DNA of 60,692 bases. It comes from Syntrophobacterales bacterium (GTDB taxonomy: Bacteria > Desulfobacterota > Syntrophia > Syntrophales > CAMTWB01). A program made the translations under genes and the position numbers. Shown here piece after piece: positions 1-60,692 of this stretch. Below the pieces are notes generated by a model. The model was not told the origin of the DNA, did not search any database, and was given only the letters and a program-made list of their open reading frames with translations. Positions within the stretch are counted from its first letter, which is position 1. Each line of letters opens with the position of its first letter. The stretch lies in assembly GCA_037441775.1 (NCBI GenBank), contig JBBIRO010000013.1, positions 1 to 60,692 of the forward strand. The letters run 5' to 3'.

Positions 1-71
1 GCGATGCGGGATTCGAACCCACGACCTCTGGTTCCGGAGACCAGCGCTCTATCCTGCTGAGCTAATCGCCC
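1..71 (-). tRNA. tRNA-Arg (anticodon CCG), 3' end cut by window edge
   Basis: The reverse complement reads GGGCGATTAGCTCAGCAGGATAGAGCGCTGGTCTCCGGAACCAGAGGTCGTGGGTTCGAATCCCGCATCGC. The anticodon stem is CTGGT/ACCAG with loop CTCCGGA (CCG). The T-arm is GTGGG-TTCGAAT-CCCGC. The last acceptor bases lie outside the window. Confidence 0.85.
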
Positions 72-191
72 TGCCGGGCTTATGTCGCCGACTGTGTTTG
101 TCGTGCTGGTTTGCAATTGAAAGATAGTACTATAACCGCATCAAATGTGCAATATTAAATGTGCCAGGCAATTCGTACCCCGAACCAAGAA

Positions 192-219
192 TTGACAAAC
201 GACCACTGGTCGGTATATG
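192..219 (+). promoter_or_regulatory. candidate sigma70-type promoter (TTGACA-N16-TATATG) between the divergent tRNAs
   Basis: TTGACA at 192..197 and TATATG at 214..219. It lies about 160 nt upstream of tRNA-Leu. Motif match only. Confidence 0.3.
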
Positions 220-380
220 GTTACTACGTAAACAGCTTGCGTTATACAGCAGCTGAAGTAATTCTGCGTGAAGAGTACGGTTTGTGCCGGACTTGGGAGC
301 ATTGTTGATGGTTATTCGTCTTGTTCGCAAAACGAATATCGTTTTTTAATGTTGCCGAAAACACTAATAATACAAGACGT

Positions 381-468
381 GCCTGGGTGGCGGAATAGGT
401 AGACGCAAGGGACTTAAAATCCCTCGGTCCTTGAGGCTGTGAGGGTTCGATTCCCTCCCCAGGCACCA
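381..468 (+). tRNA. tRNA-Leu (anticodon UAA), long variable arm, CCA encoded
   Basis: The acceptor GCCTGGG pairs with CCCAGGC. The anticodon stem is AGGGA/TCCCT with loop CTTAAAA (UAA). The variable arm is CGGTCCTTGAGGCTGT and the T-arm is GAGGG-TTCGATT-CCCTC, followed by ACCA. Confidence 0.9.
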
Positions 469-572
469 ATAATGTCAAAGATTTACCCGTCAGGCGAGCC
501 CTTTGATAGGGCCATCCATGATAAGCGTTATAGACGGTATCCCCAATTTTACAAAAGAAAGAAGAAAATAAT

Positions 573-2129
573 ATGTCGGAAGAAGCGCTGAGAGATTCAG
601 CGGCGGCGGGCGTGGAAAATCAGCTTTCAAGCGATAGCATTCCGCGAGGTTATGAGACGGCAGGCATCAGGGAACCGGAGAATTCCCTGCCGCCGGTCAT
701 TATTGGAGACCTGCCGCTGATGCTTAAGGAGGCTTGTGTCCGGGCTGGCTGGGCAAATTTATTGCCGGTCCAATCCCGAGCGATACCCTATTTGCTTGCC
801 GGGCGCAACCTGATGGTCGAGTCACAAACGGGGACCGGCAAGACGGGGGCTTTTCTCTTGCCCATCCTCCAGATGCTCGATATCGATGAGCCGGTCTGTC
901 AGGCTTTGGTCTTGGTGCCTACCCGTGAACTGGCGCTGCAGGTCTTTGGCGAGGCGGAAATTCTTGGCGGCGCCATCGGGGTAAAAACCGCCCTGGTATA
1001 TGGCGGGGTGAAATATGGCCCGCAGCTTGATGCCTTCCGCCAGGGGGCGCAGCTGGTAGTTGGAACGCCGGGGCGTATCCTTGATCACCTGCTTAAAAAG
1101 ACGCTCTTGCTGGATGGCCTGAAAATGATGGTCTTCGACGAGGCGGACCGGATGCTCTCCATGGGCTTTTATCCCGACATGCTGCGGATTCAGCAGTTTA
1201 TCCCCAAACGAGGCGTAAACGGCTGTATGTTTTCTGCTACTTTCCCGGCGCAGGTGGTCCGACTGGCCGGCGAATTTCTTCATAATCCGGAATTTCTCAG
1301 CCTAAGTCAGGAACATATTCATGCGCCCCAGACTGAACATATCTATTATGAGGTGCCAGGGATGCAACGGGAAAGATCGCTGATCCGGATTATCGAGGTT
1401 GAGAATCCCGTTTCGGCGATTATTTTTTGCAACCAGAAATCAACGGTGCACTTTGTTTCCGTGGTTCTCAAGCGTTTTGGCTACAATGCCGATGAATTAA
1501 GCTCTGACCTGAGCCAGTCGGCCCGGGAGCGAGTCATGGGGAGGCTTAGAAAAAGAGAGTTGCGATTACTTGTTGCCACTGACGTGGCGGCGCGGGGTAT
1601 CGATATCCATGAATTGTCACATGTTATTCAATATGAGCCGCCGGAGGATCCGGAGCTTTACGTTCACCGCGCCGGACGAACCGGGCGTGTTGAGGCAACA
1701 GGAGTTGCCATCTCAATGGTGGCGGGCATGGAGAAGTACAAGCTCCTCGATATTTGTCGCAGTTATAATATTGCGTTACGGGAGAAGTCTTTACCCGCCG
1801 ACGAGGATGTCCAATCAATTGTTTCACAACGGGTTATCGCCCTTTTGGAGGCAAAGCTGCGCGCCATGGACAACCTGCAAAATGAGCGAATCAGGCGCTT
1901 CGTTCTGCTGGGTCGCAGCATGGCGGAGGCCGAAGAGGACAACCCCTTGATTGCCATGCTGCTGGACGACTATTATCAGCGGAGTCTTAATATACCTCCT
2001 CAGGCCCCGGATGTAAACGTCCTCGAGGCGATGGTTTCCTCCAGCAATTCGAAAACTCATTCCAAGCCGAAGAGAAAACCGCGCTCTCGCGCCAAACGAA
2101 GTAGATCAAAAGCCGGAACCGGAAACTAA
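573..2129 (+). CDS. DEAD-box ATP-dependent RNA helicase
   Basis: 518-aa ORF with Walker A 'SQTGTGKTGAF', 'VFDEADRM' (DEAD), 'SAT' and 'HRAGRTGR'. The C-terminal tail is Lys/Arg-rich. Confidence 0.9.
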   Translation: MSEEALRDSAAAGVENQLSSDSIPRGYETAGIREPENSLPPVIIGDLPLMLKEACVRAGWANLLPVQSRAIPYLLAGRNLMVESQTGTGKTGAFLLPILQMLDIDEPVCQALVLVPTRELALQVFGEAEILGGAIGVKTALVYGGVKYGPQLDAFRQGAQLVVGTPGRILDHLLKKTLLLDGLKMMVFDEADRMLSMGFYPDMLRIQQFIPKRGVNGCMFSATFPAQVVRLAGEFLHNPEFLSLSQEHIHAPQTEHIYYEVPGMQRERSLIRIIEVENPVSAIIFCNQKSTVHFVSVVLKRFGYNADELSSDLSQSARERVMGRLRKRELRLLVATDVAARGIDIHELSHVIQYEPPEDPELYVHRAGRTGRVEATGVAISMVAGMEKYKLLDICRSYNIALREKSLPADEDVQSIVSQRVIALLEAKLRAMDNLQNERIRRFVLLGRSMAEAEEDNPLIAMLLDDYYQRSLNIPPQAPDVNVLEAMVSSSNSKTHSKPKRKPRSRAKRSRSKAGTGN

Positions 2130-2174
2130 TAGCTTCGCCTTACCGGGAAAATTACCAAGGCGGGAGGTTTGTAG

Positions 2175-2585
2175 ATGATTGCTATGCTTATTGTGACTCA
2201 CGGAAACCTGGGAAAAGAGATGCTGAAAGCGGCCGAGATGATCAAGGGAGAAATAAAATATTGCGCCAGTCTGTCCGTTGACCAGACCAAGGGCGTTGAT
2301 GAAATCAATCGGGAAATGTTATCGGATATCAAGAAGCTGGATCGCGGCCAGGGAGTGCTGATTTTTACGGACCTTTTTGGCGGTACCCCCTCCAACATTT
2401 CCCTGTCCTATCTTAAGGAGGGTAGGGTAGAGGTCATTACCGGCGTCAATCTGCCGATGATCCTTAAGTATTTTGAGCTCAGAGAAAAAATAACCATCAA
2501 AGAACTTGCGCCCCAGGTTGCGGATTACGGCAGGAAGAACATATATCTTGCCAGCGAGATATTAGCCCGCAAAGTAAAAGGGTAA
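2175..2585 (+). CDS. PTS mannose-family EIIA component
   Basis: 136 aa. The N-terminal 'MLIVTHGNLG' has the His typical of EIIA-Man. A GGAGG RBS lies upstream. Confidence 0.8.
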   Translation: MIAMLIVTHGNLGKEMLKAAEMIKGEIKYCASLSVDQTKGVDEINREMLSDIKKLDRGQGVLIFTDLFGGTPSNISLSYLKEGRVEVITGVNLPMILKYFELREKITIKELAPQVADYGRKNIYLASEILARKVKG

Positions 2586-2589
2586 GTTT

Positions 2590-3090
2590 GTGCCGACCCA
2601 TTTCAACATAGTTCTGGTCCGGGTGGACAACCGCCTGGTTCACGGGCAATTGCTCGAAGCCTGGATTCCCCGTCTCGGCGCCGAATGCCTAATTATTGCC
2701 AACGATGAAGTGGCGGTCGATATCTTTCGAGAAACGGTGATCAGGATGGCTGTGCCGAAGGAAATTGAAGTGAATATTTTTGGGGTCGAAGAATTTGCTA
2801 AAACCCACCAGTTTGAAAGAGGCCAAGGCATAAAAACAATAGTTCTGTTCAGCAATATTACTGATGCCCTACGGGCATTTCAGCAGGGATTCAGGTTTAT
2901 TAAATTGAATGTGGGCAATATTTTCAGTGATGACAGCGTCCTGTGCTGCTCCCGCTCGGTTTATTTGGGACAAAAAGATATTGACGAGATAGGGGTCCTT
3001 ATAAAGGAGGAGGTTTCGGTTGAGCTAAGAGGTCTGCCAAAAGATAAATCCCTCGATTTCCGTGAGCTTGTTAAGGCAGGCGTAAGCTAA
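2590..3090 (+). CDS. PTS mannose/sorbose-family EIIB component
   Basis: 166 aa with a GTG start. 'VRVDNRLVHGQ' matches the phospho-His motif of EIIB-Man/Sor. Confidence 0.8.
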   Translation: MPTHFNIVLVRVDNRLVHGQLLEAWIPRLGAECLIIANDEVAVDIFRETVIRMAVPKEIEVNIFGVEEFAKTHQFERGQGIKTIVLFSNITDALRAFQQGFRFIKLNVGNIFSDDSVLCCSRSVYLGQKDIDEIGVLIKEEVSVELRGLPKDKSLDFRELVKAGVS

Positions 3091-3101
3091 CGGGATTAGC
3101 C

Positions 3102-3138
3102 GCGGCTGGCCAGCCGGCCTCCAATGCCGCTGTTTTTT
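3102..3138 (+). terminator. GC-rich hairpin plus T6 between EIIB and EIIC (possible attenuator/terminator)
   Basis: GCGGC (3102..3106) pairs with GCCGC (3126..3130) around an internal GGCTGGCCAGCC palindrome. TTTTTT follows at 3133..3138. Confidence 0.35.
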
Positions 3139-3145
3139 CTTCTGA

Positions 3146-3850
3146 GTGGTTATGACGATGGACTATCTCATTATAACCCTGATCGGAGGGCTCCTTTGCC
3201 TGGATAAAACAGCGCCCCAGTTGTTGATTTCCCGGCCGGTAGTGGCGGCGCCGGTTTTGGGAGGTCTGCTGGGAGATTTCATTACCGGTCTGATCATTGG
3301 ATCTTTTTTGGAACTGGTATGGATTAATCGGGTTCCCATCGGCGGCTACATCCCCCCCGACGACACCCTGGCCGCTTCGGTCATCACCGCTGTTGTCATT
3401 ATTGTTTCCCGGCGGCTGGGGTTTGATTCTCCGGAGATTATTTCGTTTGGTTTTATTCTTTTTTTACCTCTGGTTTTGGCCGGGCAAAAGGTGCAGCAGC
3501 TAATTGTTAAATCCAACAACAGTTTGGACGAGTCGGCCCAGATAGCGGCGGAAAAACCGGATATCAAAATGCTGGAACGGCTGCATATCCGGGGACTGGT
3601 CAAGGCCTTCATCATTCCTGCTCTGATGATCCTGGTATTTACGACCATTGGGGTAGAGGTAATGTATTTACTCTACCGTAACTTGCCGGCCTGGTCATTT
3701 GAGCCTCTGCGGCTTTCCTATTACCTCTTGCCGTTAATTGGAGTTGCCTCCGGGCTTAACATGGTTAAGATCAAACGGGAACTGCCAATATTTTACGCTC
3801 TTTCCCTGGCGGCAATCATTCTTATTGAGTACCTCTTGGAGTTGCGGTAG
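3146..3850 (+). CDS. PTS mannose-family EIIC-like membrane component
   Basis: 234 aa and polytopic. The N-terminal 'GGLLCLDKTAPQLLISRPVVAAPVLGGLLGD' resembles the EIIC-Man signature. The start is ambiguous (GTG 3146, ATG 3152 or ATG 3158). Confidence 0.6.
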   Translation: MVMTMDYLIITLIGGLLCLDKTAPQLLISRPVVAAPVLGGLLGDFITGLIIGSFLELVWINRVPIGGYIPPDDTLAASVITAVVIIVSRRLGFDSPEIISFGFILFLPLVLAGQKVQQLIVKSNNSLDESAQIAAEKPDIKMLERLHIRGLVKAFIIPALMILVFTTIGVEVMYLLYRNLPAWSFEPLRLSYYLLPLIGVASGLNMVKIKRELPIFYALSLAAIILIEYLLELR

Positions 3851-3893
3851 TAAATATCTGCGGCGCCCCGTTTTTGATTCAGAAGGATGAGTT

Positions 3894-4358
3894 GTGGTGG
3901 CGATTTCGGGAATTGAAATTACCGATATGAACAAAGCAGATCTGCCGGAGATACAGGCCATAGAAAATGTTGTTTTTTTGGCCCCCTGGAGTGAGCAGAT
4001 GCTTCGGCGGGAGCTACTCTCACCCCTTTCATCTTGTCGGGTGGCAAAAGCAAGACAGGGGCAATCCCTGGTAGTGGCGGGGTATCTGATCTGTTGGATA
4101 TATGCCGCCGAAACCCATATCCATAACCTTGCGGTGAAGCAAGAATTCAGAAGAATGGGGGTTGGCGGGCTTTTGCTGGCAGACGCCATCCAGTTGTCCA
4201 GAAAGAAGGCGGCGGAATGGGTGTATCTGGAGGTGCGCAGATCCAACTGCGCGGCGATTCGCCTGTACGAAAAGTTTGCCTTCCTGGAGCTGGGGGTGAG
4301 AAAAAGTTATTACCGGGAAAGCGGTGAGGACGCCCTGGTGCTGGGCAGACAGATATGA
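3894..4358 (+). CDS. rimI: GNAT N-acetyltransferase, RimI-like (ribosomal-protein-alanine acetyltransferase)
   Basis: 154 aa. The acetyl-CoA motif 'VKQEFRRMGVGGLLL' is present and the size and layout fit RimI. An alternative start is ATG 3927. Confidence 0.65.
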   Translation: MVAISGIEITDMNKADLPEIQAIENVVFLAPWSEQMLRRELLSPLSSCRVAKARQGQSLVVAGYLICWIYAAETHIHNLAVKQEFRRMGVGGLLLADAIQLSRKKAAEWVYLEVRRSNCAAIRLYEKFAFLELGVRKSYYRESGEDALVLGRQI

Positions 4359-5170
4359 TGGAGCGGGATTGTAAAATGCTAGATAGGCTCAACACCTGCG
4401 GGGAAATAATAGCAAACGAGATGATCGGTCCTGGTTGCCATCAGCTGCAAATGCGGGTTGCCGGTGACTTCCCGCCGCCGCGTCCCGGCCAGTTTGCCCT
4501 CTTGAGATTTTTGTCCGGCCACGATCCCCTGCTGGGCCGCCCTCTAGGGATCTACGACTTTGATCCCCTGACGGGGATGATCAGCTTTGTTTACCGGGTT
4601 GTTGGGCGGGGAACAGCACTCTTGTCGCGTCAAAAAAAAGGCGACGCGCTGGGACTTTTTGGTCCTCTCGGCCGTCCTTTTGCAGTTCCCGAAACCGCCT
4701 CCCGCCTGTTGCTGGTTGCGGGAGGAATAGGGGCGGCGGCACTAAATTTCCTGGCCCGAAAGCATCATCTGGAACATCAGGTAATCTGTTACCTGGGCGC
4801 GAGGTCGGCCAGGGAATGGAACGGATTGCCGCAGTTCAACCGGACGAGCTATCAGATAAAATTGACGACGGAAGATGGGAGTGCCGGAGTACGGGGATTA
4901 ATTACGGAGCTGATTGAACAGGATCTGCCGCATCTGGCCGCTGCCGGAACGTATATGTATGCCTGCGGCCCCCGGGGGATGCTGGCCCGGCTGGCCCTGT
5001 TGCTTCAGAATAGCCCGCTGTCCTGCCAGGTGTCCATGGAAGAAAGGATGGCCTGCGGACTGGGGGCCTGTCTGGGGTGTGTCGTGAAAAGGGCCGACCC
5101 GCGGCAGATATCATACGCCAGAGTCTGCTGCGAGGGTCCGGTTTTTGACATCAGGGAAATAGCCTGGTGA
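4355..5170 (+). CDS. pyrK: dihydroorotate dehydrogenase B electron-transfer subunit
   Basis: 271 aa with a ferredoxin-reductase-like layout and a C-terminal Cys cluster 'CGLGACLGC...CCEGP'. Its ATGA overlaps the rimI stop, and it lies directly upstream of pyrD. Confidence 0.85.
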   Translation: MMERDCKMLDRLNTCGEIIANEMIGPGCHQLQMRVAGDFPPPRPGQFALLRFLSGHDPLLGRPLGIYDFDPLTGMISFVYRVVGRGTALLSRQKKGDALGLFGPLGRPFAVPETASRLLLVAGGIGAAALNFLARKHHLEHQVICYLGARSAREWNGLPQFNRTSYQIKLTTEDGSAGVRGLITELIEQDLPHLAAAGTYMYACGPRGMLARLALLLQNSPLSCQVSMEERMACGLGACLGCVVKRADPRQISYARVCCEGPVFDIREIAW

Positions 5171-5200
5171 GATCTATTTGAGAAAAAACGGGGGAACAAA

Positions 5201-6130
5201 GTGATTGCTGGCCCTGAAATGGCAGTGAATATCGGTCGGGGATTGATGTTAAAAAATCCCGTGATGACTGCCTCCGGCACTTTTGGTTACGGGACTGAAT
5301 ACGAAGGGTTGGTGGATTTACGGCTCATGGGAGCGGTAATTGTCAAGGGCCTTTCCCTGCGGCCCCGGGCAGGCAATCCTCCTCCCAGGATAACCGAGAC
5401 CCCAGCGGGTATGCTTAATTCCATCGGTTTGCAAAACATCGGCGTCGAAAACTTTCTCAAGGAAAAGCTGCCGCTACTGAGGGATCTGGGAGCCACGGTC
5501 ATTGTCAATGTCTACGCCGAAACGATAGAGGAGTTTGGCGAGATCTGCCGGTTATTGACCAAGGCTAAGGGGATCGCGGCGCTGGAGATTAACATCTCCT
5601 GCCCCAATGTAAATAAGGGCGGCATTGCCTTTGGAACGGTTCCCGACCTGGCCGGGGAGGTTACGCGGGCGGCCAGAACAGCCACTGACCTGCCGCTGAT
5701 CGTCAAATTGTCACCTAACGTCACCGCTATTGCGGAGATAGCGCTTGCCGTGGAGCAGGCCGGCGCGGATGCCGTATCCCTGATCAACACCTTGACGGGC
5801 ATGGCGATAGATGTGGAACGGCGCGTCCCGAAGCTCAAGAACATCATTGGCGGTCTTTCCGGCCCGGCGATCAGGCCGGTGGCCCTGCGGATGGTCTGGG
5901 AGGTTGCGAAAAGAGTGTCAATTCCGGTAATCGGGATCGGAGGAATCATGCAAGCCGAAGATGCGCTGGAGTTTTTAATTGCCGGAGCCCGGGCAGTTGA
6001 AGTGGGGACGGCCAATTTCATTGATCCTCAGGCATCGATCAAGATAATCGCGGGGATAAGGGACTATCTTAGCCGTCATGAAATAAAAAACGTCAACTCC
6101 CTGATCGGTTCAATAATGACTACGTCGTAA
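5201..6130 (+). CDS. pyrD: dihydroorotate dehydrogenase (class 1B catalytic subunit)
   Basis: 309 aa with 'NPVMTASGTFGYG', 'NISCPNV' and 'IGIGGI'. GTG start with a GGGGGA RBS. Confidence 0.9.
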   Translation: MIAGPEMAVNIGRGLMLKNPVMTASGTFGYGTEYEGLVDLRLMGAVIVKGLSLRPRAGNPPPRITETPAGMLNSIGLQNIGVENFLKEKLPLLRDLGATVIVNVYAETIEEFGEICRLLTKAKGIAALEINISCPNVNKGGIAFGTVPDLAGEVTRAARTATDLPLIVKLSPNVTAIAEIALAVEQAGADAVSLINTLTGMAIDVERRVPKLKNIIGGLSGPAIRPVALRMVWEVAKRVSIPVIGIGGIMQAEDALEFLIAGARAVEVGTANFIDPQASIKIIAGIRDYLSRHEIKNVNSLIGSIMTTS

Positions 6131-6219
6131 CAATTCCGGGTTCCACTCCCTTCGCGGGAGGGGACAAGGGGGAGGGGAGTTTTCTGGCCGCATCTGCCTT
6201 GGCAATAGGCAAGGACCGT

Positions 6220-6235
6220 GACTTTTTTCGAGTTC
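6220..6235 (+). repeat. copy of dispersed motif GACTTTTT(A)CGAxxTC
   Basis: GACTTTTTTCGAGTTC lies 20 nt upstream of ATG 6256. It is preceded by the hairpin CCTTG-gcaatagg-CAAGG. Confidence 0.5.
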
Positions 6236-6255
6236 AATACTTAAAGGAGAAGACC

Positions 6256-6633
6256 ATGAAGTTTCAATTTGCCCATAACAACATCAATGTTTTTGACCTG
6301 GAAAAGAGCCTTTCCTTTTATAAAAAGGCGCTCGGTCTGGTAGAAACCAGAAGGTACGAGCCAGCGGACGGCAGTTTTATTCTCGTTTTTTTAGGGGACG
6401 GGGCCACAACGCACAAGCTGGAATTGACCTGGCTTAAGAATTGGGAAAGACCTTATAATTTAGGCGATAACGAGATGCACCTTGCTTTTGTTGCCGATGA
6501 TTATAACGCCGCCCATGAAATGCACACTCAAATGGGCTGTATATGCTATGAAAATAAGGCGATGGGCATATATTTTATCGAGGATCCCGATGGCTATTGG
6601 GTCGAAATAATTCCCAACCGGGTTCGGTCTTAA
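6256..6633 (+). CDS. VOC-family protein (glyoxalase I / lactoylglutathione lyase-like)
   Basis: 'MKFQFAHNNINVFDLEKSLSFYKKALGL...' is a typical glyoxalase/VOC N-terminus. An AAGGAG RBS precedes ATG 6256. The track start at 6199 would read through the intergenic repeat. Confidence 0.75.
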   Translation: MKFQFAHNNINVFDLEKSLSFYKKALGLVETRRYEPADGSFILVFLGDGATTHKLELTWLKNWERPYNLGDNEMHLAFVADDYNAAHEMHTQMGCICYENKAMGIYFIEDPDGYWVEIIPNRVRS

Positions 6634-6654
6634 AATATTGACGACCTTACGATA

Positions 6655-6682
6655 GGGCAAAAGCCCCCTCTTCTTTGAGGGG
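6655..6682 (-). terminator. hairpin CCCCTC-ttcttt-GAGGGG with a T-run on the minus strand (possible terminator of the OYE gene)
   Basis: The 6-bp GC stem spans 6665..6682. On the minus strand it is followed by GCTTTTG. It sits between convergent genes. Confidence 0.35.
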
Positions 6683-6697
6683 AGACGATTGGGGTGA

Positions 6698-6742
6698 GGG
6701 TGAACGTAGCTGATATTTTAATATCTTACCCTACATTCACCC
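6698..6742. repeat. long imperfect palindrome/hairpin in a convergent intergenic region
   Basis: GGGTGAACGTAG (6698..6709) pairs 11/12 with CTACATTCACCC (6731..6742). It encloses the perfect palindrome GATATTTTAATATC (6712..6725). Confidence 0.6.
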
Positions 6743-6830
6743 CCCTTGCCTTTATCACATCCCGCGAGGGCTGGAGCTGGGACACAAATATTGCTGGACA
6801 TACGAGAGATGAGAACGAAGAAAGATATTT

Positions 6831-7964
6831 TTAGTTGGATCCCCCTGACCCTTTAGTTTTTTCCTTTTCTTCCACTACGCAATAGATCCCTTGGCCAAGC
6901 AGGCCGGGCCGGAAGCAAAGGTTGTCGGATTGGCAGCCCGCCGGTGTGACATCTCCCGAAAGCCAGCGGTTGATCAGCCCTGGTTCCCGGATGAAAGGCC
7001 GGCACATGGCGATATAGTCTGCCGCCCCTTTGGCAACCAATTGCTGGGCGACGTTTAAGGAACGAATGCCTCCCACCAGGATTAGAGGGCAGGAAATCTC
7101 TTTTTTTACCTCACGGGCTGCTTCCCTGAAGTAGGCCTCCCGCTCTTCGGAACTTATTCCGGTACGACTGGGAGAGAGTTTCCCTCCGGTAAGAAGGCCC
7201 CCACTAAGCTCAATGGCGTCGATTCCGGCGGCTGAAAGCAGCCGACAGGCCGCCAGGGAATCCTCCCTGCTCAAACCTCCTTCGCTAAAATCCTCGCTAT
7301 TGATTTTTATCATGATCGGGTATTTCTCGCCAACCGCTTCCCGGATTGCCCGGTATATTTCCAGGTGGATCCGGGCCCGGTTTTCGATGCCTCCCCCATA
7401 GAGGTCGGTTCGGCGGTTGAAAAAAGGCGAAAGGAACTGGCTCAAGAGGTAGCCGTGAGCGGAATGAATCTGCACGCCGTCGAAACCGGCGCTCTTTGCC
7501 CGCCGGGCGGCGCCGGCATACGCGGCGACCAATTTTCTGATATGTTCAGTCGTTAACTCCCGGCGGGGCGTGACGGCCAGACCCTCGAAGCCGGATACGA
7601 CCAGAGGGGGCGCATTCGTCAAGGATTCAGCCGCAAAATGGCCGGCATGGGCGAGCTGGGCGACAATCTTTCCCCCTGATTCATGCACGGCATCGGTCAT
7701 GGTTTTTAATCGAGCAATAAGGTCATCTTTGTAGATGCCCAGCTGCCAGGGGCCAGCCTGGCCTTCAGAGCTGACATAGGTGTGGCCGGAGATGATCAAC
7801 CCAACGCCGCCTTGGGCCAGTTCTTTCATTTTTGCAATCAGCGCCGCTGTCGCTTCGCCTTGGGGCGTTGCGAACCCCTCCCAGGTGGCGGAACGGATAA
7901 AGCGGTTTGCAAGGTTCATGGAACTGATTTTAGCAGGTTCAAAAAGCATGGTTTTCCTCCTCAA
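6831..7964 (-). CDS. NADH:flavin oxidoreductase, Old Yellow Enzyme family
   Basis: 377 aa with 'HSAHGYLLSQFLSP', 'RTDLYGGGIENRAR' and the 'LILVGGI' TIM-barrel FMN motifs. Confidence 0.85.
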   Translation of the reverse strand: MRRKTMLFEPAKISSMNLANRFIRSATWEGFATPQGEATAALIAKMKELAQGGVGLIISGHTYVSSEGQAGPWQLGIYKDDLIARLKTMTDAVHESGGKIVAQLAHAGHFAAESLTNAPPLVVSGFEGLAVTPRRELTTEHIRKLVAAYAGAARRAKSAGFDGVQIHSAHGYLLSQFLSPFFNRRTDLYGGGIENRARIHLEIYRAIREAVGEKYPIMIKINSEDFSEGGLSREDSLAACRLLSAAGIDAIELSGGLLTGGKLSPSRTGISSEEREAYFREAAREVKKEISCPLILVGGIRSLNVAQQLVAKGAADYIAMCRPFIREPGLINRWLSGDVTPAGCQSDNLCFRPGLLGQGIYCVVEEKEKTKGSGGSN

Positions 7965-8026
7965 TGAGTTGTGCGAATTTATTCTTCAGATTGGCTGGCG
8001 CTGAAGTATTGCACTTCGCGGGCCTC

Positions 8027-8758
8027 TCAATAATCGTCCTGTTCCAGCCGAAAGATATAACTCAAGGCAAGACCGCTTAGGTAAGTGATCCCGCCGCTCC
8101 AGACGACATCACTGATGAAATGGCCTCCCTGTACTATTCTCCCCAGTCCCATGAAAGAGCCGTAGGCGATCCCCAGGGCAAGAAAAGCGCTGGCTGGCCG
8201 ATGATGCTTCCGGCGGAGAAAAAAATAGGGTGCAAAAAGATAAAAACCCACCGAGGCATGGCCGGAAGGGAACGACTTTCCTTGCCCCGCCTTTCCTGGT
8301 TGCCAGCAGGGTTGATACAGCGATTCGCCGCCGAAATTTACAATATCCGCCGGTCGCGCTCTTCCCCAGTGGTCTTTGAATATCGTATTGATCAACAGCC
8401 CCGGTCCGACAAGCAGAAATACAACAATAAATAGCGCAATTTTTCGGTAATGGAGAAATTTTTTGTAAAAAAAACTAAGAACAAAAATCGCGAGACCGCC
8501 CATGGCCAAAGCAAAAGCCGGAATCATTCCGTAATGGTAACTGAAATACCAGGGGTTACTCTGAGCCAGATACCAGCCCTCTGCGGTGATATAGAAGAGA
8601 CCCGATAAAAGTAGATCGGCGTCGGTTGTGGCGATTAAAAAAGTAGCCGCCGCAAGCAAGAGTATCGGCAGGAGAAAACGAACCCAATGAGGATGGAGGG
8701 CTTTTATCCAGGTGCTCATTTTTACCGGCGGATCTTTTTTTGCGGGCGTCAAAAACAT
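8027..8758 (-). CDS. PAP2-family membrane phosphatase
   Basis: 243 aa and polytopic. The PAP2 motifs 'KDHWGRARP', 'PSGH' and 'GRIVQGGHFISD' are present. An alternative start is Met14. Confidence 0.85.
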   Translation of the reverse strand: MFLTPAKKDPPVKMSTWIKALHPHWVRFLLPILLLAAATFLIATTDADLLLSGLFYITAEGWYLAQSNPWYFSYHYGMIPAFALAMGGLAIFVLSFFYKKFLHYRKIALFIVVFLLVGPGLLINTIFKDHWGRARPADIVNFGGESLYQPCWQPGKAGQGKSFPSGHASVGFYLFAPYFFLRRKHHRPASAFLALGIAYGSFMGLGRIVQGGHFISDVVWSGGITYLSGLALSYIFRLEQDDY

Positions 8759-8842
8759 GGGCAGAGGGCGATTCTCTTTTCACGGTTATTTTCGAGAAAG
8801 ATTGGGATCGGGCGGGTATTCCCCCGTAAATTCAACTTAGAC

Positions 8843-8858
8843 GGCTTCGTAAAAAGCC
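8843..8858 (-). repeat. copy of the dispersed motif (reads GGCTTTTTACGAAGCC on the minus strand)
   Basis: It lies 84 nt upstream of the minus-strand PAP2 start and is oriented toward it. Confidence 0.5.
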
Positions 8859-8990
8859 GCGTTCCCCTCTTTTTGCGGAAGGGGTTAAAGGCGAGTGGAT
8901 CTTAGCGCCTGAAATAACGGCAATTATCAGCCTCGTCGTAAACCCTCTCCCCTCAAGAGAAGGGGGTTTCACCTTACTGCGATCTTGTCA

Positions 8991-9005
8991 GCTTTTTTAC
9001 GAAGC
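8991..9005 (+). repeat. copy of the dispersed motif (GCTTTTTTACGAAGC)
   Basis: It is inverted relative to the 8843..8858 copy and lies 189 nt upstream of the plus-strand gene at 9195. Confidence 0.5.
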
Positions 9006-9194
9006 GGTGAGCTTTGTCGCGGATACGCAAAATCGCATTCCCCAGGTTAATTCTTATCACATTTTTACGCCTTTCCAAGGTATTTTGTTTTTGCTATATG
9101 TTTTCCCTCTATCCGCTTCCGTGAGTGGAGCAGATAGGGACTTTTTCGCGGCGACAATCATTAACAACTTAACGGAAGCGATTTGAGGTATTAG

Positions 9195-10217
9195 ATGAAG
9201 GAAACGATATTTACGGCGGCTTCGGGATCAACGGCAGAGATAGTTCCAGCCTTGAGGAGGACTTTAGAGCAAATTAGTCTTCCCTACGGGCCGGGCGATC
9301 GGGTGGGGATAAAGCTGCATTGGGGAGAGAAGGGGAACCGGACATTCCTGGCTGCGGACTATGCCCGGGAAGCGTCCCGCTTTCTTATTGATCGGGGCAT
9401 GAAACCATTTGTCTTGGATACCACGGTGCTCTATTCGGGGGGACGCCGCAGTGGGGCCGATTCTCTTAAAACAGCGGCGGAACATGGCTACACGGAGGAT
9501 TATCTTGGTTGTCCGGTGATTATTGCCGATGGTTTAGACGGCCGGGAAATAAGCGATATTCCTGCCGGCTACAAGCACTTTAAAACCGTGCAAGTGGCCA
9601 ATGCAGTCCAAAGTTTGGACGCTTTTCTTATCCTAAGCCATTTCAAGGGGCATATGGTTTCCGGTTTCGGCGGGGCGATAAAAAACATCTCCATGGGGTT
9701 GGCATCCCGGGCGCAGAAACAGCGGATGCATTCTGATGCGCGACCTACGTTGAACCAGAAGAAGTGCAGCCGCTGCGGGGTTTGTATTGAAGTCTGCCCT
9801 GTCGGGGCGGGGAGAATGGATGATGGTTCCTTCCCCCTGTATGACCTTAAGGTCTGTACCGGCTGTGCCCAGTGCATTGCCATGTGCCCGGAGCTCGCCC
9901 TGCGCGTTCTTTGGGGAACCGACATCCACGTCTTTCAGGAGAAGCTGGTCGAGACGGCCGCCGCCGTATGGCGGCTGATTGAAAAAAAGACGGTGCTGAT
10001 TAATATGCTTCTCAACATCACTGCGGAATGCGATTGTCTCACCGGCCAGCATCCCCGGATCTCCCCTGATCTGGGAATCATCGGCGGGTATCACCCCGTT
10101 GCGATCGATGAGGAGTCTGTAAACAGGGTTGGTTTTAGCATAATCGACCAGGCGCACCCGGGGATTCCCTGGCGCCATCAGTTCAGCTATGCCCGCTCAA
10201 TTGGCTGTAAACCTTGA
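9195..10217 (+). CDS. DUF362-type protein with 2x[4Fe-4S] ferredoxin insert
   Basis: 340 aa. Two CxxCxxCxxxCP motifs are present (CSRCGVCIEVCP, CTGCAQCIAMCP) inside a DUF362-like core ('SHFKGHMVSGFGGAIKN'). Confidence 0.7.
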   Translation: MKETIFTAASGSTAEIVPALRRTLEQISLPYGPGDRVGIKLHWGEKGNRTFLAADYAREASRFLIDRGMKPFVLDTTVLYSGGRRSGADSLKTAAEHGYTEDYLGCPVIIADGLDGREISDIPAGYKHFKTVQVANAVQSLDAFLILSHFKGHMVSGFGGAIKNISMGLASRAQKQRMHSDARPTLNQKKCSRCGVCIEVCPVGAGRMDDGSFPLYDLKVCTGCAQCIAMCPELALRVLWGTDIHVFQEKLVETAAAVWRLIEKKTVLINMLLNITAECDCLTGQHPRISPDLGIIGGYHPVAIDEESVNRVGFSIIDQAHPGIPWRHQFSYARSIGCKP

Positions 10218-10229
10218 GGACTGAGCCGC

Positions 10230-11036
10230 ATGTTCAATGGAAGACCCTGCCGCCAATGTATTTTCGTTTTAGTATTCCTGGTGGCGGGCTTTTTTCCCGT
10301 TCCCGATGCGTCGGGCAAGAATTTTGGCGAAAAGAGATACCGATTTCGAATAATCAACAGCTATCCGCATGATGCCAATGCCTTCACCCAGGGTCTGATC
10401 TTCCATGACGGCGCCTTGTATGAGGGGACCGGTCTTTACGGCCGGTCATCTTTAAGAAAAGTAGCCCTGGCCACGGGGCAGGTGGAGCAGATTCACCATT
10501 TGGGAGCAGGTTTTTTTGGCGAAGGGATCGCTATTTGCCAGGGCCGGCTTTACCAGTTGACCTGGCAGTCGCGTATTGGCTTCATTTATGAACCCAGGAC
10601 CTTTCGCAAGATCGGCAGTTTTGCCTATGACACTGAAGGCTGGGGGTTAACCTGCGACGGCAGGCAGCTCATAATGAGTGACGGCACAAATTTATTGCGA
10701 TTTTTGGACTTGAAGACGATGGGGGTGGTGAGAACCCTGGCGGTGAAGGCTGAAGGGGGGCCGCTTGCCAACTTAAATGAGTTGGAATATGTTAAGGGTG
10801 AGATATACGCCAACATCTGGAATGCGGACCTCATTGCCCGAATATCGCCTCGCAGCGGCCGGGTGCTGGGCTGGATCGATCTTTCCGGTTTGAGAGCCAT
10901 GCTGGGCAACAGCGGTCGGCCGGAAGCCTTAAACGGTATTGCCTACGATGAAAAGGGAGACCGACTATTTGTGACCGGTAAGCTGTGGCCGAAAATCTTC
11001 CAAATTGAATTGGTGCCCGCATGGAAAGAAGAGTAG
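10230..11036 (+). CDS. glutaminyl-peptide cyclotransferase (beta-propeller, plant/bacterial type), exported
   Basis: 268 aa. A hydrophobic N-terminal signal-like segment is followed by 'YPHDANAFTQGLIFHDGALYEGTGLYGRS', characteristic of this glutaminyl cyclase (QC) family. Confidence 0.7.
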   Translation: MFNGRPCRQCIFVLVFLVAGFFPVPDASGKNFGEKRYRFRIINSYPHDANAFTQGLIFHDGALYEGTGLYGRSSLRKVALATGQVEQIHHLGAGFFGEGIAICQGRLYQLTWQSRIGFIYEPRTFRKIGSFAYDTEGWGLTCDGRQLIMSDGTNLLRFLDLKTMGVVRTLAVKAEGGPLANLNELEYVKGEIYANIWNADLIARISPRSGRVLGWIDLSGLRAMLGNSGRPEALNGIAYDEKGDRLFVTGKLWPKIFQIELVPAWKEE

Positions 11037-12418
11037 AATATAGCGTAACGCAACTAAACGCTGCGATCAGGGAACTTCTGGAGGCGGGCTTCAGTCGAGT
11101 TTTCGTTATGGGTGAGGTATCGAATCTTCGCCGTCCCGCCTCCGGGCACGTTTATTTTACTCTCAAGGACGACAAAAGTCAGATTCGGGCGGTCCTCTTT
11201 CGTTCCTACAGCCGTAGCAGAAGTGAATCGCCTCTGGGAGATCAGAGTGCCATTTTGGAAGAGGGCGCCGAGATTCTCTGCCTGGGTAGGATCGGCGTTT
11301 ACCAGGAGCGTGGCGAATACCAACTGGTGATCGAATGGCTGGAGCCCCGCGGTTACGGCGCCCTGCAGCGGGCCTTTGAAAAGCTCAAGATGCAACTCGA
11401 GCAGGAAGGGCTTTTCGCCAAGAAATTCAAAACCCCTCTGCCTTTTCTACCCCGTGCGATTGGGGTGGTGACATCACCTACCGGAAGCGTCATCCGGGAC
11501 ATTCTCCAGATAACCAAAAGGCGATATCCAAACATGGATATTTACATCGCTCCCACCCGGGTTCAGGGTTCCGGAGCGGCAGAAGAGATAGTCCGGGCGC
11601 TTGCGGCTATAGAAGAGGTCGCCGCAGTGGAGGTGATCATCCTGGCCAGGGGCGGCGGTTCATTGGAGGATCTAGCGTCTTTTAATGACGAACGGGTGGC
11701 CAGGGCCATTTTTGCCTGCCGTGTTCCCGTGGTTTCGGCAGTCGGTCACGAAACCGATTATACTATTGCCGATTTTGTCGCCGACCTCCGGGCGCCGACA
11801 CCCTCGGCTGCTGCGGAAATGGTAGTGCCGATGAGGCGGGATCTGGCGAAAGAACTCTTGGATCACAGGTCTTGTCTGGTCAATGGCATGAGCAGGCTTA
11901 TCCAGGGGCTAGAAGAGAGACTAGCCCGGGCCAGGGAGCATCTGAGGAACCCAAGACGCATCATAGAGGAGGAGCGCCTGCACCTTGACGATCGCTCTGA
12001 GATGATCCTGATGCTCTGTCGGAAGCGCTTGGACCTGGAAAGAAAGAACACCGAGAACCTGCATCTTAGGCTGGAGCATAAATCGCCGATGTCGGTTGCT
12101 GTCCAGGGCAAGAATATGCTTGAAATGATCAAAAGCAATATGATAGGCGCCCTTGGCTCGGCTTTGGCGATGAAACGAGCGGCTATGAGCTCCAAACTGT
12201 CCTTAATCAACAACTTGAATCCTCTTGCGGTGTTAATGCGGGGCTACAGTATCGCCACGACCTGTCCGGATGGGCTTATCTTGAAGGATTCAAGCCGGCT
12301 GGAAAGAGAAGACAAGGTGCAGGTGCAGCTCGCCCGGGGGAGATTCGAGGCGAAGGTTACGAAGATATTTAAGGATGTTGAAAATGGCCAAGGAAAAATA
12401 CGAAGAGGCGCTGGCTAA
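11021..12418 (+). CDS. xseA: exodeoxyribonuclease VII large subunit
   Basis: 465 aa. The N-terminal OB-fold is 'SVTQLNAAIRELLE...VMGEVSN...SGHVYFTLKD', followed by 'GVVTSPTGSVIRDI' and 'LARGGGSLEDL'. The xseB gene follows. Confidence 0.9.
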   Translation: MERRVEYSVTQLNAAIRELLEAGFSRVFVMGEVSNLRRPASGHVYFTLKDDKSQIRAVLFRSYSRSRSESPLGDQSAILEEGAEILCLGRIGVYQERGEYQLVIEWLEPRGYGALQRAFEKLKMQLEQEGLFAKKFKTPLPFLPRAIGVVTSPTGSVIRDILQITKRRYPNMDIYIAPTRVQGSGAAEEIVRALAAIEEVAAVEVIILARGGGSLEDLASFNDERVARAIFACRVPVVSAVGHETDYTIADFVADLRAPTPSAAAEMVVPMRRDLAKELLDHRSCLVNGMSRLIQGLEERLARAREHLRNPRRIIEEERLHLDDRSEMILMLCRKRLDLERKNTENLHLRLEHKSPMSVAVQGKNMLEMIKSNMIGALGSALAMKRAAMSSKLSLINNLNPLAVLMRGYSIATTCPDGLILKDSSRLEREDKVQVQLARGRFEAKVTKIFKDVENGQGKIRRGAG

Positions 12419-12614
12419 GCTGGAAGAAATCGTAGCCAGAATGACCCAGGGAGACCTGCCCTTGGATGACATGCTGAAGTCGTTTGAAGAGGGTATCCGG
12501 CTGGCGCGGGTCTGCGCCAAAAAACTGGATGAAGCCGAACGAAGGGTGCAGTTAATTTTGAAAGAAGATGGCGAAAACGTATTAAAACCCTTCCGGGAGG
12601 AAGAAATTGAGTGA
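12375..12614 (+). CDS. xseB: exodeoxyribonuclease VII small subunit
   Basis: 79 aa with 'YEEALAKLEEIVARMTQGDLPLDDMLKSFEEGIRLARVC', typical of XseB. Confidence 0.9.
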   Translation: MLKMAKEKYEEALAKLEEIVARMTQGDLPLDDMLKSFEEGIRLARVCAKKLDEAERRVQLILKEDGENVLKPFREEEIE

Positions 12615-13521
12615 CTCAAATTCCTTCAGCCTGGAATCATACCTGCGCGAAAAGAAAATAATTGTCGAGCAGGCCCTGACCAGGTATCTGGATTACGAAG
12701 ACCGCCACCCGGCGATCATCTTTGAGGCAACCCGCTACAGCCTGTTTGCCGGCGGTAAAAGGATCAGGCCGATCCTTTGTATCGCCGCCTGGGAAGCCTT
12801 GGGCGGCGGCGGGGGTGATGACGATATTTTGCCGGCGGCCTGCGCCCTGGAGATGATCCACAGCTATTCTCTCGTTCATGATGATCTTCCGGCGATGGAT
12901 AATGACGATTTGCGCCGGGGCGTTCCCACCAGCCACCGCGTCTTTGGCGAGGATATTGCCATTCTTGTCGGCGACGCGCTGCTTACCGGGGCTTTCGAGC
13001 TTCTCTCAAGGCCGGACTTGATGGCGGGCATCGCTTTGGCAACAAGGTTAAAGGTAATTAACATTATTTCTATTGCTGCCGGCATGAACGGCCTGATCGG
13101 CGGCCAGGTACTGGATCTGAAATCCGCAGGGCAAAAGATAGCGCTCGCAACCCTTGAGCAAATGCACAATCTTAAAACCGGAGCGCTGATTGCCGCATCC
13201 CTTAAGGTAGGCGCGCTGCTGGCGGGTGGCGATACGGCGTCAATCGATGCTTTGACCCGTTTTGGGCAGCGGATCGGCCTGACATTTCAGATCAGCGATG
13301 ATCTCCTGAATGTCGAGGGAGACAGGGCGCTCATGGGTAAAAATACCGGCAGTGACGTCCAGCGGGGCAAGGCGACATTTCCCGGCCTGCTTGGTTGTGA
13401 CGAATCCAGGAAACTGGCCTCAAGGCTCACTGAGGAGGCGGTTGCCTGTTTGGCGGGATTTGACAGTAAGGCCGATCCCTTGCGAAAGTTGGCCCGGTTT
13501 ATAGTTGAGAGGAAATTTTAA
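12607..13521 (+). CDS. ispA: (2E,6E)-farnesyl diphosphate synthase / polyprenyl synthetase
   Basis: 304 aa with the two Asp-rich motifs 'LVHDDLPAMDNDDLRRG' and 'FQISDDLLN'. It sits in the conserved xseB-ispA-dxs order. Confidence 0.85.
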   Translation: MSDSNSFSLESYLREKKIIVEQALTRYLDYEDRHPAIIFEATRYSLFAGGKRIRPILCIAAWEALGGGGGDDDILPAACALEMIHSYSLVHDDLPAMDNDDLRRGVPTSHRVFGEDIAILVGDALLTGAFELLSRPDLMAGIALATRLKVINIISIAAGMNGLIGGQVLDLKSAGQKIALATLEQMHNLKTGALIAASLKVGALLAGGDTASIDALTRFGQRIGLTFQISDDLLNVEGDRALMGKNTGSDVQRGKATFPGLLGCDESRKLASRLTEEAVACLAGFDSKADPLRKLARFIVERKF

Positions 13522-13526
13522 TCCAT

Positions 13527-15437
13527 ATGACGCAAAAAACGTTAACGGGCATTCTGGGCTCGGTTGACAGCCCCGAAGATATCCGGCGATTGGACCTGAC
13601 GGGATTGAACCTGCTGGCCCAGGAGATACGCCAAATGATCATTGACACCGTATCAGCTCACGGCGGCCATCTTTCCTCGTCGCTGGGCACGGTGGAACTT
13701 ACCTTGGCCCTTCATCATGTATTTTCGACGCCGGAAGACCGACTTATCTGGGACGTGGGACATCAGGCTTACGCCCACAAGATTATCACCAAAAGGAAGG
13801 ATCTATTCCACTCCTTGCGTCAAAAGGGAGGGATCAGCGGGTTCCCCCGTCGCGAAGAGAGTCCCTATGACGTCTTCAATGTTGGTCACAGTGGCACTTC
13901 CATATCGGCCGCAGCGGGAATTGCGGAAGCCCGTTGCCTGAAGAAAGAAAACTTTAAAGTGCTGGCGGTGATTGGCGACGGTTCAATGGGCTCCGGTATG
14001 GCCTTTGAGGCGCTGAACTGGTCCGGGGATCGGAAAAAAAACCTTATCATTGTCCTCAACGATAACGAGCTTTCAATTTCGCCCAATGTGGGCGCCCTAT
14101 CGTCATACCTCAACCGGATCATGACCGCCCAGCGAGTTACTAAATTTAAAAGCGACTTAAAGACGCTGCTCCGATCGATCCCCTTTGTCGGCCGGCAGAT
14201 GGTAAATTTTTCCCGGCAGCTCGAAGAGGCCTTCAAATCCTTCCTGGTGCCCGGAGTCATCTTCGAAGAGCTGGGGTTTACCTACGTTGGGCCATTGGAG
14301 GGCCATAGGCTGGATAACCTGATCAAGAACTTTGAGAACATCCGTGAGATGTCCGGGCCGGTTTTAGTTCATGTCGTAACCAGGAAGGGGAAGGGTTATA
14401 AGTTTGCCGAGGATGATCCGCAGAAGTTTCATGGCATTGGGCCATTTAACAGGGAAACCGGCGCTGTCCTTTCCTCCAAAACGGCAATTGCCAGTTATAC
14501 CAGGATTTTTGGGGATACTCTGGTTAGCCTGGCCCGGCAAAACCCCGCCCTTGTGGCTATTACGGCGGCCATGTGTGAGGGAACCGGCCTGGATTCCTTT
14601 GCGCGGGAATTTCCCGAGCGTTTTTATGATGTGGGAATTGCGGAGCAGCACGCGATAACCTACGCCGCCGGTCTGGCGGTGGAATCTGTTGTTCCGGTGG
14701 TGGCCATCTATTCCACTTTTATGCAGCGGGGCTATGACCAGATCATCCACGATGTCTGCCTGCAGAAGCTGCCGGTCGTGCTGGCGCTGGATCGCGCCGG
14801 AATTGTCGGCGCCGATGGACCGACGCACCATGGATTGTTCGACCTGTCCTTCCTGCGGTCGCTGCCCAATATCATCATCATGGCTCCCAAGGATGAAAAT
14901 GAGCTGCGGCACATGCTCAAAACTGCCGTGGAATCGGGAGGGCCGGTCGCTATCCGGTACCCACGGGGAGCGGGGGTTGGCGTGCCCCTGGATGAGGAAC
15001 TGCGGCATTTGCCCTGCGGCCGGGGGGAAATAATTACCCAGGGGGAAGCCCTGGCGATCATCGCCATCGGCTCTACCGTGTATCCGGCGCTGGCCGCGGC
15101 GGAAAAACTGTCCGGCCAGGGAGTGAAGGTGACGGTAATAAATGCGCGTTTCGTCAAACCTCTGGATGAAGAGCTGATCCTGTCTGCCGCGCGGACCCAC
15201 CAGAAGATCATCACGATTGAAGAGAACGTCCTTGCGGGCGGTTTCGGCAGCGCCGTGGTGGAGCTTTTGGCCGATCAGGGATTAACGCCGGTCGTTGTCA
15301 AGAGAATGGGTATTCCCGACGAGTTTGTCGAGCAGGCCACTCAGGAAGAGTTGCGCCGGCAATACCGACTGGATGAGGCAGGCATTGTTGCGACCGTACT
15401 GGAAACGCTTGCGGACGGCGGCGGCGGGCAGTCATAA
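13527..15437 (+). CDS. dxs: 1-deoxy-D-xylulose-5-phosphate synthase
   Basis: 636 aa with 'GGHLSSSLGTVELT', the TPP motif 'GDGSMGSGMAFEALN', and transketolase-like central and C-terminal domains. Confidence 0.95.
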   Translation: MTQKTLTGILGSVDSPEDIRRLDLTGLNLLAQEIRQMIIDTVSAHGGHLSSSLGTVELTLALHHVFSTPEDRLIWDVGHQAYAHKIITKRKDLFHSLRQKGGISGFPRREESPYDVFNVGHSGTSISAAAGIAEARCLKKENFKVLAVIGDGSMGSGMAFEALNWSGDRKKNLIIVLNDNELSISPNVGALSSYLNRIMTAQRVTKFKSDLKTLLRSIPFVGRQMVNFSRQLEEAFKSFLVPGVIFEELGFTYVGPLEGHRLDNLIKNFENIREMSGPVLVHVVTRKGKGYKFAEDDPQKFHGIGPFNRETGAVLSSKTAIASYTRIFGDTLVSLARQNPALVAITAAMCEGTGLDSFAREFPERFYDVGIAEQHAITYAAGLAVESVVPVVAIYSTFMQRGYDQIIHDVCLQKLPVVLALDRAGIVGADGPTHHGLFDLSFLRSLPNIIIMAPKDENELRHMLKTAVESGGPVAIRYPRGAGVGVPLDEELRHLPCGRGEIITQGEALAIIAIGSTVYPALAAAEKLSGQGVKVTVINARFVKPLDEELILSAARTHQKIITIEENVLAGGFGSAVVELLADQGLTPVVVKRMGIPDEFVEQATQEELRRQYRLDEAGIVATVLETLADGGGGQS

Positions 15438-15467
15438 AGACGTTTTTACCCCTCAAAAGCATTATTC

Positions 15468-16220
15468 ATGGAGAAAATAGCCAGGGAAAGATTGGATAGG
15501 CTTCTGGTTAATATCCAGGCGGCGCGGGACATTCAAAAGGCTAAGGCGTTGATTATGGCCGGCGTGGTGCTGGTGGATGACAGCAGGATTGATAAACCTG
15601 GTGCCCTCGTGCCGCTAACCGCCGTCATCAGGGTTCTGGGAGATGTGAATCCCTATGTCAGCCGCGGCGGATTGAAACTCAAGGGAGCCATGAAGAGTCT
15701 GTCTGTCGATGTGCGGGGCTTGACGGTTCTTGATGTCGGAGCCTCCACCGGCGGCTTTACCGACTGCCTGCTTAAGGAAGGTGCAAAACTGGTGTACGCC
15801 CTGGACGTGGCTTACGGTCAGCTTGCCTGGGAGCTTAGATCCGACAGCCGGGTGGTGGTTATCGAAAGGACAAATATCCGTCATTACGACGGCAGGGAGA
15901 TAACCGGGCCGGTCGATTTGGTCACCATAGATGTATCCTTTATTTCTCTCAAGGTTGTGATTCCGTCGGCACTGCGGTTCGTAAGGCCCGGAGGAAAGAT
16001 TTTAGCGCTGATCAAGCCTCAGTTCGAGGCCGGCCGAAAGGAAGTTGAAAAAAGCGGGGTGATCAGGGATCACGCCGTCCACCGGCGGGTCAGCGAAGAA
16101 ATTATTGAATTGATCAGCGATTTGGGTCTTAAATTCATGGGAACTTGCGAATCGGCGATTGTTGGCCCTCAGGGCAACAAGGAATTTTTTATTCTCGCCC
16201 GGGTCCCAGGGGAAAGATGA
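15468..16220 (+). CDS. tlyA: TlyA-family rRNA 2'-O-methyltransferase
   Basis: 250 aa. An S4-like N-terminus ('RLDRLLV') is joined to an FtsJ-type SAM motif 'VLDVGASTGGFTD'. Confidence 0.85.
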   Translation: MEKIARERLDRLLVNIQAARDIQKAKALIMAGVVLVDDSRIDKPGALVPLTAVIRVLGDVNPYVSRGGLKLKGAMKSLSVDVRGLTVLDVGASTGGFTDCLLKEGAKLVYALDVAYGQLAWELRSDSRVVVIERTNIRHYDGREITGPVDLVTIDVSFISLKVVIPSALRFVRPGGKILALIKPQFEAGRKEVEKSGVIRDHAVHRRVSEEIIELISDLGLKFMGTCESAIVGPQGNKEFFILARVPGER

Positions 16221-17962
16221 TGGATATTGCTCCTTTAGGCGTCAGGTTGGCAAAAACGGCGGGCTTCTGCATGGGAGTTAAGCGGGCGGTGGATATGGCC
16301 CTCGATATGTCCCGGCAAAAACGTTATGGTCGCGTCTGCAGCTATGGCCCGTTGATCCACAACCCCCAGACCATGGAACTCCTCAAGGCTCAGGGGATAA
16401 CGATTCTCAATGACCTCGCGCCGGTTAAGGGAGAGGATGTTGTGATCATCATCAGGGCGCACGGAATCGCCCCCGCGGAGAGAAAGAAGATCGAGAACAT
16501 GGGCTTCGAGGTGCTCGATGCCACCTGTCCGCGGGTGGCCCATGTGCAGGCCATAATCCGGAAGCACTCGAGAAACGGCTATGATATTGTCATTGTTGGA
16601 GACCACGACCATCCCGAAGTTAATGGGCTGATTGGGTATGCCGAAGGGCGGGTGATGGTAATAAGCGGTCGGGAGGGGGTGGCGGGCCTGCCGGAGACAG
16701 GCCGGTTGTGCGTAGTCGCCCAGACTACCCAGGATGTAGAGCAATACAACGAGATAATCAGTGAAATAAAATTGAAGCATCGTGACGTCCGTGCCTTCGA
16801 CACCATCTGTGATTCTACCGCCAAGAGACAACAGGAAGTATGCACCCTGGCCAAAGAGATGGAAGCCATGATTATCGTGGGCGGAAAAAACAGCGCCAAT
16901 ACCAAAAGGCTGGCCGAACTTTGCGAAAAAGAGGGGGCGGATACCTTTCAAATCGAAACAGCCCTCGAATTAGACGACAAGAAGATGGGCGCCTATAAAA
17001 AAATTGGTATTTCCGCCGGGGCATCCACGCCGAACTGGATCATTGATCAGGTGATGGACCGGGTTGTATCCACGCACCAGACAGGAAATCTGAATTTGCG
17101 GTCTTTACTTCGACTCTGGGTATGGTTAATCAATAATGACATCTATGCCGCAATAGGAGCCGCCGCGCTGACCCTGGCCGGGGCCACGTTAATTGGCGCC
17201 CGGATCAGCGCGCCGGTTCTCCTTGTCGCCTCCCTGTATGTTTATGGGATGCACACCCTCAATCGCCGTATCAATAGTCGGATCAGCGGTGCTCCTGGTT
17301 CGCCTGCCGGCGATCTGCACTCCGGGCGAGACAGAGGCTGCCTTTTTTTCTCCCTGGCTGCGCTGACAACCTCGATGGTTATTGCTTTATTCCTCGGCAG
17401 CGAGTCTTTTTTGCTGTTGCTCGCCATTTCCCTTATGGGCGTGTTGTATCATGTGCCGATCTTCCCCGCTGTTTTCAGGTTCAGGAGCATCAAAGATATA
17501 GCCGGCTCGAAAAATGTATCCATGGCGCTGGCCTGGTCTACGGTGGCCGTGGTACTGCCTGGCCTCCAGCAGGAGGTGATCTCGCTTGCGGCGGTTGTCG
17601 TTTCATTTACGTTTGTCACCTATATCGTCTTCAGCAGATCGGTTATTTCAGATATCTGGGATATCCAGAGCGACCGGCTCAAGGGCCAGGAAACCATGCC
17701 GGTGGTGCTGGGAATCGATTCTGTCCGCCGCCTGATTTTAATCCTTTCACTTCCCGTACTCTTCTTGGTTATTGGGGCGGGATTAGCCGGCCTGGTTCCC
17801 GGGCTCTCCTTTTATCTTGCGGCTTGTCTTTTTTATGTATGGATTTGTTTGAGGCTTTGTGATAGAGCGCTCAACATTTCAAACTTCGTTATGGAAGGCC
17901 TGCTGGAAACAAATTATTTTTTGGCGGGCTTAGTGACGCTGATGTGGCTTTACTTTGCCTGA
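16217..17962 (+). CDS. ispH: 4-hydroxy-3-methylbut-2-enyl diphosphate reductase (IspH) fused to a C-terminal UbiA-like polytopic membrane domain
   Basis: The start ATG 16217 overlaps the tlyA stop (ATGA). The N-terminal ~285 aa is IspH ('AGFCMGVKRAV', 'ATCPRV', 'GGKNSANTKRL', 'GASTPNW'). The C-terminal ~300 aa is hydrophobic and carries 'SDIWDIQSDRLKGQETMPVVLG' (UbiA motif 2). Confidence 0.8.
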   Translation: MMDIAPLGVRLAKTAGFCMGVKRAVDMALDMSRQKRYGRVCSYGPLIHNPQTMELLKAQGITILNDLAPVKGEDVVIIIRAHGIAPAERKKIENMGFEVLDATCPRVAHVQAIIRKHSRNGYDIVIVGDHDHPEVNGLIGYAEGRVMVISGREGVAGLPETGRLCVVAQTTQDVEQYNEIISEIKLKHRDVRAFDTICDSTAKRQQEVCTLAKEMEAMIIVGGKNSANTKRLAELCEKEGADTFQIETALELDDKKMGAYKKIGISAGASTPNWIIDQVMDRVVSTHQTGNLNLRSLLRLWVWLINNDIYAAIGAAALTLAGATLIGARISAPVLLVASLYVYGMHTLNRRINSRISGAPGSPAGDLHSGRDRGCLFFSLAALTTSMVIALFLGSESFLLLLAISLMGVLYHVPIFPAVFRFRSIKDIAGSKNVSMALAWSTVAVVLPGLQQEVISLAAVVVSFTFVTYIVFSRSVISDIWDIQSDRLKGQETMPVVLGIDSVRRLILILSLPVLFLVIGAGLAGLVPGLSFYLAACLFYVWICLRLCDRALNISNFVMEGLLETNYFLAGLVTLMWLYFA

Positions 17963-17986
17963 AGGGGAACCGGGAAGCTGACTCAG

Positions 17987-18577
17987 ATGAGAAGAAGACG
18001 TATCTTTTTCCTGATGATTATTTTTTTAGCCGCGGTCTTTGCCGGCTGCGGCGCCGGGAGCTTTTTTAGTGCCTCGTCCGAGAAGGGGGAGTCTTCGCCA
18101 GGCAAAGTTGCTGTCTTTCCCGCTGAAGCCATGGAAAACGCGGCGGCCGGGGCGGCGGTCGAGAACATTTTGGTGGAGCTGATGGCGGCCGCCAAGAGCG
18201 AGGTAATAAGCCCCCTGATCTTGCGCCCTAAGCTAAGCGGCGGGGATCTGCAGCGGTTGGCCGGCGAGTACATCCGGAAGCTTTCTATCCTCAACTTCTC
18301 CGATCCGGAGCTGAGCAAAAAGATAGGGGAGACCCTTGAAATTGATGCCTTTTTATTGCCAAAGGTAGAATACTGGGGCTACTCCAAAAAAGAAGATGGT
18401 AAAGATATCGCAAAAATCGGCATTGGATTGATCCTGATCGAGGCAAAAACCGGCCGGGTGCTATGGCGGGCAATTAAATACGAAAGCAGGGAGTATTTGT
18501 TGTTGAAACCGGCATTGGCCGACGTAGCACGCGACCTCTTGAAAAAGATGGTCAACGAGATGGGGACGACAAAGTAG
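17987..18577 (+). CDS. hypothetical lipoprotein
   Basis: 196 aa with signal peptide and lipobox 'LAAVFAGC'. I recognise no family. Confidence 0.6.
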   Translation: MRRRRIFFLMIIFLAAVFAGCGAGSFFSASSEKGESSPGKVAVFPAEAMENAAAGAAVENILVELMAAAKSEVISPLILRPKLSGGDLQRLAGEYIRKLSILNFSDPELSKKIGETLEIDAFLLPKVEYWGYSKKEDGKDIAKIGIGLILIEAKTGRVLWRAIKYESREYLLLKPALADVARDLLKKMVNEMGTTK

Positions 18578-18613
18578 CTAATTTACTCCAGAAACAATGA
18601 GGGAGGCAGGAAC

Positions 18614-18859
18614 ATGATAGAAAAGGTGCGAGCGGCGCTGGAGAAGGTCAGGCCTAATCTGCAGGCTGATGGCGGAGATGTGGAGCTGGTTGATATCACC
18701 GAGGAGGGTTTGGTGAGGGTGAAGCTGCTGGGCGCCTGTCACGGCTGCCCGATGTCCCAGATGACGCTTAAGATGGGGATTGAAAAGTATTTACAAAAAG
18801 AGATTCCTGAAGTAAAGGGCGTTGTGTCCGTTCGTGACGGGGATCAGACGGTAAAGTAA
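18614..18859 (+). CDS. NifU C-terminal-domain-like Fe-S cluster protein
   Basis: 81 aa with 'LQADGGDVELVDI...VRVKLLGACHGCPMSQMTLK', the Nfu/NifU CxxC motif. Confidence 0.8.
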   Translation: MIEKVRAALEKVRPNLQADGGDVELVDITEEGLVRVKLLGACHGCPMSQMTLKMGIEKYLQKEIPEVKGVVSVRDGDQTVK

Positions 18860-18931
18860 TAATTGCGAAAGGCAAACAAGAGGCATTTTCTGTGGTGGTT
18901 TGATGAAAAGTTAGCGAGGCTTAAGCACCTG

Positions 18932-18947
18932 GACTTTTTACGAAGTC
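18932..18947 (+). repeat. copy of the dispersed motif (GACTTTTTACGAAGTC, best copy)
   Basis: It lies 28 nt upstream of the ferredoxin ATG. GACTT/AAGTC can form a 5-bp stem with loop TTTACG. Confidence 0.55.
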
Positions 18948-18975
18948 GTCAACATTAATTGGGAGGAGAAACGAA

Positions 18976-19149
18976 ATGGCATATGTGATTACAGATGAGT
19001 GTATCGCCTGTGGAGCTTGCGAAAGCGAATGTCCAGTGGAAGCGATCAGCGAGGGTGAAGAGAAGTATCTTATCGATTCCAAGCTCTGCACTGACTGTGG
19101 TGATTGCGCCGCGCAATGCCCGGTAGAGGCGATAGTTCCGGGCGAATAA
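18976..19149 (+). CDS. 2x[4Fe-4S] ferredoxin (57 aa, absent from the ORF track)
   Basis: My translation is MAYVITDECIACGACESECPVEAISEGEEKYLIDSKLCTDCGDCAAQCPVEAIVPGE*. It has two CxxCxxCxxxCP motifs. A GGGAGGAG RBS lies 7 nt upstream. Confidence 0.85.
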   Translation: MAYVITDECIACGACESECPVEAISEGEEKYLIDSKLCTDCGDCAAQCPVEAIVPGE

Positions 19150-19175
19150 GTGTCCAAGTGAAATAAACTTGAGGG

Positions 19176-19217
19176 GAGGCGCAAGCAGTAGCGAATGCAG
19201 GCGCCTCTTCGATTTTT
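19176..19217 (+). terminator. rho-independent terminator after the ferredoxin gene
   Basis: GAGGCGC (19176..19182) pairs with GCGCCTC (19201..19207), followed by TTCGATTTTT. Confidence 0.55.
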
Positions 19218-19234
19218 AGCTGCTAAGCGGGGAG

Positions 19235-19888
19235 TTGTATTTGTTGCCGGATCGGGGCCGTTTCATTACTTTCGAGGGTGGAGAAGGATGCGGTAAGACC
19301 ACCCAGGTTGCTCTGGCCAAAGCATTTCTGGTTGCCTTGGGAATATCTCACCTGGTTACTGCCGAGCCGGGAGGGACGGTTCTGGGTGAAACCATCCGCC
19401 GAATGATCCTGCACGAAGCTGACCTGAACTTAAGTTCTGAATCCGAGCTGCTCCTCTTTTCCGCCGCCCGGGCTCAGCATGTGCGACAGGTGATCATGCC
19501 TAATCTCCAGGCGGGGCGCTGGGTTCTCTGTGATCGTTTTTGTGATGCCACAATCGCCTATCAGGGATACGGCCGGGGGCTCAAGTTAGATTTGATTTAT
19601 CGCTTGAACCGGTTTGCATCGCTTGATCTGGAACCTGATCTAACGATTTTATTCGATATTCCCGTGGAAACCGGACTCAACCGGGCGCGTATGAAAACCG
19701 CCTCCTTTACCGGCCACCCGGAAGGAGATCTGATTGAGGGCGAAGACTGGGACTTCCACCGGCGGGTAAGGGATGGCTACCTTGAGCTGGCTCAAAGGGA
19801 GCCGGAAAGATTCCGGGTTATCGACGGCATGAAGGATATCGAAACTATTCATTTCCAGGTATGCGCCTGTCTTGAGCTTTTGAGATAA
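19235..19888 (+). CDS. tmk: thymidylate kinase
   Basis: 217 aa with P-loop 'FEGGEGCGKTT' and 'DRF..ATIAYQGYGRGL'. It has a TTG start, and 19241 or 19244 are equally possible. Confidence 0.9.
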   Translation: MYLLPDRGRFITFEGGEGCGKTTQVALAKAFLVALGISHLVTAEPGGTVLGETIRRMILHEADLNLSSESELLLFSAARAQHVRQVIMPNLQAGRWVLCDRFCDATIAYQGYGRGLKLDLIYRLNRFASLDLEPDLTILFDIPVETGLNRARMKTASFTGHPEGDLIEGEDWDFHRRVRDGYLELAQREPERFRVIDGMKDIETIHFQVCACLELLR

Positions 19889-19924
19889 CAACTCCTTTGA
19901 CAGAATCCAGAAAAACAAAAGACT

Positions 19925-20899
19925 ATGCCTTTTTCCGATATTTATGGACACGAAAAGCAAGTCATGATCCTGCGGCAGTTCCTGGCGGCGGGGCGAATAC
20001 CGCATGCCTTGCTGCTTCATGGAATACCTGGGACAGGCAAGCTGAAAGTGGCGATAACGCTGGCGCAGGCGCTTAATTGTTTGGATGAAACGATACATGA
20101 CGATGCCTGCGGCCAATGTATCGCCTGCCGAAAAATCGAACGGGGGAATCATCCGGACCTTTTTTTCGTCAAGCCGGAGGGGCAATTCATTCGGATTGCG
20201 AAGATCAGGGAAATTCAGGAAAAAATGCTCTTCAAACCAATGGAGGCCAGGGTCCAAATGTTTATCATGACCGACGCGGACCGGATGAATAGCGAGGCCG
20301 CCAACGCCCTCTTAAAAACCCTGGAAGAACCTTTATCAAAGAACATAATTATTCTAACGACCGCCCGGCTCTATCAATTGCCGCTGACTATTGTCTCCCG
20401 CTGCCAGCAGCTCAGATTCAATCCCCTGCCGAAGGACCGGGTGACGGCATATCTGGTTAAGGTAAGGGGCCTGGCTGTGGATCTGGCCGAAGAGATAGCC
20501 CTGCTTTCCGGCGGCAGTATCGGCAAGGCCGAAAAAATGCAGAGCCAAAGCGAAAAAAGCAAGCAGGAGGAATTGCTGGCCCTGTTCTTAAAAAAACCAT
20601 CTGCCGCCAGGCTGGGAAGCTTTACGGAGCGCTTCGGCCAGGAAAAGGAGGAAATAGTTGACAACCTCCTGTTCTGGAAATCACTGCTTAGGGATGTGCT
20701 GGTTTATAAGACAAGTCATGCCGACGATCTCCTGATTAATGCCTTCGGTCGAGAGGCAATCTCTTGCTATGCCGGTCGAACCGAAGAAAAGACAATTTTG
20801 AAACAGATCGATTTACTGGATAAAACAATTTGGGCAATTGAGCACAACGCCAACAAACAATTGACTTTAGATACATTGCTGATTAAAATCATGGGGTGA
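19925..20899 (+). CDS. holB: DNA polymerase III delta' subunit
   Basis: 324 aa with 'HALLLHGIPGTGK', a zinc module 'CGQCIACRK' and 'NALLKTLEEP'. Confidence 0.85.
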   Translation: MPFSDIYGHEKQVMILRQFLAAGRIPHALLLHGIPGTGKLKVAITLAQALNCLDETIHDDACGQCIACRKIERGNHPDLFFVKPEGQFIRIAKIREIQEKMLFKPMEARVQMFIMTDADRMNSEAANALLKTLEEPLSKNIIILTTARLYQLPLTIVSRCQQLRFNPLPKDRVTAYLVKVRGLAVDLAEEIALLSGGSIGKAEKMQSQSEKSKQEELLALFLKKPSAARLGSFTERFGQEKEEIVDNLLFWKSLLRDVLVYKTSHADDLLINAFGREAISCYAGRTEEKTILKQIDLLDKTIWAIEHNANKQLTLDTLLIKIMG

Positions 20900-21843
20900 C
20901 AACGGACATTTTACCAGTCTTTAGGGACAAGGGCCGGAGTGGGGTGGCGCAAAACATGGAAAACGAAAACATTAACGGATTGGCGGCGGAACCTGTTCAT
21001 CAAAAGGAAATTTATCCGTCGCCGGATGTTGCGCCGGGAAACCTGATTGGGATAAAATTTCGGCGGGAAGGGAAGACCTACACCTTTCTCTCGGCCGGAT
21101 TGGAAGTAAAAATTGATGACCTGGTTCTGGTGGACACGGATAATGGCCCTTCCGTGGGCCGGGTGGTAACCGATAGCTTCAGTCTGCGCCCGGAAAACGC
21201 GCCTCCCAATCTCAAGGCAGTATTAAGAATCGCCTCGGATGAAGACTTAAAAATAATTGCAACCAACAAGAAAATGCAGCAGGAGGCCGGATTATTTTTT
21301 AAGGAGCGGGTGCGCCAGCGGCGGCTGGCGATGAAGCTGGTCGAGGTGGAATATATATTCGACCGAAGCAAAGTGATTTTTTATTTTTCATCGGACAGCA
21401 GGGTTGATTTCCGGGAACTGGTGAAGGACCTGGTTCAAAAGTACCGGACGAAAATAGAGCTCAGGCAGGTGGGCGCCCGTCAGGAAGCCCGGATTACCAG
21501 GGGTATGGGGATTTGCGGACGCGAGATCTGCTGCATAGCGATGCAGCGCCAGAACGAGCGGGTTTCGATAAAAATGGCCAAGGAACAGAACATGTCGCTG
21601 AACCCGGAAAAGATATCCGGAATTTGCGGCCGACTGATGTGCTGCCTGGCCTATGAATACGATACCTATTGCGATTTAAAAAAAGACATACCCAAATGTA
21701 ACAAAATGATTGATACTCCCCATGGCCGCGGCAAAATAATCCGACAAAATGTCCTCCTGGGAGAGGCGGTAATCCAGCTCGAAGACGGCAAAGAGATTAC
21801 CATGCACTTCAAGGAACTGGGGACCCGGCAAGTATGCCCGTGA
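20896..21843 (+). CDS. PSP1 domain protein (YaaT/RicT-like)
   Basis: 315 aa with the Cys-rich PSP1 C-terminal region 'GICGREICC...CGRLMCCLAYEYD'. It follows holB as in many genomes. An alternative start is ATG 20956. Confidence 0.8.
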   Translation: MTTDILPVFRDKGRSGVAQNMENENINGLAAEPVHQKEIYPSPDVAPGNLIGIKFRREGKTYTFLSAGLEVKIDDLVLVDTDNGPSVGRVVTDSFSLRPENAPPNLKAVLRIASDEDLKIIATNKKMQQEAGLFFKERVRQRRLAMKLVEVEYIFDRSKVIFYFSSDSRVDFRELVKDLVQKYRTKIELRQVGARQEARITRGMGICGREICCIAMQRQNERVSIKMAKEQNMSLNPEKISGICGRLMCCLAYEYDTYCDLKKDIPKCNKMIDTPHGRGKIIRQNVLLGEAVIQLEDGKEITMHFKELGTRQVCP

Positions 21844-23783
21844 CTGCCAAGCAAGATATGAAGGATTGTACACATAAGATGGATAAGGCTTATTATATTA
21901 CCACCCCGATTTACTATGTGAACGCAGCACCCCATCTGGGACATGCATATACTACAATTGTTGCCGATGTTCTGGCCCGTTACCACCGCCTCCGGGGATT
22001 GCGCACCTTTTTTTCCACCGGCACGGATGAGCATGGCGATAAAATTGCGGCAGCAGCGGCCAAGGCCGGCATCGAGCCGCTCGCGTATGCCGATGCCGTA
22101 AGCTCCCAGTTCCGGCAGCTCTGGCCCAGGCTCGACGTTACCAACGACTGCTTCATCCGAACCACAGATGAGCATCATGTCCAAACGGTCCGGCAGATCC
22201 TCCAGCAGGTGTATGACGCGGGTGACATTTATTTTGGCAGCTATGAGGGATACTACTGCGTTGGGTGTGAGCGGTTTTACATGGAGAAGGAGCTTGTTGA
22301 CGGCGTCTGTCCCGATCACCAGCAGCCGCCGGAATACCGCAAGGAAAGCAATTATTTTTTCCGGATGAGCAGGTACCAGGATTGGCTTATCGCTCACATC
22401 AGAGACAATCCCGAATTCATCAGACCAGAAAGGTATCGCAACGAGGTGCTCGCTTTCCTGCGCGAGCCACTGGAAGATCTCTGTATCTCCCGGCCGAAGA
22501 CCCGTCTGTCCTGGGGGATAACCCTGCCCTTTGACGATGCCTACGTAACCTATGTCTGGTTTGACGCGCTTATCAACTATCTGACGGTTTTAGAATATCC
22601 CTGTGGGGAGAAATTCAGGGACTATTGGCCGGTGGCCGAGCATCTGATCGCCAAAGATATTCTCAAGCCCCACGGCATCTACTGGCCCACCATGCTCAAA
22701 GCAGCCGGCGTTCGACCCTATCGGCGTCTAAACGTCCACGGTTACTGGAACATCGATCAAAGCAAGATGTCCAAGGCGGTAGGCAACATCGTCAAACCCC
22801 TGGACCTGAAGGATAAATACGGTCTCGACTCCTTCCGTTATTTTCTGCTTAGAGACATGGTATTTGGCCTGGATTCGAGTTTTTCCGAGGAGGCTCTGGT
22901 GCAGCGGATAAATTCGGATCTGGCCAATGATTTAGGAAATTTGGTTAGCAGATCCACAACGATGGCTCAGCGCTATTGTGACGGAAAGGTGCCCCCAAAA
23001 CCAGTGTCAGCTACTCTGGATGATGAATTGCCGCGGCAGGCAGAACTGATGAATGGCCAATATGAAGCCGCTTTTGAGGAGATGGCTCTGCACAAGGCAT
23101 TGATGGCAATCTGGGACTTTGTGGGCCATACTAATAAGTATATCGTTTCCAGTGAGCCCTGGGTTTTGGCAAAGGATCCGCTCCGGCGGGAACTTTTGGA
23201 GGGGGTGATTTATAATATCTTGGAGGCTCTGCGGTTGATTGCCGTCCTGCTTTCACCCTTCATGCCCGAATCGTCCGCTAAAATACTTAAGCAGTTGGGA
23301 TTGGGGGTGACTGAAATCTCCGATTACGAAGCAACGAAAAGGTGGGGCGGGCTGCCTGCCGGCGGGGAGATCAATATTGCCCCGGCCCTTTTCCCCCGGA
23401 TTGCGGCAGCAAAAGGTGAGGCAGAGTCAGCGGACAATAAAACGCCGCCTGAGCCGGTCAAGGAAGAGATCAGCTACGAAGAATTTTTACGGCTCGACCT
23501 CCGGGCGGCAAAAATCTTAACAGCGACAGCGGTACCCAAATCAAAGAAACTGGTTCGGCTGGAGGTTGATTTCGGGGAAATCAGGACCATTGTTGCTGGT
23601 ATAGGGGCCGACTATTCACCGCAGGAATTGGTAGGGAAAAATATCGTCCTTCTGGCAAACTTAAAGCCGGTGCAACTGATGGGCATTGAGTCGCGCGGGA
23701 TGCTTCTGGCCGTGGAGGGCGAGGAAAAACTCTCCCTGCTTTCTTTCGAGAGGCCACCTAAGATTGGGGCAAAAATAAAATAG
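21834..23783 (+). CDS. metG: methionine--tRNA ligase with C-terminal tRNA-binding domain
   Basis: 'TPIYYVNAAPHLGHAY' (HIGH), zinc knuckles 'CVGCERF...CPDH', 'SKMSKAVGN' (KMSKS), and a C-terminal Trbp111-like 'LDLRAAKILTA...LVRLEVDFG'. The true start may be ATG 21879. Confidence 0.95.
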   Translation: MPVTAKQDMKDCTHKMDKAYYITTPIYYVNAAPHLGHAYTTIVADVLARYHRLRGLRTFFSTGTDEHGDKIAAAAAKAGIEPLAYADAVSSQFRQLWPRLDVTNDCFIRTTDEHHVQTVRQILQQVYDAGDIYFGSYEGYYCVGCERFYMEKELVDGVCPDHQQPPEYRKESNYFFRMSRYQDWLIAHIRDNPEFIRPERYRNEVLAFLREPLEDLCISRPKTRLSWGITLPFDDAYVTYVWFDALINYLTVLEYPCGEKFRDYWPVAEHLIAKDILKPHGIYWPTMLKAAGVRPYRRLNVHGYWNIDQSKMSKAVGNIVKPLDLKDKYGLDSFRYFLLRDMVFGLDSSFSEEALVQRINSDLANDLGNLVSRSTTMAQRYCDGKVPPKPVSATLDDELPRQAELMNGQYEAAFEEMALHKALMAIWDFVGHTNKYIVSSEPWVLAKDPLRRELLEGVIYNILEALRLIAVLLSPFMPESSAKILKQLGLGVTEISDYEATKRWGGLPAGGEINIAPALFPRIAAAKGEAESADNKTPPEPVKEEISYEEFLRLDLRAAKILTATAVPKSKKLVRLEVDFGEIRTIVAGIGADYSPQELVGKNIVLLANLKPVQLMGIESRGMLLAVEGEEKLSLLSFERPPKIGAKIK

Positions 23784-23823
23784 CGGTCGCGGCAAGGTGC
23801 GTTACAGCGGACGCCTGAGGCGC

Positions 23824-25149
23824 TTACCCTCCCCATTCTTCGGCCACCTTGTTGACGGCATAGAGTATCTGCTCAATATCTTCATCGCTGTGCGCCAAAG
23901 AGAGCGCCCCGCCGCCGTATTTCGTATAAACGCCATGATTGAGCAGGGAAAGACGGTAGCGCTTGTCCCGGGCAGCGATATCCGTTTTTAAGTCCACATC
24001 TTCGATATTCTTTAAAATCGCATCGTCGGATTGCGGAAAACAGGTGTTGAACAGAGAGCCGACGCCGAAGCACTTGACCGGTATATTCCGGCACCGGAAG
24101 GCCTTCTCGATTCCGGCGCGCACTCGCCGCCCCTTTTCTGCGAGCGCGGGATAAATTTCCGCCTCGTTTACCTCCAGAAAATTGAGCATGGCCCGACCGG
24201 CGATCATCGCGGGAATGAGGCCGGAGAAGGTGCCGCCGCCGATCAGCACTCCCTGTCCTTTGGACTTGTCACGGGATGGGTTGGCCAGATCCATGATATC
24301 TTTTCTGCCGGCCACTATCCCCAGCGGCAACCCACCTCCCAGCACCTTTCCCATGGTGATGAGATCTGCCCGCAGTCCAAACAGGCCCTGGGCGCCGGTC
24401 AAGCCGAGTCGAAATCCGGTAATAACCTCGTCCAGAATGAAAACAGCGCCGGCCTTCCGGGTTTCTTCCTGAATTGCTTCTAAAAAACCGGACTCCGGCG
24501 GGATGAAATACTGGCCCACCGCCTCGATGATCACCGCGGCCAGGTTTGCCCCCTGACGTCTTATCTCATCAATGGCCTGAGCGGAATCATTGAAGGAAAT
24601 TGTTTTGCTGTAGTCTGATATGCCGGGAGGCAAGCCGGAGCTTGACGCGACATCCATCGGTGAACGCACGGCGAACAGGAGATCGGTGGAAGCTCCGTGC
24701 CATCCACCCCGCACCTTGATAATAACCGGACGTCCGGTATAGGCCCTGGCTAACCTGACCGCGTACATGGTCGCTTCTGTCCCGGAGACGCCGAATCTCA
24801 TCTGCTCGGCGCCCGGCACGATGCGGCAGATATCTTCGGCAAATTGCACTTGCAGTTCGTTGACAATCCCCCAATGGGTGCCATTGGTGAGTCCTTTTTT
24901 CAGCGCCTCAACAATAAATTCGGGCTGATAACCTGATATGTGGGCGTAGTGCCCCATCCATAGATCGATATATTCGTTGCCGTCCACATCCTGAATTTTT
25001 GAGCCGCGGGCGGACTTGATGTAAAGGGGATAGGGTTCGAAAAATCTGGGGTTATGGGAGATGCCGCCGGGCATAACCTGTAATGCCCGTTCAAATAATT
25101 TGGCTGAACCAGGGGTTTTGGCCTGGTAATTTTTCAAATATTGTTCCAT
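23824..25149 (-). CDS. class-III PLP aminotransferase, glutamate-1-semialdehyde aminomutase-like
   Basis: 441 aa with 'VSGTEATMYAVRLAR', 'FILDEVITGFR' and 'GKVLGGGLP' (PLP Lys region). The N-terminus differs from canonical HemL. Confidence 0.75.
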   Translation of the reverse strand: MEQYLKNYQAKTPGSAKLFERALQVMPGGISHNPRFFEPYPLYIKSARGSKIQDVDGNEYIDLWMGHYAHISGYQPEFIVEALKKGLTNGTHWGIVNELQVQFAEDICRIVPGAEQMRFGVSGTEATMYAVRLARAYTGRPVIIKVRGGWHGASTDLLFAVRSPMDVASSSGLPPGISDYSKTISFNDSAQAIDEIRRQGANLAAVIIEAVGQYFIPPESGFLEAIQEETRKAGAVFILDEVITGFRLGLTGAQGLFGLRADLITMGKVLGGGLPLGIVAGRKDIMDLANPSRDKSKGQGVLIGGGTFSGLIPAMIAGRAMLNFLEVNEAEIYPALAEKGRRVRAGIEKAFRCRNIPVKCFGVGSLFNTCFPQSDDAILKNIEDVDLKTDIAARDKRYRLSLLNHGVYTKYGGGALSLAHSDEDIEQILYAVNKVAEEWGG

Positions 25150-25339
25150 TGGCGCCTCGTGGTCACTTATATTGATGAAAATCGCCGATTGCGGCGCTTA
25201 TAGGTGAAGAAGCGTTATATTGTCAATAAGATTATGAATGACGACCTCGTAAAAACCCCAGAAGAATTATGTGTTGACCCCTGAAGAAAGCTGGTGTATT
25301 CACTATCCGCGACAGACTGCCGGAGCGCGGGCGCATCCC

Positions 25340-25355
25340 GACTTTTTACGAATTC
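25340..25355 (+). repeat. copy of the dispersed motif (GACTTTTTACGAATTC)
   Basis: It lies 42 nt upstream of the panB ATG and is preceded by the GCGCGGGCGC palindrome. Confidence 0.5.
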
Positions 25356-25397
25356 CCCAATTATTGGTCGAGCATTTTTACTAAGGAGAGCAAAAAC

Positions 25398-26249
25398 ATG
25401 ACCACCCCAACCAAAGTAACCATTCCATACCTGAGGGAAAAGAAGACCGCGGGTGTGCCGATTGTAATGATAACCGGATATGATTTCCCCATCGCCGCAA
25501 TTGAAAATGAGGTCGGCATCGATATCATTCTCTGCGGCGACTCGCTCGCCATGACCGTATATGGCTTCAGCGGCACCACCCCGGTGACGATGGATATCAT
25601 GATTCCGCATGCCGCCGCGGTAAAGCGGGCCGCCCCCCAGAGCTTCGTCATCGGGGATATGCCATTTATGTCCTATCAGATATCTAATGAACTGGCCGTA
25701 GCCAACGCCGGACGTTTCATCCAGGAGGCCGGAGTGGACGGGGTGAAACTGGAAGGCGGCGTAGAAATGGCCGGACGGATCGCCGCCATCAGCCAGGCCG
25801 GTATTCCCGTCATGGGCCATCTGGGCCTGACTCCCCAATCGGTATCGGCGCTGGGAGGTTTTAAGGCCCAGGGGAGAAATGTTGAGAGCGCGCTTAAACT
25901 TATAAATGATGCCAAAATCCTGGAGGAAGCGGGCGCATTTAGCATTCTGCTCGAAGCCATCCCGACCCCGGTCGCCCGGATTATCACTAAACGCGCCGGC
26001 ATTCCGATCATCGGCATCGGTGCGGGCCCCGATACCGACGGCCAGGTTCTGATTGCTCACGACATCCTCGGGTTTTTCCAGGGGCACAAGGCTAAGTTTG
26101 TCAAGGAATACTGCAATCTCAACGATATTATCCGGACGGCTTTGTTAAGTTATAAAAAAGACGTTCTGGAAGGCGTTTACCCGGAAGAAAAACATTGCTA
26201 TCCGATTGATGCGGATACACTAGCCGCAATCGAAGAAAAGTTGCGATAG
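25398..26249 (+). CDS. panB: 3-methyl-2-oxobutanoate hydroxymethyltransferase
   Basis: 283 aa with 'ITGYDFPIA', 'ILCGDSLAMTVYG', 'DMPFMSY', 'VKLEGG' and 'GHLGLTPQS'. Confidence 0.95.
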   Translation: MTTPTKVTIPYLREKKTAGVPIVMITGYDFPIAAIENEVGIDIILCGDSLAMTVYGFSGTTPVTMDIMIPHAAAVKRAAPQSFVIGDMPFMSYQISNELAVANAGRFIQEAGVDGVKLEGGVEMAGRIAAISQAGIPVMGHLGLTPQSVSALGGFKAQGRNVESALKLINDAKILEEAGAFSILLEAIPTPVARIITKRAGIPIIGIGAGPDTDGQVLIAHDILGFFQGHKAKFVKEYCNLNDIIRTALLSYKKDVLEGVYPEEKHCYPIDADTLAAIEEKLR

Positions 26250-26267
26250 CCAAAGAGGTTTACAACT

Positions 26268-27572
26268 GTGGAAATAAAAAAATTTCACCTGAAATACGGG
26301 AAGGGCGAAGTGGAATTTGAAATACCGGCCTCCCGGTTCTATTACGAAGTCCTGGGCAGGGAATATCCCGCTATTGCCGACGTTTCCCAGGCGGTACGGG
26401 ATGCTTTGAATCACCCGATAGATGCGCCGCCGCTTAAGGAAATTTTGAAACCATCCGATCGGGTGGTAATCTCCGTAAGCGATATTACCAGGATTTGGCA
26501 GCGGATGGATCTCGTCCTGCCGCAGCTTATCGCGACTGTCAATGCCGCCGGGGTGCCCGACGAAAACATCACCATTATCGTTGCCGTAGGAGGTCATCGT
26601 CACAACACGCCGGAAGAAATCTGCCAAATCTGCGGCCGGGATCTAGCGGAGCGGATCAAGGTCGTCAATCACGATGCCTATGATTCTGAAAACATGGTTT
26701 ACCTTGGGAAAACCAGTCGCGGCACCGAAGTTGCCGTCAATCGGATCGCCGCCGAGGCCGACCGGCTGATCCTTACCGGCGGCATCATTTACCATTATAT
26801 GGTTGGCTATGGCGGCGGCAGAAAAAGCGTCCTGCCGGGAATAGCCTCAATTAAGACCATCCAGCAGAATCATCTTTGGGCGCTGGGACCGACGTTGGGT
26901 TCCGGGGCCAACCCCAATTCCCAGTCCGGCAAAACCCGCGGCAGCGAATGCCACGAAGACATGATGGAGATCACCGCTTTCGTCCAGCCGGACTTTATCC
27001 TGAATGTCGTTCCCAATCCCCAGGGGGAGTTTGCCGGAGTATTCGCGGGCAATTGGGTTTCCGCTTGGCAGGAGGGAACGAAGCTGGTGGACCATATTTA
27101 TGCTGTTCCAACCCCCGGCCGGGCCGATATCGTAATTGCCTCGGCGGGAGGATTTCCCAAGGATATCAACCTATACCAGACTGGTAAGACTTTCGACAAC
27201 GCCTACTGGGCGGTGAAAGAAGGGGGAGCCGTCATCATTGTCAGCGAGTGCCCGGACATTCTCGAACCGCTGGAATTTTCCCAGTGGTTCGAGTATTCAT
27301 CACTGCTCGAAATAGAAAGGGCGCTTCGTGACAACTTCACTATTCCCGGCTGGGTGGCGTGGAAGGCTTTGGAATGCACCGAGCGGGCGGCCTGTATCAT
27401 GATGACCAGGCCGGAAAATGCCGATTTTTTAAAAAAAGCAAATATCATGGCTACTGCGAGCATGGATGAGGCGCTGGCAATGGCATATCGGCTATGCGGG
27501 AAGAAGGAGCCCACGATAACCGTCATGCCCCAATGCGCCAATACTCTACCGATATTGAGCCAGGTGTCGTGA
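26268..27572 (+). CDS. LarA-family nickel-pincer-dependent 2-hydroxyacid racemase/epimerase homologue
   Basis: 434 aa with a GTG start. It has 'VISVSDITRIW', 'AVGGHRHNTPEE', 'IYHYMVGYGGGRKSVLPG' and 'QQNH'. These align by eye with the LarA SDxTR, catalytic His, NPN-tethering Lys and Ni-binding His. Confidence 0.75.
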   Translation: MEIKKFHLKYGKGEVEFEIPASRFYYEVLGREYPAIADVSQAVRDALNHPIDAPPLKEILKPSDRVVISVSDITRIWQRMDLVLPQLIATVNAAGVPDENITIIVAVGGHRHNTPEEICQICGRDLAERIKVVNHDAYDSENMVYLGKTSRGTEVAVNRIAAEADRLILTGGIIYHYMVGYGGGRKSVLPGIASIKTIQQNHLWALGPTLGSGANPNSQSGKTRGSECHEDMMEITAFVQPDFILNVVPNPQGEFAGVFAGNWVSAWQEGTKLVDHIYAVPTPGRADIVIASAGGFPKDINLYQTGKTFDNAYWAVKEGGAVIIVSECPDILEPLEFSQWFEYSSLLEIERALRDNFTIPGWVAWKALECTERAACIMMTRPENADFLKKANIMATASMDEALAMAYRLCGKKEPTITVMPQCANTLPILSQVS

Positions 27573-27608
27573 CAGTCAATCCCGGCGCCGAAATTAAAAA
27601 GGAGGAAA

Positions 27609-28607
27609 ATGATGAAAAGGTATTTTGCAATTTTTGTTTTTGCAGCTGTGGCCGCCCTGCTTTCTATCGGCCTGACCCAGCCTCAAGAGGCCCTGGCCCA
27701 GGGTAAGATGGTTCTTAAGGCCGGCAGTTCAACCGCGGAGACGCATCCCTACAATCTGGGGCTCAAAAGGTTTAAGGAACTGGTGGAAAAAGAAACCGGC
27801 GGCAGAATAGAAATCCAGATATTCCATAGCAGCGCCCTGGGAGCGGAGAGGGAACTGGCGGAGGGGATGCAGATCGGCAGCGTCGATGTGGTTATTTCTT
27901 CCACCGGTCCCCTGGGGGGCTTCGTTCCCCGGATGAACGTCGTGGATCTGCCCTTTTTGTTTCGCGATAAGGCCCACGCCTATAAGGTTCTGGACGGCCC
28001 CATCGGCGCCTCTCTTCTGACTGAACTGGAGAAACGAAACATTATCGGGCTTGCCTTCTGGGAAAACGGCTTTCGTCATGTGACCAACGCTCGAAGGGAA
28101 ATCAAGACCCCGGCCGATTTGAAAGGGCTGAAGCTGCGCACCATGGAAAACCGGGTGCATATGGCTGCCTTCCGCCAGCTTGAGTCCTCGCCCACGCCGA
28201 TGGCCTTCTCCGAGGTCTTTACGGCGCTGCAGACCAGAACTCTCGATGGCCAGGAAAATCCGATACCGGTCATCTTCACCTCGCGTTTTTACGAGGTCCA
28301 GAAATTTCTGTCGCTGACCGGACATGTCTACTCGCCGGCTCCGCTGATGGTCAGCAAACACACCTGGGACCGGCTTACGGAAGAGCAAAAAACGATCTTT
28401 AGAAAGGCGGCGCTTGAGGCCCGTGATTATGAAAGGGATCTGATAACCAGGCAGGAAAACGAACAGGTGGATAAATTGAAGGCCGCCGGAATGACCGTGA
28501 CGCAGGTTGACAAATCGCTTTTCCAGCGGGCAACCCTGCCGGTTTACGCCCAATTTGAGGCGGAATTCGGCAAGGACTTAATAGAGCGCATCGTTAACAC
28601 CAAATAA
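27609..28607 (+). CDS. TRAP transporter substrate-binding protein (DctP family)
   Basis: 332 aa with a signal peptide ending 'EALAQG'. DctP-type 'LRTMENRVHMAAFRQLESSPTPMAFSEVFTALQTRTLDGQENP' is present. Confidence 0.9.
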   Translation: MMKRYFAIFVFAAVAALLSIGLTQPQEALAQGKMVLKAGSSTAETHPYNLGLKRFKELVEKETGGRIEIQIFHSSALGAERELAEGMQIGSVDVVISSTGPLGGFVPRMNVVDLPFLFRDKAHAYKVLDGPIGASLLTELEKRNIIGLAFWENGFRHVTNARREIKTPADLKGLKLRTMENRVHMAAFRQLESSPTPMAFSEVFTALQTRTLDGQENPIPVIFTSRFYEVQKFLSLTGHVYSPAPLMVSKHTWDRLTEEQKTIFRKAALEARDYERDLITRQENEQVDKLKAAGMTVTQVDKSLFQRATLPVYAQFEAEFGKDLIERIVNTK

Positions 28608-28633
28608 AACCAAAGTCCGCTGCGCCATTTTAG

Positions 28634-28666
28634 CCTGTCCCTCCGGCAAGGAGGGACAGGTGTTTC
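28634..28666 (+). terminator. perfect 11-bp hairpin between the TRAP binding-protein and permease genes (attenuator/stabiliser)
   Basis: CCTGTCCCTCC (28634..28644), loop GGCAA, GGAGGGACAGG (28650..28660), then TGTTTC. Confidence 0.5.
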
Positions 28667-28712
28667 ATCGTCGGCAGAGCTGAAGCAGGAGGGCCTTATC
28701 GTACTTAAATAT

Positions 28713-29174
28713 TTGAAAATCATGGAGTTGGTAAATCTTATCGTCACCTGGTTGGTCGCAGTAATCCTGGGAACGATGTCGGTGGTGGTATTTTCACAGG
28801 TGATCTACCGCTATGTACTGGAATCCCCCCTGCCCTGGTCGGAGGAACTGGCCCGCTACCTGATGGTATGGCTGGTATTATTAGGCGCCTCCCTGGGCCT
28901 GCGCTCGAAAGCCCTTATCGGAATGGAGGCACTGATAAACGTTTTTCCCGCGCCGCTGAAAAGATTTTCCGTCGAGGCGGTTTTAGTTTTCTCGCTCATG
29001 TTTCTTGCCGTAGTAATGATTTATGGAATAAAGCTCACCATTATGAATCACGCTCAGGTCTCCCCGGCAATGGGAATTCCCATGTCCTTGCCTTATGCGG
29101 CAATCCCGGTGGGTGCGCTGCTCATGATCGCCAATGCGCTGGTGGTGGCCATAGAAAGGTGGAAAAAAGAGTAG
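28713..29174 (+). CDS. TRAP transporter small permease (DctQ family)
   Basis: 153 aa with 4 TM segments and a 'SEELARYLMVWLVLLG' DctQ-type motif. The start is TTG 28713 or ATG 28722. Confidence 0.85.
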   Translation: MKIMELVNLIVTWLVAVILGTMSVVVFSQVIYRYVLESPLPWSEELARYLMVWLVLLGASLGLRSKALIGMEALINVFPAPLKRFSVEAVLVFSLMFLAVVMIYGIKLTIMNHAQVSPAMGIPMSLPYAAIPVGALLMIANALVVAIERWKKE

Positions 29175-30458
29175 ATGGCGACAACCCTCATCTTGTCTCT
29201 GATAGGTTTTTTCCTAATCAACCTGCCAATTGCCTTCTCCCTGGGGGCGGCGGCAACCCTGACCATAATTCTTCAGGGGCAGGTGCCACCCACTTTAATC
29301 CCCCAGCGGATGTTCGCGGCCATTGATTCCTTTCCCCTGATGGCCATTCCCTTCTTTGTTCTGGCGGGCAACCTGATGGGCTCCGGCGGGATTTCAAAAA
29401 GGCTGATCAATTTTGCCACCTGTCTGATCGGTAAGACGACGGGCGGTCTCGCCGTGGTAACCGTCGCCACCTGCATGTTTTTCGCCGCCATTTCCGGCTC
29501 CAGCGCGGCAACGGCGGCGGCGATAGGAACCATTTTAATTCCGGCAATGGTGCAGCACCGTTATTCAGTAAATTTTGCGGGCGCCACCGTAGCCTCTTCC
29601 GGCGAGCTGGGAGTTATCATCCCGCCCAGCATCCCCATGGTTCTCTTTGGCGTCATGGCCGGCCAGTCCATCGGCACCATCTTTATCGCCGGCTTTCTCC
29701 CGGGAATCATGATCGCGTTAACCCTGATGCTGACCGCCTACATTATTTCCCGGATCAAGGGCTACGCCGGCACAAAAAAGGCCTCCGCCCGGGAAACGTG
29801 GCGGGCATTCAAAGACGCGCTGCTGGCCCTGTTGATGCCGGTTATCATTCTGGGAGGAATATACGGCGGCATCTTTACACCAACTGAAGCGGCGGTAGTG
29901 GCAGTTTTCTACGGATTTTTGGTGGGCAGCATCGTGTATCGCGAGATTAACATCTACAATATCAAAAACATCCTGGTCAATTCAGCCATAACCACCGCCA
30001 CCATAATGATTATCATCTCCACCGCCTCCACCTTCGGTTGGATAATGACCAGGGAGAGGATTCCGATTATGATCGCCGAGACATTTCTGGCGATCACGGC
30101 GAACCCGGCGGTCTTTCTGCTTTTGGTAAATCTCCTGCTCCTTTTTATCGGAACAATCTTTGAAACGTCGGCCGCGTTGATTATTCTAACCCCGCTGCTC
30201 TTTCCCATCGCGGTTCAGCTTGGCGTACACCCCATTCACTTCGGCATGATCATGATCGTCAATCTCGCGGTAGGCATGGTTACGCCTCCTTTGGGGATAA
30301 ACCTTTTTGTCACCTGCAATATCGCCAAAATACGGATCGAGGACATGGCTGGATACCTGCTGCCTTATCTGCTGGTGCTTATCGCCAACATCTTCATAAT
30401 AACATACATCCCGCAGATAACGCTGTGGCTGCCAACTGTTCTGGGGATGTTTGACTAA
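29175..30458 (+). CDS. TRAP transporter large permease (DctM family)
   Basis: 427 aa and polytopic. It starts 1 nt after the dctQ stop. 'AIPFFVLAGNLM' and 'SGSSAATAAAIG' are DctM signatures. Confidence 0.9.
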   Translation: MATTLILSLIGFFLINLPIAFSLGAAATLTIILQGQVPPTLIPQRMFAAIDSFPLMAIPFFVLAGNLMGSGGISKRLINFATCLIGKTTGGLAVVTVATCMFFAAISGSSAATAAAIGTILIPAMVQHRYSVNFAGATVASSGELGVIIPPSIPMVLFGVMAGQSIGTIFIAGFLPGIMIALTLMLTAYIISRIKGYAGTKKASARETWRAFKDALLALLMPVIILGGIYGGIFTPTEAAVVAVFYGFLVGSIVYREINIYNIKNILVNSAITTATIMIIISTASTFGWIMTRERIPIMIAETFLAITANPAVFLLLVNLLLLFIGTIFETSAALIILTPLLFPIAVQLGVHPIHFGMIMIVNLAVGMVTPPLGINLFVTCNIAKIRIEDMAGYLLPYLLVLIANIFIITYIPQITLWLPTVLGMFD

Positions 30459-30466
30459 GGACGTTT

Positions 30467-31726
30467 ATGATCCCTCCCCTTGCCGTTGTGGAGCAGACCC
30501 TGCCGGGTGAGTCAATTTCAGACCTGCCCTTCGCGGTGAACCGGGAACTGTCCCGGATGAATCTGGAAACTAAAATAACCGCCGGTATGACTGTTGCCAT
30601 TACCGCCGGCAGCAGGGGAATTCACCGGATTGATGAGATTATCAGGCAGGTTGTCATCCAGGTCAGGGCCCTGGGAGGGCGGCCTTTTATTGTCCCGGCG
30701 ATGGGCAGCCACGGCGGGGCGACGGCTGTGGGCCAGGTTGAACTTCTGCGGGAGCTGAATGTCACCGCCGAATCAGTGGGAGCGCCCGTCGTCTCTTCCC
30801 TGGAAGTGGTTCAAATCGGCTCAACCGATTGCGGACTGCCCGTTTACATTGACAGCCATGCCGCCCGGGCCGGCGGAATAATCGTCATTGCGCGAATTAA
30901 GCCGCATACGGATTTCAGAAATTACCTCGAAAGCGGCCTCCAGAAGATGCTGGTCGTGGGCCTGGGCAAGCACAAGCAGGCATTGGCGATTCACCGCTTC
31001 GGCGTGGAGGGACTGAAAAAATTCATAAATCCCGCGGCGCGAGTTGTTCTGGAGAAAACCCCGGTTTTAATGGGATTGGCGGTAATTGAAAATGGACGCG
31101 ACCAAACAGCAAAAGTCGTCGCGCTTAAACCTGACGAAATCGAGGAGCAGGAACCCACGCTGCTCAATGAGGCCCGATCATTGCTGCCCAGGCTGCCTTT
31201 TTCCGAGATTGACATTCTGGTAGTGGAAAAACTCGGAAAGGACATCAGCGGCACCGGAATGGACACCAACATCATCGGGCGGGTCGGCATTCCTGGTGTG
31301 GCTGACTTTGGTGACCTCAAGGCGAGATACATTGTTGTTTTGAGGTTAAGCGAGGCGTCCCACGGCAATGCCCTGGGGATTGGATTGGCCGATTTTACCA
31401 CCGAACGGGTCAGAAACGCGATTGATTATCCGGTGATGCGAGAAAACGTCATAACCAGCACTTTCGTTGAACGTGGCAAGATTCCCCTGGCCTTTCCCAG
31501 TGACCGCGCCGCCATCGAGGCCGCCTTGCGCTGCGTCTGGAATTGCGATCCGCTAAGCACCCGGATTGTATTTATTCGTAACACCAGGGATATTGAGCGC
31601 TTTATGGTCAGCTTCAGCCTGCTTGCGGAATTGCAGGATAAGGCGGGGATCAGGGTTTTGACGCCCTCGAGGGAACTTTCTTTCGATGACACCGGGAATC
31701 TCCCGCCGGAGCTGATTCCTTTTTGA
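30467..31726 (+). CDS. divergent LarA N-terminal-domain (DUF2088-like) protein
   Basis: 419 aa. 'MTVAITAGSRGI', 'IVPAMGSHGGAT' and 'ARIKPHTDF...GLGKHKQA' parallel the LarA layout, but the SDxTR motif is absent. Confidence 0.5.
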   Translation: MIPPLAVVEQTLPGESISDLPFAVNRELSRMNLETKITAGMTVAITAGSRGIHRIDEIIRQVVIQVRALGGRPFIVPAMGSHGGATAVGQVELLRELNVTAESVGAPVVSSLEVVQIGSTDCGLPVYIDSHAARAGGIIVIARIKPHTDFRNYLESGLQKMLVVGLGKHKQALAIHRFGVEGLKKFINPAARVVLEKTPVLMGLAVIENGRDQTAKVVALKPDEIEEQEPTLLNEARSLLPRLPFSEIDILVVEKLGKDISGTGMDTNIIGRVGIPGVADFGDLKARYIVVLRLSEASHGNALGIGLADFTTERVRNAIDYPVMRENVITSTFVERGKIPLAFPSDRAAIEAALRCVWNCDPLSTRIVFIRNTRDIERFMVSFSLLAELQDKAGIRVLTPSRELSFDDTGNLPPELIPF

Positions 31727-31729
31727 GCC

Positions 31730-32677
31730 ATGTCCTGCCGCCATCTTCGACATCTGGGGCGCCCTATGGATCGGTTATCAAATCTTTTCAAAAACAGAAA
31801 CTTCATCCTTCTTTTAGCCATTTTTTTCGGTTTTTTGCTGCCTCAGGCGGCAGGTTTAACCAAGCCGCTCGTACTTCCCGCTCTGGCGCTGGTTTTGGCG
31901 CTCTCCACCATGTCCATCAGCAGCAGCAGTATTCTGATTGCTCCCCGGAAACTGCTCTTGCCTGTTGTGGTGGGCATTGCCATGAGTTACCTGGTTTTGG
32001 GTAATTTCATCATTCTGTTGAGCACGGCCCTGATCAAGAATGATACTCTCTGGAAAGGTTTTGTGCTGATGGCCGCCGTTCCGCCCGCTATCGCCATAAT
32101 TCCCTTTTCGCTGATTCTGCGAGGAAATGCTGTATATTCCCTCGTCGGCACGGTCGGGGCTTACCTGGGAGGTTTGTTCTTCCTGCCATTGCTGGTGATC
32201 GCTTTGATCGGTTCCGCCGTAATTAAGACTTATGATCTCATTATGATAGTACTGCAACTGGTGGCGCTGCCGCTGATCCTTTCGCGCCTGCTGATCCTCA
32301 AAGGATGGAATCTGAAGCTCGAACCGCTAAAGGGCCTGATAACGAACTGGTCCTTCTTTCTGGTACTCTACTCTTCGGTGGGAGCTAATCGGGACATCCT
32401 GCAGAATTTCTCCATGACGCTTCTGTCAGTGGCGCTGATCGCCTTTGCCAGCACCTTTCTGCTTGGTTATATAATTGAGCTTGCCGGTCGTTTATTTCAT
32501 ATCGCCAAAGATATCCTGACTAGCGTCGTCCTTTTGGGGACGATGAAAAACTATGGCGTTGCCAGTGGGATTGCCTTGACTTTTTTACCGAAAGAAAGCG
32601 CTCTGCCGGCGACGCTGGGAACGATTTTCATGATTTTGTTTGTTATCTTTCTGGATTTCAGAAATCGCCGCCGCTAG
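31730..32677 (+). CDS. polytopic transporter, bile acid:Na+ symporter (BASS/SBF)-like
   Basis: About 9-10 TM segments, with 'AAVPPAIAIIPFSLILRGNAVYSL' resembling the BASS P...GN motif. The likely start is ATG 31766 (MDRLSNLF). Confidence 0.45.
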   Translation: MSCRHLRHLGRPMDRLSNLFKNRNFILLLAIFFGFLLPQAAGLTKPLVLPALALVLALSTMSISSSSILIAPRKLLLPVVVGIAMSYLVLGNFIILLSTALIKNDTLWKGFVLMAAVPPAIAIIPFSLILRGNAVYSLVGTVGAYLGGLFFLPLLVIALIGSAVIKTYDLIMIVLQLVALPLILSRLLILKGWNLKLEPLKGLITNWSFFLVLYSSVGANRDILQNFSMTLLSVALIAFASTFLLGYIIELAGRLFHIAKDILTSVVLLGTMKNYGVASGIALTFLPKESALPATLGTIFMILFVIFLDFRNRRR

Positions 32678-33946
32678 TTGATGAGGGAAACGATTATGGA
32701 AAAGAGAGGATATCTTCCACATTACGGTTACATTGTTGCCGCAGTGAGCATCCTGGTGGTGCTTGGTTCGCTGGGTCTGGGGCGCTTTTCCTTTACCATG
32801 ATCTATCCCAACATGATGGAAGGTCTCCGGCTTAGCAACACCGAGATGGGATTTATCGCGTCGATCAATTTCCTGGGATACATGATATTTTCGCTGGCCG
32901 GCGGCATCCTGGCCAGCAGATATGGACCAAGGCTCATAATTTCCCTGTCTTTGATGATTGCTGGAATTGCCATGATTTTAACGGGCTTTGCCGGGGGCCT
33001 TGCCCTGGCCATGCTGATGAGGTTCATAACCGGCCTGGGAAGCGGCGGGAGCAATGTGCCGGTAATGGGTCTTATTTCTTCCTGGTTTTCCCCCCGACGC
33101 CGCGGGATGGCGGCGGGGCTGGCCGTTGGCGGATCAGGAATTGGCATTGCCGGCGCCGGCATTATCGTGCCCTTGATAAACAACTCATACCTTCAGGATG
33201 GCTGGCGCTGGAGCTGGCATTTTCTGGGGGGGGCGGTTGTCTTTATCGGGTTGGTTGCTTTTATTTTTCTTAGAAACTCGCCTTCCCAGAAGGGCTTGCA
33301 GCCGGTAGGAGCAACCATAAGCAGCCACGGGCAGGATGCCCAAAAAACCGCCGCTTCACCCTTCACCTGGGGCCTGATCTATCGCAACCGGGAAGTCTGG
33401 CGGCTTGCCTTCTTGTATTTCCTCTTCGGATTTTCCTATATCATCATGGTCAACTTCTTTTCCGTCTATCTCATCCGTGAAGCGGGGCTGGCCGAGAAAA
33501 CCGCCGGCTACCTCTGGTCCATAGCCGGCCTGCTGGGTATTTTCAGCGGCTTTGTCTGGGGAAACATTTCGGACCTGCTGGGCCGCAGAAGGGGTCTGTT
33601 TATGGTCTTTGGGCTTCAGGGAATCTGTTTCGCCATTTTTGCCCTGGGGCAGTCACCCATTTATTACTGGTCAACGGCGATCATCTTTGGGATAACATCT
33701 TTTGCCACTCCGGCGATTATCGCGGCGGCAACCGGCGATCTTGTCGGCGCCCGGCTTGCTCCGGCCGGATTGGGGATGATAACCGTGCTATTTGGTATCG
33801 GTCAAATCATGGGGCCGGCCATGGCAGGCTATCTGGCTGATTTAACCGGAACCTACCGGATCGGTTTTTTTATCGCCGCTCTGGCGGCATTGACCGGAGC
33901 TCTGGGGTCGCTATCCATTAAAACGCTGACGCTGGCCCGGCATTAA
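32678..33946 (+). CDS. MFS transporter
   Basis: 422 aa with 12 TM segments and an MFS loop motif 'GGILASRYGPRL'. Confidence 0.8.
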   Translation: MMRETIMEKRGYLPHYGYIVAAVSILVVLGSLGLGRFSFTMIYPNMMEGLRLSNTEMGFIASINFLGYMIFSLAGGILASRYGPRLIISLSLMIAGIAMILTGFAGGLALAMLMRFITGLGSGGSNVPVMGLISSWFSPRRRGMAAGLAVGGSGIGIAGAGIIVPLINNSYLQDGWRWSWHFLGGAVVFIGLVAFIFLRNSPSQKGLQPVGATISSHGQDAQKTAASPFTWGLIYRNREVWRLAFLYFLFGFSYIIMVNFFSVYLIREAGLAEKTAGYLWSIAGLLGIFSGFVWGNISDLLGRRRGLFMVFGLQGICFAIFALGQSPIYYWSTAIIFGITSFATPAIIAAATGDLVGARLAPAGLGMITVLFGIGQIMGPAMAGYLADLTGTYRIGFFIAALAALTGALGSLSIKTLTLARH

Positions 33947-34102
33947 ACCGGACAACCGCAACAACCCGGATATAGAGCCACAAAACTGATTTATCGCCCT
34001 TTTTTGACTGCCGCCACTCAAAGGGGGAGGGGGCTGTTGATTCTCTGTGAAGCCGTCAAAACTAAATAGCTGAATTTAACAGACAACAAGGAGGGACTGG
34101 CC

Positions 34103-34297
34103 ATGAAATGCAACATTGGAGGAGCCGATCGTATAATCAGGGCGATAATAGGCACGGCAATAGCCGCGGCGGGGATTTACTATGAAAGCTGGTGGGGTCT
34201 GGTCGCCCTCATACCGTTGGTAACGGCGGCGGTATCATTCTGCGGACTCTATGAAATTTTGAAGATATCCACCTGCAAGGTTCATAAAGAGGGCTGA
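34103..34297 (+). CDS. DUF2892 (YgaP-like) small membrane protein
   Basis: 64 aa with an 'NIGGADRIIRAIIG' N-terminus and two TM helices. Confidence 0.7.
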   Translation: MKCNIGGADRIIRAIIGTAIAAAGIYYESWWGLVALIPLVTAAVSFCGLYEILKISTCKVHKEG

Positions 34298-34983
34298 TGA
34301 ACGATCAAATCCCTTCTTATTCCGGCCATCGTCGGCGCCTGAAGGAAAGATACCTGGCGGCGGGCTGCAGCGGCATGCGCAATTACGAGGTGATGGAGCT
34401 CCTGCTTTCCTATGCCATACCCCGGAAGGATGTAAAACCGTTGGCGAAGGAGCTTTTCTCGAGGTATCATAACTTCAAGGGCATACTTGATGCCGATATC
34501 AAGGAACTCGAAAATACGCTTGGACTGGGCGTAAGCTCCGCAATTCTGATCAAGCTCCTTAAGGATATCTCTGTTATTTACTTGGGAGAAAAGGCCAGGC
34601 AGAAGGTGCAAATCAGCAACTCTCGGGAGCTGCTCGATTACTGTAAAGTTGCATGGGGGGGCCTCAAAGACGAGCGGTTCAGCGTGATTTATCTGGATGC
34701 CCAGAACAGAATAATCGATATTGAAACCGTTCAGGAGGGCATTGTAAACCAGGCGGTGGTCTATCCGCGCAAAATACTTGAAGGCGCGCTCTTAAAAAAG
34801 GCCAGCGCTCTTATTCTGGCGCACAACCATCCGTCCGGCGAGGTGCGGCCTTCGGCGGCGGATATCAATTTAACCAAAAGCATCAGGGAGACAGCACGCG
34901 CGTTGAATATTGAGGTCAATGACCATATTATCGTAGGCGAAAACCGGCACTTCAGTTTTCGCGAGGAGGGAATTATCTTCTGA
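34297..34983 (+). CDS. radC: RadC-family JAB-domain protein
   Basis: 228 aa with 'HRRRLKERY', and JAMM motifs 'LILAHNHPSGEVRPSAADI' and 'VNDHIIVG'. Confidence 0.9.
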   Translation: MNDQIPSYSGHRRRLKERYLAAGCSGMRNYEVMELLLSYAIPRKDVKPLAKELFSRYHNFKGILDADIKELENTLGLGVSSAILIKLLKDISVIYLGEKARQKVQISNSRELLDYCKVAWGGLKDERFSVIYLDAQNRIIDIETVQEGIVNQAVVYPRKILEGALLKKASALILAHNHPSGEVRPSAADINLTKSIRETARALNIEVNDHIIVGENRHFSFREEGIIF

Positions 34984-35017
34984 GCGTTAGCTGATCGTCA
35001 CTGGAAACGACAAAAGC

Positions 35018-35090
35018 AAACTCCCGCAAGGTGCGTAAAGGCAGAGCTGCTCCGCCTTCTTTTAGGCCCATATTTTGCGGGAGTTTTTTT
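35018..35090. terminator. bidirectional terminator between radC and the IHF-like gene
   Basis: AAACTCCCGCAA (35018..35029) pairs with TTGCGGGAGTTT (35075..35086). An inner AAGGC/GCCTT stem is present. T7 follows on the plus strand and a T-rich run follows on the minus strand. Confidence 0.5.
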
Positions 35091-35092
35091 CC

Positions 35093-35374
35093 TTACTTCT
35101 TGCCATCCACCATTTCTCTGAGCACTTTGCCAGCCTTAAAAAAAGGCAAACTCTTGGGGGCGACCGCTATTTTCTTGCCGGATTTTGGGTTTCTACCGGT
35201 GTAAGCGCCGTATTTTCGAACAACAAAACTGCCCAAGCCACGGATCTCAATCCGACCGTCATTTTTAAGTTCCTCGGTGAAGATCTTGAAAACGTGATTC
35301 ACGATTTCATCAGAGGCCTTCTCCGAAAGACATTCCTTTTTTCTCAAGGCAGAAATGAGCTCAGACTTATTCAT
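35093..35374 (-). CDS. ihfB: integration host factor beta / HU-family DNA-binding protein
   Basis: 93 aa with 'MNKSELISAL...RIEIRGLGSFVVRKYGAYTGRNPKSGKKIAVAPKSLPFFKAGK', an IHF-beta-like arm. Confidence 0.75.
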   Translation of the reverse strand: MNKSELISALRKKECLSEKASDEIVNHVFKIFTEELKNDGRIEIRGLGSFVVRKYGAYTGRNPKSGKKIAVAPKSLPFFKAGKVLREMVDGKK

Positions 35375-35478
35375 ATGACCCTCCTGTTAAATATAAACAC
35401 TTCTTGCTGCAAAGCAGCCCCTTCTTTGAGTGATTGTTGCGGTTTATCTTCCAATTTTAATTTTATGTCAAGGCATTT

Positions 35479-36198
35479 TTATTCATTGCAAGGTTGCGGC
35501 ATCAGCAGCTCGGCCTTTTTCAAATAGCGGTATCTGCCAACGGGAAGATCTCCCAGCTCCAGGCGGCCAAAGCGAATTCTGATCAGGCGTAAGACAAAAT
35601 AGTTAAATTTTTCAAAGACCCTCCTGATGATCCTGCTGCGGCCCTCGTGGATGGTAATCAAGAGCCATGTGCTTTTTCTGTTTACCTTTTCCACCGTCAT
35701 ATTGAGCGGCTTAAAGGGGCCATCATCCAGCAGGAGGCCATCGGCTATTGCCCTTAGGTCCTTGTCCGCAATGACCCCCCGGAGCTTAACCCGGTAGGTT
35801 CGGGGCACTTGGTAACTGGGATGCATCAATCGGTGAGCCATGGTTCCGTCGTTGGTAAAAAGCAGGAGACCCTCGGAATCGTAGTCCAGCCTGCCTACCG
35901 GGTAAACCCGGTGCTTCACGCCAACCAGGAGATCCGTGACAATAGGCCTCCCTTGAGGATCACTCATGGTAGTTACGTAACCTGCCGGTTTATTGAGCAT
36001 CAGATAGAGGATGGTCTCTTCCCGGGTGACAAGTTTGCCGTCCAGTCTAATTTCGTCCCGGAGCGGATCGGCGACCGTGCCCAGCTTGACAACCACCTCG
36101 TTGTTGAGGGTCACCCGCCCCTCCCGGATAAGGGCTTCCGCCGCCCGCCGGGAGGCAACTCCCGCTTGGGACAATATCTTCTGCAGTCTTTCTCCCAT
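35479..36198 (-). CDS. rluB: 23S rRNA pseudouridine synthase (RluB/RsuA family)
   Basis: 239 aa. An S4 domain 'RLQKILSQAGVASRR' is joined to the catalytic motif 'VGRLDYDSEGLLLFTNDG'. Confidence 0.85.
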   Translation of the reverse strand: MGERLQKILSQAGVASRRAAEALIREGRVTLNNEVVVKLGTVADPLRDEIRLDGKLVTREETILYLMLNKPAGYVTTMSDPQGRPIVTDLLVGVKHRVYPVGRLDYDSEGLLLFTNDGTMAHRLMHPSYQVPRTYRVKLRGVIADKDLRAIADGLLLDDGPFKPLNMTVEKVNRKSTWLLITIHEGRSRIIRRVFEKFNYFVLRLIRIRFGRLELGDLPVGRYRYLKKAELLMPQPCNE

Positions 36199-36221
36199 TT
36201 TCCATCCCTGACGACAAGGGG

Positions 36222-36743
36222 TCAGCCATCAATATCTCTGAGTTCTCTCAAGGTAGGCATTTCCGACAGGTCTTCCAACCCAAAAACTTCGAGGAAACGT
36301 TTAGTTGTCCCATAGATGATGGGTTTTCCGGGAGCATCCTTCCTGCCAAGAATCTTGACCAGTTTTTTTTCCAGAAGAGTTTTAAGAGGAGCCGCGACAT
36401 CCACTCCCCGCAACCTTTCAATTTCCGCCCTGACGATCGGCTGCCGATAGGCCACAATTGCCAGAGTTTCGAGAGCTGCCGGAGTCAAGGACGCCGGCCT
36501 GCAGGATTTGATCTTTTTTACCCAGGGGGCCAGGTCCTCCCTGGTTCTAAACTGATAGCCGCCGGCAATTGTCATAAGGACGATCCCGCGTTCCCGTTGC
36601 CGATAGTCATTATTCAGTGAATCAATTACGCCCGTAATCTCTGCCCTTGTCGCCTCCGGCAGGGCATCTTGAATTTTATCGAACGCCAGGGGCTGGTCAG
36701 AGCTGAAAATCATGGCTTCAATGATGGCCTTGATGTTTTCCAT
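36222..36743 (-). CDS. scpB: segregation and condensation protein B
   Basis: 173 aa with 'IIEAMIFSSDQPL' and 'AALETLAIVAYRQPI'. It lies downstream of scpA. Confidence 0.9.
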   Translation of the reverse strand: MENIKAIIEAMIFSSDQPLAFDKIQDALPEATRAEITGVIDSLNNDYRQRERGIVLMTIAGGYQFRTREDLAPWVKKIKSCRPASLTPAALETLAIVAYRQPIVRAEIERLRGVDVAAPLKTLLEKKLVKILGRKDAPGKPIIYGTTKRFLEVFGLEDLSEMPTLRELRDIDG

Positions 36744-36746
36744 GGG

Positions 36747-37514
36747 CTATGCCGTCGTTGCAAAAATTCTGATTTTACCGAAAGTCTCCGCCTGATATAT
36801 CTTTATCAGCCTCATCTTTGCAAGCTCCAGCAGGGCCAGGAAGGTGTACAAAATCTGTGATTTGCCGATGCCTTGAATCAGGAGCTCATCCATGCTCACT
36901 CCGTCTCGCTTCAATAACAGCGTCAGGACTTCATTCATTTTTGCCGCGAGCGTTATCTTTTCCCGGTCTATCTCCATCACTTCTTTTTTGTCCCAGGAAG
37001 CGGCAATCTTCTTAAATGCTTGCAGCAGATCAAAGAGGCTGACTTCCAGCGCCTCATCTTCAACCGGCAGCGGTAAGTTGTCCTCAATCAAGCAGCCGCG
37101 CTTGAAAACGTCCCGCTCCAGTAAAGGACGCTTATCTAGCTCCAAAAGAGCTTCCTTGAACACCTGATATTCAATCAACTGTTCTACCAGCTCACGGCGC
37201 GGGTCCTCCTCTTCTTCTCCCGGAAGCGGCTCCAGCGGTAAGAGCATCCTGGATTTTATATGTATTAACGTCGCGGCCAAAACCAGATACTCACCGGCCA
37301 GATCGAGGTTCAGCGATTGGAGCTTGTGCAGATATTCAATATATTGCTCAGTGATGATGGTTATTGGTATATTGTAGATGTCAATCTCATTTTTTTTGAT
37401 GAGATATAAAAGCAGATCGAGGGGGCCCTGGAAGATATCGAGCCTGACTTCGTAGCCCGTCGTTATTATTGCGCCGGTGTCGTCTGGTCTCTCTTCTGCG
37501 ATAGTTGTTTCCAT
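36747..37514 (-). CDS. scpA: segregation and condensation protein A
   Basis: 255 aa with 'FQGPLDLLLYLIKKNEIDIYNIPI', a kleisin N-terminus. Confidence 0.9.
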   Translation of the reverse strand: METTIAEERPDDTGAIITTGYEVRLDIFQGPLDLLLYLIKKNEIDIYNIPITIITEQYIEYLHKLQSLNLDLAGEYLVLAATLIHIKSRMLLPLEPLPGEEEEDPRRELVEQLIEYQVFKEALLELDKRPLLERDVFKRGCLIEDNLPLPVEDEALEVSLFDLLQAFKKIAASWDKKEVMEIDREKITLAAKMNEVLTLLLKRDGVSMDELLIQGIGKSQILYTFLALLELAKMRLIKIYQAETFGKIRIFATTA

Positions 37515-37528
37515 CGGAATGTTTTGGT

Positions 37529-38524
37529 TTATTTTGAAATCCGTATGGCGTCTCTTACCGCTGTCATGGTTTCCCCGGCAATAGCCGCGGCCTTCCTGTC
37601 GCCCGCTGCTATCAGATCGCTTATCTCTTCCAGATGTTGCCTATAATAATCCTGGCGCTCATGGACTGGCAAAAGCGCTTCGCCCAGCCGTCGAGCCAGC
37701 GCCTTCTTGCAGTCGGTACAGCCGATGCCCGCGCGGCGGCATTGCTCCGCGATTTCCCTGGTTGTCTCCGACAGCGAATATAGCTCATGAAAAGAAAATA
37801 CGTTGCAGACCTCCGGTCGCCCCGGGTCCTTTCTTCGCATCCGCTGGGGATCGGTAAACATGGAGGCAACCTTGGCGTTCAGTTCATCGCCACGATCTCC
37901 TAAATATATTGAATTATTAAATGATTTGCTCATTTTGCGCCCGTCGATGCCCAGGAGCTTGGGCACGCCGGTAAGCAGGGGATCCGGTATCGGAAAAACA
38001 TCGCCGTAGAGATAGTTGAAGCGGCGGGCGATCTCGCGCGTCAGCTCCACGTGAGGCAACTGATCCACCCCCACCGGGACGCCATTGGCCCGGTAAATGA
38101 TTATATCCGCCGCCTGAAGCACCGGGTAACCCAGAAATCCGAAGGTTCCCAGATCCTTCTCCGTCAGCTCGGCTTCCAGTTCCTTATAGGTGGGATTTCT
38201 CTCCAGCCAGGAAATAGGGGTAATCATGGATAAAAGGACGAAGAGCTCGGCGTGTTCTTTAATAGAAGACTGGATGAAGAGCGTGCTTTTGTTTGGATCA
38301 AGGCCTAAGCTAAGCCAATCAACAAGCATATCCGTCGTATTTTCCCTAAGACTTTGGGTATTGTTGTAATCAGTTGTTAAGGCGTGCCAATCGGCCACAA
38401 AATAAAAGCACTCGTATTGCCCATTATTCTGAAGTTCAATCCAGTTGCCGAGGGCGCCATGAAGATTTCCCAGGTGGAGTTTGCCGGTAGGACGCATCCC
38501 GCTTAAAATTCGCTTCTTCTCCAA
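37529..38524 (-). CDS. trpS: tryptophan--tRNA ligase
   Basis: 'SGMRPTGKLHLGNLHG' (HIGH-like) and 'RKMSKSFNN' (KMSKS). I place the start at TTG 38524 (GGGAGGA RBS 5 nt upstream, 331 aa). The longer track ORF to 38632 has no homology-like N-terminus. Confidence 0.9.
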   Translation of the reverse strand: MEKKRILSGMRPTGKLHLGNLHGALGNWIELQNNGQYECFYFVADWHALTTDYNNTQSLRENTTDMLVDWLSLGLDPNKSTLFIQSSIKEHAELFVLLSMITPISWLERNPTYKELEAELTEKDLGTFGFLGYPVLQAADIIIYRANGVPVGVDQLPHVELTREIARRFNYLYGDVFPIPDPLLTGVPKLLGIDGRKMSKSFNNSIYLGDRGDELNAKVASMFTDPQRMRRKDPGRPEVCNVFSFHELYSLSETTREIAEQCRRAGIGCTDCKKALARRLGEALLPVHERQDYYRQHLEEISDLIAAGDRKAAAIAGETMTAVRDAIRISK

Positions 38525-38587
38525 ATATATCCTCCCGCCGCCTTGTTTTCCTGGAAAAGCGGCTGTTTTTAGTAATTTTACGGGTGG

Positions 38588-38616
38588 GCTATAGCAAAAA
38601 GCATATCCGCCGTCAA
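38588..38616 (-). promoter_or_regulatory. candidate sigma70 promoter for trpS (TTGACG-N17-TATAGC on the minus strand)
   Basis: The -35 element is at 38616..38611 and the -10 element at 38593..38588. This is about 64 nt upstream of the TTG start. Motif match only. Confidence 0.4.
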
Positions 38617-38925
38617 AGGGAATAGCAGGCAATCCGTAATTATTTAAGTTACAAGTGTTTAGGCAGTATTGGGGTGGAACAAATTTGCCGGCGGGCGCCG
38701 AAAATGCCCCTGCCCGGCAGCCGCCGGCCTTGCGCCCGCGGCCGCTTCAGCCAGAGGCGACACCGCTTTATCGCTCTTGTTTTAAGCGCCGCCGCTCGAA
38801 GCTGAATCGTAACTCCCGACAGCGGCAATAGATTGACAAACCGGGCGGAAAATAATAAACGCTACGCAAATCCGCCGATGATATCGGAACATCAAGCGGA
38901 CATATTTTATAAAGGAGGCTCGACA

Positions 38926-40053
38926 ATGTTCAAGGGTAGATGGTATGTTTTTGTTGCGGCGGTATTTATATGCCTGTTTTTGGCAACCTCTCTTCAGGCG
39001 CAACCAAAGGTTTACACCTGGAAGATGCAGAGCACCTGGGCGGCGGGCGCTTATGAGCACGTCAATCCCAAGGATCTGGTGGCGAAGCTGGAGGCCATGT
39101 CCGGCGGAAGGCTCAAGATTGAACTGCTGCCTGCCGGCGCCATCGTTCCCGCCTTTGAAGTCCTGGACGCGGTCAACAAGGGGGTAATCGATGCCGGTCA
39201 TGGCTGGCCCGGTTACTGGGTTGGGAAGCATCCCGCCATGGCCTTGTACAGCACGGCCGGCGGCGGTCCCTTCGGGATGGAGCGGGAAGATTTCATGAGC
39301 TGGGTGTATCTGGGCGGCGGACTTGACCTTTACAATGATTTGCTGCAGAAAGAATTAAAATATGACGTAATCGCCCTGCCTACGGCCGGTGACCCGCCGG
39401 AACCCCTGGGATGGTTCAGGAAACCAATGAAATCGGTAGCGGAATTCAAAGGCATCAAGTTCCGCGCCGCCGGAATGGCCGCGGAAGTATTCCGGGAATT
39501 GGGGATGTCAGTTGTCACTGTGCCGGGCGGCGAGATTGTGCCCGCGCTCGAAAGAGGCGTCATTGACGGCGCGGAATATCACAGCCCCAGCGCTGATCTT
39601 TCCATCGGTCTGCACACCGTTCGCAAGTTTTACCACATGCCCAGCATCCACCAGCCAACGGGGTTCATGGAGCTTCTGGTAAATAAAAAGAAATGGGATG
39701 AACTGCCGGCCGATCTCAAGGAAATAATACGCGGGGCCTGTATGGCTGACACCCTGCTGTTTGCCTTAAAGCAGATCGACCAGAACTCCAAAGATTTGGA
39801 AACGATGGTAACCAGGCACGGGGTGACCGTGGTGGAAACGCCCCGGGAGATGCTCTTGGAAATGCTTAAAGCCTGGGATAGGGTGGCCGAAAGACGCGCC
39901 AAGGAAAATCCGTTTTTTGCCAGGGTTCTGGCATCGCAGCGTTCGTGGGCGGGCCGGGTGGTCCCCTTCCGATTGATCTATCATCCGCCTTTTGATTCGA
40001 TTGCCGATCATTACTGGAAAGGCGTAAACCCTTACAGGGTCGTCAAACCTTGA
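38926..40053 (+). CDS. TRAP transporter substrate-binding protein (long COG4663/FcbT1-like type)
   Basis: The start ATG 38926 follows an AAAGGAGG RBS. The signal peptide is 'MFKGRWYVFVAAVFICLFLATSLQA'. It is followed by matching small and large TRAP permeases. Confidence 0.8.
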   Translation: MFKGRWYVFVAAVFICLFLATSLQAQPKVYTWKMQSTWAAGAYEHVNPKDLVAKLEAMSGGRLKIELLPAGAIVPAFEVLDAVNKGVIDAGHGWPGYWVGKHPAMALYSTAGGGPFGMEREDFMSWVYLGGGLDLYNDLLQKELKYDVIALPTAGDPPEPLGWFRKPMKSVAEFKGIKFRAAGMAAEVFRELGMSVVTVPGGEIVPALERGVIDGAEYHSPSADLSIGLHTVRKFYHMPSIHQPTGFMELLVNKKKWDELPADLKEIIRGACMADTLLFALKQIDQNSKDLETMVTRHGVTVVETPREMLLEMLKAWDRVAERRAKENPFFARVLASQRSWAGRVVPFRLIYHPPFDSIADHYWKGVNPYRVVKP

Positions 40054-40113
40054 ACAGAGGGTTAGTATTCGAGTTCTCGGTGACGAGTTAATTTGCCTGG
40101 TGAGGCGCGCTGA

Positions 40114-40157
40114 CTCCGGATTACCCTGCCCTCGCTGGAGGGGAATCCGGAGTTTTT
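40114..40157 (+). terminator. strong hairpin plus T5 between the TRAP binding-protein and permease genes
   Basis: CTCCGGATT (40114..40122) pairs with AATCCGGAG (40144..40152). TTTTT follows at 40153..40157. Confidence 0.6.
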
Positions 40158-40201
40158 ACTAAGCCGTAAAGCATGAAGGCTTAGCAAAAAGTGGCAAAGG
40201 C

Positions 40202-40227
40202 GTCGTTCCCGCCGGCGCTGGAATGAC
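40202..40227. repeat. GC-rich palindromic REP-like element (GTCGTTCC-CGCCGGCG-CTGGAATGAC)
   Basis: The arms GTCGTTCC/GGAATGAC pair (one G-U) around the CGCCGGCG palindrome. It is related to the element at 45887..45912 in the opposite orientation. Confidence 0.6.
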
Positions 40228-40244
40228 AAAATGTGAGGTTTCAC

Positions 40245-40261
40245 GACTTTTTACGAGAGTC
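40245..40261 (+). repeat. copy of the dispersed motif (GACTTTTTACGAGAGTC)
   Basis: It lies 80 nt upstream of the TRAP small permease start and 17 nt after the palindromic element. Confidence 0.5.
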
Positions 40262-40341
40262 TCAAACATGATTAACTCGTAATAAGCGACGGTTTTGCCT
40301 GTTGCCAAGGCGGACAAGGGGCATAGAGTCTGAGAGTTATT

Positions 40342-40869
40342 ATGAAACAATTCCCTGAAACATTAGCTAAAGTGGCAAGCGTAATTGATGCCGCCGCTGA
40401 AAAGGCGGGCGCTGTAATATGCTGGCTCATGGTTCCCCTCGTTTTTGGCCTTACCTATGAGGTTGTCGCCCGTTATCTTTTTAACGCTCCTACCATCTGG
40501 GCCTACGACCTGGCTTACATGCTCTACGGCAGCCTTTTTATGCTGGGCGCCGCCTATACCCTGCGACAGGACGGGCATATCCGTACCGATATTTTTTATT
40601 ATCGCTGGCAGGATCGAACAAAGGCCCTGGTGAACATGTGCTGCTATCTCTTTTTGTTTTTCCCGGGGATGTTATTTTTCTTCATTGCCGGGCTCGATAA
40701 TGCCATTCATTCCTGGTTGATTTTAGAGCGATCAGACTATAGCCCCTGGCGTCCACCCCTCTATCCCTTCAAAACGGTGGTGCCGCTCACAGCACTGATG
40801 CTGTTGATCCAGGGTTTTTCCGAGTTTCTAAAAAGCCTTAAAACATTTTTAGCCAGGGGCCGCCAATGA
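40342..40869 (+). CDS. TRAP transporter small permease
   Basis: 175 aa with 4 TM segments. It overlaps the large permease start by 4 nt. Confidence 0.8.
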   Translation: MKQFPETLAKVASVIDAAAEKAGAVICWLMVPLVFGLTYEVVARYLFNAPTIWAYDLAYMLYGSLFMLGAAYTLRQDGHIRTDIFYYRWQDRTKALVNMCCYLFLFFPGMLFFFIAGLDNAIHSWLILERSDYSPWRPPLYPFKTVVPLTALMLLIQGFSEFLKSLKTFLARGRQ

Positions 40870-42182
40870 GTCCTGAGTATCTGGGTCTTCTGTTTCTTGC
40901 GGCGCTTCTGATTGGGATTTTTGTGGGGTTCCCCATTGCCTTTACGCTGATCATCCTATCGGTAATATTCGGTTATATCGGATTTGGCCCCCGCGTTTTT
41001 GACCTGATGGTGCTCCAGACCCTGGGGGTGATGAAGGAGGAGACGCTGGCCGCGGTGCCGCTTTTTATTTTCATGGGCCATCTCTTAGAGAAGGCCGGCC
41101 TGATGGAACGGCTATTTACTTCGTTTCAGTTGATGTTAGGCGGGCTTAAGGGATCGCTTTACCTGGGGGTTCTGCTCACCGCCACCATTTTTGCCACCGC
41201 GACCGGCATCATCGGCGCTTCGGTTACCGTCATCGGCATCATGGCGGCCCCGGCGATGACCAAAAGCAAGTACGATCCAAGGCTTTCGGCGGGAACAATA
41301 ACCGCGGGCGGAACCCTGGGCATTCTCATACCGCCCAGCGTGATGCTGGTGGTAATGGGGCCGGTGGCCGGGGTTTCAGTGATAAAACTATTCGCGGCGG
41401 CCATTGTTCCCGGCCTCATCCTGGCCGGTTTGTATATCGGCTACACGATGATCAAGTGCCAGATTTGGCCAAACCTGGGGCCGCCTTTACCCAGGGAAGA
41501 ACGGCTCGCTTCCAAGGCCATGATCCTCAAGGAATTCCTTTCCGGAATTCTGCCGATGGCATTCATCATTTTTGCCGCCCTGGGAAGCATTATCATGGGC
41601 CTGGCCACCCCGACGGAGGCCGCCGCCATGGCATCTTCTGGCGCAATCATTCTTACCCTCTGTTATCGCAGGCTTTCCTGGGCGATTTTCAAAGACGCCC
41701 TCTTAAAATCGCTGCAGACCTCAAGCATGATCCTTTTTTTGGGGATGGCTTCGAACATTTATGGAGCGGTTTTCACCCGTCTGGGCACGAGCAGCATGAT
41801 CGCCAACGCGCTGCTGAGCCTGGAGATACCGCCGTTGGCGATGGTGGCCCTGGTGATGCTCGTCATCTTCATTTTGGGCTGGCCCCTGGAATGGCCGGCA
41901 ATAGTCTTTATTTTTCTTCCTATTTTCCTGCCGGTGGTTCAGGAGCTGCAACTGGATCTTGTTTGGTTTACCACCCTGGTTGCGGTTAACCTGCAAACCG
42001 CCTTTCTCTCCCCGCCGGTGGCGATGGCGGCTTATTATCTAAAGGCGGTCGCGCCCCAGTGGGAATTAGCGGATATCTACCGCGGGATGTTTGATTTTAT
42101 GATTCTTCAGCTAATTGGGCTTGCGCTGCTTTTTTTCTTTCCAGAGTTTGCGCTTTGGCTGCCGCGATTGCTCTTTGGGTGA
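40866..42182 (+). CDS. TRAP transporter large permease (DctM family)
   Basis: 438 aa and polytopic, with 'AVPLFIFMGHLLEKAG' and 'ATGIIGASVTVIG'. Confidence 0.85.
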   Translation: MSPEYLGLLFLAALLIGIFVGFPIAFTLIILSVIFGYIGFGPRVFDLMVLQTLGVMKEETLAAVPLFIFMGHLLEKAGLMERLFTSFQLMLGGLKGSLYLGVLLTATIFATATGIIGASVTVIGIMAAPAMTKSKYDPRLSAGTITAGGTLGILIPPSVMLVVMGPVAGVSVIKLFAAAIVPGLILAGLYIGYTMIKCQIWPNLGPPLPREERLASKAMILKEFLSGILPMAFIIFAALGSIIMGLATPTEAAAMASSGAIILTLCYRRLSWAIFKDALLKSLQTSSMILFLGMASNIYGAVFTRLGTSSMIANALLSLEIPPLAMVALVMLVIFILGWPLEWPAIVFIFLPIFLPVVQELQLDLVWFTTLVAVNLQTAFLSPPVAMAAYYLKAVAPQWELADIYRGMFDFMILQLIGLALLFFFPEFALWLPRLLFG

Positions 42183-42294
42183 GGGCTTTGGCTGCCGCTC
42201 CTTTTACGGCTGTTGACCAGTTGAAGAGTCCGTGCTAGATGAAGATCAAAAAAGCCTGGGTAAGTAAATTTGATTATAAAAAAGTGAGGAGCAT

Positions 42295-43479
42295 ATGGCC
42301 GTCGCCAAAAAAATCGCCGATACGTTAACGAAATCATCCTGGATCAGGAAGATGTTTGAAGAGGGGATCAATCTCAAGAAGATCCATGGTGCCCGGAATG
42401 TCTTTGATTTCAGCCTGGGGAATCCCAATGTCGAACCCCCGCCGCAAGTAAAAGAACAACTGCAACGGATCATTGACGAAAAATCGCCCGGGATGCATGC
42501 CTACATGCCCAACGCCGGATACCCGGAAACGCGGGCGGCACTGGCCCTCCAAATCGGCCTCCAGAATGGAGTAACGCTCTCCGGGGAAGATGTTGTGATG
42601 ACCTGCGGGGCGGGCGGCGCTTTGAATGTCGTCTTGAAAACGCTGCTTGATCCGGGAGACGAGGTTGTAATTCCTGCGCCTTATTTTGTTGAATATCGCT
42701 TTTATGTGGATAACGCCGGTGGCGAAACGAGGCTGGTTAAGACTAACGAAGACTTCTCGCTTGATTTAGAAGCCATTGCCCGGGCCATTGGCCCCCGCAC
42801 CAAGGTTGTCCTCATAAACTCGCCCAACAACCCCACCGGTCGCGTTTACGATGAGACCTCGCTTAAGCTTCTTGCTGCATTGCTTGCTGAAAAGGGGCGC
42901 CATTACGAGACCGACATCTATCTGGTTTCCGACGAACCCTACCGGGACATCTCCTACGATGTGACGATACCGGGAATTCTTAAGCTCTATCGTAACAGCA
43001 TCATCGTATCATCCTACTCCAAAAGCCTTTCCCTGCCCGGGGAGCGGATCGGCTATATCGCCATTAATCCTGACTTGAGTGACCGGGAGGCGGTTATGGG
43101 CGGCCTGATCCTTTGCAACCGGATTTTGGGGTTTGTCAACGCCCCGGCCCTGATGCAACGCCTGGTTGCCTCGCTTCAGGGGGTGACCGTTGATGTTTCC
43201 GAATACCGCCGCAAAAGGGATCTCCTCTGCCGCGGGCTTGGGGAGATGGGCTACCGCTTCCAGATTCCCGAAGGCGCCTTTTATCTCTTTGCCCAATCGC
43301 CCATCGCTGATGATGTCGAGTTTGTCCGGATTTTGCAAAAACACCTGATTTTGGCGGTGCCGGGAAGTGGTTTTGGCGGGCCGGGTCACTTCCGGATCGC
43401 CTATTGCGTAGCCGATGAAACAATCACCCGGTCGCTTACGGGGTTTGCCAGGGCGATAGAGGAATGCCGCGGTTGTTGA
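42295..43479 (+). CDS. class I/II PLP-dependent aminotransferase (aspartate/aromatic type)
   Basis: 394 aa with 'INSPNNPTG', 'SDEPYRDISYD' and 'SSYSKSLSLPGERIGY' (PLP Lys). Confidence 0.85.
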   Translation: MAVAKKIADTLTKSSWIRKMFEEGINLKKIHGARNVFDFSLGNPNVEPPPQVKEQLQRIIDEKSPGMHAYMPNAGYPETRAALALQIGLQNGVTLSGEDVVMTCGAGGALNVVLKTLLDPGDEVVIPAPYFVEYRFYVDNAGGETRLVKTNEDFSLDLEAIARAIGPRTKVVLINSPNNPTGRVYDETSLKLLAALLAEKGRHYETDIYLVSDEPYRDISYDVTIPGILKLYRNSIIVSSYSKSLSLPGERIGYIAINPDLSDREAVMGGLILCNRILGFVNAPALMQRLVASLQGVTVDVSEYRRKRDLLCRGLGEMGYRFQIPEGAFYLFAQSPIADDVEFVRILQKHLILAVPGSGFGGPGHFRIAYCVADETITRSLTGFARAIEECRGC

Positions 43480-43482
43480 CGA

Positions 43483-45776
<2,294 letters not shown>

Positions 45777-45886
45777 TTATGCCCCCTTTTGCGCTTCCGT
45801 CAAATACTACGACGAAAGAATCTCAAAGTCAAACTGATGGTGTAAAGATTGCCGATTTCAGAATATGCCAAAAAGCCTCGCATTCT

Positions 45887-45912
45887 GTCATTCCCGCCGG
45901 CGCGGGTATGAG
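45887..45912. repeat. GC-rich palindromic REP-like element (GTCATTCCCGC-CGGC-GCGGGTATGA)
   Basis: It forms a 9/10-bp stem. It belongs to the same family as 40202..40227 but is inverted, so it faces the minus-strand ligA start. Confidence 0.55.
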
Positions 45913-46018
45913 GCCGCGGGGAGCGTTTCCCTCATGCCAACCAATTTTCGCCAAGGGAAACAGATCTTATTTGTTTTTTGCAGCGCCGTAAAAATTATAA
46001 CTTGAATTTCAGAGCCTC

Positions 46019-46552
46019 ATGGCTATAATACGACCCTCAAAACATGAGGCAGGCTGGTTAAGGAATATGGAATCCCTGTACGCTCCCTGGCGGGAAGCAT
46101 TTATTAAGGGCGAGAAACTTCAAGGTTGTATTTTTTGTCCCGATTTGATCATGAAGACGGATCTCATCCTTCACCGGGGGGAAATCTGCTTCGTGATCAT
46201 GAATCTCTACCCCTACTCAGGCGGACACCTGCTGGTGGTGCCCAACCGGCACACAGCCAAGCCGGAAGAATTGTCGGCTGCGGAAAGGTTGGAGATGTTT
46301 GATCTTGTGGCCGAATCAGTCGCCATTTTGAAACAGGAACTCCAACCGGAGGGTTTCAACATCGGAATGAACCTGGGGAAGGCCGCCGGCGCCGGCGTCG
46401 CGGATCATTTGCATATCCACATCGTGCCCCGGTGGATTGGGGACACCAACTTCATGCCCATGCTGGGAGATGTTCGCGTTGTTTCGGAGGATTTGGGCAG
46501 ACTGAGGAATCGGCTGCTCCCGTATTTTTCCAGATTAAAGAAACATCCATGA
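46019..46552 (+). CDS. HIT-family nucleotide hydrolase/transferase
   Basis: The histidine triad 'ADHLHIHIVPR' is present. The likely start is ATG 46067 (MESLYAPWR). Confidence 0.8.
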   Translation: MAIIRPSKHEAGWLRNMESLYAPWREAFIKGEKLQGCIFCPDLIMKTDLILHRGEICFVIMNLYPYSGGHLLVVPNRHTAKPEELSAAERLEMFDLVAESVAILKQELQPEGFNIGMNLGKAAGAGVADHLHIHIVPRWIGDTNFMPMLGDVRVVSEDLGRLRNRLLPYFSRLKKHP

Positions 46553-46607
46553 ACGATTGCGTTTTTCGGTAAATTTCCGCGGTTCCCGGTGCGAAGGAGG
46601 CTACATA

Positions 46608-46937
46608 ATGAAAATAATCTACACTGTTATTCTGGTGCTTTTTTTGCTCTTCATCATATCTTTTTCCATTGCCAATGACGCTCAGGTGGAATTGAAATAC
46701 TATGAATTTCTGGACATCAAAACCCCCATTTACATGCTCATTTTTGTAAGCTTCCTGGCGGGCGTGATCACAACCGGGTTATTGGGCATTGTGGAGAGGT
46801 TCCGTCTTAACCGCACCATCGCCAAACAGAACAATACCATCCGGGAGCTCAGGCGGGAGCTGCGCGCCAGTGCGATTGACGCTTCCCTGGAGACCGAAGG
46901 GCGGGTCGGCAAGCCCAAGGCTGTGACGTATGATTAG
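46608..46937 (+). CDS. LapA/DUF1049-like small inner-membrane protein
   Basis: Start ATG 46608 (MKIIYTVILVLF...). Two TM helices are followed by a basic coiled tail 'IRELRRELRA'. Confidence 0.6.
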   Translation: MKIIYTVILVLFLLFIISFSIANDAQVELKYYEFLDIKTPIYMLIFVSFLAGVITTGLLGIVERFRLNRTIAKQNNTIRELRRELRASAIDASLETEGRVGKPKAVTYD

Positions 46938-46952
46938 CTTTATTTCAGGCAG

Positions 46953-47453
46953 TTAGCCGTCAGGTCGGGCGCAATCCCTCTGATCGCCCTGGATCTTTTC
47001 GATGGCGTGGTTGAGCAGGGGCAGCAATACTTCGAGGTTTTCTTTTACGGCAACCGGGCTTCCCGGCAGGTTGATGATCAGCGACCTGCCCCTGATACCG
47101 GCCACGGCGCGGGAAAGGGCGGCGAAGGGAGTTTTCCGCGCGCCCTCTCTCCTTACCATTTCGGTGAGGCCTGGAATTTCTCTTTCTATTACCTCTCTCG
47201 TCGCCTCCGGCGTCACATCCCGCGGACTGAGCCCGGTGCCGCCGGTGGTTAATATCAAATCCAGGCCCTTCTGATCCGCAAATTCCATTAAGAGCGCCCG
47301 GATCGAATTCTTTTCATCGGGCACAATCGCCACAGCGTCCACGCGGGCGGATGAGGTTGCAAGGAGTCTGGCGATTGCAGCCCCGCTCAAATCTTCCCTC
47401 TCGCCCCGCGCTCCCCGGTCGCTTACCGTTATTATCCCGGCGGTTATGGTCAC
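46953..47453 (-). CDS. mog: molybdopterin adenylyltransferase MogA/MoaB-type
   Basis: 166 aa with 'GIITVSDRGARGEREDLSG', 'ILTTGGTGLSPRDVTPEA' and 'INLPGSP'. Confidence 0.85.
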   Translation of the reverse strand: MTITAGIITVSDRGARGEREDLSGAAIARLLATSSARVDAVAIVPDEKNSIRALLMEFADQKGLDLILTTGGTGLSPRDVTPEATREVIEREIPGLTEMVRREGARKTPFAALSRAVAGIRGRSLIINLPGSPVAVKENLEVLLPLLNHAIEKIQGDQRDCARPDG

Positions 47454-49528
47454 GATTCTTCCTTTTTAGACTCGGCGATGATCTTCTCGGCAATAAAGGG
47501 CGGCACCTCTTCATAGTGCGAGTGGGTATAGGTGAAGTTCCCCCGTCCGCTGGTCATGGAGCGCAGGTCGAGAGCGTATTTCAAGAGCTCGGCCAGCGGG
47601 GCCTGGCCCTTGATGATCTGGGTGGTTCCCCGGCTGTCCATCCCCATGATCCGGCCGCGCCGACTGTTCAAATCGCCGATAACATCGCCCATGTTCTCTT
47701 CCGGAACTTCAATATCAACAATAACGATTGGCTCCAAAATAGTGGGCTGGCAATCCATCACCCCTTTTTTGAAGGCCATGGAGCCCGCTATTTTGAAGGC
47801 CATTTCCGAGGAATCTACCGTGTGGTACGAGCCATCGACGAGCGCAACCTTTACATCGACCACGGGATAGCCCGCCAGAACACCCTCCTCCATGGCCTCG
47901 ACAATTCCTTTTTCCACGGCCGGCCGATACTGCTGGGGGATAACGCCGCCCACAATCTTATCGACAAACTCAAAACCGCCACCCCGGGGCAGGGGTTCAA
48001 TATCCAGCCATACATCGCCAAACTGGCCGCGGCCGCCGGATTGCTTCTTGTACTTGTTGTGGACATTTGTCTTGCCCTTGATTGTTTCCAGATAGGGCAC
48101 CTTGGGTGTTTTCAGGATCATTTCCACGCCGAATTTTCGCTTGATCTTTTCGACGACAACTTCAATGTGAACCTGGCCCATTCCGGAGAAAATTATCTCC
48201 TTGGTCTGGGTTCCCCGTTGCAGGGAGAGGGTGGGGTCCTCCTCGATCAGTCGTTGGATGGATGAGACGATTTTATCCTCGTCGCCACGGACTTTTGCCT
48301 CCACGGCAAAAGACATGATCGGCGGCGGCGCGGTCAGTCGCGGAAAGATGATTGGCGTTTTCTCCTGACAAAGGCTGTCGCCGGTGGTTGTTTCCTTTAA
48401 TTTTGCAACCGCGGCAATATCGCCCGGAATCAGTTGATCCGTCGGTTTCTGGCCCTTGCCCTCGAGATAGAAGACGTTGCCGAATCTCTCGGTTATTTTA
48501 CGCGATGAGTTATAAAAACTCCCATCCGGCCTGATACTGCCGGAATAGACTCGAAATAATGTCAGCCGTCCCGCATAGGGGTCGGCTATGGTTTTAAAAA
48601 CCAGGGCGGAAAAGGGGGCGCTTTCCGTCGGGAGGCGCCTTTCTTCCTTGTCGTCTTTCAAACCACAAATTTCGCCACGGTCAACCGGCGAGGGGAGGGT
48701 ATTGACGATCAGGTCAAGGAGAGTTGAAATGCCGATACCTTTAGTTGCCGAGCCGCAAGCGACCGGCACCAGCGCTCCTTTTATTACCGCCGCCCGCAGC
48801 CCTTTCTTGAGATCTTCCAGGGAAAGTTCGCCGTCGCTTAAGTAACGATCCATGAGTTCTTCATCTGCCTCGGCAATATCCTCCACGAGTATTTCCCTGT
48901 ATTTTTCGCACTCGGCAAGCATATCCCCCGGAATATCAATCTTTTTGGGCGCGCTTTTGAAGTCTTCAAAAATATAGGCTTTCTTTTCCAGCAGGTCAAT
49001 TATGCCTTTAAACGACGCTTCCCTTCCGATCGGCAGATTAAGCACGGAAATCTTGGCGTCAAAGTTTTTCCTGATGCTGGCCAGAGCCGTGTCAAAATTG
49101 GCGCGCTCCCGGTCCATCCGGTTAATATATAAAATGCGGGGAAGCTGGAATTCATCAGCGTAGCTCCATACCTTTTCCGTCTGAAACTCGACTCCGGAAA
49201 CGGCATCGACCAAAATAAGCGCGCCATCCACCACCCGGAGGCAGTTTTTAGTATCAAAGGAAAAATTCAAATCCCCCGGCGTGTCAATGATATTGATTTT
49301 GTGTTTATCCCATTCCACGAAGTTGGCTGCGGCCGATATGGATATGCGTCTCTTCTGTTCCTCGGGCTCAAAATCCATTGCTGCTGATCCGTCATCGACC
49401 CGGCCCAGGCGGTCATTCTTGCCGGTAAGAAAAAGAAAGGCTTCGGCCAGCGATGTTTTTCCCGTACTGCCATGCCCTACCAGGGCGACGTTTCTCAAAT
49501 GGGTGGACTCAAATTTAGACATGAACAC
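47450..49528 (-). CDS. elongation factor G paralogue (EF-G-II-like)
   Basis: 692 aa with G1 'GHGSTGKTS', G3 'DTPGDLNF', 'NRMD', and domains II-V ('YKKQSGGRGQFGDVW'). It is not in an str/rps context. Confidence 0.85.
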   Translation of the reverse strand: MFMSKFESTHLRNVALVGHGSTGKTSLAEAFLFLTGKNDRLGRVDDGSAAMDFEPEEQKRRISISAAANFVEWDKHKINIIDTPGDLNFSFDTKNCLRVVDGALILVDAVSGVEFQTEKVWSYADEFQLPRILYINRMDRERANFDTALASIRKNFDAKISVLNLPIGREASFKGIIDLLEKKAYIFEDFKSAPKKIDIPGDMLAECEKYREILVEDIAEADEELMDRYLSDGELSLEDLKKGLRAAVIKGALVPVACGSATKGIGISTLLDLIVNTLPSPVDRGEICGLKDDKEERRLPTESAPFSALVFKTIADPYAGRLTLFRVYSGSIRPDGSFYNSSRKITERFGNVFYLEGKGQKPTDQLIPGDIAAVAKLKETTTGDSLCQEKTPIIFPRLTAPPPIMSFAVEAKVRGDEDKIVSSIQRLIEEDPTLSLQRGTQTKEIIFSGMGQVHIEVVVEKIKRKFGVEMILKTPKVPYLETIKGKTNVHNKYKKQSGGRGQFGDVWLDIEPLPRGGGFEFVDKIVGGVIPQQYRPAVEKGIVEAMEEGVLAGYPVVDVKVALVDGSYHTVDSSEMAFKIAGSMAFKKGVMDCQPTILEPIVIVDIEVPEENMGDVIGDLNSRRGRIMGMDSRGTTQIIKGQAPLAELLKYALDLRSMTSGRGNFTYTHSHYEEVPPFIAEKIIAESKKEES

Positions 49529-49860
49529 TCCTTTCCGGTCTGATAAAGCAGAAATAACACTGATACGGAAGGCTTACTAGCCCATTTATGAATTTTAAGT
49601 CAAGGCAATAATTGATGCCGGTAGCGTATCAGTCGAAAAAACGGTAATTCATAAACGCTCGGCTTTTCCTCCGGCGGCCGTACCGAGTCTTACGTTTCAA
49701 TGACCCTTTACACAGCCGTAAATGATTGACGGCAAGGGCAAGGATTCGGTCTTGCGTGGCGGCGGCTCATTGTGGTATCAGCACAAGCCGGGAAGGCCCG
49801 CTCTCCCTTGGCGGGATCTGGCAGTCTCACATTGTTACACTTAAGCGGGAAATTTGTGAC

Positions 49861-50229
49861 ATGAATAATGCAGACCTCCCAGCCAATGATATTTCCTGGC
49901 ACGAAAAGAATGGCCGCCTGCTTGCCTTGATCAATGAACGCAAGCTTGACGACGCCCTGGAAGCAGGCCAGGAGCTTCTCGATTACGTTGATAAAAAGTA
50001 CAAGAAGGACGCCCGGGAAAAGGCCACCGCGTACAACAATGTTGGAATGGCCTTTCTTATTGCTCGCCGCTTCAATCTTGCGGAGGAATGCTTTCGCGAG
50101 GCGCTGGCCATGAGAAAACGGCTTTTCGGCGAGAACCATAACGAAGTGGCGGTGGTGCTTCTTAACATGGTTTGGCTTTACAAGGTTCAGGCGCAGGAAA
50201 TCCTTGCTGTAAATATCGTCGAGACATGA
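49861..50229 (+). CDS. small TPR-like repeat protein
   Basis: The start is ATG 49861. 'ATAYNNVGMAFLIARRFNLAEECFREALAMRKRLFGENHNEVAVVLLNM' looks like TPR_10/12-type repeats. The upstream part of the track ORF has no coding-like features. Confidence 0.5.
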   Translation: MNNADLPANDISWHEKNGRLLALINERKLDDALEAGQELLDYVDKKYKKDAREKATAYNNVGMAFLIARRFNLAEECFREALAMRKRLFGENHNEVAVVLLNMVWLYKVQAQEILAVNIVET

Positions 50230-50843
50230 CGAACTTCAAGCGAGAGGGGCTTTTGCCTTTTTACATGCTAAGCCGGCAATTGTGCGGCAGTGTGAAATTT
50301 TCACTACGAAGGTCTAAACAGCAATGTTTATTGCCACAGTTGCCCGTTTGCGGCACTTGACGTTGGTTAATGACCGTAAAAAAAACTTGACATTAATTAT
50401 TTTTCTTGAGATTGCGTAATAACAAAAGCGGCGATTTTCCGTGTCGGTTTTCAACAGGAACAGCAGTTATTGAAAACTGCATGTTTAGATGGACGCGCGC
50501 CAAGCGGCGAGCAGCGGCAAAAAACATGTGTAAATCCGTTGAAAAAGACCAGAGCGGTTGCATCGAGCCAACTCAGGCGCGTGGCCTGTGCGTCAAACAC
50601 ATAACGAGTCCAGTTGTATTCCCAGGGTCTTTTACATTAACTTACTCTTTGATAACTTCGAAAAAGTCCGATTTACCCTCCCCGGGTGATGGGGATAAAG
50701 GTAATAATTGGTGTTTGGCAGCCAGGATTTGGAACCCCTTACATTGCGCGGGGCGATAAAGAGGGCGGTGGATATGAATATCCATATATCGACGATTATC
50801 AGCATCGCCAGACGCTTCTCTCCTCAAGGGAGAGGGATCTTTT

Positions 50844-50859
50844 GACTTTTTAAGAAGTT
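50844..50859 (+). repeat. copy of the dispersed motif (GACTTTTTAAGAAGTT)
   Basis: It lies 38 nt upstream of the tpsB start and is preceded by the hairpin CTCTCC-tcaag-GGAGAG. It overlaps a TTGACT -35-like hexamer. Confidence 0.5.
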
Positions 50860-50897
50860 GTCCGAGTTAACAGTCAATCTATCTATACAAGGAGGTC

Positions 50898-52637
50898 GTG
50901 GTGAAAAATCCCATTTTAAAGACAATGGCGCTGGCCCAGATTTTTCTATTTGCTGTTTTTATTCAGGTAGCCTGGTCCCAAGCCATTCCCCAGCAGGGGA
51001 AACCAGGCGCGGTGGAAAGGTCTCTCCAGCAGCGACCAGTCCAGGAGCCGACCAGACTTCCGGAGATCGTGATACAGGAGGACGGCACTCCCCGGCTGGG
51101 TGACGGCAAGGTGAGGTTCCAACTGAAGGAACTGATCTTTGATGACAACTTGATATTTTCAGTGGAGAAACTGCGCGCCGTGGTGGCTGAGCACATCGGC
51201 AAGACGATCGAGGTTGGGAAGCTGGCCGAGATTGCCGATGCCGTCACCATGCATTATAGAAGGGAAGGATACTTCCTGACCCGCGCCTATATCCCCCCGC
51301 AGACGATCAAGGACGGAAGGGTTCAGATTAAGGTTCGGGAGGGTCGCCTGGGAGATATCATTATCAAGGGCAATGAGCGTTACAGCCGAGACCTGATTCG
51401 CAACACCCTCAAGATCATCCGCGGCGAGGGGGCGGTGCGCACCGCCGACGTAGAGCGCGCCCTCCTGCTTTTGATGGATGTTCCCGGTCTTAAGGTCAAG
51501 GCAACGTTTAAGCCCGGCAAACTGCCCGCCACGTCCGACATTGTGATTGAAGTCACGGAAGACCGCTTCTTCGGTTTTGGAGTCGATTACAACAATTTCG
51601 GCAGCCGTTACGTTTCCCAGGATCGCTTCGGTCTATCCTTCGATCTTTTGAGCCCGATGGGTATCGGCGAAACCCTGTCCATCCGCGCAGCCACCGGCAG
51701 CGAAGGTCCGGATAGCCTGTTCTACGGTCGGGGCGAATTTTCGCTGCCCATTGGTTACAGCGGCGCCAGGATCGGCGTCAATTACTCTGCGATGCAGTAT
51801 GAGATGATCGGTGACTTAAAGGCCCTCAAAGCCGGCGGCAAGTCCGACGGCGGCGGCGTCTGGTTCAGTTATCCGATTGTTCGTGGCCGCAACTGGAGCT
51901 GGTTTTTACAGACCGGGTTTGACGCCAAAAACGTTACCCAGGAGATTAACAAGCTCGATGTCGGCCGGGACAGGACCCGCCACGCCTATCTGGGCACCAG
52001 TTTCCACTGGGTTGACGTTTTGGACGGCAGCAATGCGATCAGCGTCAAGGGTTACCAAAGCTTCGCCAAAATATTCAACGGCCTTGATCAGGGCGACAAC
52101 AAGACCATCCGGCTTAACACCGACGTGATTTACAGCAAGCTGGAGATAGACGCATCCCGGATTCAGCGATTGCCATTGGGCAGTTCTTTGCTGCTCCAGT
52201 TGAACAGCCAGTGGAGCGGTGACCGCCTGCCATCCTCCGAGCAGTTTCATTTAGGCGGAGCGGGCTCAGTGCGCGGCTATGCCCAGGGTGAAAGAGCCGC
52301 TGACAGCGGCCTTGCGGCCACCGCCGAGCTGCGGTTTCCGATTCCGGGCGTAAGCGACATCCGCTTGGGTGCGGGCGGCAAGACCATTGGCGAAACGTTT
52401 CAGCTCGCCCTCTTTTACGATTACGGCAAGGGCTGGATCTCCAATGCCAAGCTCTGGGGCGAGCAGGCGCTTGATGAGTCGCTCCTTCAGGGCGCGGGCG
52501 CAGGTATCCGGTTTACCTACTCGCCCTATCTGCGGTTTAAAGTGGATTGGGCGAAATCGGTCGGCGGCCTGGTTCCGCAGCGAAGTTCGGATATGGAAAA
52601 CGGCGTCTGGTATGTCCAGGCGGCGCTTTCCTTCTAA
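50898..52637 (+). CDS. two-partner secretion outer-membrane transporter (ShlB/FhaC/HecB family TpsB)
   Basis: 579 aa. The signal peptide ends 'VAWS|QA'. A POTRA-like N-terminal region ('IKVREGRLGDIIIKGN') precedes a beta-barrel ending in the aromatic 'YVQAALSF'. The start is GTG 50898 or GTG 50901, after an AAGGAGG RBS. Confidence 0.85.
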   Translation: MVKNPILKTMALAQIFLFAVFIQVAWSQAIPQQGKPGAVERSLQQRPVQEPTRLPEIVIQEDGTPRLGDGKVRFQLKELIFDDNLIFSVEKLRAVVAEHIGKTIEVGKLAEIADAVTMHYRREGYFLTRAYIPPQTIKDGRVQIKVREGRLGDIIIKGNERYSRDLIRNTLKIIRGEGAVRTADVERALLLLMDVPGLKVKATFKPGKLPATSDIVIEVTEDRFFGFGVDYNNFGSRYVSQDRFGLSFDLLSPMGIGETLSIRAATGSEGPDSLFYGRGEFSLPIGYSGARIGVNYSAMQYEMIGDLKALKAGGKSDGGGVWFSYPIVRGRNWSWFLQTGFDAKNVTQEINKLDVGRDRTRHAYLGTSFHWVDVLDGSNAISVKGYQSFAKIFNGLDQGDNKTIRLNTDVIYSKLEIDASRIQRLPLGSSLLLQLNSQWSGDRLPSSEQFHLGGAGSVRGYAQGERAADSGLAATAELRFPIPGVSDIRLGAGGKTIGETFQLALFYDYGKGWISNAKLWGEQALDESLLQGAGAGIRFTYSPYLRFKVDWAKSVGGLVPQRSSDMENGVWYVQAALSF

Positions 52638-52684
52638 ATATCTGGCGGCCGGCGTCACCATCTCCTCGACGGAAAGGAAGCCTT

Positions 52685-52700
52685 GAATTTTTAAGAAGTC
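52685..52700 (+). repeat. copy of the dispersed motif (GAATTTTTAAGAAGTC)
   Basis: It lies 47 nt after the tpsB stop. It is part of a ~44-nt segment similar to the one upstream of tpsB. Confidence 0.5.
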
Positions 52701-52813
52701 GTTTTGCTTGGGCATTGGAGCCACAGAATGCGACAGAAATTCCCGGCGCCGGCCACAGGGCGCGGGCCATGGCAATTTTTGGATACCGTTAGTGACGCGC
52801 TTTGTCGCGCACG

Positions 52814-52879
52814 CCGGTTTGGAAATGGTTTTCCGCCGGTTCAATCCGGTGTTTTGACCGGTTCATTCTTGTGTTTTGA
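52814..52879 (+). repeat. three tandem 22-nt direct repeats in the tpsB-tpsA spacer
   Basis: The units are CCGGTTTGGAAATGGTTTTCCG, CCGGTTCAATCCGGTGTTTTGA and CCGGTTCATTCTTGTGTTTTGA. Units 2 and 3 match at 19/22 positions. Unit 1 is weaker. Confidence 0.6.
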
Positions 52880-52966
52880 AAGGTAACATCAAGAGCTGCT
52901 TGTTACTCATAAGATAAATAAAATACTGCTTAACGTTCCATCATAGAGTACGACAGGAGGTTAGTC

Positions 52967-55900
52967 ATGGCCAGTTTAAGTAGAAAAATCAGAAGGGCGC
53001 AGTTGAGGATCGTAAGGAAGGGCAGCAAATCCTTCAGCCTGGATCGCAGCGTCAGACGCCTGCGGAACATGGGCATGGGCTTAGGCGGTGCGCTGGTCAT
53101 GCTTTCGGTGCCGCAGGTTGCGGCGGCCCAGAGCGGCTTCACCCAGGAGACGGCCGGGAACACCACGACCTTCCACCAGACGGCCGACAAGGTCTTCAAT
53201 CAGGTGCCTAGTTACAACATAGGCGTCTCCGAGCTGCACCAATACCTGCAGCCACAGCGGAGCTCCATCTTCGTCCAGCGGGTCATGGGCGGGTCCTACT
53301 CCAGCATCCTGGGGCAGTTGATCGCCAACGGCCAGGTCTGGATCATGAACCCGGGCGGCGTCCTCATCGGCTCCCAGGCCCAGATCAATACCGCCGGCTT
53401 CATGGCTTCCTCGTTGGTTATGGATAGGGACGACTTCTTTGCCGGGCGCTACAACCTCCAGAGCGCCGGGCAGGACGGCTTCGTCATCAATCAGGGCACA
53501 ATAACCGTCAATAACGGCGGATACGCCATACTGGCCGGCGGCTCCGTGGTTAACAACGGTTACATCCAGGCGAACCTGGGCCAGGTAGTTTTGGCCTCCG
53601 GTCGCCGGATGACGATGGATTTCTCCGGCGACGGCCTCATCAACTTTGCCGTGGATGAGAAGCTTGCCGCGAGAATCACCGGTCCCGACGGGGCGGAAAT
53701 GACCTCCGCCGTCCTGAATGCGGGAACGATCAGGGCTAACGGCGGCCGGGTCACCCTCACGGGCCGGGCCGCGGCGAATGTTCTTGATTACGTCGTCAAC
53801 AACACGGGCGTCATCGAAGCCAAGGGCGTCATTGAAAGAAACGGCGAGATCATCCTGACGGGCGGGGACGCAGGCGCGGTCGTCAACAGCGGCGCATTGG
53901 ATGCGTCCAGTGACGTGGCCCAGGGCGGCGCGATCCATGTCCTTGGCGACACCGTCGCGGTGACCGGCGCGATAGACGCCTCAGGCGCCACCGGCGGCGG
54001 CACGGTCCTCATCGGCGGCGATTACCAGGGGAATAATCCGGCGGTCCAGAACGCCCGGGTGGCCTATATCGGCCCCGAGGCGGTCATCAGCGCCGACGGC
54101 GGCGCGGGCGACGGCGGGAAGGTCATCGTCTGGGGCGATGAAGCGGCGGGCATCTTCGGGACAATCAGCGCTACAGGCGCGCAGGGTGGTTTTGTCGAGA
54201 CTTCCAGCGCGGGGATTCTGGAAGTGGGCGCGGCGTCTGTCCGCGCCGGGGAGTGGCTCATTGATCCGTACAATGTTACAATCACTAATAGCACAAGTAA
54301 CGGGACATATTCGGCCGGGGTTTTTACACCCAGCGGCAAGGATTCCAAAGTTGACGTGGCTTCCATCAACACATCCCTGAGCGGGGGGACATCGGTCACT
54401 ATCCAGACCCTCGGAAGCGGATCGGGAACGCAGGACGGGGACATTACCGTCAGCAAGGATATCGTGAAGAGCGGCGGCGGGACGGCCACCTTGACGCTCC
54501 TTGCCGCCGACGACATTGCCGTGAACAATCCCATTACCAGTACATCCGGCATGTTGAATGTGGAACTCCGGGCCAACTTTTACAATATTGGGGATCAGGA
54601 CAGTCGCGGCGGCGGTGATGTCAGTATTGGAAACGTGGCCATCACTACGAACGGCGGGTCTTTTTTAAGCTCAAGCACGGGCGCGGGCGGCGGAAATTTC
54701 ACGTCCAGCCCGGGCTCAAAGATCATAACCGGCGGCGGAGCCATTACCATCGACCACAGCAACAGCGGCAAGACGGTGAGTATCGGGGGCAACCTGACGG
54801 CGGGGGCGGGCAACATAGCGATTACCTCCGGGGGCGCCACCAGCATTACCGCGAGTCCCAAAGCAGTTTTTACCGCGGGCGATCTGACGATCACGGCCAC
54901 CGATATCGTGACCTTTGACAATATCGCAGACACAGGGCTTTCAGGAGTGACGGGCGCGATAACGCTGAGGCCTTCCGCGGCGGGATCAACGGTCGGCCTC
55001 GCCGGCGGGGCGGGGGCCTTCAGTCTTGACGCGAACGAGCTTTTGGTGCTGAAAAATTCGGGGGCGTCTTCCATCACCATCGGCCGCAACGACAGCACGG
55101 CATTAATGACCGTCGGCGGCAACGTTGATTTGACCGGCAGGAATGTGAGCTTCAATGCCGGTTCCTATTCCCAGGGCAATTTTGATGTGATCGCGGGGGC
55201 AGGCAACATCACCGTTGCTACCGATGAAATTGCGATAACGGCTAACACCGACAACAACGCCTTCCAGACCTCGGGCACGCTCACGCTTAGGCCATTGACG
55301 GCCTCGAAAACTATCGGCCTCGCGGGCGGCGCGGGGGACTTCAGTCTCGATGCGGCGGAAATAACCGCCATCTCAGCCGGGGCCGCTAATATCGTTATCG
55401 GCACCACCGGGGGCACCGGCGCCCTGACCCTGGGCGGCGCGGTAAATCTTGCCGGCACGAACCTCACCATCAACAGCGGACGGGTAAACGATGCTGTAAA
55501 CACGATCTCTGCGGGCACGCTGACCTTGAATCTGTCCTCCTCAACCGGCGGCAATGAAGTAAAGACCAATATCGGGACGTTGATTGCCAATACGACCTTA
55601 GGCACGACAGCGACCAACAGAGACCTGACCGTCACTGAAACAGACGCCATTATCCTCGGCAATATCAACGTGAACGACGGCGTCTTCACGCTCAATGCCG
55701 GCGGGGCGATCAGCCAGACCGGTACGATGAAGGCCGGGAAAGTGTCCTTAGGCACGACCGGCGCGATGAACTTGGGCGCCTTCGACGCCGGCGCAGGCGA
55801 TCTCACGCTCAAGGCGGATGACATCAATTTTACCGGCGGTGCAGGCTCGCTAAAGGGCACGGGCAATTTATATCTGCAGCCTTCCGCGGATAATAAGTCC

Positions 55901-58900
55901 ATTGATGTTGGCTTTAAAGGTACTGGCAACCTGGTGCTTGACGATGCCGACCTGGCCGCCCTCGCGCCAGGTTTCAGCGGCATCATCATCGGCAGCGCGG
56001 CGGGCACGCACGCCATCGTCGTGGATAGCGCCCTCTTCTCGAGCCCGGTGACGATCCAGGCCCCCTCAGGCGGGAGCATCACGATTCAGGATACCGACCC
56101 AGGCGTCGACTACGGCATCAAGAGTTCGGCCGCCGTCACCCTAATCGGCTCCGGCGCAACGACAAAGCTCTCGGCCGATATCATTACGCCGGGGGCTGCG
56201 ATCCTCATAAACGATTCGGTGCTGGTTGACGGCGTTCGCAGGCTCGATACGTCAAACGGCGCACTCGCGGCCGCCACCATCGAAATTACCAAAGGCATCG
56301 CCGGTTTCAATGCCGGCGGAACGGATACCTTAACGCTCGACGCCGCCACCGGCGCCGGGGCCGACGCCGCCGTAACCCTGGGCGGCAACGTGGCCGCCGG
56401 GGCAGTGGTAGGCGGGCAGAACCTCGAAGGCATCACCATCACCGGCTCGACGATTGGAGTTCAGAATATCGAGATTTCCGGCCCCATCGCCATTACCGGC
56501 TCGACGGTCGTCAACCTGAGCGGCGCAAGCTACAAGTCCACGGGAGATATTGGCATCAATTCCTACGGCGACCTCGTCGTCAACGGCACGGTTCGGACAA
56601 CCGGCGCGGCGAATACGATCTCTCTTGCTGCAGATTCTGAAGCCAACGGAACCGGGACATTGACCATTGGCGGTACGGCCAATGCGGTGGTTCGAAGCGA
56701 AGCGGGCGCTATCAATCTGACCGGCAGCGGCGTAACGATTGGTGCTGCTAACCAGGGCCAGATTGTCACTGCTGGCGGCGACATTACCGTTGCCTCAATT
56801 ACATCGGGCAAAACGCTTGCCGTTGGCAACGAAGCCCAGTTTGCCACCACCTTAGGCGGCAATGTTTATGTTACGGGCGCCAATTTCAGTACGGTGACCC
56901 TGGGGGCCTCGGCCACTCTGCCGCACAACATTGGTGGAAATCTTGTTATCGGCAACGGTACTGCGGTAGGCGGGGACGTCACCGTTAACGGTCAATTTGC
57001 GGGCGTCGGCGGGGCCATCACGGTAAAGGCCGACGGCGCGATCAACGTAAACAACAGTCTTTCCACCGTAAGCGGCGACATTACGCTCCGCGCGGATGCC
57101 GATGACAATGGCGCAGGAAACCTGAACATCGGTACGACTGCCGGCGCCAATATCACGATCAATTCGAGTTCCGGCGTAAAAGATATCGTTCTATATGGCG
57201 AAAACGTTAATGTTGCGACGGAGCGGAATGTGACGTTAAACGCTGGCTCAGGCAACATTACGCTCCACGCGGACATGAACGGCGGCGGTGGCGGCATCCG
57301 GATGGATGGAGTGCGCCTTACGATGGCCATGAACAATTTCTCTATTGATGCAGGAAATGCCCCGGACACCCTGTTGGTATCCGATACCGCCGCGGCCAAC
57401 ACAATTTCCGCTTCGGATCTGGCGAGCGCCACGGGTACGGTGACCCTGCGCGCCAATACCACGCTCACGGTAAGCGATAACCTCAGCCTCGGCGCCGGCA
57501 ATTTTACAGTGGGGGCGGGCACGGGCGGCACGCTTACGGCCACGCTGGCTGACGTGACGGCCGACGGCACGATTTCCATCGCGGCCAATACGATCAACCT
57601 CGCGGGCGCCACCTACACCAGCGCCAACGAAGCGCTTACATTTACCGGCCCTGTAAATCTGACGGCCGGCGCAGGAACCACGACCGTGACCAGCGGCGGC
57701 GGCAACCTGGACGACATAACCTTCACCGGCACGATTCAGGATGCGGGTAAGGACACGAAGCTGTCACTGAACGCGGGAAGCTCCGGCAATATCTACCTGC
57801 AGGGCGCGGTTGGCGGCGGCGGCAATAACATCGAGGCATTGACGGTATCGAACGCCCATACGGTCAATCTCGCCGACGTGAGTGTTGATGCGGCAATTAA
57901 TATTACTGCCGCGGGCGGCATCAATCTCAAAGGCGCAAGCTACGCCAGCACGGTCGGCGGCGCGATTACCTTCGCCGGCGCCGTGGAACTTGCCGCGGGC
58001 GCGACAACTACCGCCATTTCCACCGCGGGCGGCCTGGGCGATGACATCACATTCACGAGCACCATTCGCGACAGCGGGAAAAATACGACCCTCAGCCTTA
58101 AAGCCGGCCCGAGCGGCGCCATAGACCTGCAGGGCGCCGTAGGCGGCGGCGCAAACAACCCGGCGGCTTTGACCATTGTAAGCGCGGCCACGGCCTCCCT
58201 CAAGGATATCAGCGCAGAGGGCGCCATTGCCGTGACCGCCACGGCGATCAACCTGGCCGGTACGAACTATATCAGCAACGACGGCGACATTACTTTGATC
58301 GGCGCTGTCAATCTGACCGGTACCGGACTGGTGACCATCGGCAGCGATGGCAATAATGATGGGGTGGATGGCGCCATCACTCTGGGGGTCGTTACCGACC
58401 CCGGCGATAACTCCTCGCTCACCGTCAACGCCGACACCGCAACGGTAACGCTCGTCAACGTGGCGATTGACGGCGCATTCACCGTAACCGGCGGCGCCAT
58501 CAATCTGGGCGGCAGCTCCTACACCACGCGCCAGGGCAATATCGCCTTGAACGGCGCGGTGGATTTGATTGGTGCGGGTACAGTAACGATCAACTCCGAT
58601 TTTGATGCCGCCGGGGCAGTCGGCTCGATCAGCGTCAACGGCGCCGTGTCCGACATGGGAAACAACTCCGGACTTACCATCACGGCCAACACCAACACCG
58701 TGGGATTGGCCGATGTGGTCGTGAACAACGCCATTTCGGTGACGGGCGGCGCCATCAACCTCGGCGGCGCCGTTTACACCAGTACTAATGGCGCGATAGA
58801 CTTCAATGGCCCGGTGAACCTTTCCGCCGGGGCGGTGACCACCACGGTCACCAGCGGCGCGGCGGGGACGGCCATCACCTTCACCGGCACGGTAAATGAC

Positions 58901-60692
58901 GCCGCAAAGGATACGGATTTTGTGCTCAATGCCGGCGCTTTAGGCAATATAGAAATGAAGGATGCCGTGGGCGGCGTCAACGCGCTTAAGTCATTCCAGG
59001 TTTTAGACGCCAACGATGTATCGCTGCGCGCGGTGACGACGAACGCCGGGACGATTGCCGTTTCGGGTACGACCGGCGGGATGACCGCAGGCACCCTGAA
59101 ACTTTTCGGCAACCTCATCACCCATAATGGCGCGGGCGGCAATGCCGGGGCCATCAGCCTGAAGGCCAACAACATCCGTTTGGAGGCAGCCGGTGCTGCT
59201 GCGGGCAGCATCACCCTCGATACCAACGCTTCCGGCGCAGGCCTCGATAACGCCATTACCCTTGCCACGACCGGCACCCTGGCCAGCACCACGGCCTGGG
59301 AAGACGGCCTCATCCTCAATGCCGGATCAGGCGCAGTGGATATCAGCGGCGCGAAGCTGGCAAATCTCGATCATCTGGTGATCACCGGGGCCACGGCGAC
59401 GCTGGGAACCCTTACTGTGGGGGCTAACTACGTGGGCGCGGCAGGTGCGCTTCATGTCACAACAACTGTTGGCGCCATCACCCTTGTGGGCGACCTGGCG
59501 ACCACCGGCGAGGCCGACGCGGGCACCCTCACCCTCAACGCGGCCACGACGATCATCCTTGCCGACACAGACGGTACGGTAACCATAAACACCGACAAGG
59601 GTGTCGGGGGCAATGTCACCCTCGGCACAATCACGGACGACGGCTTCGACCGCAACCTGACCATCACTGCCGGCAGCGGTAATGTGACACTTGCGAAGGT
59701 GGGCGAGCATTTCGATGTCTTTCCCCCAGGTAAGGACTCAATCGGCGACCTGTCGGTCGAAGGTAAAATCATTAACTTTACCGGCGACGTTTATGCGAAA
59801 GGCATCTCCGCCTTTGGAGTTGTCGCAGGCGACAAGATCAACATAGGCAACGTATGGCTGGACGCCAATAACGGCAGTATGATCTTCCGGTCAGACGATA
59901 TCGCTATCGATTCCAATGCCCAGTTGAGAAGCAGCGGCGCTATTAGCCAGAGCGTCACCTTTGCCGGCCGGACGGACGCCACGACGATCGGCATCGGCGA
60001 CTCCGCCGCGGGCACCTTGAACTTAACCCAGGCGGAGCTTCAAACCGTTCATGAGTCATTTAGTGAAATCCGCGTCGGCAGGGACGGCAAACAGTCCGGA
60101 GATATCGAAGTCAACAATACTGGAGGGCTGACCGGCCTCTACACAACCCTGCGCCTGCGCGCCGAAACGGGCGGAGCCGATATAAAAATCAACAGTGCCA
60201 TCAACCAGACCACGGCGGGCGCCGGTTTCTATATCGAAGGATCGGGCAGCACCACCTTCCTGAATGCCGATATTAATACGAACGGCGGCGTTGTGGACAT
60301 TGACGACACCATCCTGGTGAACGGCCTACGCACCATCAGCACGGGCAACGGCGGCGACCCGGGCGGTAATATTACCCTTCGCAAGGCCATCGGTTCCGTG
60401 GATACGAGCGGGGATACCCTGACCCTGGATGCGCTTGGCGCGATTACAAACGGCGCTGTCAACGTGATCGGCAACGTGGGCGATGCCGCGGATACGATCA
60501 ACGGAGTGGCGGCAAATCAACTGACCGGCTTCACCATCAAGAACGCCACCCAGGTGGATGTGGCGAACGTATTCGTCACCGGCGGCGACATCTCCATCGC
60601 CGGCGCGAACATAGACCTCAATGGAACAACCTATCAGACGACGACGTCGGGCTCGATCACGTTTACGGGCGCGGTAAATCTGAAAAGCGCAG
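52967..60692 (+). CDS. giant TpsA exoprotein (filamentous haemagglutinin-like), 3' end beyond the window
   Basis: ATG 52967 lies 8 nt after AGGAGG. I read the frame codon by codon and found no stop in 2,575 codons. The TPS domain reads 'FVQRVMGGSYSSILGQLIANGQVWIMNPGGVLIGSQAQINTAGF'. Further on come 'GGKVIVWGD...GAQGGFVETSS...WLIDPYNVTI' and then G/T/N/A-rich beta-helix repeats. It is not in the ORF track. Confidence 0.9.
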   Translation, partial: MASLSRKIRRAQLRIVRKGSKSFSLDRSVRRLRNMGMGLGGALVMLSVPQVAAAQSGFTQETAGNTTTFHQTADKVFNQVPSYNIGVSELHQYLQPQRSSIFVQRVMGGSYSSILGQLIANGQVWIMNPGGVLIGSQAQINTAGFMASSLVMDRDDFFAGRYNLQSAGQDGFVINQGTITVNNGGYAILAGGSVVNNGYIQANLGQVVLASGRRMTMDFSGDGLINFAVDEKLAARITGPDGAEMTSAVLNAGTIRANGGRVTLTGRAAANVLDYVVNNTGVIEAKGVIERNGEIILTGGDAGAVVNSGALDASSDVAQGGAIHVLGDTVAVTGAIDASGATGGGTVLIGGDYQGNNPAVQNARVAYIGPEAVISADGGAGDGGKVIVWGDEAAGIFGTISATGAQGGFVETSSAGILEVGAASVRAGEWLIDPYNVTITNSTSNGTYSAGVFTPSGKDSKVDVASINTSLSGGTSVTIQTLGSGSGTQDGDITVSKDIVKSGGGTATLTLLAADDIAVNNPITSTSGMLNVELRANFYNIGDQDSRGGGDVSIGNVAITTNGGSFLSSSTGAGGGNFTSSPGSKIITGGGAITIDHSNSGKTVSIGGNLTAGAGNIAITSGGATSITASPKAVFTAGDLTITATDIVTFDNIADTGLSGVTGAITLRPSAAGSTVGLAGGAGAFSLDANELLVLKNSGASSITIGRNDSTALMTVGGNVDLTGRNVSFNAGSYSQGNFDVIAGAGNITVATDEIAITANTDNNAFQTSGTLTLRPLTASKTIGLAGGAGDFSLDAAEITAISAGAANIVIGTTGGTGALTLGGAVNLAGTNLTINSGRVNDAVNTISAGTLTLNLSSSTGGNEVKTNIGTLIANTTLGTTATNRDLTVTETDAIILGNINVNDGVFTLNAGGAISQTGTMKAGKVSLGTTGAMNLGAFDAGAGDLTLKADDINFTGGAGSLKGTGNLYLQPSADNKSIDVGFKGTGNLVLDDADLAALAPGFSGIIIGSAAGTHAIVVDSALFSSPVTIQAPSGGSITIQDTDPGVDYGIKSSAAVTLIGSGATTKLSADIITPGAAILINDSVLVDGVRRLDTSNGALAAATIEITKGIAGFNAGGTDTLTLDAATGAGADAAVTLGGNVAAGAVVGGQNLEGITITGSTIGVQNIEISGPIAITGSTVVNLSGASYKSTGDIGINSYGDLVVNGTVRTTGAANTISLAADSEANGTGTLTIGGTANAVVRSEAGAINLTGSGVTIGAANQGQIVTAGGDITVASITSGKTLAVGNEAQFATTLGGNVYVTGANFSTVTLGASATLPHNIGGNLVIGNGTAVGGDVTVNGQFAGVGGAITVKADGAINVNNSLSTVSGDITLRADADDNGAGNLNIGTTAGANITINSSSGVKDIVLYGENVNVATERNVTLNAGSGNITLHADMNGGGGGIRMDGVRLTMAMNNFSIDAGNAPDTLLVSDTAAANTISASDLASATGTVTLRANTTLTVSDNLSLGAGNFTVGAGTGGTLTATLADVTADGTISIAANTINLAGATYTSANEALTFTGPVNLTAGAGTTTVTSGGGNLDDITFTGTIQDAGKDTKLSLNAGSSGNIYLQGAVGGGGNNIEALTVSNAHTVNLADVSVDAAINITAAGGINLKGASYASTVGGAITFAGAVELAAGATTTAISTAGGLGDDITFTSTIRDSGKNTTLSLKAGPSGAIDLQGAVGGGANNPAALTIVSAATASLKDISAEGAIAVTATAINLAGTNYISNDGDITLIGAVNLTGTGLVTIGSDGNNDGVDGAITLGVVTDPGDNSSLTVNADTATVTLVNVAIDGAFTVTGGAINLGGSSYTTRQGNIALNGAVDLIGAGTVTINSDFDAAGAVGSISVNGAVSDMGNNSGLTITANTNTVGLADVVVNNAISVTGGAINLGGAVYTSTNGAIDFNGPVNLSAGAVTTTVTSGAAGTAITFTGTVNDAAKDTDFVLNAGALGNIEMKDAVGGVNALKSFQVLDANDVSLRAVTTNAGTIAVSGTTGGMTAGTLKLFGNLITHNGAGGNAGAISLKANNIRLEAAGAAAGSITLDTNASGAGLDNAITLATTGTLASTTAWEDGLILNAGSGAVDISGAKLANLDHLVITGATATLGTLTVGANYVGAAGALHVTTTVGAITLVGDLATTGEADAGTLTLNAATTIILADTDGTVTINTDKGVGGNVTLGTITDDGFDRNLTITAGSGNVTLAKVGEHFDVFPPGKDSIGDLSVEGKIINFTGDVYAKGISAFGVVAGDKINIGNVWLDANNGSMIFRSDDIAIDSNAQLRSSGAISQSVTFAGRTDATTIGIGDSAAGTLNLTQAELQTVHESFSEIRVGRDGKQSGDIEVNNTGGLTGLYTTLRLRAETGGADIKINSAINQTTAGAGFYIEGSGSTTFLNADINTNGGVVDIDDTILVNGLRTISTGNGGDPGGNITLRKAIGSVDTSGDTLTLDALGAITNGAVNVIGNVGDAADTINGVAANQLTGFTIKNATQVDVANVFVTGGDISIAGANIDLNGTTYQTTTSGSITFTGAVNLKSA
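57593..59080 (+). repeat. in-frame tandem repeat array inside tpsA (units of 109, 109, 84, 85 and ~109 aa)
   Basis: Units start at 57593, 57920, 58247, 58499 and 58754. Each begins I-N-L-x-G-x-x-Y (ATCAAYCTS...). Units 1, 2 and 5 form one subtype and units 3 and 4 form another. Confidence 0.75.

Follow-up and report, generated by a model that had tools for sequence, protein, structure and literature searches.

Fusions of IspH with a UbiA-like membrane domain were described in 2015 as 'Rosetta stone' proteins, on the basis of 47 sequences (Rao, O'Dowd, Li, Wang, Oldfield, Chem Sci 6:6813; PMC4746011). The authors reported a UbiA domain with 'two DXXXD repeats' and hosts that were 'all sulfate-reducing anaerobes', could not express the full-length fusion protein, and proposed that the fusion tethers IspH to the membrane and supplies a prenyl-handling partner (PMC4746011). 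No functional work on the IspH-UbiA fusion after 2015 was found in the literature. IspH catalyses the final step of isoprenoid-precursor synthesis in bacteria; it is essential and serves as a drug target. Little is understood of how anaerobes couple the output of the MEP pathway to the use of isoprenoids in their membranes.

We analysed a stretch of 60,692 nucleotides (the window), in which a gene at 16217..17962 on the plus strand is, by homology, the ispH of an uncultured Syntrophales bacterium and a member of the described IspH-UbiA fusion family. Like the published proteins it joins an N-terminal IspH to a C-terminal UbiA-like domain of about nine transmembrane (TM) helices in one polypeptide of ~580 aa, it comes from the anaerobic Deltaproteobacteria / Desulfobacterota, and its C-terminal half aligns end to end with non-Syntrophales members at 27-32% identity. 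The earlier note on this DNA had suggested that the fusion was not a described architecture; this claim falls with the 2015 publication (PMC4746011), with the presence of the fusion in hundreds of species genomes and with many database copies. The window protein departs from the published description in that it carries only the second of the 'two DXXXD repeats', most Syntrophales fusions lacking the first-motif carboxylates, and in its placement directly after ispA-dxs-tlyA, which is confined to the Syntrophales. The host may differ as well: the nearest genomes among the matches listed belong to Smithellaceae, Syntrophus and Syntrophaceae. These groups are syntrophic fermenters, not sulfate reducers as stated in the paper. 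The closest relative among the matches listed is a Smithellaceae MAG, and no record of an exact copy of the window protein was found in public assemblies. What is new here, as read from the alignments, is a Syntrophales lineage without one of the two metal-binding aspartate motifs; the rest of the fusion was already known.

The open reading frame and its IspH half

The fusion is encoded by a single ORF of 581 aa, which, as the earlier note had it, starts at ATG 16217 in an ATGA overlap with the tlyA stop; the stop codon lies at 17960-17962. The first ~285 aa had been taken for a complete-looking IspH/LytB, and the comparisons bear this assignment out. Residues 9-283 (16241..17065, plus strand), which lie on the cytoplasmic side, match PF02401 (LYTB; E 2.7e-91, 306 bits, GA 24.5) and TIGR00216 (285.7 bits against a cut-off of 187.85), and Foldseek recovered the trefoil alpha/beta fold (3DNF, E 1.9e-21, TM 0.84, 41% identity). 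In the alignment to 3DNF and E. coli IspH the [4Fe-4S] ligands C18, C104 and C198 correspond to E. coli C12, C96 and C197, and the catalytic and substrate residues H48, H82, H132, E134, T170/T171, S226/N228 and S270 are all present (E. coli H41, H74, H124, E126, T167, S225/N227 and S269). Across an alignment of 82 sequences C198 never varies and C104 hardly ever does. Judged by these residues, the N-terminal half amounts to an intact [4Fe-4S] HMBPP reductase. A short linker (aa 284-291, 17066..17089, plus strand) leads from the last IspH helix into TM1 according to the AF2 secondary structure.

By E-value the best NCBIfam hit was the IspH-RPS1 family (NF000907 / PRK00087), which also carries a large C-terminal extension on IspH in anaerobes. 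Membership was rejected, with 320 bits against a cut-off of 624 and a match to model positions 3-281 of 671 (the IspH part only); the C-terminal half of the window protein is a membrane domain and not a series of S1 repeats.

Occurrence and gene neighbourhood

Species genomes with the membrane domain numbered at least 106 within Syntrophales and at least 580 outside the order (Desulfobacterales, Nitrospirota, others), and the fusion reaches both Nitrospirota and Nitrospinota. It is therefore far commoner than the original 47 sequences, and its occurrence in Syntrophales, known generally as syntrophs, would take it beyond sulfate reducers. A survey of domain architectures among IspH homologues had been suggested as a check; in two genome scans, of which the best 80 loci each were taken, 159 of 160 loci had the domain joined to IspH, the last one being cut by a contig end, and no stand-alone copy of this UbiA subfamily occurred among these loci. 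On this sampling of sequences the fusion seems obligate for the subfamily, which would never occur alone. A profile search returned 196 representatives with E<1e-30, mostly of ~575-590 aa and matched at ~290-577. The word-indexed homologue search with the C-terminal half alone gave 7 hits only, probably because hydrophobic words swamped it.

Upstream of the fusion, all on the plus strand, lie xseA (11021-12418), xseB (12375-12614), ispA (12607-13521), dxs (13527-15437) and, directly adjacent, a tlyA-like FtsJ methyltransferase gene (15468-16220). The arrangement xseA-xseB-ispA-dxs-tlyA is a common housekeeping one. Its order, with ispH::UbiA in last place, is conserved in Syntrophales loci, where tlyA directly precedes the fusion in 57 of 58 informative cases. 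Directly downstream, also on the plus strand, is a gene for a conserved lipoprotein (17987..18577) with the lipobox FAGC and no Pfam hit, and the same lipoprotein follows the fusion in 69 of 74 Syntrophales loci. The gene had been placed at the end of an isoprenoid cluster. The upstream position of ispA and dxs stands, but 'cluster end' was overstated, as the Syntrophales block runs on into tmk, holB and metG and isoprenoid neighbours are absent outside the order. There the recurrent neighbours are parA/parB, an NYN-like gene, an M48/TPR protease gene, plsY (on the opposite strand) and dusB, none of them isoprenoid-specific. In Syntrophales the fusion follows ispA-dxs-tlyA as part of a conserved housekeeping block.

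Fold and aspartate motifs of the membrane half

Residues 292-581 (17090..17959, plus strand) form the UbiA-fold membrane domain, for which the earlier note had read 8-9 hydrophobic segments over the last ~300 aa and proposed a likeness to the UbiA superfamily. The Pfam match to PF01040 is marginal (36.0-37.8 bits; gathering score 34.2) and takes in no more than positions 63-240 of the 250 in the profile; the same family was matched by 16 of 16 diverse members of the fusion family, with a best E of 7.5e-19. The AF2 model (mean pLDDT 92.9, pTM 0.90) contains nine TM helices with pLDDT above 90, and Foldseek placed it with the UbiA enzymes of A. pernix (4OD4/4OD5) and A. fulgidus (4TQ3/4TQ4) and with DGGGP synthase (7BPU/6M31), at probability 1.00, TM 0.59-0.71 and 15-17% identity; the best values are TM 0.71 for 4OD5 and 0.66 for 4TQ3. 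Both points were thereby borne out. With these archaeal structures the window protein shares the nine-TM UbiA fold, a second DxxxD at the cytoplasmic end of TM6 and, where TM2 ends, a conserved Asn, but it differs from them in its low identity, in the absence of the first-motif aspartates and in its fusion to IspH. Two family-profile HMM searches for an alignment to solved UbiA enzymes gave no true hit to any PDB sequence, even at E≤10. Nor was any curated NCBIfam prenyltransferase family matched above its cut-off: the DGGGPS, MenA and ChlG equivalogs all scored below theirs, and the best score against NF010117 and NF0095xx (DGGGP synthase / archaeal prenyltransferase) was 52 bits against a cut-off of 238.

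The loops carry 6 K+R inside against 1 outside, the N-terminus of the membrane domain being cytoplasmic, and the AF2 model puts the two motif regions where TM2 and TM6 end at the cytoplasm. In the predicted topology IspH and both motif regions of the UbiA domain face the cytoplasm, and the pTM of 0.90 suggests a fixed arrangement of the two domains.

Both observations of the earlier note on the aspartate motifs, a second motif in the membrane half and a first one without aspartates, were confirmed. At the cytoplasmic end of TM2 the remnant of the first motif reads H346-T-L-N349-R-R-I-N353-S-R-I-S357 (17252..17287, plus strand; 'LNRRINSRISG' is aa 348-358). Where N(D)xxDxxxD is expected, the window protein has N349-RRI-N353-SRI-S357, in which the conserved Asn349 alone is kept and no carboxylate stands at N+4 or N+8; the equivalence of N349/N353/S357 with the canonical N/D/D is based on the position at the TM2 end and on the family alignment, not on a residue-level superposition. 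Such a lack of carboxylates is general in the order: D or E at N+4 or N+8 is found in 15 of 79 Syntrophales fusions, compared with 76 of 79 fusions outside it; an intact first motif, as in a Desulfobacterales type, reads 'NHLTDTRAD'. A loop arginine that is otherwise family-wide, Arg364, is absent in the window protein as well. In characterised UbiA enzymes the motif-1 carboxylates bind one of the two Mg2+ ions on which ionisation of the prenyl diphosphate depends, and mutating the first-motif aspartates abolishes activity in UbiA, MenA and COQ2.

The second motif at the end of TM6 is intact as D479-xx-D482-xxx-D486, and together with its loop it reads D479-IW-D482-IQS-D486-RLKG-Q-E492-T493 (17651..17695, plus strand), within 'SDIWDIQSDRLKGQETMPVVLG' (aa 478-499). 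A further conserved motif, G-S431-K432-N (17504..17515, plus strand), lies in cytoplasmic loop 4-5, with a conservation of S431 and K432 of at least 90% throughout the fusion family. The same level of conservation (at least 90%) holds for D479, D486, R474, E492, T493 and Y411, in lineages whose overall identity is no more than about 35-40%, and SDIxDIQSDRLIGRETI is almost invariant within Syntrophales. This degree of conservation argues for a selected binding site and not a mere hydrophobic anchor. 'GSFRE(E/D)' is conserved in loop 2-3 of most Syntrophales members.

Possible roles of the membrane half

The reading we put first, with confidence about evenly balanced, is that the UbiA-like half binds a ligand in the membrane and localises or couples IspH, as a non-canonical and possibly non-catalytic module rather than a standard prenyltransferase. 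The IspH domain would then make IPP and DMAPP as usual, at the membrane surface, and the UbiA-like domain would keep a polar pocket facing the cytoplasm (N349, Y411, S431/K432, R474, D479/D482/D486, E492/T493). Since this selected pocket is retained, ligand binding most likely persists, and the domain probably still binds a diphosphate-bearing or prenyl ligand. With the motif-1 carboxylates and Arg364 gone, a non-canonical module is likelier than a standard prenyltransferase, and canonical prenyltransferase activity of this module appears doubtful. Most of one order does without the first metal-binding motif, yet selection still acts on the remainder of the pocket, which suggests that the domain may have been conserved for something other than canonical prenyl transfer; the 2015 'Rosetta stone' puzzle is sharpened by this, not solved. 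The earlier note also suggested that the fusion ties the last step of the MEP pathway to the membrane and may serve a module that transfers or binds prenyl groups; this is the published idea of Rao et al. and plausible.

An active 'Rosetta stone' prenyltransferase, which would use prenyl diphosphates from local IPP/DMAPP and attach them to a membrane acceptor, is an idea already in print (PMC4746011) that we regard as rather unlikely for the window protein, while still a serious contender. It accords with a UbiA fold in which the second Asp motif, K432, R474, Y411 and the motif-1 Asn349 are intact, and with strong purifying selection on the polar pocket. Most Syntrophales also have the acidic 'FRE(E/D)' of loop 2-3, a possible substitute for the lost carboxylates, so that catalysis may persist in a remodelled form. 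Against these points, the window protein has neither a carboxylate at N+4/N+8 nor Arg364, the Pfam match leaves out the motif-1 part of the profile, all curated prenyltransferase families remain below cut-off, and no acceptor-pathway genes were found near the fusion in the neighbourhood analysis of any lineage examined.

The membrane half might instead be a pseudo-enzyme in the role of a regulatory sensor, binding prenyl diphosphate or phosphate in the membrane and adjusting the fused IspH by allostery, as feedback on the MEP pathway in the manner of UBIAD1 and HMG-CoA reductase. UBIAD1 senses GGPP and controls HMG-CoA reductase in animals. In the UBIAD1-HMG-CoA reductase complex (8DJK) a UbiA-fold membrane protein is likewise physically coupled to a key isoprenoid-precursor enzyme, and the appearance of this complex among the fold matches offers a precedent for a UbiA-fold partner of a pathway-controlling enzyme; the match is weak (Foldseek rank 28, E 0.022) and reflects the shared fold only. 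That complex is moreover non-covalent, eukaryotic and part of the mevalonate pathway, and its UBIAD1 retains both Asp motifs as well as prenyltransferase activity; an analogy in function is speculative. An obligate fusion, the rigid and specific inter-domain arrangement implied by the pTM, and a pocket kept while half of the catalytic metal site is lost would all suit a sensor. The proposal is nevertheless purely inferential, and as the motif-1 carboxylates are kept in nearly all non-Syntrophales members, a pseudo-enzyme role could be lineage-specific at most; we consider it improbable. The version restricted to Syntrophales, in which the UbiA-like half has no prenyl transfer, senses prenyl diphosphate or phosphate through the motif-2/Lys/Arg pocket and throttles the fused IspH allosterically, seems to us a shade less probable again. 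If true, bacteria would possess a covalently linked equivalent of the UBIAD1-HMG-CoA-reductase feedback that operates on the MEP pathway.

Less probable by a clear step is a pure membrane anchor that has wholly lost its ligand function and holds IspH at the membrane, for example near an electron donor. The loss of the motif-1 carboxylates would fit, as would the faster evolution of the C-terminal half, with a pairwise identity of 0.58 against 0.66 for the N-terminal half in Syntrophales and 0.44 against 0.57 elsewhere. An anchor should however keep hydrophobicity and not a charged motif, and the conserved residues listed above, from Y411 to T493, are charged or polar ones of the pocket.

An artefact, in which an assembly or sequencing error made two genes look like one by masking a stop or frameshift between them, can be dismissed with near certainty; read coverage had been named as the check, and no point was found in favour of such an error. 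At the junction, contigs of three independent metagenome runs (X1-X3), which span 16845-17598 and more, show substitutions but neither indels nor joints. The ORF is equally continuous in 159 of 160 related loci, 87 full-length representatives of ~560-600 aa turned up, and the AF2 model is confident over the junction. Public databases hold many full-length copies of the fusion; these ~580-aa proteins are labelled 'IspH' alone and their membrane half goes without a name.

The two halves of the fusion protein

The earlier note had described one ORF starting at ATG 16217, with an ATGA overlap with the tlyA-like stop, and we found this borne out by the ORF listing and the raw sequence: a single open frame of 581 aa (16217-17962, plus strand) closed by the TGA at 17960-17962. 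The N-terminal half, previously called a complete-looking IspH/LytB, is just that. Pfam LYTB covers residues 9-283 (E 2.7e-91), the NCBIfam IspH equivalog TIGR00216 scores over its cut-off, and aligning it with the IspH proteins of E. coli and A. aeolicus (3DNF) located all three cluster cysteines (C18, C104, C198) and the catalytic or substrate-binding residues H48, H82, H132, E134, T170/T171, S226/N228 and S270. In Foldseek this half matches IspH with a TM score of 0.84 and 41% identity.

The suspected UbiA-superfamily membrane domain was likewise recovered. PF01040 (UbiA) matches residues ~372-552 with 36-37.8 bits, barely over the gathering score of 34.2 bits, and only at profile positions 63-240, with the first-Asp-motif stretch outside the match; archaeal-type prenyltransferase and DGGGPS models (NCBIfam) gave weak, sub-threshold matches. 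Foldseek returned a UbiA fold (DGGGP synthase and the UbiA homologues from A. pernix and A. fulgidus; TM score 0.59-0.71, 15-17% identity). PDB searches with family profiles gave no matches to the membrane domain, which is, judged by sequence, too remote for any. The AF2 model, for which 82 sequences of the family were used (mean pLDDT 92.9, pTM 0.90), predicts a linker of ~8 residues followed by nine TM helices, where 8-9 hydrophobic segments had been noted; loop 2-3 (about aa 355-370) is its only weak stretch, and the arrangement of IspH and UbiA fold is confident and apparently fixed. UbiA enzymes carry their two Asp-rich metal-binding motifs at the ends of TM2 and TM6, and given a cytoplasmic IspH these ends are predicted to face the cytoplasm (loop K+R counts 6 inside vs 1 outside). 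An intact IspH is covalently joined to a UbiA-fold membrane domain.

Distribution and genomic context of the fusion

Contigs from three independent metagenome runs on subsurface samples span the junction with substitutions only, 0 indels and 0 joints, and no frameshift or stop lies near it. Two scans of one-genome-per-species collections yielded 160 loci with the membrane domain (best 80 per scan), of which 159 encode the IspH domain in the same ORF, the sole exception (L052) being cut by its contig end. An exhaustive profile search of 1.84 billion representatives gave 196 clusters at E<1e-30, most of 560-600 aa and matching at ~290-577. Because these three lines agree, the fusion is real, old and obligate for its UbiA subfamily, and an artefact behind the single ORF is refuted.

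The note's claim of novelty fails, since both the architecture and its functional idea were already published. Rao et al. 2015 (PMC4746011) described 47 IspH-UbiA hybrids, mainly from Desulfobacterales and classed as PT_UbiA_5, in hosts all said to be sulfate reducers, and proposed that the UbiA domain places IspH at the membrane and profits from local IPP and DMAPP; the full-length protein could not be expressed. We found no functional work on the fusion in the literature after Rao et al. 2015, and full-length members are named merely 'IspH' in public databases. The earlier interpretation is partly supported. The window protein is a new, divergent member of this known family; its modest interest lies in a lineage-specific motif loss, the obligate fusion and a distribution much wider than the 47 sequences reported (PMC4746011).

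The order xseA-xseB-ispA-dxs-tlyA-ispH::UbiA-lipoprotein-nifU-tmk-holB-ricT-metG is almost invariant in Syntrophales, with tlyA directly upstream of the fusion in 57/58 informative loci. The ispA and dxs genes do lie upstream, as noted before, but the block is a housekeeping one and not a dedicated isoprenoid cluster, because xseAB-ispA-dxs-tlyA is widespread in bacteria. A predicted lipoprotein of 196 aa (17987-18577, plus strand; lipobox FAGC in the signal peptide, no Pfam match) starts 25 bp downstream, is found at this position in 69/74 Syntrophales loci and may be co-transcribed with the fusion. Outside Syntrophales the fusion has neighbours such as parAB, dusB, plsY and an NYN-like gene. 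A membrane-lipid gene of another operon, plsY-like (glycerol-3-phosphate acyltransferase), lies within about 80 bp downstream in 25/80 of these loci, mostly on the opposite strand.

Motifs and possible roles of the membrane half

The two peptides quoted in the earlier note lie at aa 348-358 and 478-499. Among 79 Syntrophales and 79 other genome-derived fusions, the residues at least 90% conserved in both sets are H346, N349, R364, Y411, P417, D427, P429, S431, K432, W440, R474, D479, Q484, D486, G490, E492, T493, P495, G499 and E560, which points to purifying selection on the pocket.

Counted from Asn349 (N), the first motif reads N-x3-G-x3-D…NDP or N-x3-D-x3-D…NDP in many Desulfobacterales, N-x3-E-x3-D…DP in Nitrospirota and N-x3-D-x3-(A/S/G)…NDP in other groups. 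D/E at N+4 or N+8 was present in 76/79 non-Syntrophales vs 15/79 Syntrophales fusions, the latter usually having Asn or Ser there and 'GSFRE(E/D)' in place of 'NDP'. The window protein (NRRINSRIS…SPAGD) has no carboxylate at either position, confirming the degenerate first motif, and also lacks R364 and P429. As so few Syntrophales keep a carboxylate, the degeneracy characterises the lineage and is not peculiar to this one protein. The region diverges further in the window protein and L001, a Smithellaceae MAG locus and its nearest relative among those listed (61% identity in the C half, 69% in the N half), than in the rest of Syntrophales. While two DXXXD repeats were stated for the hybrids (PMC4746011), the window protein lacks the first-motif carboxylates. 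With Gly at N+4 in a large group of Desulfobacterales, the statement also fails for much of the family; the carboxylate subsets kept differ from clade to clade among the non-Syntrophales loci. In same-population contigs from other metagenome runs, substitutions cluster at 17278, 17290 and 17295, in the loop after the first motif (17278-17295, aa ~354-360; low-confidence in the AF2 model), which appears to evolve freely in the window's lineage.

We favour a reading in which IspH, sited at the membrane surface, would serve as the housekeeping HMBPP reductase and the membrane half would still bind a diphosphate or prenyl ligand. With the first-motif carboxylates lost in the window's lineage, as the aligned sequences indicate, canonical two-metal prenyl-diphosphate ionisation is unlikely there. 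A remodelled yet active prenyltransferase is conceivable, if rather doubtful; a regulatory sensor, by analogy with UBIAD1-HMGCR, seems improbable, and a pure anchor, disfavoured by the conserved charged motifs, very improbable.

Other genes in the window

The remaining genes are ordinary (DEAD helicase, pyrD, ligA, fusA, TRAP transporters, LarA-like genes). The window edge truncates a tRNA at 1-71 (minus strand), and a tRNA-Leu (anticodon TAA) follows at 381-468 (plus). About 7.5 kb upstream of the fusion lies a PAP2-superfamily phosphatase of 243 aa (8030-8758, minus), a superfamily that includes undecaprenyl-diphosphate phosphatases. Immediately upstream of xseA, at 9195-11036 (plus), a gene for a DUF362 protein that carries an inserted 4Fe-4S ferredoxin domain precedes one for a glutamine cyclotransferase (Glu_cyclase_2). 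The LarA-like cluster (26268-33946, plus) comprises two Lar_N genes (26268-27572 and 30467-31726), an MFS transporter, the DctP and DctM components of a TRAP transporter and an unassigned 315-aa ORF; it may be an uptake locus with 2-hydroxyacid racemase/epimerase function.

Follow-up and report, generated by a model that had tools for sequence, protein, structure and literature searches.

Organization of the locus

The window, a stretch of 60,692 nucleotides from a Syntrophobacterales bacterium (GCA_037441775.1, JBBIRO010000013.1:1-60692), carries eight genes between 25398 and 33946 that form one operon on the plus strand. Their order is panB, a larA homologue of the LarAH10 clade, dctP, dctQ, dctM, a larA homologue of group 22, an SBF-like carrier gene and an MFS carrier gene (Table 1). 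The successive intergenic gaps are 18, 36, 105, 0, 8, 3 and 0 nt, so that the genes are spaced by 0-36 nt save for the single spacer between dctP and dctQ, and a scan for terminators found no credible one inside the operon. The stretch from panB to the MFS gene is a real eight-gene operon. An earlier note on this DNA had let the unit begin at 26268; its open reading frames were all found where it had placed them, but panB, which opens the operon and stops 18 nt 5' of the larA homologue gene, was absent from its list.

The motif GACTTTTTACGAATTC upstream of panB is a candidate promoter or operator for the operon. Copies of this type with at most 3 mismatches number 7 in the window, where shuffled sequence would give 0.55. 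The dctP-dctQ spacer contains a hairpin that lacks a U-tract and was not among the results of the terminator scan. The RNA fold of 28600-28720 reached −39.3 kcal/mol (z = −2.86), and the hairpin is probably an mRNA-stabilising or processing element, not a terminator.

Table 1. Genes and sequence elements of the panB-larA operon
Feature	Position	Strand	Basis or remark
16-nt motif GACTTTTTACGAATTC	25340..25355	+	ends 42 nt 5' of panB start
panB, 3-methyl-2-oxobutanoate (ketopantoate) hydroxymethyltransferase	25398..26249	+	first operon gene; Pfam, TIGR00222
LarA homologue, LarAH10 family, PanB-linked subclade	26268..27572	+	Pfam, NCBIfam, motifs
DctP-type TRAP solute-binding protein	27609..28607	+	Pfam DctP 333 bits
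12-bp perfect hairpin, no U-tract	28633..28661	+	dctP-dctQ spacer
DctQ, small TRAP membrane subunit	28713..29174	+	Pfam DctQ 118 bits
DctM, large TRAP membrane subunit	29175..30458	+	Pfam DctM 410 bits; TIGR00786 453 bits
LarA-superfamily 'group 22' protein	30467..31726	+	NF052515; fills the 'second epimerase' slot in this operon family
Polytopic membrane protein, distant SBF/BASS-type carrier (weak assignment)	31730..32677	+	language-model features
MFS carrier, anionic-substrate type	32678..33946	+	last gene; MFS_1 161 bits

The two LarA-superfamily proteins

The first LarA homologue has a two-domain architecture, with Pfam matches to Lar_N (238 bits) and LarA_C (61 bits), and it scores 618.3 bits with the NCBIfam model of the LarAH10 family (NF052525, cut-off 540). 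The motifs SDITR, GGHRH, YHYMVGYGGGRKS and QQNH, which the earlier note had read by eye as those of lactate racemase, are present and align to catalytic and cofactor residues in solved LarA and Mar2. We use the numbering of L. plantarum LarA, in which His108 and His174 are catalytic and Asp72, Arg75, Lys184 and His200 bind the nickel-pincer nucleotide (NPN). Residues D72, R75, H108, H174, K184, H200, Y294, Q295 and K298 are invariant across 120 orthologues, and the protein is predicted to be an NPN-dependent 2-hydroxy-acid racemase or epimerase. The larB, larC and larE genes are lacking from the window, as had been observed before; a search of the genome located all three elsewhere, with scores of 305 bits for LarB (cut-off 175), 218 for LarC (90) and 330 for LarE (150). 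The larE and larB genes are adjacent on contig 44 and larC lies on contig 20.

LarAH10 of Megasphaera elsdenii is an NPN-dependent racemase of hydrophobic 2-hydroxy acids (PMC7583248, PMC11770544). Its pocket residues L175, F176, C297, F355 and F358 (Dataset S2, PMC7583248) are not matched by the enzyme described here, which has Y175, M176, G297, W355 and W358. All 120 orthologues of the PanB-linked LarA have Y175, G297 and W355, positions that differ in paralogues, a signature by which this clade would constitute a distinct LarA subfamily.

The second protein gives only a weak Lar_N match in Pfam (27 bits) and scores 503.9 bits with the NCBIfam model 'NPN isomerase group 22' (NF052515, cut-off 400). 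Both LarA proteins of the operon fall in curated groups that already have names; group 22 is listed as being of 'unknown function' (PMC7583248) and has no characterised member. The protein matches the published group-22 signature A72/R75/H108/H174/T175/D176/K184/H200 (Dataset S2, PMC7583248); A47, R50, H82, H147, T148 and D149 are present, and R50, H82, H147, K160 and H176 are invariant in 36 sequences. Of the earlier description as a divergent Lar_N-like protein, the motifs AMGSHGGAT and IKPHTDF and the weak Lar_N match held up. The lysine of 'GLGKHK' is less likely to be the counterpart of Lys184: going by spacing only, K160 and H176 are the likelier equivalents of Lys184 and His200, because their spacing from H147 equals that in LarA. 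An AlphaFold model (pLDDT 93, pTM 0.90) was compared with known structures using Foldseek. The top 19 matches were all LarA, Mar2, Sar, GntE or LarA-like structures (probability 1.00, TM-scores 0.46-0.57), and the confident model points to a LarA-like two-domain fold.

Transport proteins

The TRAP system previously recognized behind the first larA homologue was borne out by Pfam and NCBIfam: DctP, DctQ and DctM are encoded together (27609-30458) with scores far exceeding the cut-offs. A single-sequence fold of DctP reached a pLDDT of only 39. Its nearest solved proteins are 4PDD, 4PDH, 4P9K/4PAK and 4NQ8, which match the whole mature protein with E-values of 1e-89 to 1e-82. The ligand of 4PDD we take to be erythronate. 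The ligands of the others are erythronate for 4PDH, pantoate or erythronate for 4P9K and pantoate for 4NQ8 (PMC11668362, supplement), and a pantoate/D-erythronate group of TRAP binding proteins is also named in PMC5812351. DctP appears to belong to this structurally solved cluster, which gives its predicted ligand.

The label of a BASS-like carrier, given earlier to the protein at 31730..32677, is the weakest of the set. No Pfam match was found, TIGR00841 scored 25 bits, below its cut-off of 326, and a search of the PDB gave no relative. The language-model (Atlas) feature score to clusters carrying PF01758 (SBF) was 0.98, which suggests distant kinship with SBF/BASS carriers, and the protein is 83% conserved in a sister species. 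BASS carriers have been found to bind or transport pantoate (PMC10645422). The last gene does encode an MFS carrier, as had been proposed; its best NCBIfam subfamilies are D-galactonate, phosphoglycerate and L-lactate transporters, all scoring under cut-off.

PanB and its linkage to LarA

PanB scores 351 bits with Pfam Pantoate_transf and 310 bits with the equivalog model TIGR00222 (cut-off 208). It retains the catalytic and Mg-binding residues D45, S46, D84, K112, E114, H136 and E181 (E. coli numbering). The gene is present as a single copy in the genome, apart from panC and a likely panD, which lie on contig 58.

Within this LarA clade, the best-conserved partner is PanB, encoded directly upstream, and not the TRAP system. 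It is present in 14 of the 15 genome loci that encode orthologues of this LarA (at least 59% identity), which belong to two phyla, and among metagenome loci flanked on both sides it occurs in 35 of 41, being directly adjacent in 30. Overall, some 85% of the roughly 55 informative loci, drawn from two phyla and many metagenomes, show the adjacency. The LarA-linked PanBs, including the one described here, form a clade of their own (support 100/98), in which the PanB of this genome branches within Bacillota sequences. Agreement between the PanB and LarA trees is good enough to suggest co-transfer of the pair. Members of the PanB clade retain the E. coli-like residues I202, V212, V214 and H216, from which other PanB paralogues diverge; positions 202, 212 and 214 presumably line the pocket, going by engineering studies. 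Of 13 genomes with the PanB-LarA pair, 11 have two to six PanB copies; 19 extra copies were retrieved, and panC adjoins none of these. This multiplicity without panC neighbours argues for a role beyond vitamin synthesis. The literature searched yielded no paper connecting PanB with LarA enzymes. Many anaerobes have the pair, which indicates a few testable natural substrates for the enzymes.

The related loci differ in their further genes. IlvD-family dehydratases occur in 7 of 15 genome loci, and split UxaA-type dehydratases, a DHDPS-type aldolase and, in several cases, GlcD/F-type D-2-hydroxy-acid dehydrogenases are also encoded. A DUF1537 kinase and a PdxA-type dehydrogenase are present in 6 of 54 long loci; in four loci (L192, L195, L181 and L139) DUF1537 (D-threonate-kinase-like) and PdxA-family genes directly follow the second larA gene. 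In 40 of the 54 the PanB-LarA core is found without kinase, PdxA or second LarA gene. The order PanB-SBF-LarA is seen in two loci (L089, L186). The first of these, from Sporomusa, additionally encodes PanE, a three-subunit 2-oxoacid:ferredoxin oxidoreductase and a CoA-transferase, a set that would form a complete route from pantoate to isobutyrate.

Proposed function

With about even confidence we propose that the operon takes up pantoate-like or four-carbon sugar acids and inverts them at C2, and that a 2-oxo acid couples this to the folate-dependent hydroxymethyl transfer of PanB. The field of substrates is narrowed to pantoate-like or four-carbon 2-hydroxy acids because of the solved relatives of the binding protein. 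For the PanB-linked enzyme, pantoate is a tentative first choice and four-carbon sugar acids are a close, equally tentative second; some other compound appears unlikely, and a valine-family hydroxy acid more unlikely still. The uptake and stereo-inversion of a 2-hydroxy acid that the earlier note had suggested agrees with all findings, including the conserved catalytic His and Lys residues and the larB, larC and larE genes of the genome; it was incomplete in that PanB and the curated groups were missed and the substrate range is narrower.

Judged from the relatives of DctP, small 2-hydroxy acids with a four-carbon backbone (one or a few of them) would enter by way of TRAP and both secondary carriers, candidates being pantoate, erythronate or threonate, or 2,4-dihydroxybutyrate-type acids. 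Both LarA-superfamily enzymes would hold NPN made by LarB, LarC and LarE. By the chemistry of the family, the C2 hydride would be removed to give a transient 2-oxo acid and returned on the other face, inverting C2. The first enzyme would partner PanB, the 2-oxo form of its substrate being ketopantoate or a close analogue, which PanB may interconvert with a shorter 2-oxo acid (alpha-ketoisovalerate) and 5,10-methylene-tetrahydrofolate. Since PanB acts on 2-oxo acids and the LarA enzymes on 2-hydroxy acids, a linking dehydrogenase is needed. None is encoded in this operon or in most related loci; the genome encodes PanE on contig 40 and GlcD/F-type dehydrogenases on contigs 21, 28 and 36, which are candidates for this step. 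Contig 33 encodes a 2-oxoacid:ferredoxin oxidoreductase that might process the product further. Related operons have other LarA types in the slot of the group-22 enzyme, whose probable role is the inversion of a second substrate of tetronate-like structure.

The lack of a linking dehydrogenase weighs against this proposal, and some further observations sit poorly with it. Only the D-form of pantoate is known to occur in nature, and a pantoate racemase would therefore be without obvious use. The IlvD-family and split UxaA-type dehydratases and the DUF1537 and PdxA-type genes of related loci indicate sugar acids in place of pantoate. A sister species (G045) has the same cluster of LarA, TRAP and group-22 genes with no adjacent PanB.

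Alternative explanations

The operon could instead be devoted to four-carbon sugar acids, which we regard as possible though rather improbable. TRAP would then import D-erythronate, D-threonate or L-threonate, and both LarA enzymes would be tetronate 2-epimerases. The next step, formation of a 4-hydroxy-2-oxo acid (4-hydroxy-2-oxobutanoate or 2-oxo-tetronate), would fall to a dehydratase or dehydrogenase encoded elsewhere, and PanB with tetrahydrofolate would cleave this acid to pyruvate or hydroxypyruvate and methylene-tetrahydrofolate. Four stereoisomers would offer the epimerases a clear job, D-erythronate is bound by the top solved relatives of DctP (4PDH, 4P9K and presumably 4PDD), and the kinase, PdxA, dehydratase and aldolase genes of related loci fit such a pathway. 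The published contexts of group 22, with short-chain dehydrogenase, IlvD/Edd dehydratase, sugar kinases and TRAP (PMC7583248, Table S1), are likewise sugar-acid-like, and in vitro the LarAH10 of M. elsdenii is active as a racemase on 2,4-dihydroxybutyrate and as an epimerase on gluconate/mannonate (PMC11770544). However, no DtnK- or PdxA2-type gene was detectable in this genome: tblastn with the kinase and PdxA-like proteins of L192 gave no match at 1e-8, and contig 35 holds only a weak DUF1537-like ORF (22% identity). A paralogous TRAP system two genes from that ORF may be the tetronate system of the genome. The predominance of the bare PanB-LarA core also speaks against tetronates, as do the canonical equivalog scores of the LarA-linked PanBs and most linked IlvDs and the E. 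coli-like, hydrophobic pocket of the PanB clade. Moreover, this PanB is the only copy in the genome and must accept alpha-ketoisovalerate.

Scavenging of valine-family acids, which we consider quite unlikely, would leave every enzyme its canonical specificity. D/L-2-hydroxyisovalerate (and 2,3-dihydroxyisovalerate where IlvD is present) would be imported, racemised by the LarAH10-type enzyme and oxidised to alpha-ketoisovalerate, on which PanB would run in its normal forward direction towards pantothenate and CoA. The LarAH10 family does racemise hydrophobic 2-hydroxy acids, 2-hydroxyisovalerate among them (PMC11770544); the equivalog scores of IlvD and PanB, the GlcD/F-type dehydrogenases of several loci and the sole panB, set apart from panC and the likely panD, are in line with this. 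It leaves unexplained the multiple PanB copies per genome, the pantoate/erythronate-type binding protein, the SBF carriers and the kinase/PdxA and UxaA additions, and the clade pocket has Tyr175/Gly297/Trp355 where characterised LarAH10 has Leu/Cys/Phe.

Least probable, and by our estimate very much so, is that PanB is a housekeeping neighbour without functional tie to a broad-spectrum hydrophobic 2-hydroxy-acid racemase and its importers, as published for M. elsdenii LarAH10: the LarA homologue passes NF052525, the single PanB must serve CoA synthesis and the sister species retains the cluster without an adjacent PanB, but the widespread adjacency and the congruent trees argue otherwise, as do the five other paralogues of the LarAH10 family in Sporomusa, four of which are not PanB-adjacent, the fifth (in L089) lying ca. 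6 kb from a PanB.

Comparison with known systems

The first LarA enzyme shares with M. elsdenii LarAH10 (Plr/HHR) the curated family, the two-domain architecture, the catalytic and NPN-binding residues and the requirement for LarB, LarC and LarE. It belongs to a separate subclade, ca. 45-50% identical to other LarAH10-family paralogues in Sporomusa, and differs in the pocket (Tyr175/Met176/Gly297/Trp355 versus Leu/Phe/Cys/Phe) and in having PanB as a conserved neighbour, which is missing from the group-10 contexts in Table S1 of PMC7583248. For group 22, which has no member with a solved structure, the TRAP association agrees with the 30% reported for the group, whereas an operon shared with a LarAH10-type enzyme and PanB is rare, PanB being found in 2 of 80 group-22 loci. 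The closest solved relatives of DctP, Veis_3954 (4P9K/4PAK), BB3421 (4NQ8), Bpro_1871 (4PDH) and the 4PDD protein, have (R)-pantoate and/or D-erythronate as mostly co-purified ligands, and binders of the two acids are not separable from sequence alone.

The DtnK (DUF1537)/PdxA2 pathway for four-carbon acid sugars, reportedly described by Zhang et al. in 2016 and covered by the NCBIfam models NF047819 and NF002891, is without PanB or LarA enzymes. In related operons its kinase and dehydrogenase genes adjoin a second larA gene and a TRAP system whose binding protein is of the type found here, whereas both were undetected in this window and genome. Aerobic degradation of pantothenate by Pseudomonas proceeds via aldopantoate and dimethylmalate and is not known to involve PanB or LarA-type enzymes. 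Set against canonical pantothenate biosynthesis (PanB, PanE, PanC, PanD), the PanB protein is a true equivalog whose catalytic residues are intact, and the genome also encodes PanC, a likely PanD and PanE at other sites, but panB is here detached from panC and panD and joined into an uptake/epimerase operon.

Organization of the panB-larA locus

The genes listed in the earlier note, a LarA homologue followed by TRAP transporter genes, a second LarA-like gene and two carrier genes, were each found at their place by ORF listing and profile searches. The description of the locus was sound in these respects but had missed panB, the gene for ketopantoate hydroxymethyltransferase, which ends 18 nt before the start of the LarA gene. 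The label 'BASS-like' for the first carrier held only in part: protein-language-model features placed the protein among SBF clusters (0.98), but it had no Pfam match and scored 25 bits on TIGR00841. A search of the PDB gave no relative of this protein.

Genes of the panB-larA locus and the matches on which their assignment is based
Feature	Position	Strand	Length (aa)	Assignment
panB	25398-26249	+		Pfam 351 bits; TIGR00222 310 bits vs 208
LarA homologue	26268-27572	+	434	Lar_N + LarA_C; NCBIfam LarAH10 (NF052525) 618 bits, cut-off 540
DctP	27609-28607	+		profile search
DctQ	28713-29174	+		profile search
DctM	29175-30458	+		profile search
Group-22 LarA-superfamily protein	30467-31726	+	419	NF052515 504 bits, cut-off 400; Pfam Lar_N only 27 bits
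Distant SBF-like membrane protein	31730-32677	+		weak BASS/SBF assignment
MFS carrier	32678-33946	+		profile search

The spacings from panB to the MFS gene are 18, 36, 105, 0, 8, 3 and 0 nt, and 350 nt separate the MFS gene from radC. A terminator scan gave no site between the operon genes and fewer sites than in shuffled sequence, and an Rfam search upstream of panB and inside the operon returned no relevant element. The 105-nt dctP-dctQ spacer contains a 12-bp perfect hairpin (28633-28661, z = -2.9) without a U-tract, an element of a kind often found 3' of binding-protein genes. Seven copies of a 16-nt GACTTTTTACGAAGTC-like motif occur in the window vs 0.55 expected, including those at 6220, 8843, 18932, 25340, 50844 and 52685, and some are near-palindromic. 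One copy stands 42 nt before panB and others stand before other genes; the motif may be a promoter or operator element. From the tight spacing, the lack of an intergenic terminator, the absence of a U-tract after the hairpin and the motif before panB, we infer that the eight genes (25398-33946) are co-transcribed as one operon.

The class-III aminotransferase gene divergent from panB (23824-25149, minus strand) was considered as a pathway member supplying beta-alanine and set aside. Its product scores under both HemL cut-offs (325 vs 527 and 331 vs 398). Since it is the only HemL-like gene of the genome and the nearest solved proteins are HemL, it is probably a divergent hemL. In a second TRAP operon (38833-43479) the DctP-like protein is divergent (406 aa, 64 bits on TRAP_S1) and the DctQ position is taken by a 175-aa ORF without family match; DctM is encoded as well. 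A PLP aminotransferase gene (NF005305, 574 bits) follows, and the block directly adjoins the LarA cluster in the sister species. In a 605-aa ORF at 16145-17962, adjoining dxs and an FPP-synthase gene, residues 33-313 are IspH, with a score exceeding the TIGR00216 cut-off, and the C-terminal residues 328-602 give weak matches to UbiA-type prenyltransferases; this would be an unusual IspH fusion. At 52967-60691, in a region of higher G+C (~0.60), a very long ORF (>2575 aa) continues past the window end.

The two LarA-superfamily proteins

Malate racemase Mar2 (6D6Z, E = 9e-71) and solved lactate racemases align with the LarA homologue over its full length. In an alignment with the 120 closest database homologues (61-100% identity; L. 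plantarum numbering) Asp72, Arg75, His108, His174, Lys184 and His200 are invariant, which bears out the catalytic and cofactor residues that had been picked by eye. Tyr294, Gln295 and Lys298 are likewise invariant. Tyr175, Gly297 and Trp355 occur in 120/120 members of the orthologue group; paralogues have Leu/Met/Ser/Phe, Val/Ser/Leu/Ala and (mostly) Phe at these positions. Judged from this alignment, the protein falls in an orthologue group distinct from the paralogues and with fixed putative pocket residues of its own. The NCBIfam LarAH10 model is broad, as six paralogues of Sporomusa aerivorans pass it with 625-675 bits. LarAH10 of Megasphaera elsdenii was initially reported as a phenyllactate racemase (PMC7583248). 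Later work showed promiscuous, weak in vitro activity on 16 substrates, most of them with hydrophobic side chains, with 2,4-dihydroxybutyrate, glycerate and gluconate/mannonate also among them; its authors doubted that the native substrate had been found (PMC11770544).

The larB, larC and larE genes, which the earlier note had not seen in the window, are present elsewhere in the genome, so a lack of them does not speak against the locus. The larE and larB genes are neighbours on contig 44, larC is on contig 20, and the three products all exceed curated cut-offs. The genome carries five LarA-superfamily genes in 2.36 Mb. The pairing with group 22 recurs on contig 62 (3837-7384), where a classical-type LarA homologue (469 aa, under every equivalog cut-off) stands convergent to a further group-22 gene (443 aa, 513 bits).

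The second LarA-like protein of the operon falls in the family titled "nickel pincer cofactor-dependent isomerase, group 22". A sequence search among solved structures found no relative of it. The fold predicted from a 36-sequence alignment (pLDDT 93, pTM 0.90) had LarA-superfamily proteins as 19/19 top structural matches, at 12-18% identity. The invariant residues R50, H82, H147, K160 and H176 are spaced as Arg75, His108, His174, Lys184 and His200 of LarA, and the counterpart of Asp72 is Ala47, which matches the group-22 signature exactly (Dataset S2, Desguin et al. 2020). Conservation of the lysine of 'GLGKHK', chosen in the earlier note, is only ~90%, which makes K160 the stronger candidate. 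Group 22 was catalogued as "unknown function"; short-chain dehydrogenases occur in 45% of its neighbourhoods, LarE, TRAP genes and IlvD/Edd dehydratases in 30% each, and sugar kinases are present as well (PMC7583248). A general link of group 22 to PanB was rejected, since PanB was found at 2/80 group-22 loci.

Pairing of PanB with LarA across genomes

Orthologues of the LarA homologue (at least 59% identity) are sporadic, with 5/401 sampled genomes in the window's phylum and 8/401 in the phylum of Sporomusa. The window's phylum is probably Thermodesulfobacteriota, as judged from a Smithellaceae MAG being the best outside match. Approximately 20 kb was fetched around each and the genes were mapped with a reference panel. 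PanB stands next to or inside the LarA cluster at 14 of the 15 genome loci; TRAP genes are present at 9/15, an IlvD-family dehydratase at 7/15 and group 22 at 5/15. The exception to the PanB pairing is the genome of the sister species (G045; LarA 87% identical), which has its single PanB on another contig. An independent scan of metagenome contigs, counting loci with at least 1 kb on each side of the LarA gene (n=41), found PanB at 35/41 loci, directly adjacent at 30/41, and TRAP genes at 18/41. The commonest layout, PanB-LarA-DctPQM, is the same as that of the window, and the PanB/LarA junction varies from an overlap of ~13 nt to a gap of ~28 nt.

In a maximum-likelihood tree of the 36 PanBs of these genomes, a clade of ten (support 100/98) comprises eight LarA-adjacent copies, one within the same cluster and the relocated G045 copy. 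The window's PanB is nested among Bacillota sequences inside this clade. The locus counts and the clade show that the pair was inherited, and apparently also transferred, as a unit. In the literature searched, no paper linked LarA or nickel-pincer nucleotide (NPN) enzymes with PanB or pantoate. Homologues of URO-D / MtaA-CmuA-like methyltransferases lie near the pair at two loci (L135, 6463-7572; L181, 3688-4806) and may be another link to C1 metabolism.

The window's PanB is the sole copy in a 2.36-Mb, 97%-complete genome, with panC and a 120-aa ORF, probably panD, on contig 58 and panE on contig 40. PanB copies number 2-6 in 11/13 pair-carrying genomes. None of the 19 extra copies fetched (0/19) has panC beside it, and many of them have TRAP, IlvD, GlcD/F-type dehydrogenase or group-22 genes as neighbours. 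The catalytic residues are kept in 36/36 PanBs. E. coli positions 202, 212, 214 and 216, which we take from engineering studies to line the pocket for 3-substituents, are uniformly Ile, Val, Val/Ile and His in the LarA-linked clade, as in E. coli; in other paralogues, position 212 is Asn, Leu, Cys or Ser, and Asn is also found at 214. The E. coli-like pocket and the single-copy status argue for alpha-ketoisovalerate and ketopantoate as substrates of the window's PanB.

IlvD and TRAP genes flank most members of a separate PanB clade (L146, L148, L157, L113, L137, L143). Some PanB paralogues without LarA link have Asn at 212/214, and such proteins may be PanB-family enzymes of different 2-oxo-acid specificity. 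The acetogen S. aerivorans (L089, L113) has an exceptionally expanded set of hydroxy-acid enzymes: its genome gave 17 Lar_N matches and carries four PanB copies, two of them in tandem, as well as seven IlvD-family genes.

Candidate substrates

The operon would import pantoate-like or tetronate-like acids, which both LarA-superfamily enzymes would invert at C2 and which would be coupled to PanB via the 2-oxo acid. As core substrate, pantoate is our tentative first choice. The solved proteins nearest to DctP are 4PDD, with a ligand that is presumably erythronate, 4PDH, 4P9K/4PAK and 4NQ8 (E = 1e-89 to 1e-82). The ligands are erythronate for 4PDH, pantoate or erythronate for 4P9K and pantoate for 4NQ8 (supplement of PMC11668362). 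A review also names a pantoate/D-erythronate group of binding proteins, with the remark by its authors that co-purified ligands are possibly not native (PMC5812351). The published binding-site description does not separate pantoate binders from erythronate binders. Pantoate is a substrate or ligand of bacterial BASS carriers (PanS, ASBT of Neisseria; PMC10645422), and a good SBF gene lies between the PanB and LarA genes at two loci, L089 and L186. At the Sporomusa locus L089, where LarA is a 50%-identical paralogue accompanied by a group-22 gene, an IclR gene is followed by PanB-SBF-CoA-transferase-PanE/ApbA-2-oxoacid:ferredoxin oxidoreductase (three subunits)-LarA-group 22. On paper this gene set would give a complete route from pantoate via ketopantoate to alpha-ketoisovalerate and methylene-THF, and further via isobutyryl-CoA to isobutyrate. 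An oxidoreductase ~60% identical to that of L089 is encoded on contig 33 of the window's genome.

Four-carbon sugar acids (tetronates such as erythronate and threonate, or 2,4-dihydroxybutyrate) are somewhat less likely as the core substrate. The IlvD-family dehydratases, most of which exceed the IlvD equivalog cut-off, favor them, as do the split UxaA-type dehydratases and GlcD/F-type dehydrogenases of related loci. Furthermore, at 6/54 long loci (including L192, L195 and L181) a DUF1537 kinase (D-threonate-kinase-like) and a PdxA-family dehydrogenase directly follow the second LarA-superfamily gene. Eight loci have in this second slot an unclassified LarA type ~30% identical to the first, and six have group 22 there, which suggests analogous roles for the two types. 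However, 40/54 long loci have only the PanB-LarA(±TRAP) core, and a search of the window's genome detected no DtnK- or PdxA2-type gene. For this reason we regard the tetronate genes as accessory and the core as complete without them. Elsewhere in this genome, contig 35 (22250-27470, minus strand) carries a paralogous TRAP system, with a DctP that shares 45% identity with that of the window, and a weak DUF1537-like gene stands two genes away; on contig 52 (41-2616) a contig-edge IlvD-family fragment is followed by a UxaA-type dehydratase gene. Some other substrate is unlikely, and valine-family hydroxy acids are a little less likely still.

Proposed coupling of the LarA and PanB reactions

The chemistry is the main weakness of the proposed coupling. 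PanB acts on 2-oxo acids and LarA enzymes on 2-hydroxy acids, no linking dehydrogenase is encoded at the window's locus or at most related loci, and D-pantoate is to our knowledge the only form of pantoate in nature. Housekeeping enzymes (PanE, IlvC, GlcD-type) could join hydroxy acid and oxo acid. Alternatively, the NPN enzyme itself could shuttle hydride between the substrate and product of PanB. LarA and PanB would then perform a redox-neutral, hydrogen-borrowing cycle rather than mere racemisation, which we consider improbable. In such a cycle the NPN cofactor would take the C2 hydride of a 2,4-dihydroxy acid (pantoate or tetronate), PanB would move the hydroxymethyl group of the resulting 4-hydroxy-2-oxo acid onto tetrahydrofolate, and the reduced cofactor would give the hydride back to the shortened 2-oxo acid. 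Overall, pantoate + THF would become 2-hydroxyisovalerate + methylene-THF, or a tetronate would become glycerate + methylene-THF. Hydrogen borrowing would explain why the two-gene core lacks a dehydrogenase in 40/54 long loci, and might explain the occurrence of the pair in strict anaerobes, which presumably depend strongly on folate C1 metabolism.

The PanB-LarA operon family is conserved and is absent from the literature searched. With the gene pair, the clade-specific pocket and a binding protein of pantoate/erythronate type, the search narrows to a few commercially available compounds. These three features also suggest an undescribed anaerobic route in which PanB works catabolically and releases C1 units; a new pathway of pantoate synthesis or salvage is the alternative. 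Through this operon family, native substrates become directly testable for two orphan groups of NPN enzymes in the recently opened LarA superfamily. The enzymes themselves are not of a new kind, because both LarA proteins fall in known, curated groups.

Follow-up and report, generated by a model that had tools for sequence, protein, structure and literature searches.

A type Vb secretion locus with an EtpA/HMW1-type secretion domain and a giant, probably adhesive exoprotein in an uncultured Syntrophales-like anaerobe

To our knowledge, work on type Vb secretion systems has dealt almost exclusively with pathogens. In a TpsA protein, the exoprotein of such a system, the C-terminus is often the functional tip. 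EtpA has as its ligands flagellin and blood-group A glycans, HMW1 is tethered to the cell surface and requires HMW1C, and HxuA is known to bind haemopexin. The etp genes follow the order B-A-C, and EtpA consists of an elongated, three-sided beta-helix with repeat modules behind it (PMC11463764). Here we describe a type Vb locus, made up of a small TPR gene, tpsB and tpsA, at the end of a 60,692-nucleotide stretch of DNA from a Syntrophobacterales bacterium (the window; contig JBBIRO010000013.1 of assembly GCA_037441775.1). The host belongs with Desulfobacterota that resemble the Syntrophales and the Smithellaceae. With moderate confidence, we take its TpsA to be most likely a long, non-toxic fibrillar adhesin or matrix protein. 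The features of the locus are collected in Table 1.

Table 1. Features of the tpsBA locus; positions are those of the window, residue numbers those of TpsA.
Feature	Position	Strand	Basis
Small TPR protein gene, 122 aa from ATG 49861	49861..50229	+	Pfam TPR_12 (E 8e-17), TPR_10
Non-coding leader of tpsB, 671 bp	50230..50900	+	Sequence reading
tpsB, Omp85-family outer-membrane transporter, 578 aa	50901..52637	+	Pfam, motifs
tpsB-tpsA spacer, 329 bp, with AGGAGG at 52955-52960	52638..52966	+	Sequence reading; no Rfam match
tpsA, first 2,575 codons of giant exoprotein	52967..60692	+	Translation; homologues
Predicted extended signal peptide, aa 1-54	52967..53128	+	Sequence reading
TPS secretion domain, NPxG-type, aa 52-310	53120..53896	+	PF05860, TIGR01901
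Beta-helix extension, family-conserved, aa 311-560	53897..54646	+	Conserved in 115/120 homologues
DUF5649-like stalk module, aa 885-957	55619..55837	+	PF18886 19.5 bits, below cutoff 25
Five tandem repeat modules, ~85-110 aa each, aa 1520-2010	57524..58996	+	Self-comparison
Distal passenger, aa 2011-2575	58997..60691	+	Collinear with relatives extending further

The initial annotation had proposed that the frame beginning at ATG 52967 continues to the edge of the window with no stop in 2,575 codons. Re-translation of 52967-60692 in frame +1 of the forward strand gave zero stops, and neither an in-frame stop nor a frameshift was seen on re-reading the 7.7 kb. The other five frames hold 34-207 stops each over the same interval. 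Since about 82 stops are expected from base composition, an empty frame would arise by chance with a probability of only about 3e-36; the GC3 of 0.74 is also a value typical for coding sequence. External homologues exist for aa 1-1100 and 1500-2575, and internal repeats connect the stretch between, where aa ~1100-1500 are almost without an external homologue. The explanation first offered for the absence of tpsA from the list of open reading frames was correct, as frames that run off the source are left out by the listing program; the antisense frames over tpsA (at most 305 aa) had no Pfam match. With regard to the start, an AGGAGG had been placed 8 nt upstream of the ATG; the motif is present, but the spacer is 6 nt. 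ATG 52967 is supported by DNA homology with a congener, which resumes at 52955, at the ribosome-binding site, and by the N-terminal extension 'MASLSRKI..', which is unusual and is kept in relatives. The translated protein is rich in glycine (15.7%), alanine (13.2%), threonine (12.3%) and asparagine (7.8%) and has no cysteine.

Read by eye, the signal region opens with a basic extension 'MASLSRKIRRAQLR..', passes into the hydrophobic core 'GLGGALVMLSV' and closes with 'AAA/Q' near aa 54. In the AlphaFold model it is disordered (pLDDT <50) with one short helix. The extension is kept in three further family members (P0013, P0014, P0016) and in the congener's TpsA (L010), and Pfam ESPR found no match in the region. 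The TPS/haemagglutination domain that had been suggested for the N-terminus is borne out by PF05860 (78.6 bits against a cutoff of 33.5, E 9.5e-22) and by the NCBIfam model TIGR01901, adhes_NPXG (53.7 bits against 29.1, E 1.4e-14), and the AlphaFold model and Foldseek agree. It carries NPGG at aa 128-131, of which N128 and G131 are invariant in a 41-sequence alignment. By sequence, the matches in the PDB were EtpA (2.9e-67, over query aa 52-655), HMW1 (3.4e-37) and HxuA (7e-24), and the modelled domain was superposed by Foldseek on the crystal structures of the EtpA secretion domain (TMt 0.89, rmsd 2.1 A) and the HMW1 TPS domain (TMt 0.83). FhaB and HpmA structures matched the model only at a Foldseek E of ~1e-3, with the HpmA structures at E 2e-3 or weaker and a TMq of ~0.23, and a match to CdiA was absent. 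Judged from sequence and predicted fold, the domain is of the EtpA/HMW1/HxuA type and not of the FhaB/CdiA/ShlA type.

Behind the secretion domain, all of the motifs quoted in the initial annotation were found, namely GDGGKVIVW at aa 381 and GGFVETS at aa 407, as was WLIDP at aa 430; together with NPGG they fall on, or next to, columns of the alignment that are invariant or nearly so. The model of aa 1-700 (pLDDT 83, pTM 0.83) is all-beta from aa 58, with pLDDT mostly >85 over aa 311-560, and its residues 58-690 superpose on the EtpA beta-helix (TMq 0.72, E 2e-28). Sequence similarity to EtpA runs to aa ~655 and then stops. Between aa ~640 and 1000 lie several paralogous modules of the form 'LxLxP...IGLAGGAG..L...EL', with 49% identity between 662-732 and 769-838 and 34% between 732-822 and 932-1019. 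Many relatives of TpsA pass the PF18886 (DUF5649) threshold, whereas in TpsA a single stretch, aa 885-957, scores and stays below the gathering cutoff; its modules are thus divergent relatives at best. DUF5649 was classed among the stalk domains of fibrillar adhesins (PMC8286594). Apart from the TPS domain, it is the only Pfam signal in TpsA.

The five units of the tandem array that follows are 37-61% identical to one another and are modelled with a long beta-hairpin near the start, in units 2-4 at least, and then short strands. These repeats had no Pfam match at E<=0.1, and the ~85-110-aa module is rare, being found in 79 representative proteins at E<=1e-3 among 1.84 billion. The distal model, aa 1500-2575, has a pLDDT of 82.7 and consists of all-beta repeats; as it has no significant solved structural neighbour, a beta-helix is presumed for this part. 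Thus, of the more than 2,000 residues of beta-helix-type repeats announced earlier, the repetitive, all-beta character was recovered in models that are confident for both the N-terminus and the repeats, but superposition identifies a beta-helix only for aa 58-690. The FhaB/CdiA repeat and toxin models that had been suggested for the frame gave no match: neither Fil_haemagg PF05594 nor Fil_haemagg_2 PF13332 was found at E<=0.01, and no VENN, toxin or enzyme model of Pfam or NCBIfam matched within the 2,575 aa. No ligand-binding adhesive domain was identified in TpsA.

Database searches returned 1,428 relatives of TpsA at E<=1e-10. The N-terminal ~560 aa are the common element, present with 35-58% identity in 115 of 120 matches. 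The passenger has no close orthologue, the best match reaching 48% identity across 29% of the query. Toward its end, aa 1817-2575 align to residues 780-1555 of a Deltaproteobacteria protein (P0001) at 48% identity and aa 1668-2566 to residues 2071-2966 of the closest long relative (P0003) at 40%; the P0003 gene runs on in two more frames, three in all, for a total of ~5,700 aa. tpsA is a real, very large gene and an ordinary member of a widespread class of bacterial adhesins. In six complete relatives the last 300-400 residues showed no Pfam family above the curated cutoff, and a glycosyltransferase gene was not found beside tpsA. Some family members end in caspase-like, CHAT or subtilase enzymes (P0060, P0066, P0118, P0112), so a C-terminal cargo domain of this kind may also be carried by TpsA. 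In many members a SapC-family gene (PF07277) directly follows tpsA, and for SapC neither a solved relative nor literature was found. Most SapC-family loci do not adjoin TpsA genes, and SapC is therefore not specific to the EtpA-type system. A 243-aa gene after one relative (P0002) was also considered and is not SapC.

As the frame is open at the window edge, the 3' end of tpsA is missing, and the protein lacks its tip because the assembly stops inside the gene. Two further assemblies of the species also break there: a 10-kb Logan contig with an identical TpsB (L001) after 547 aa, and a 26-kb Logan contig (L020) after 381 aa. The latter has a 99% identical LigA, and that LigA is also present on an 85.6-kb NCBI contig. 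Sequencing runs SRR11582157 and SRR11582139 contain the species too. Extension beyond the window did not recover the C-terminus: an exact-protein look-up with TpsB read from GTG 50898 found no record, the GTDB species representatives included no same-species genome (best match 62% identity over the N-terminus), and JGI metagenomes scanned with the last 500 aa of TpsA held no relative.

The initial annotation had also placed a ShlB/FhaC-type transporter gene 329 bp upstream of tpsA, and this gene is indeed there, ending at 52637 on the same strand. Its product combines POTRA_2 (PF08479, E 2e-15; one POTRA region was detected by Pfam) with a ShlB barrel (PF03865, E 4e-27) and an Omp85 match, has the motifs VRGY (loop 6) at aa 457 and FYDYG at aa 505, and by sequence reading carries a signal peptide ending in ..AWS/QA at about aa 26. 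The listed frame begins at GTG 50898; GTG 50901 is likely the true start and is favoured because the 578-aa product from there is the one on record. The TpsB protein is 92% identical to that of the congener and 24-54% identical to the TpsB proteins of other relatives, each of which adjoins its own tpsA; in all relatives examined tpsB lies directly upstream of tpsA. Upstream, the leader of tpsB contains a terminator-like hairpin at 50816-50836 and a ribosome-binding site, AGGAGG, at 50890-50895, and its DNA homology to the congener's locus begins only at 50844. Promoter-like and terminator-like matches did not exceed chance level. A search of 49500-53200 against Rfam gave no match even at E<=1, and at gathering thresholds Rfam returned two tRNAs only.

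Like tpsB, the small TPR gene recurs at related loci. Homologues with 46-52% identity are found on the opposite strand upstream of tpsB at five Desulfobacterota loci (L012, L004, L003, L008, L011), one of which (L008) holds three copies, and the gene was not found beyond EF-G in the congener's syntenic region. The small, cytoplasmic TPR protein is probably part of the tpsBA module. In the mechanical list of open reading frames the gene begins at 49726 and not at ATG 49861.

The remainder of the window is housekeeping, which makes tpsBA an accessory locus, and the sole clearly accessory one, as had been claimed. The congener keeps the flanking synteny without tpsBA at this site and has its own tpsBA elsewhere, with a tpsB-tpsA spacer of ~5 kb filled with small toxin-antitoxin-like cassettes, as against 329 bp here. 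A 23-nt hairpin repeat core of the congener was absent from the window. The two TpsA proteins are ~90% identical to aa ~300 and ~25% identical thereafter. As tpsB and the TPS region are ~90% identical and the passenger is unrelated, the locus has, at the sequence level, the look of a conserved secretion cassette to which different passengers can be attached, and the pair may serve as a clean natural example of a kept cassette and a replaced passenger.

Several other readings of the locus were considered. The order tpsB-tpsA equals that of cdiB-cdiA, the protein is of giant size, passenger replacement between congeners recalls polymorphic toxin systems, toxin-antitoxin-like cassettes lie within the congener's locus, and protease-like domains end some family members; TpsA could accordingly be seen as a CdiA-like contact-dependent inhibition protein or another toxin-delivering TpsA, with the toxin tip and immunity gene just beyond the window. 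We regard this as unlikely, however, since its TPS domain belongs to the EtpA/HMW1/HxuA type, with FhaB and HpmA marginal and CdiA unmatched, the 2,575 aa contain no PF05594 or PF13332 FHA repeats and no VENN, the C-terminal ends of the six complete relatives have no Pfam family above cutoff, and the divergence from the congener begins right behind the TPS domain and not at the C-terminal tip. An adhesin glycosylated in the manner of EtpA or HMW1, which would rely on a downstream N-glycosyltransferase of the HMW1C/EtpC type (etpB-etpA-etpC), appears equally improbable. EtpA and HMW1 are the closest solved relatives, the B-A order is that of etpBAC (PMC11463764), and TpsA is rich in Asn, Thr and Ser, with 51 N-x-S/T sequons where shuffled sequences gave 39.7 +/- 5.4. 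That excess is weak (z = 2.1), though, similarity to EtpA stops at aa ~655, and neither the 40 largest non-overlapping frames of the 50 kb upstream nor the genes adjoining tpsA in the six complete relatives include a glycosyltransferase.

We consider it very unlikely that the protein is a cytolysin of the ShlA/HpmA type or an exoprotein that captures nutrients (haem or haemopexin) as HxuA does. HxuA is significant by both sequence and structure over the TPS domain, and the Pfam family of the transporter is named ShlB. The sequence similarity to HxuA is nevertheless limited to aa 60-309, by structure HxuA resembles the model only weakly as a whole (TMq 0.46), matches to the HpmA and FhaB folds are marginal (E ~1e-3), such proteins measure ~900-1,600 aa as against >2,575 aa of repeats, and the host is a relative of free-living anaerobes. 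There is also scarcely any likelihood that tpsA is a decaying gene or an assembly chimera, whether a pseudogene or a repeat put together wrongly. In three assemblies of the species the sequence stops within tpsA, and P0003 is split into three frames; breaks at repeats are, however, to be expected in assemblies, and 7.7 kb without a stop or frameshift (P ~3e-36), a coding-typical GC3, confident predicted folds and independent relatives that match the protein at both ends all argue against decay.

For the long, non-toxic fibrillar adhesin or matrix protein that we favour, the following course may be proposed. TpsA would be synthesised with an extended signal peptide of the Sec type and cross the inner membrane unfolded. 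In the periplasm, the POTRA domains of TpsB would recognise its EtpA/HMW1-type TPS domain (aa ~55-310), and the chain would then thread through the TpsB barrel. At the cell surface the TPS domain might fold first and nucleate a very long beta-helical or all-beta fibre, of which the 2,575 residues in the window could, by analogy with FHA, form a rod of roughly 50 nm. The fibre may serve cell-cell or cell-surface attachment of this Syntrophales-like anaerobe, and its exposed passenger can apparently be exchanged by recombination immediately downstream of the conserved secretion cassette. The analysis shows the identities of the domains, the motifs, the adjacency of the genes, the predicted folds, the diverged passenger and a lack of toxin-type models in the part that is present. 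We infer the secretion, surface display and adhesive function of TpsA, and likewise everything that concerns its missing C-terminus.

The lifestyle of Syntrophales-like anaerobes relies on close physical contact with partner organisms, and with an EtpA/HMW1-type system now seen in an uncultured representative, a giant surface fibre is a plausible device for such contact. A further and rather doubtful idea is that these loci form a type Vb sub-system of their own, shared by anaerobic Desulfobacterota and certain sulfur-oxidising Gammaproteobacteria. It would be defined by a conserved export cassette (the small TPR protein, TpsB, and an extended 'MASLSRKI' signal peptide with the TPS domain), by giant passengers that are exchanged wholesale and consist of rare, uncurated all-beta modules of ~100 aa and, in many members, by SapC as a dedicated accessory factor. 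If this were true, the fibre could physically tether the syntroph to its partner cells. The recurrent TPR and SapC neighbours are testable candidates for accessory factors. Current understanding of these systems is unchanged by the locus, and the gain lies in a correct annotation and some leads.

Compared with the known systems, TpsA finds its best solved relative in EtpA of enterotoxigenic E. coli (etpBAC; PDB 8vba/8vbb, 8cpk), and the B-then-A gene order is common to both loci. Unlike etpBAC, an EtpC/HMW1C glycosyltransferase gene was found neither upstream in the window nor beside the relatives of TpsA. EtpA is also shorter (~1,760 aa, as against >2,575 aa), TpsA is unrelated to it beyond aa ~655, and the TpsA repeats come from another, uncurated family. 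Since the host is an environmental anaerobe and not a pathogen, the ligands of EtpA are not transferable to TpsA. HMW1A of Haemophilus influenzae (2odl) and HxuA (4i84, 4rm6) share the TPS subtype with TpsA, a likeness that does not reach beyond the secretion domain and the first coils. With the FhaB/CdiA/ShlA-HpmA branch TpsA has in common the secretion pathway, with a TpsB, an NPxG TPS domain and a beta-helical passenger, and in size it is comparable to the giants FhaB and CdiA, but the fold match to FhaB and HpmA is marginal (1rwr and HpmA, E ~1e-3) and the PDB search gave no sequence match to this branch. The true family of TpsA are the uncharacterised giants of metagenome-assembled genomes, such as P0001 (Deltaproteobacteria RIFOXYD12_FULL_53), P0003 and P0014, of which we know of no member studied experimentally. 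They are annotated as 'filamentous hemagglutinin N-terminal domain-containing' or 'beta strand repeat-containing' proteins. Like TpsA, all of these giants have tpsB upstream, and the Desulfobacterota members have the small TPR gene nearby.

It is close to certain that the gene running off the window end from ATG 52967 (tpsA) encodes the TpsA of a TpsA/TpsB pair. Translation of 52967-60692 (+) yielded 2,575 codons and no stop, bearing out the frame described in the initial annotation, and the remaining five frames of this interval had 34-207 stops each. About 82 stops would be expected in the tpsA frame from base composition, the chance of finding none being about 3e-36, and GC at the third codon position was 0.74. 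The gene's omission from the ORF track is explained by a lister that skips ORFs running off the source; the antisense ORFs lying over it (at most 305 aa) had no Pfam match. An AGGAGG does precede the ATG, at 52955-52960, with a spacing of 6 nt and not the 8 nt first reported. This start is supported by the DNA homology to a congener (MAG GCA_947085375.1), which begins at 52955, and further by the N-terminal extension 'MASLSRKI..', which is kept in relatives. The N-terminus scored above the curated thresholds of both PF05860 (78.6 bits, cutoff 33.5) and TIGR01901 (53.7 bits, cutoff 29.1), in agreement with the TPS domain initially proposed, and the motifs quoted for it were found at aa 128 (NPGG), 381 (GDGGKVIVW), 407 (GGFVETS) and 430 (WLIDP).

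The ShlB/FhaC-type transporter placed upstream of tpsA was likewise recognized as TpsB by its Pfam matches and motifs (see table). GTG 50901 is the likely tpsB start, since the 578-aa product from there matches a recorded protein. About 60 nt before this start, in a 671-bp gene-free leader, lies a terminator-like hairpin (50816-50836, +; TTCTCTCCTCAAGGGAGAGGG) followed by a T-rich tail; congener homology starts right behind it, at 50844, and the hairpin region had no Rfam family match. The best-supported reading of the locus is a standard type Vb system. In it, TpsA would be exported by Sec via an extended signal peptide, its TPS domain would be captured by TpsB's POTRA domains, and the chain would then pass through the TpsB barrel and fold vectorially into a very long all-beta fibre.

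Features of the tpsBA locus and of related loci (L-handles are contigs of relatives)
Feature	Position	Strand	Remarks
Small (~120-aa) cytoplasmic TPR_12/TPR_10 protein	49861-50229	+	just upstream of tpsB
tpsB	ends 52637	+	329 bp before tpsA; ShlB PF03865, POTRA_2 and Omp85 matches; VRGY and FYDYG motifs
Five tandem ~85-110-aa units of TpsA	aa 1520-2010; 57524-58996	+	self-comparison, 37-61% mutual identity
TPR homologues	L012 6926-7258; L004 9942-10295; L003 6098-6427; L008 1056-2755 (three copies); L011 3-161		
SapC-family genes after tpsA	L012 22504-23250; L013 27843-28601; L017 18965-19693		relatives; equivalent window position is past its end

Elsewhere the window consists of core chromosome, with genes for Dxs, IspH, MetRS, Tmk, HolB, XseA, ScpAB, LigA, EF-G and TRAP transporters among others. 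One 605-aa ORF (16145-17962, +) carries an IspH/LytB domain (aa 33-307) and, more weakly, matches UbiA prenyltransferase (aa 397-575); it could represent either a fused gene or two separate genes taken for one. The left edge cuts a minus-strand tRNA gene (1-71), and a complete tRNA-Leu(TAA) lies at 381-468 (+). The window's LigA has 99% identity to a protein on another contig and 78% to that of the congener, the next named relatives being Smithellaceae (63-64%) and Syntrophales (56%), which makes the host a Syntrophales-like member of the Desulfobacterota. In the congener the EF-G-to-LigA-to-TRAP order is retained with tpsBA absent after EF-G, and its tpsBA is found on a separate contig, L010. 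This supports the earlier view of tpsBA as the clearly accessory locus of the window. The two TpsB proteins are 92% identical, and TpsA (52967-53907 against L010 7616-8553) has about 90% amino acid identity through aa ~300, falling to about 25% beyond it, with DNA homology stopping at 53907. Such a sharp break just behind the TPS domain suggests that recombination exchanged the passenger and left the secretion cassette in front of it conserved. Between tpsB and tpsA the congener has about 5 kb (L010 2626-7615), versus 329 bp in the window (52638-52966), and this longer spacer looks like a cassette array; it holds small toxin-antitoxin-like cassettes, namely two HicA/HicB-like pairs and one PIN (VapC-like) gene, and between them a 64-nt element that occurs six times. 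The hairpin of this element is GGTTCAATC..GATTGAACC, and the hairpin core does not occur in the window.

Two neighbour genes recur in related loci. Five related loci from Desulfobacterota encode homologues of the small TPR protein (46-52% identity), located upstream of tpsB and facing the opposite way; the TPR gene probably belongs to the tpsBA module, and its product may assist or regulate the system. A SapC-family gene (PF07277) lies directly 3' of tpsA in three of six complete relatives, and in 13 of 80 metagenomic SapC loci a TpsA-family gene was present within 10 kb, upstream or downstream, most SapC genes being found in other contexts. A search for a solved structure of, and for literature on the function of, PF07277 returned none.

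The TpsA chain is rich in Gly (15.7%), Ala (13.2%), Thr (12.3%) and Asn (7.8%), has no Cys, and is mildly enriched in N-x-S/T sequons (51 versus 39.7 +/- 5.4 in shuffles, z = 2.1). Self-comparison revealed several kinds of repeat: degenerate ones along its whole length, paralogous modules at 662-732/769-838 (49% identity) and 1053-1140/2417-2502 (42%), and the five tandem units. These units have no Pfam model, and at E<=1e-3 they match 79 representative proteins out of 1.84 billion, the strongest matches being mostly giant proteins that reach 7,993 aa and carry as many as 29 copies; the module is a rare, uncurated repeat family. An AlphaFold model of aa 1500-2575, built on a 7-sequence alignment (pLDDT 82.7, pTM 0.64), was all-beta except for one short helix, with a long hairpin close to the start of at least units 2-4. 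The repeats initially described are borne out, and the distal fold is graded only as a likely beta-helix because no solved structure significantly matched this model (best, the S-layer protein RsaA, E 0.076).

TpsA has 1,428 database relatives at E<=1e-10, of 1,400 to 4,400 aa and annotated as 'filamentous hemagglutinin N-terminal domain-containing' or 'beta strand repeat-containing' proteins. Among the best 120, the N-terminal ~560 aa are kept in 115. Few relatives align past aa ~600 and almost none at aa ~1100-1500. The distal part is collinear with P0001 (Deltaproteobacteria RIFOXYD12_FULL_53; 48% identity) and P0003 (40%), both of which extend past the point matching the window end. P0003 is the closest long relative, and in the Logan assembly its gene (L013) is split into ORFs of 3,083, 121 and 2,512 aa, with breaks at 19252-19700; these appear to be frameshifts within repeats, so either the assembly is in error there or the gene is decaying. 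As P0003 totals about 5,700 aa, thousands of residues may be missing from the window's TpsA. No continuation was recovered by exact-protein look-ups or from GTDB representatives and JGI metagenomes, and further assemblies of the same species likewise break within tpsA, which fits its repetitive nature. Many family C-termini (e.g. P0004, P0006, P0010, P0026, P0053, P0088, P0097; L013 26036-27235) carry a short motif resembling '..(I/V)x(G/S)xG(I/V)(K/R)(L/M)P..', which no Pfam model covers, with a tail behind it that is acidic or contains Cys.

We consider the most likely function of the fibre to be that of a non-toxic adhesin or matrix protein, a reading that is reasonably probable since the solved relatives are adhesins, toxin-like features are absent both here and from the C-termini of the six complete relatives inspected, and the sole Pfam signal besides the TPS domain, a sub-threshold stretch of DUF5649 at aa 885-957, belongs to a family that the literature counts among the stalk domains of fibrillar adhesins (PMC8286594). 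Rival readings stand solely because the C-terminus of tpsA is missing. A CDI-like toxin is unlikely, as nothing toxin-like was seen in the 2,575 aa or in the relatives' ends, whose last 300-400 residues matched no Pfam family above the curated cutoff; in a minority of the family the C-terminus is a caspase-like, CHAT or subtilase domain, so the end missing here could hold a cargo domain. We regard with similar doubt an EtpA-like glycoprotein needing a glycosyltransferase, given that none of the six complete relatives has such a gene adjoining tpsA. Very improbable are a cytolysin or haem binder and, equally, a pseudogene.

Compared with known systems, the locus is ordinary for the TpsA class, its distinctive aspects being a repeat module that is rare and a few leads among the neighbouring genes. 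By PDB sequence comparison and Foldseek, TpsA is a protein of the EtpA/HMW1/HxuA branch and not of the FhaB/CdiA/ShlA branch. Sequence comparison retrieved HMW1 of Haemophilus influenzae (E 3.4e-37) and HxuA (E 7e-24), FhaB, CdiA and ShlA entries being absent. An AlphaFold model of aa 1-700 on a 41-sequence alignment (pLDDT 83.1, pTM 0.83) had a disordered signal region (aa 1-54) and was all beta from aa 58 on; it matched the EtpA TPS crystal structure (TM score by target 0.89, rmsd 2.1 A) and HMW1 (0.83). Likeness to the FhaB/CdiA/ShlA branch is marginal in fold (FhaB and HpmA no better than E ~1e-3), and Fil_haemagg repeat, VENN, toxin and enzyme models had no match across the 2,575 aa, whereas EtpA, an adhesin of enterotoxigenic E. 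coli, resembles TpsA both in sequence, over query aa 52-655 (E 2.9e-67), and in fold (E 2e-28, TM score by query 0.72).
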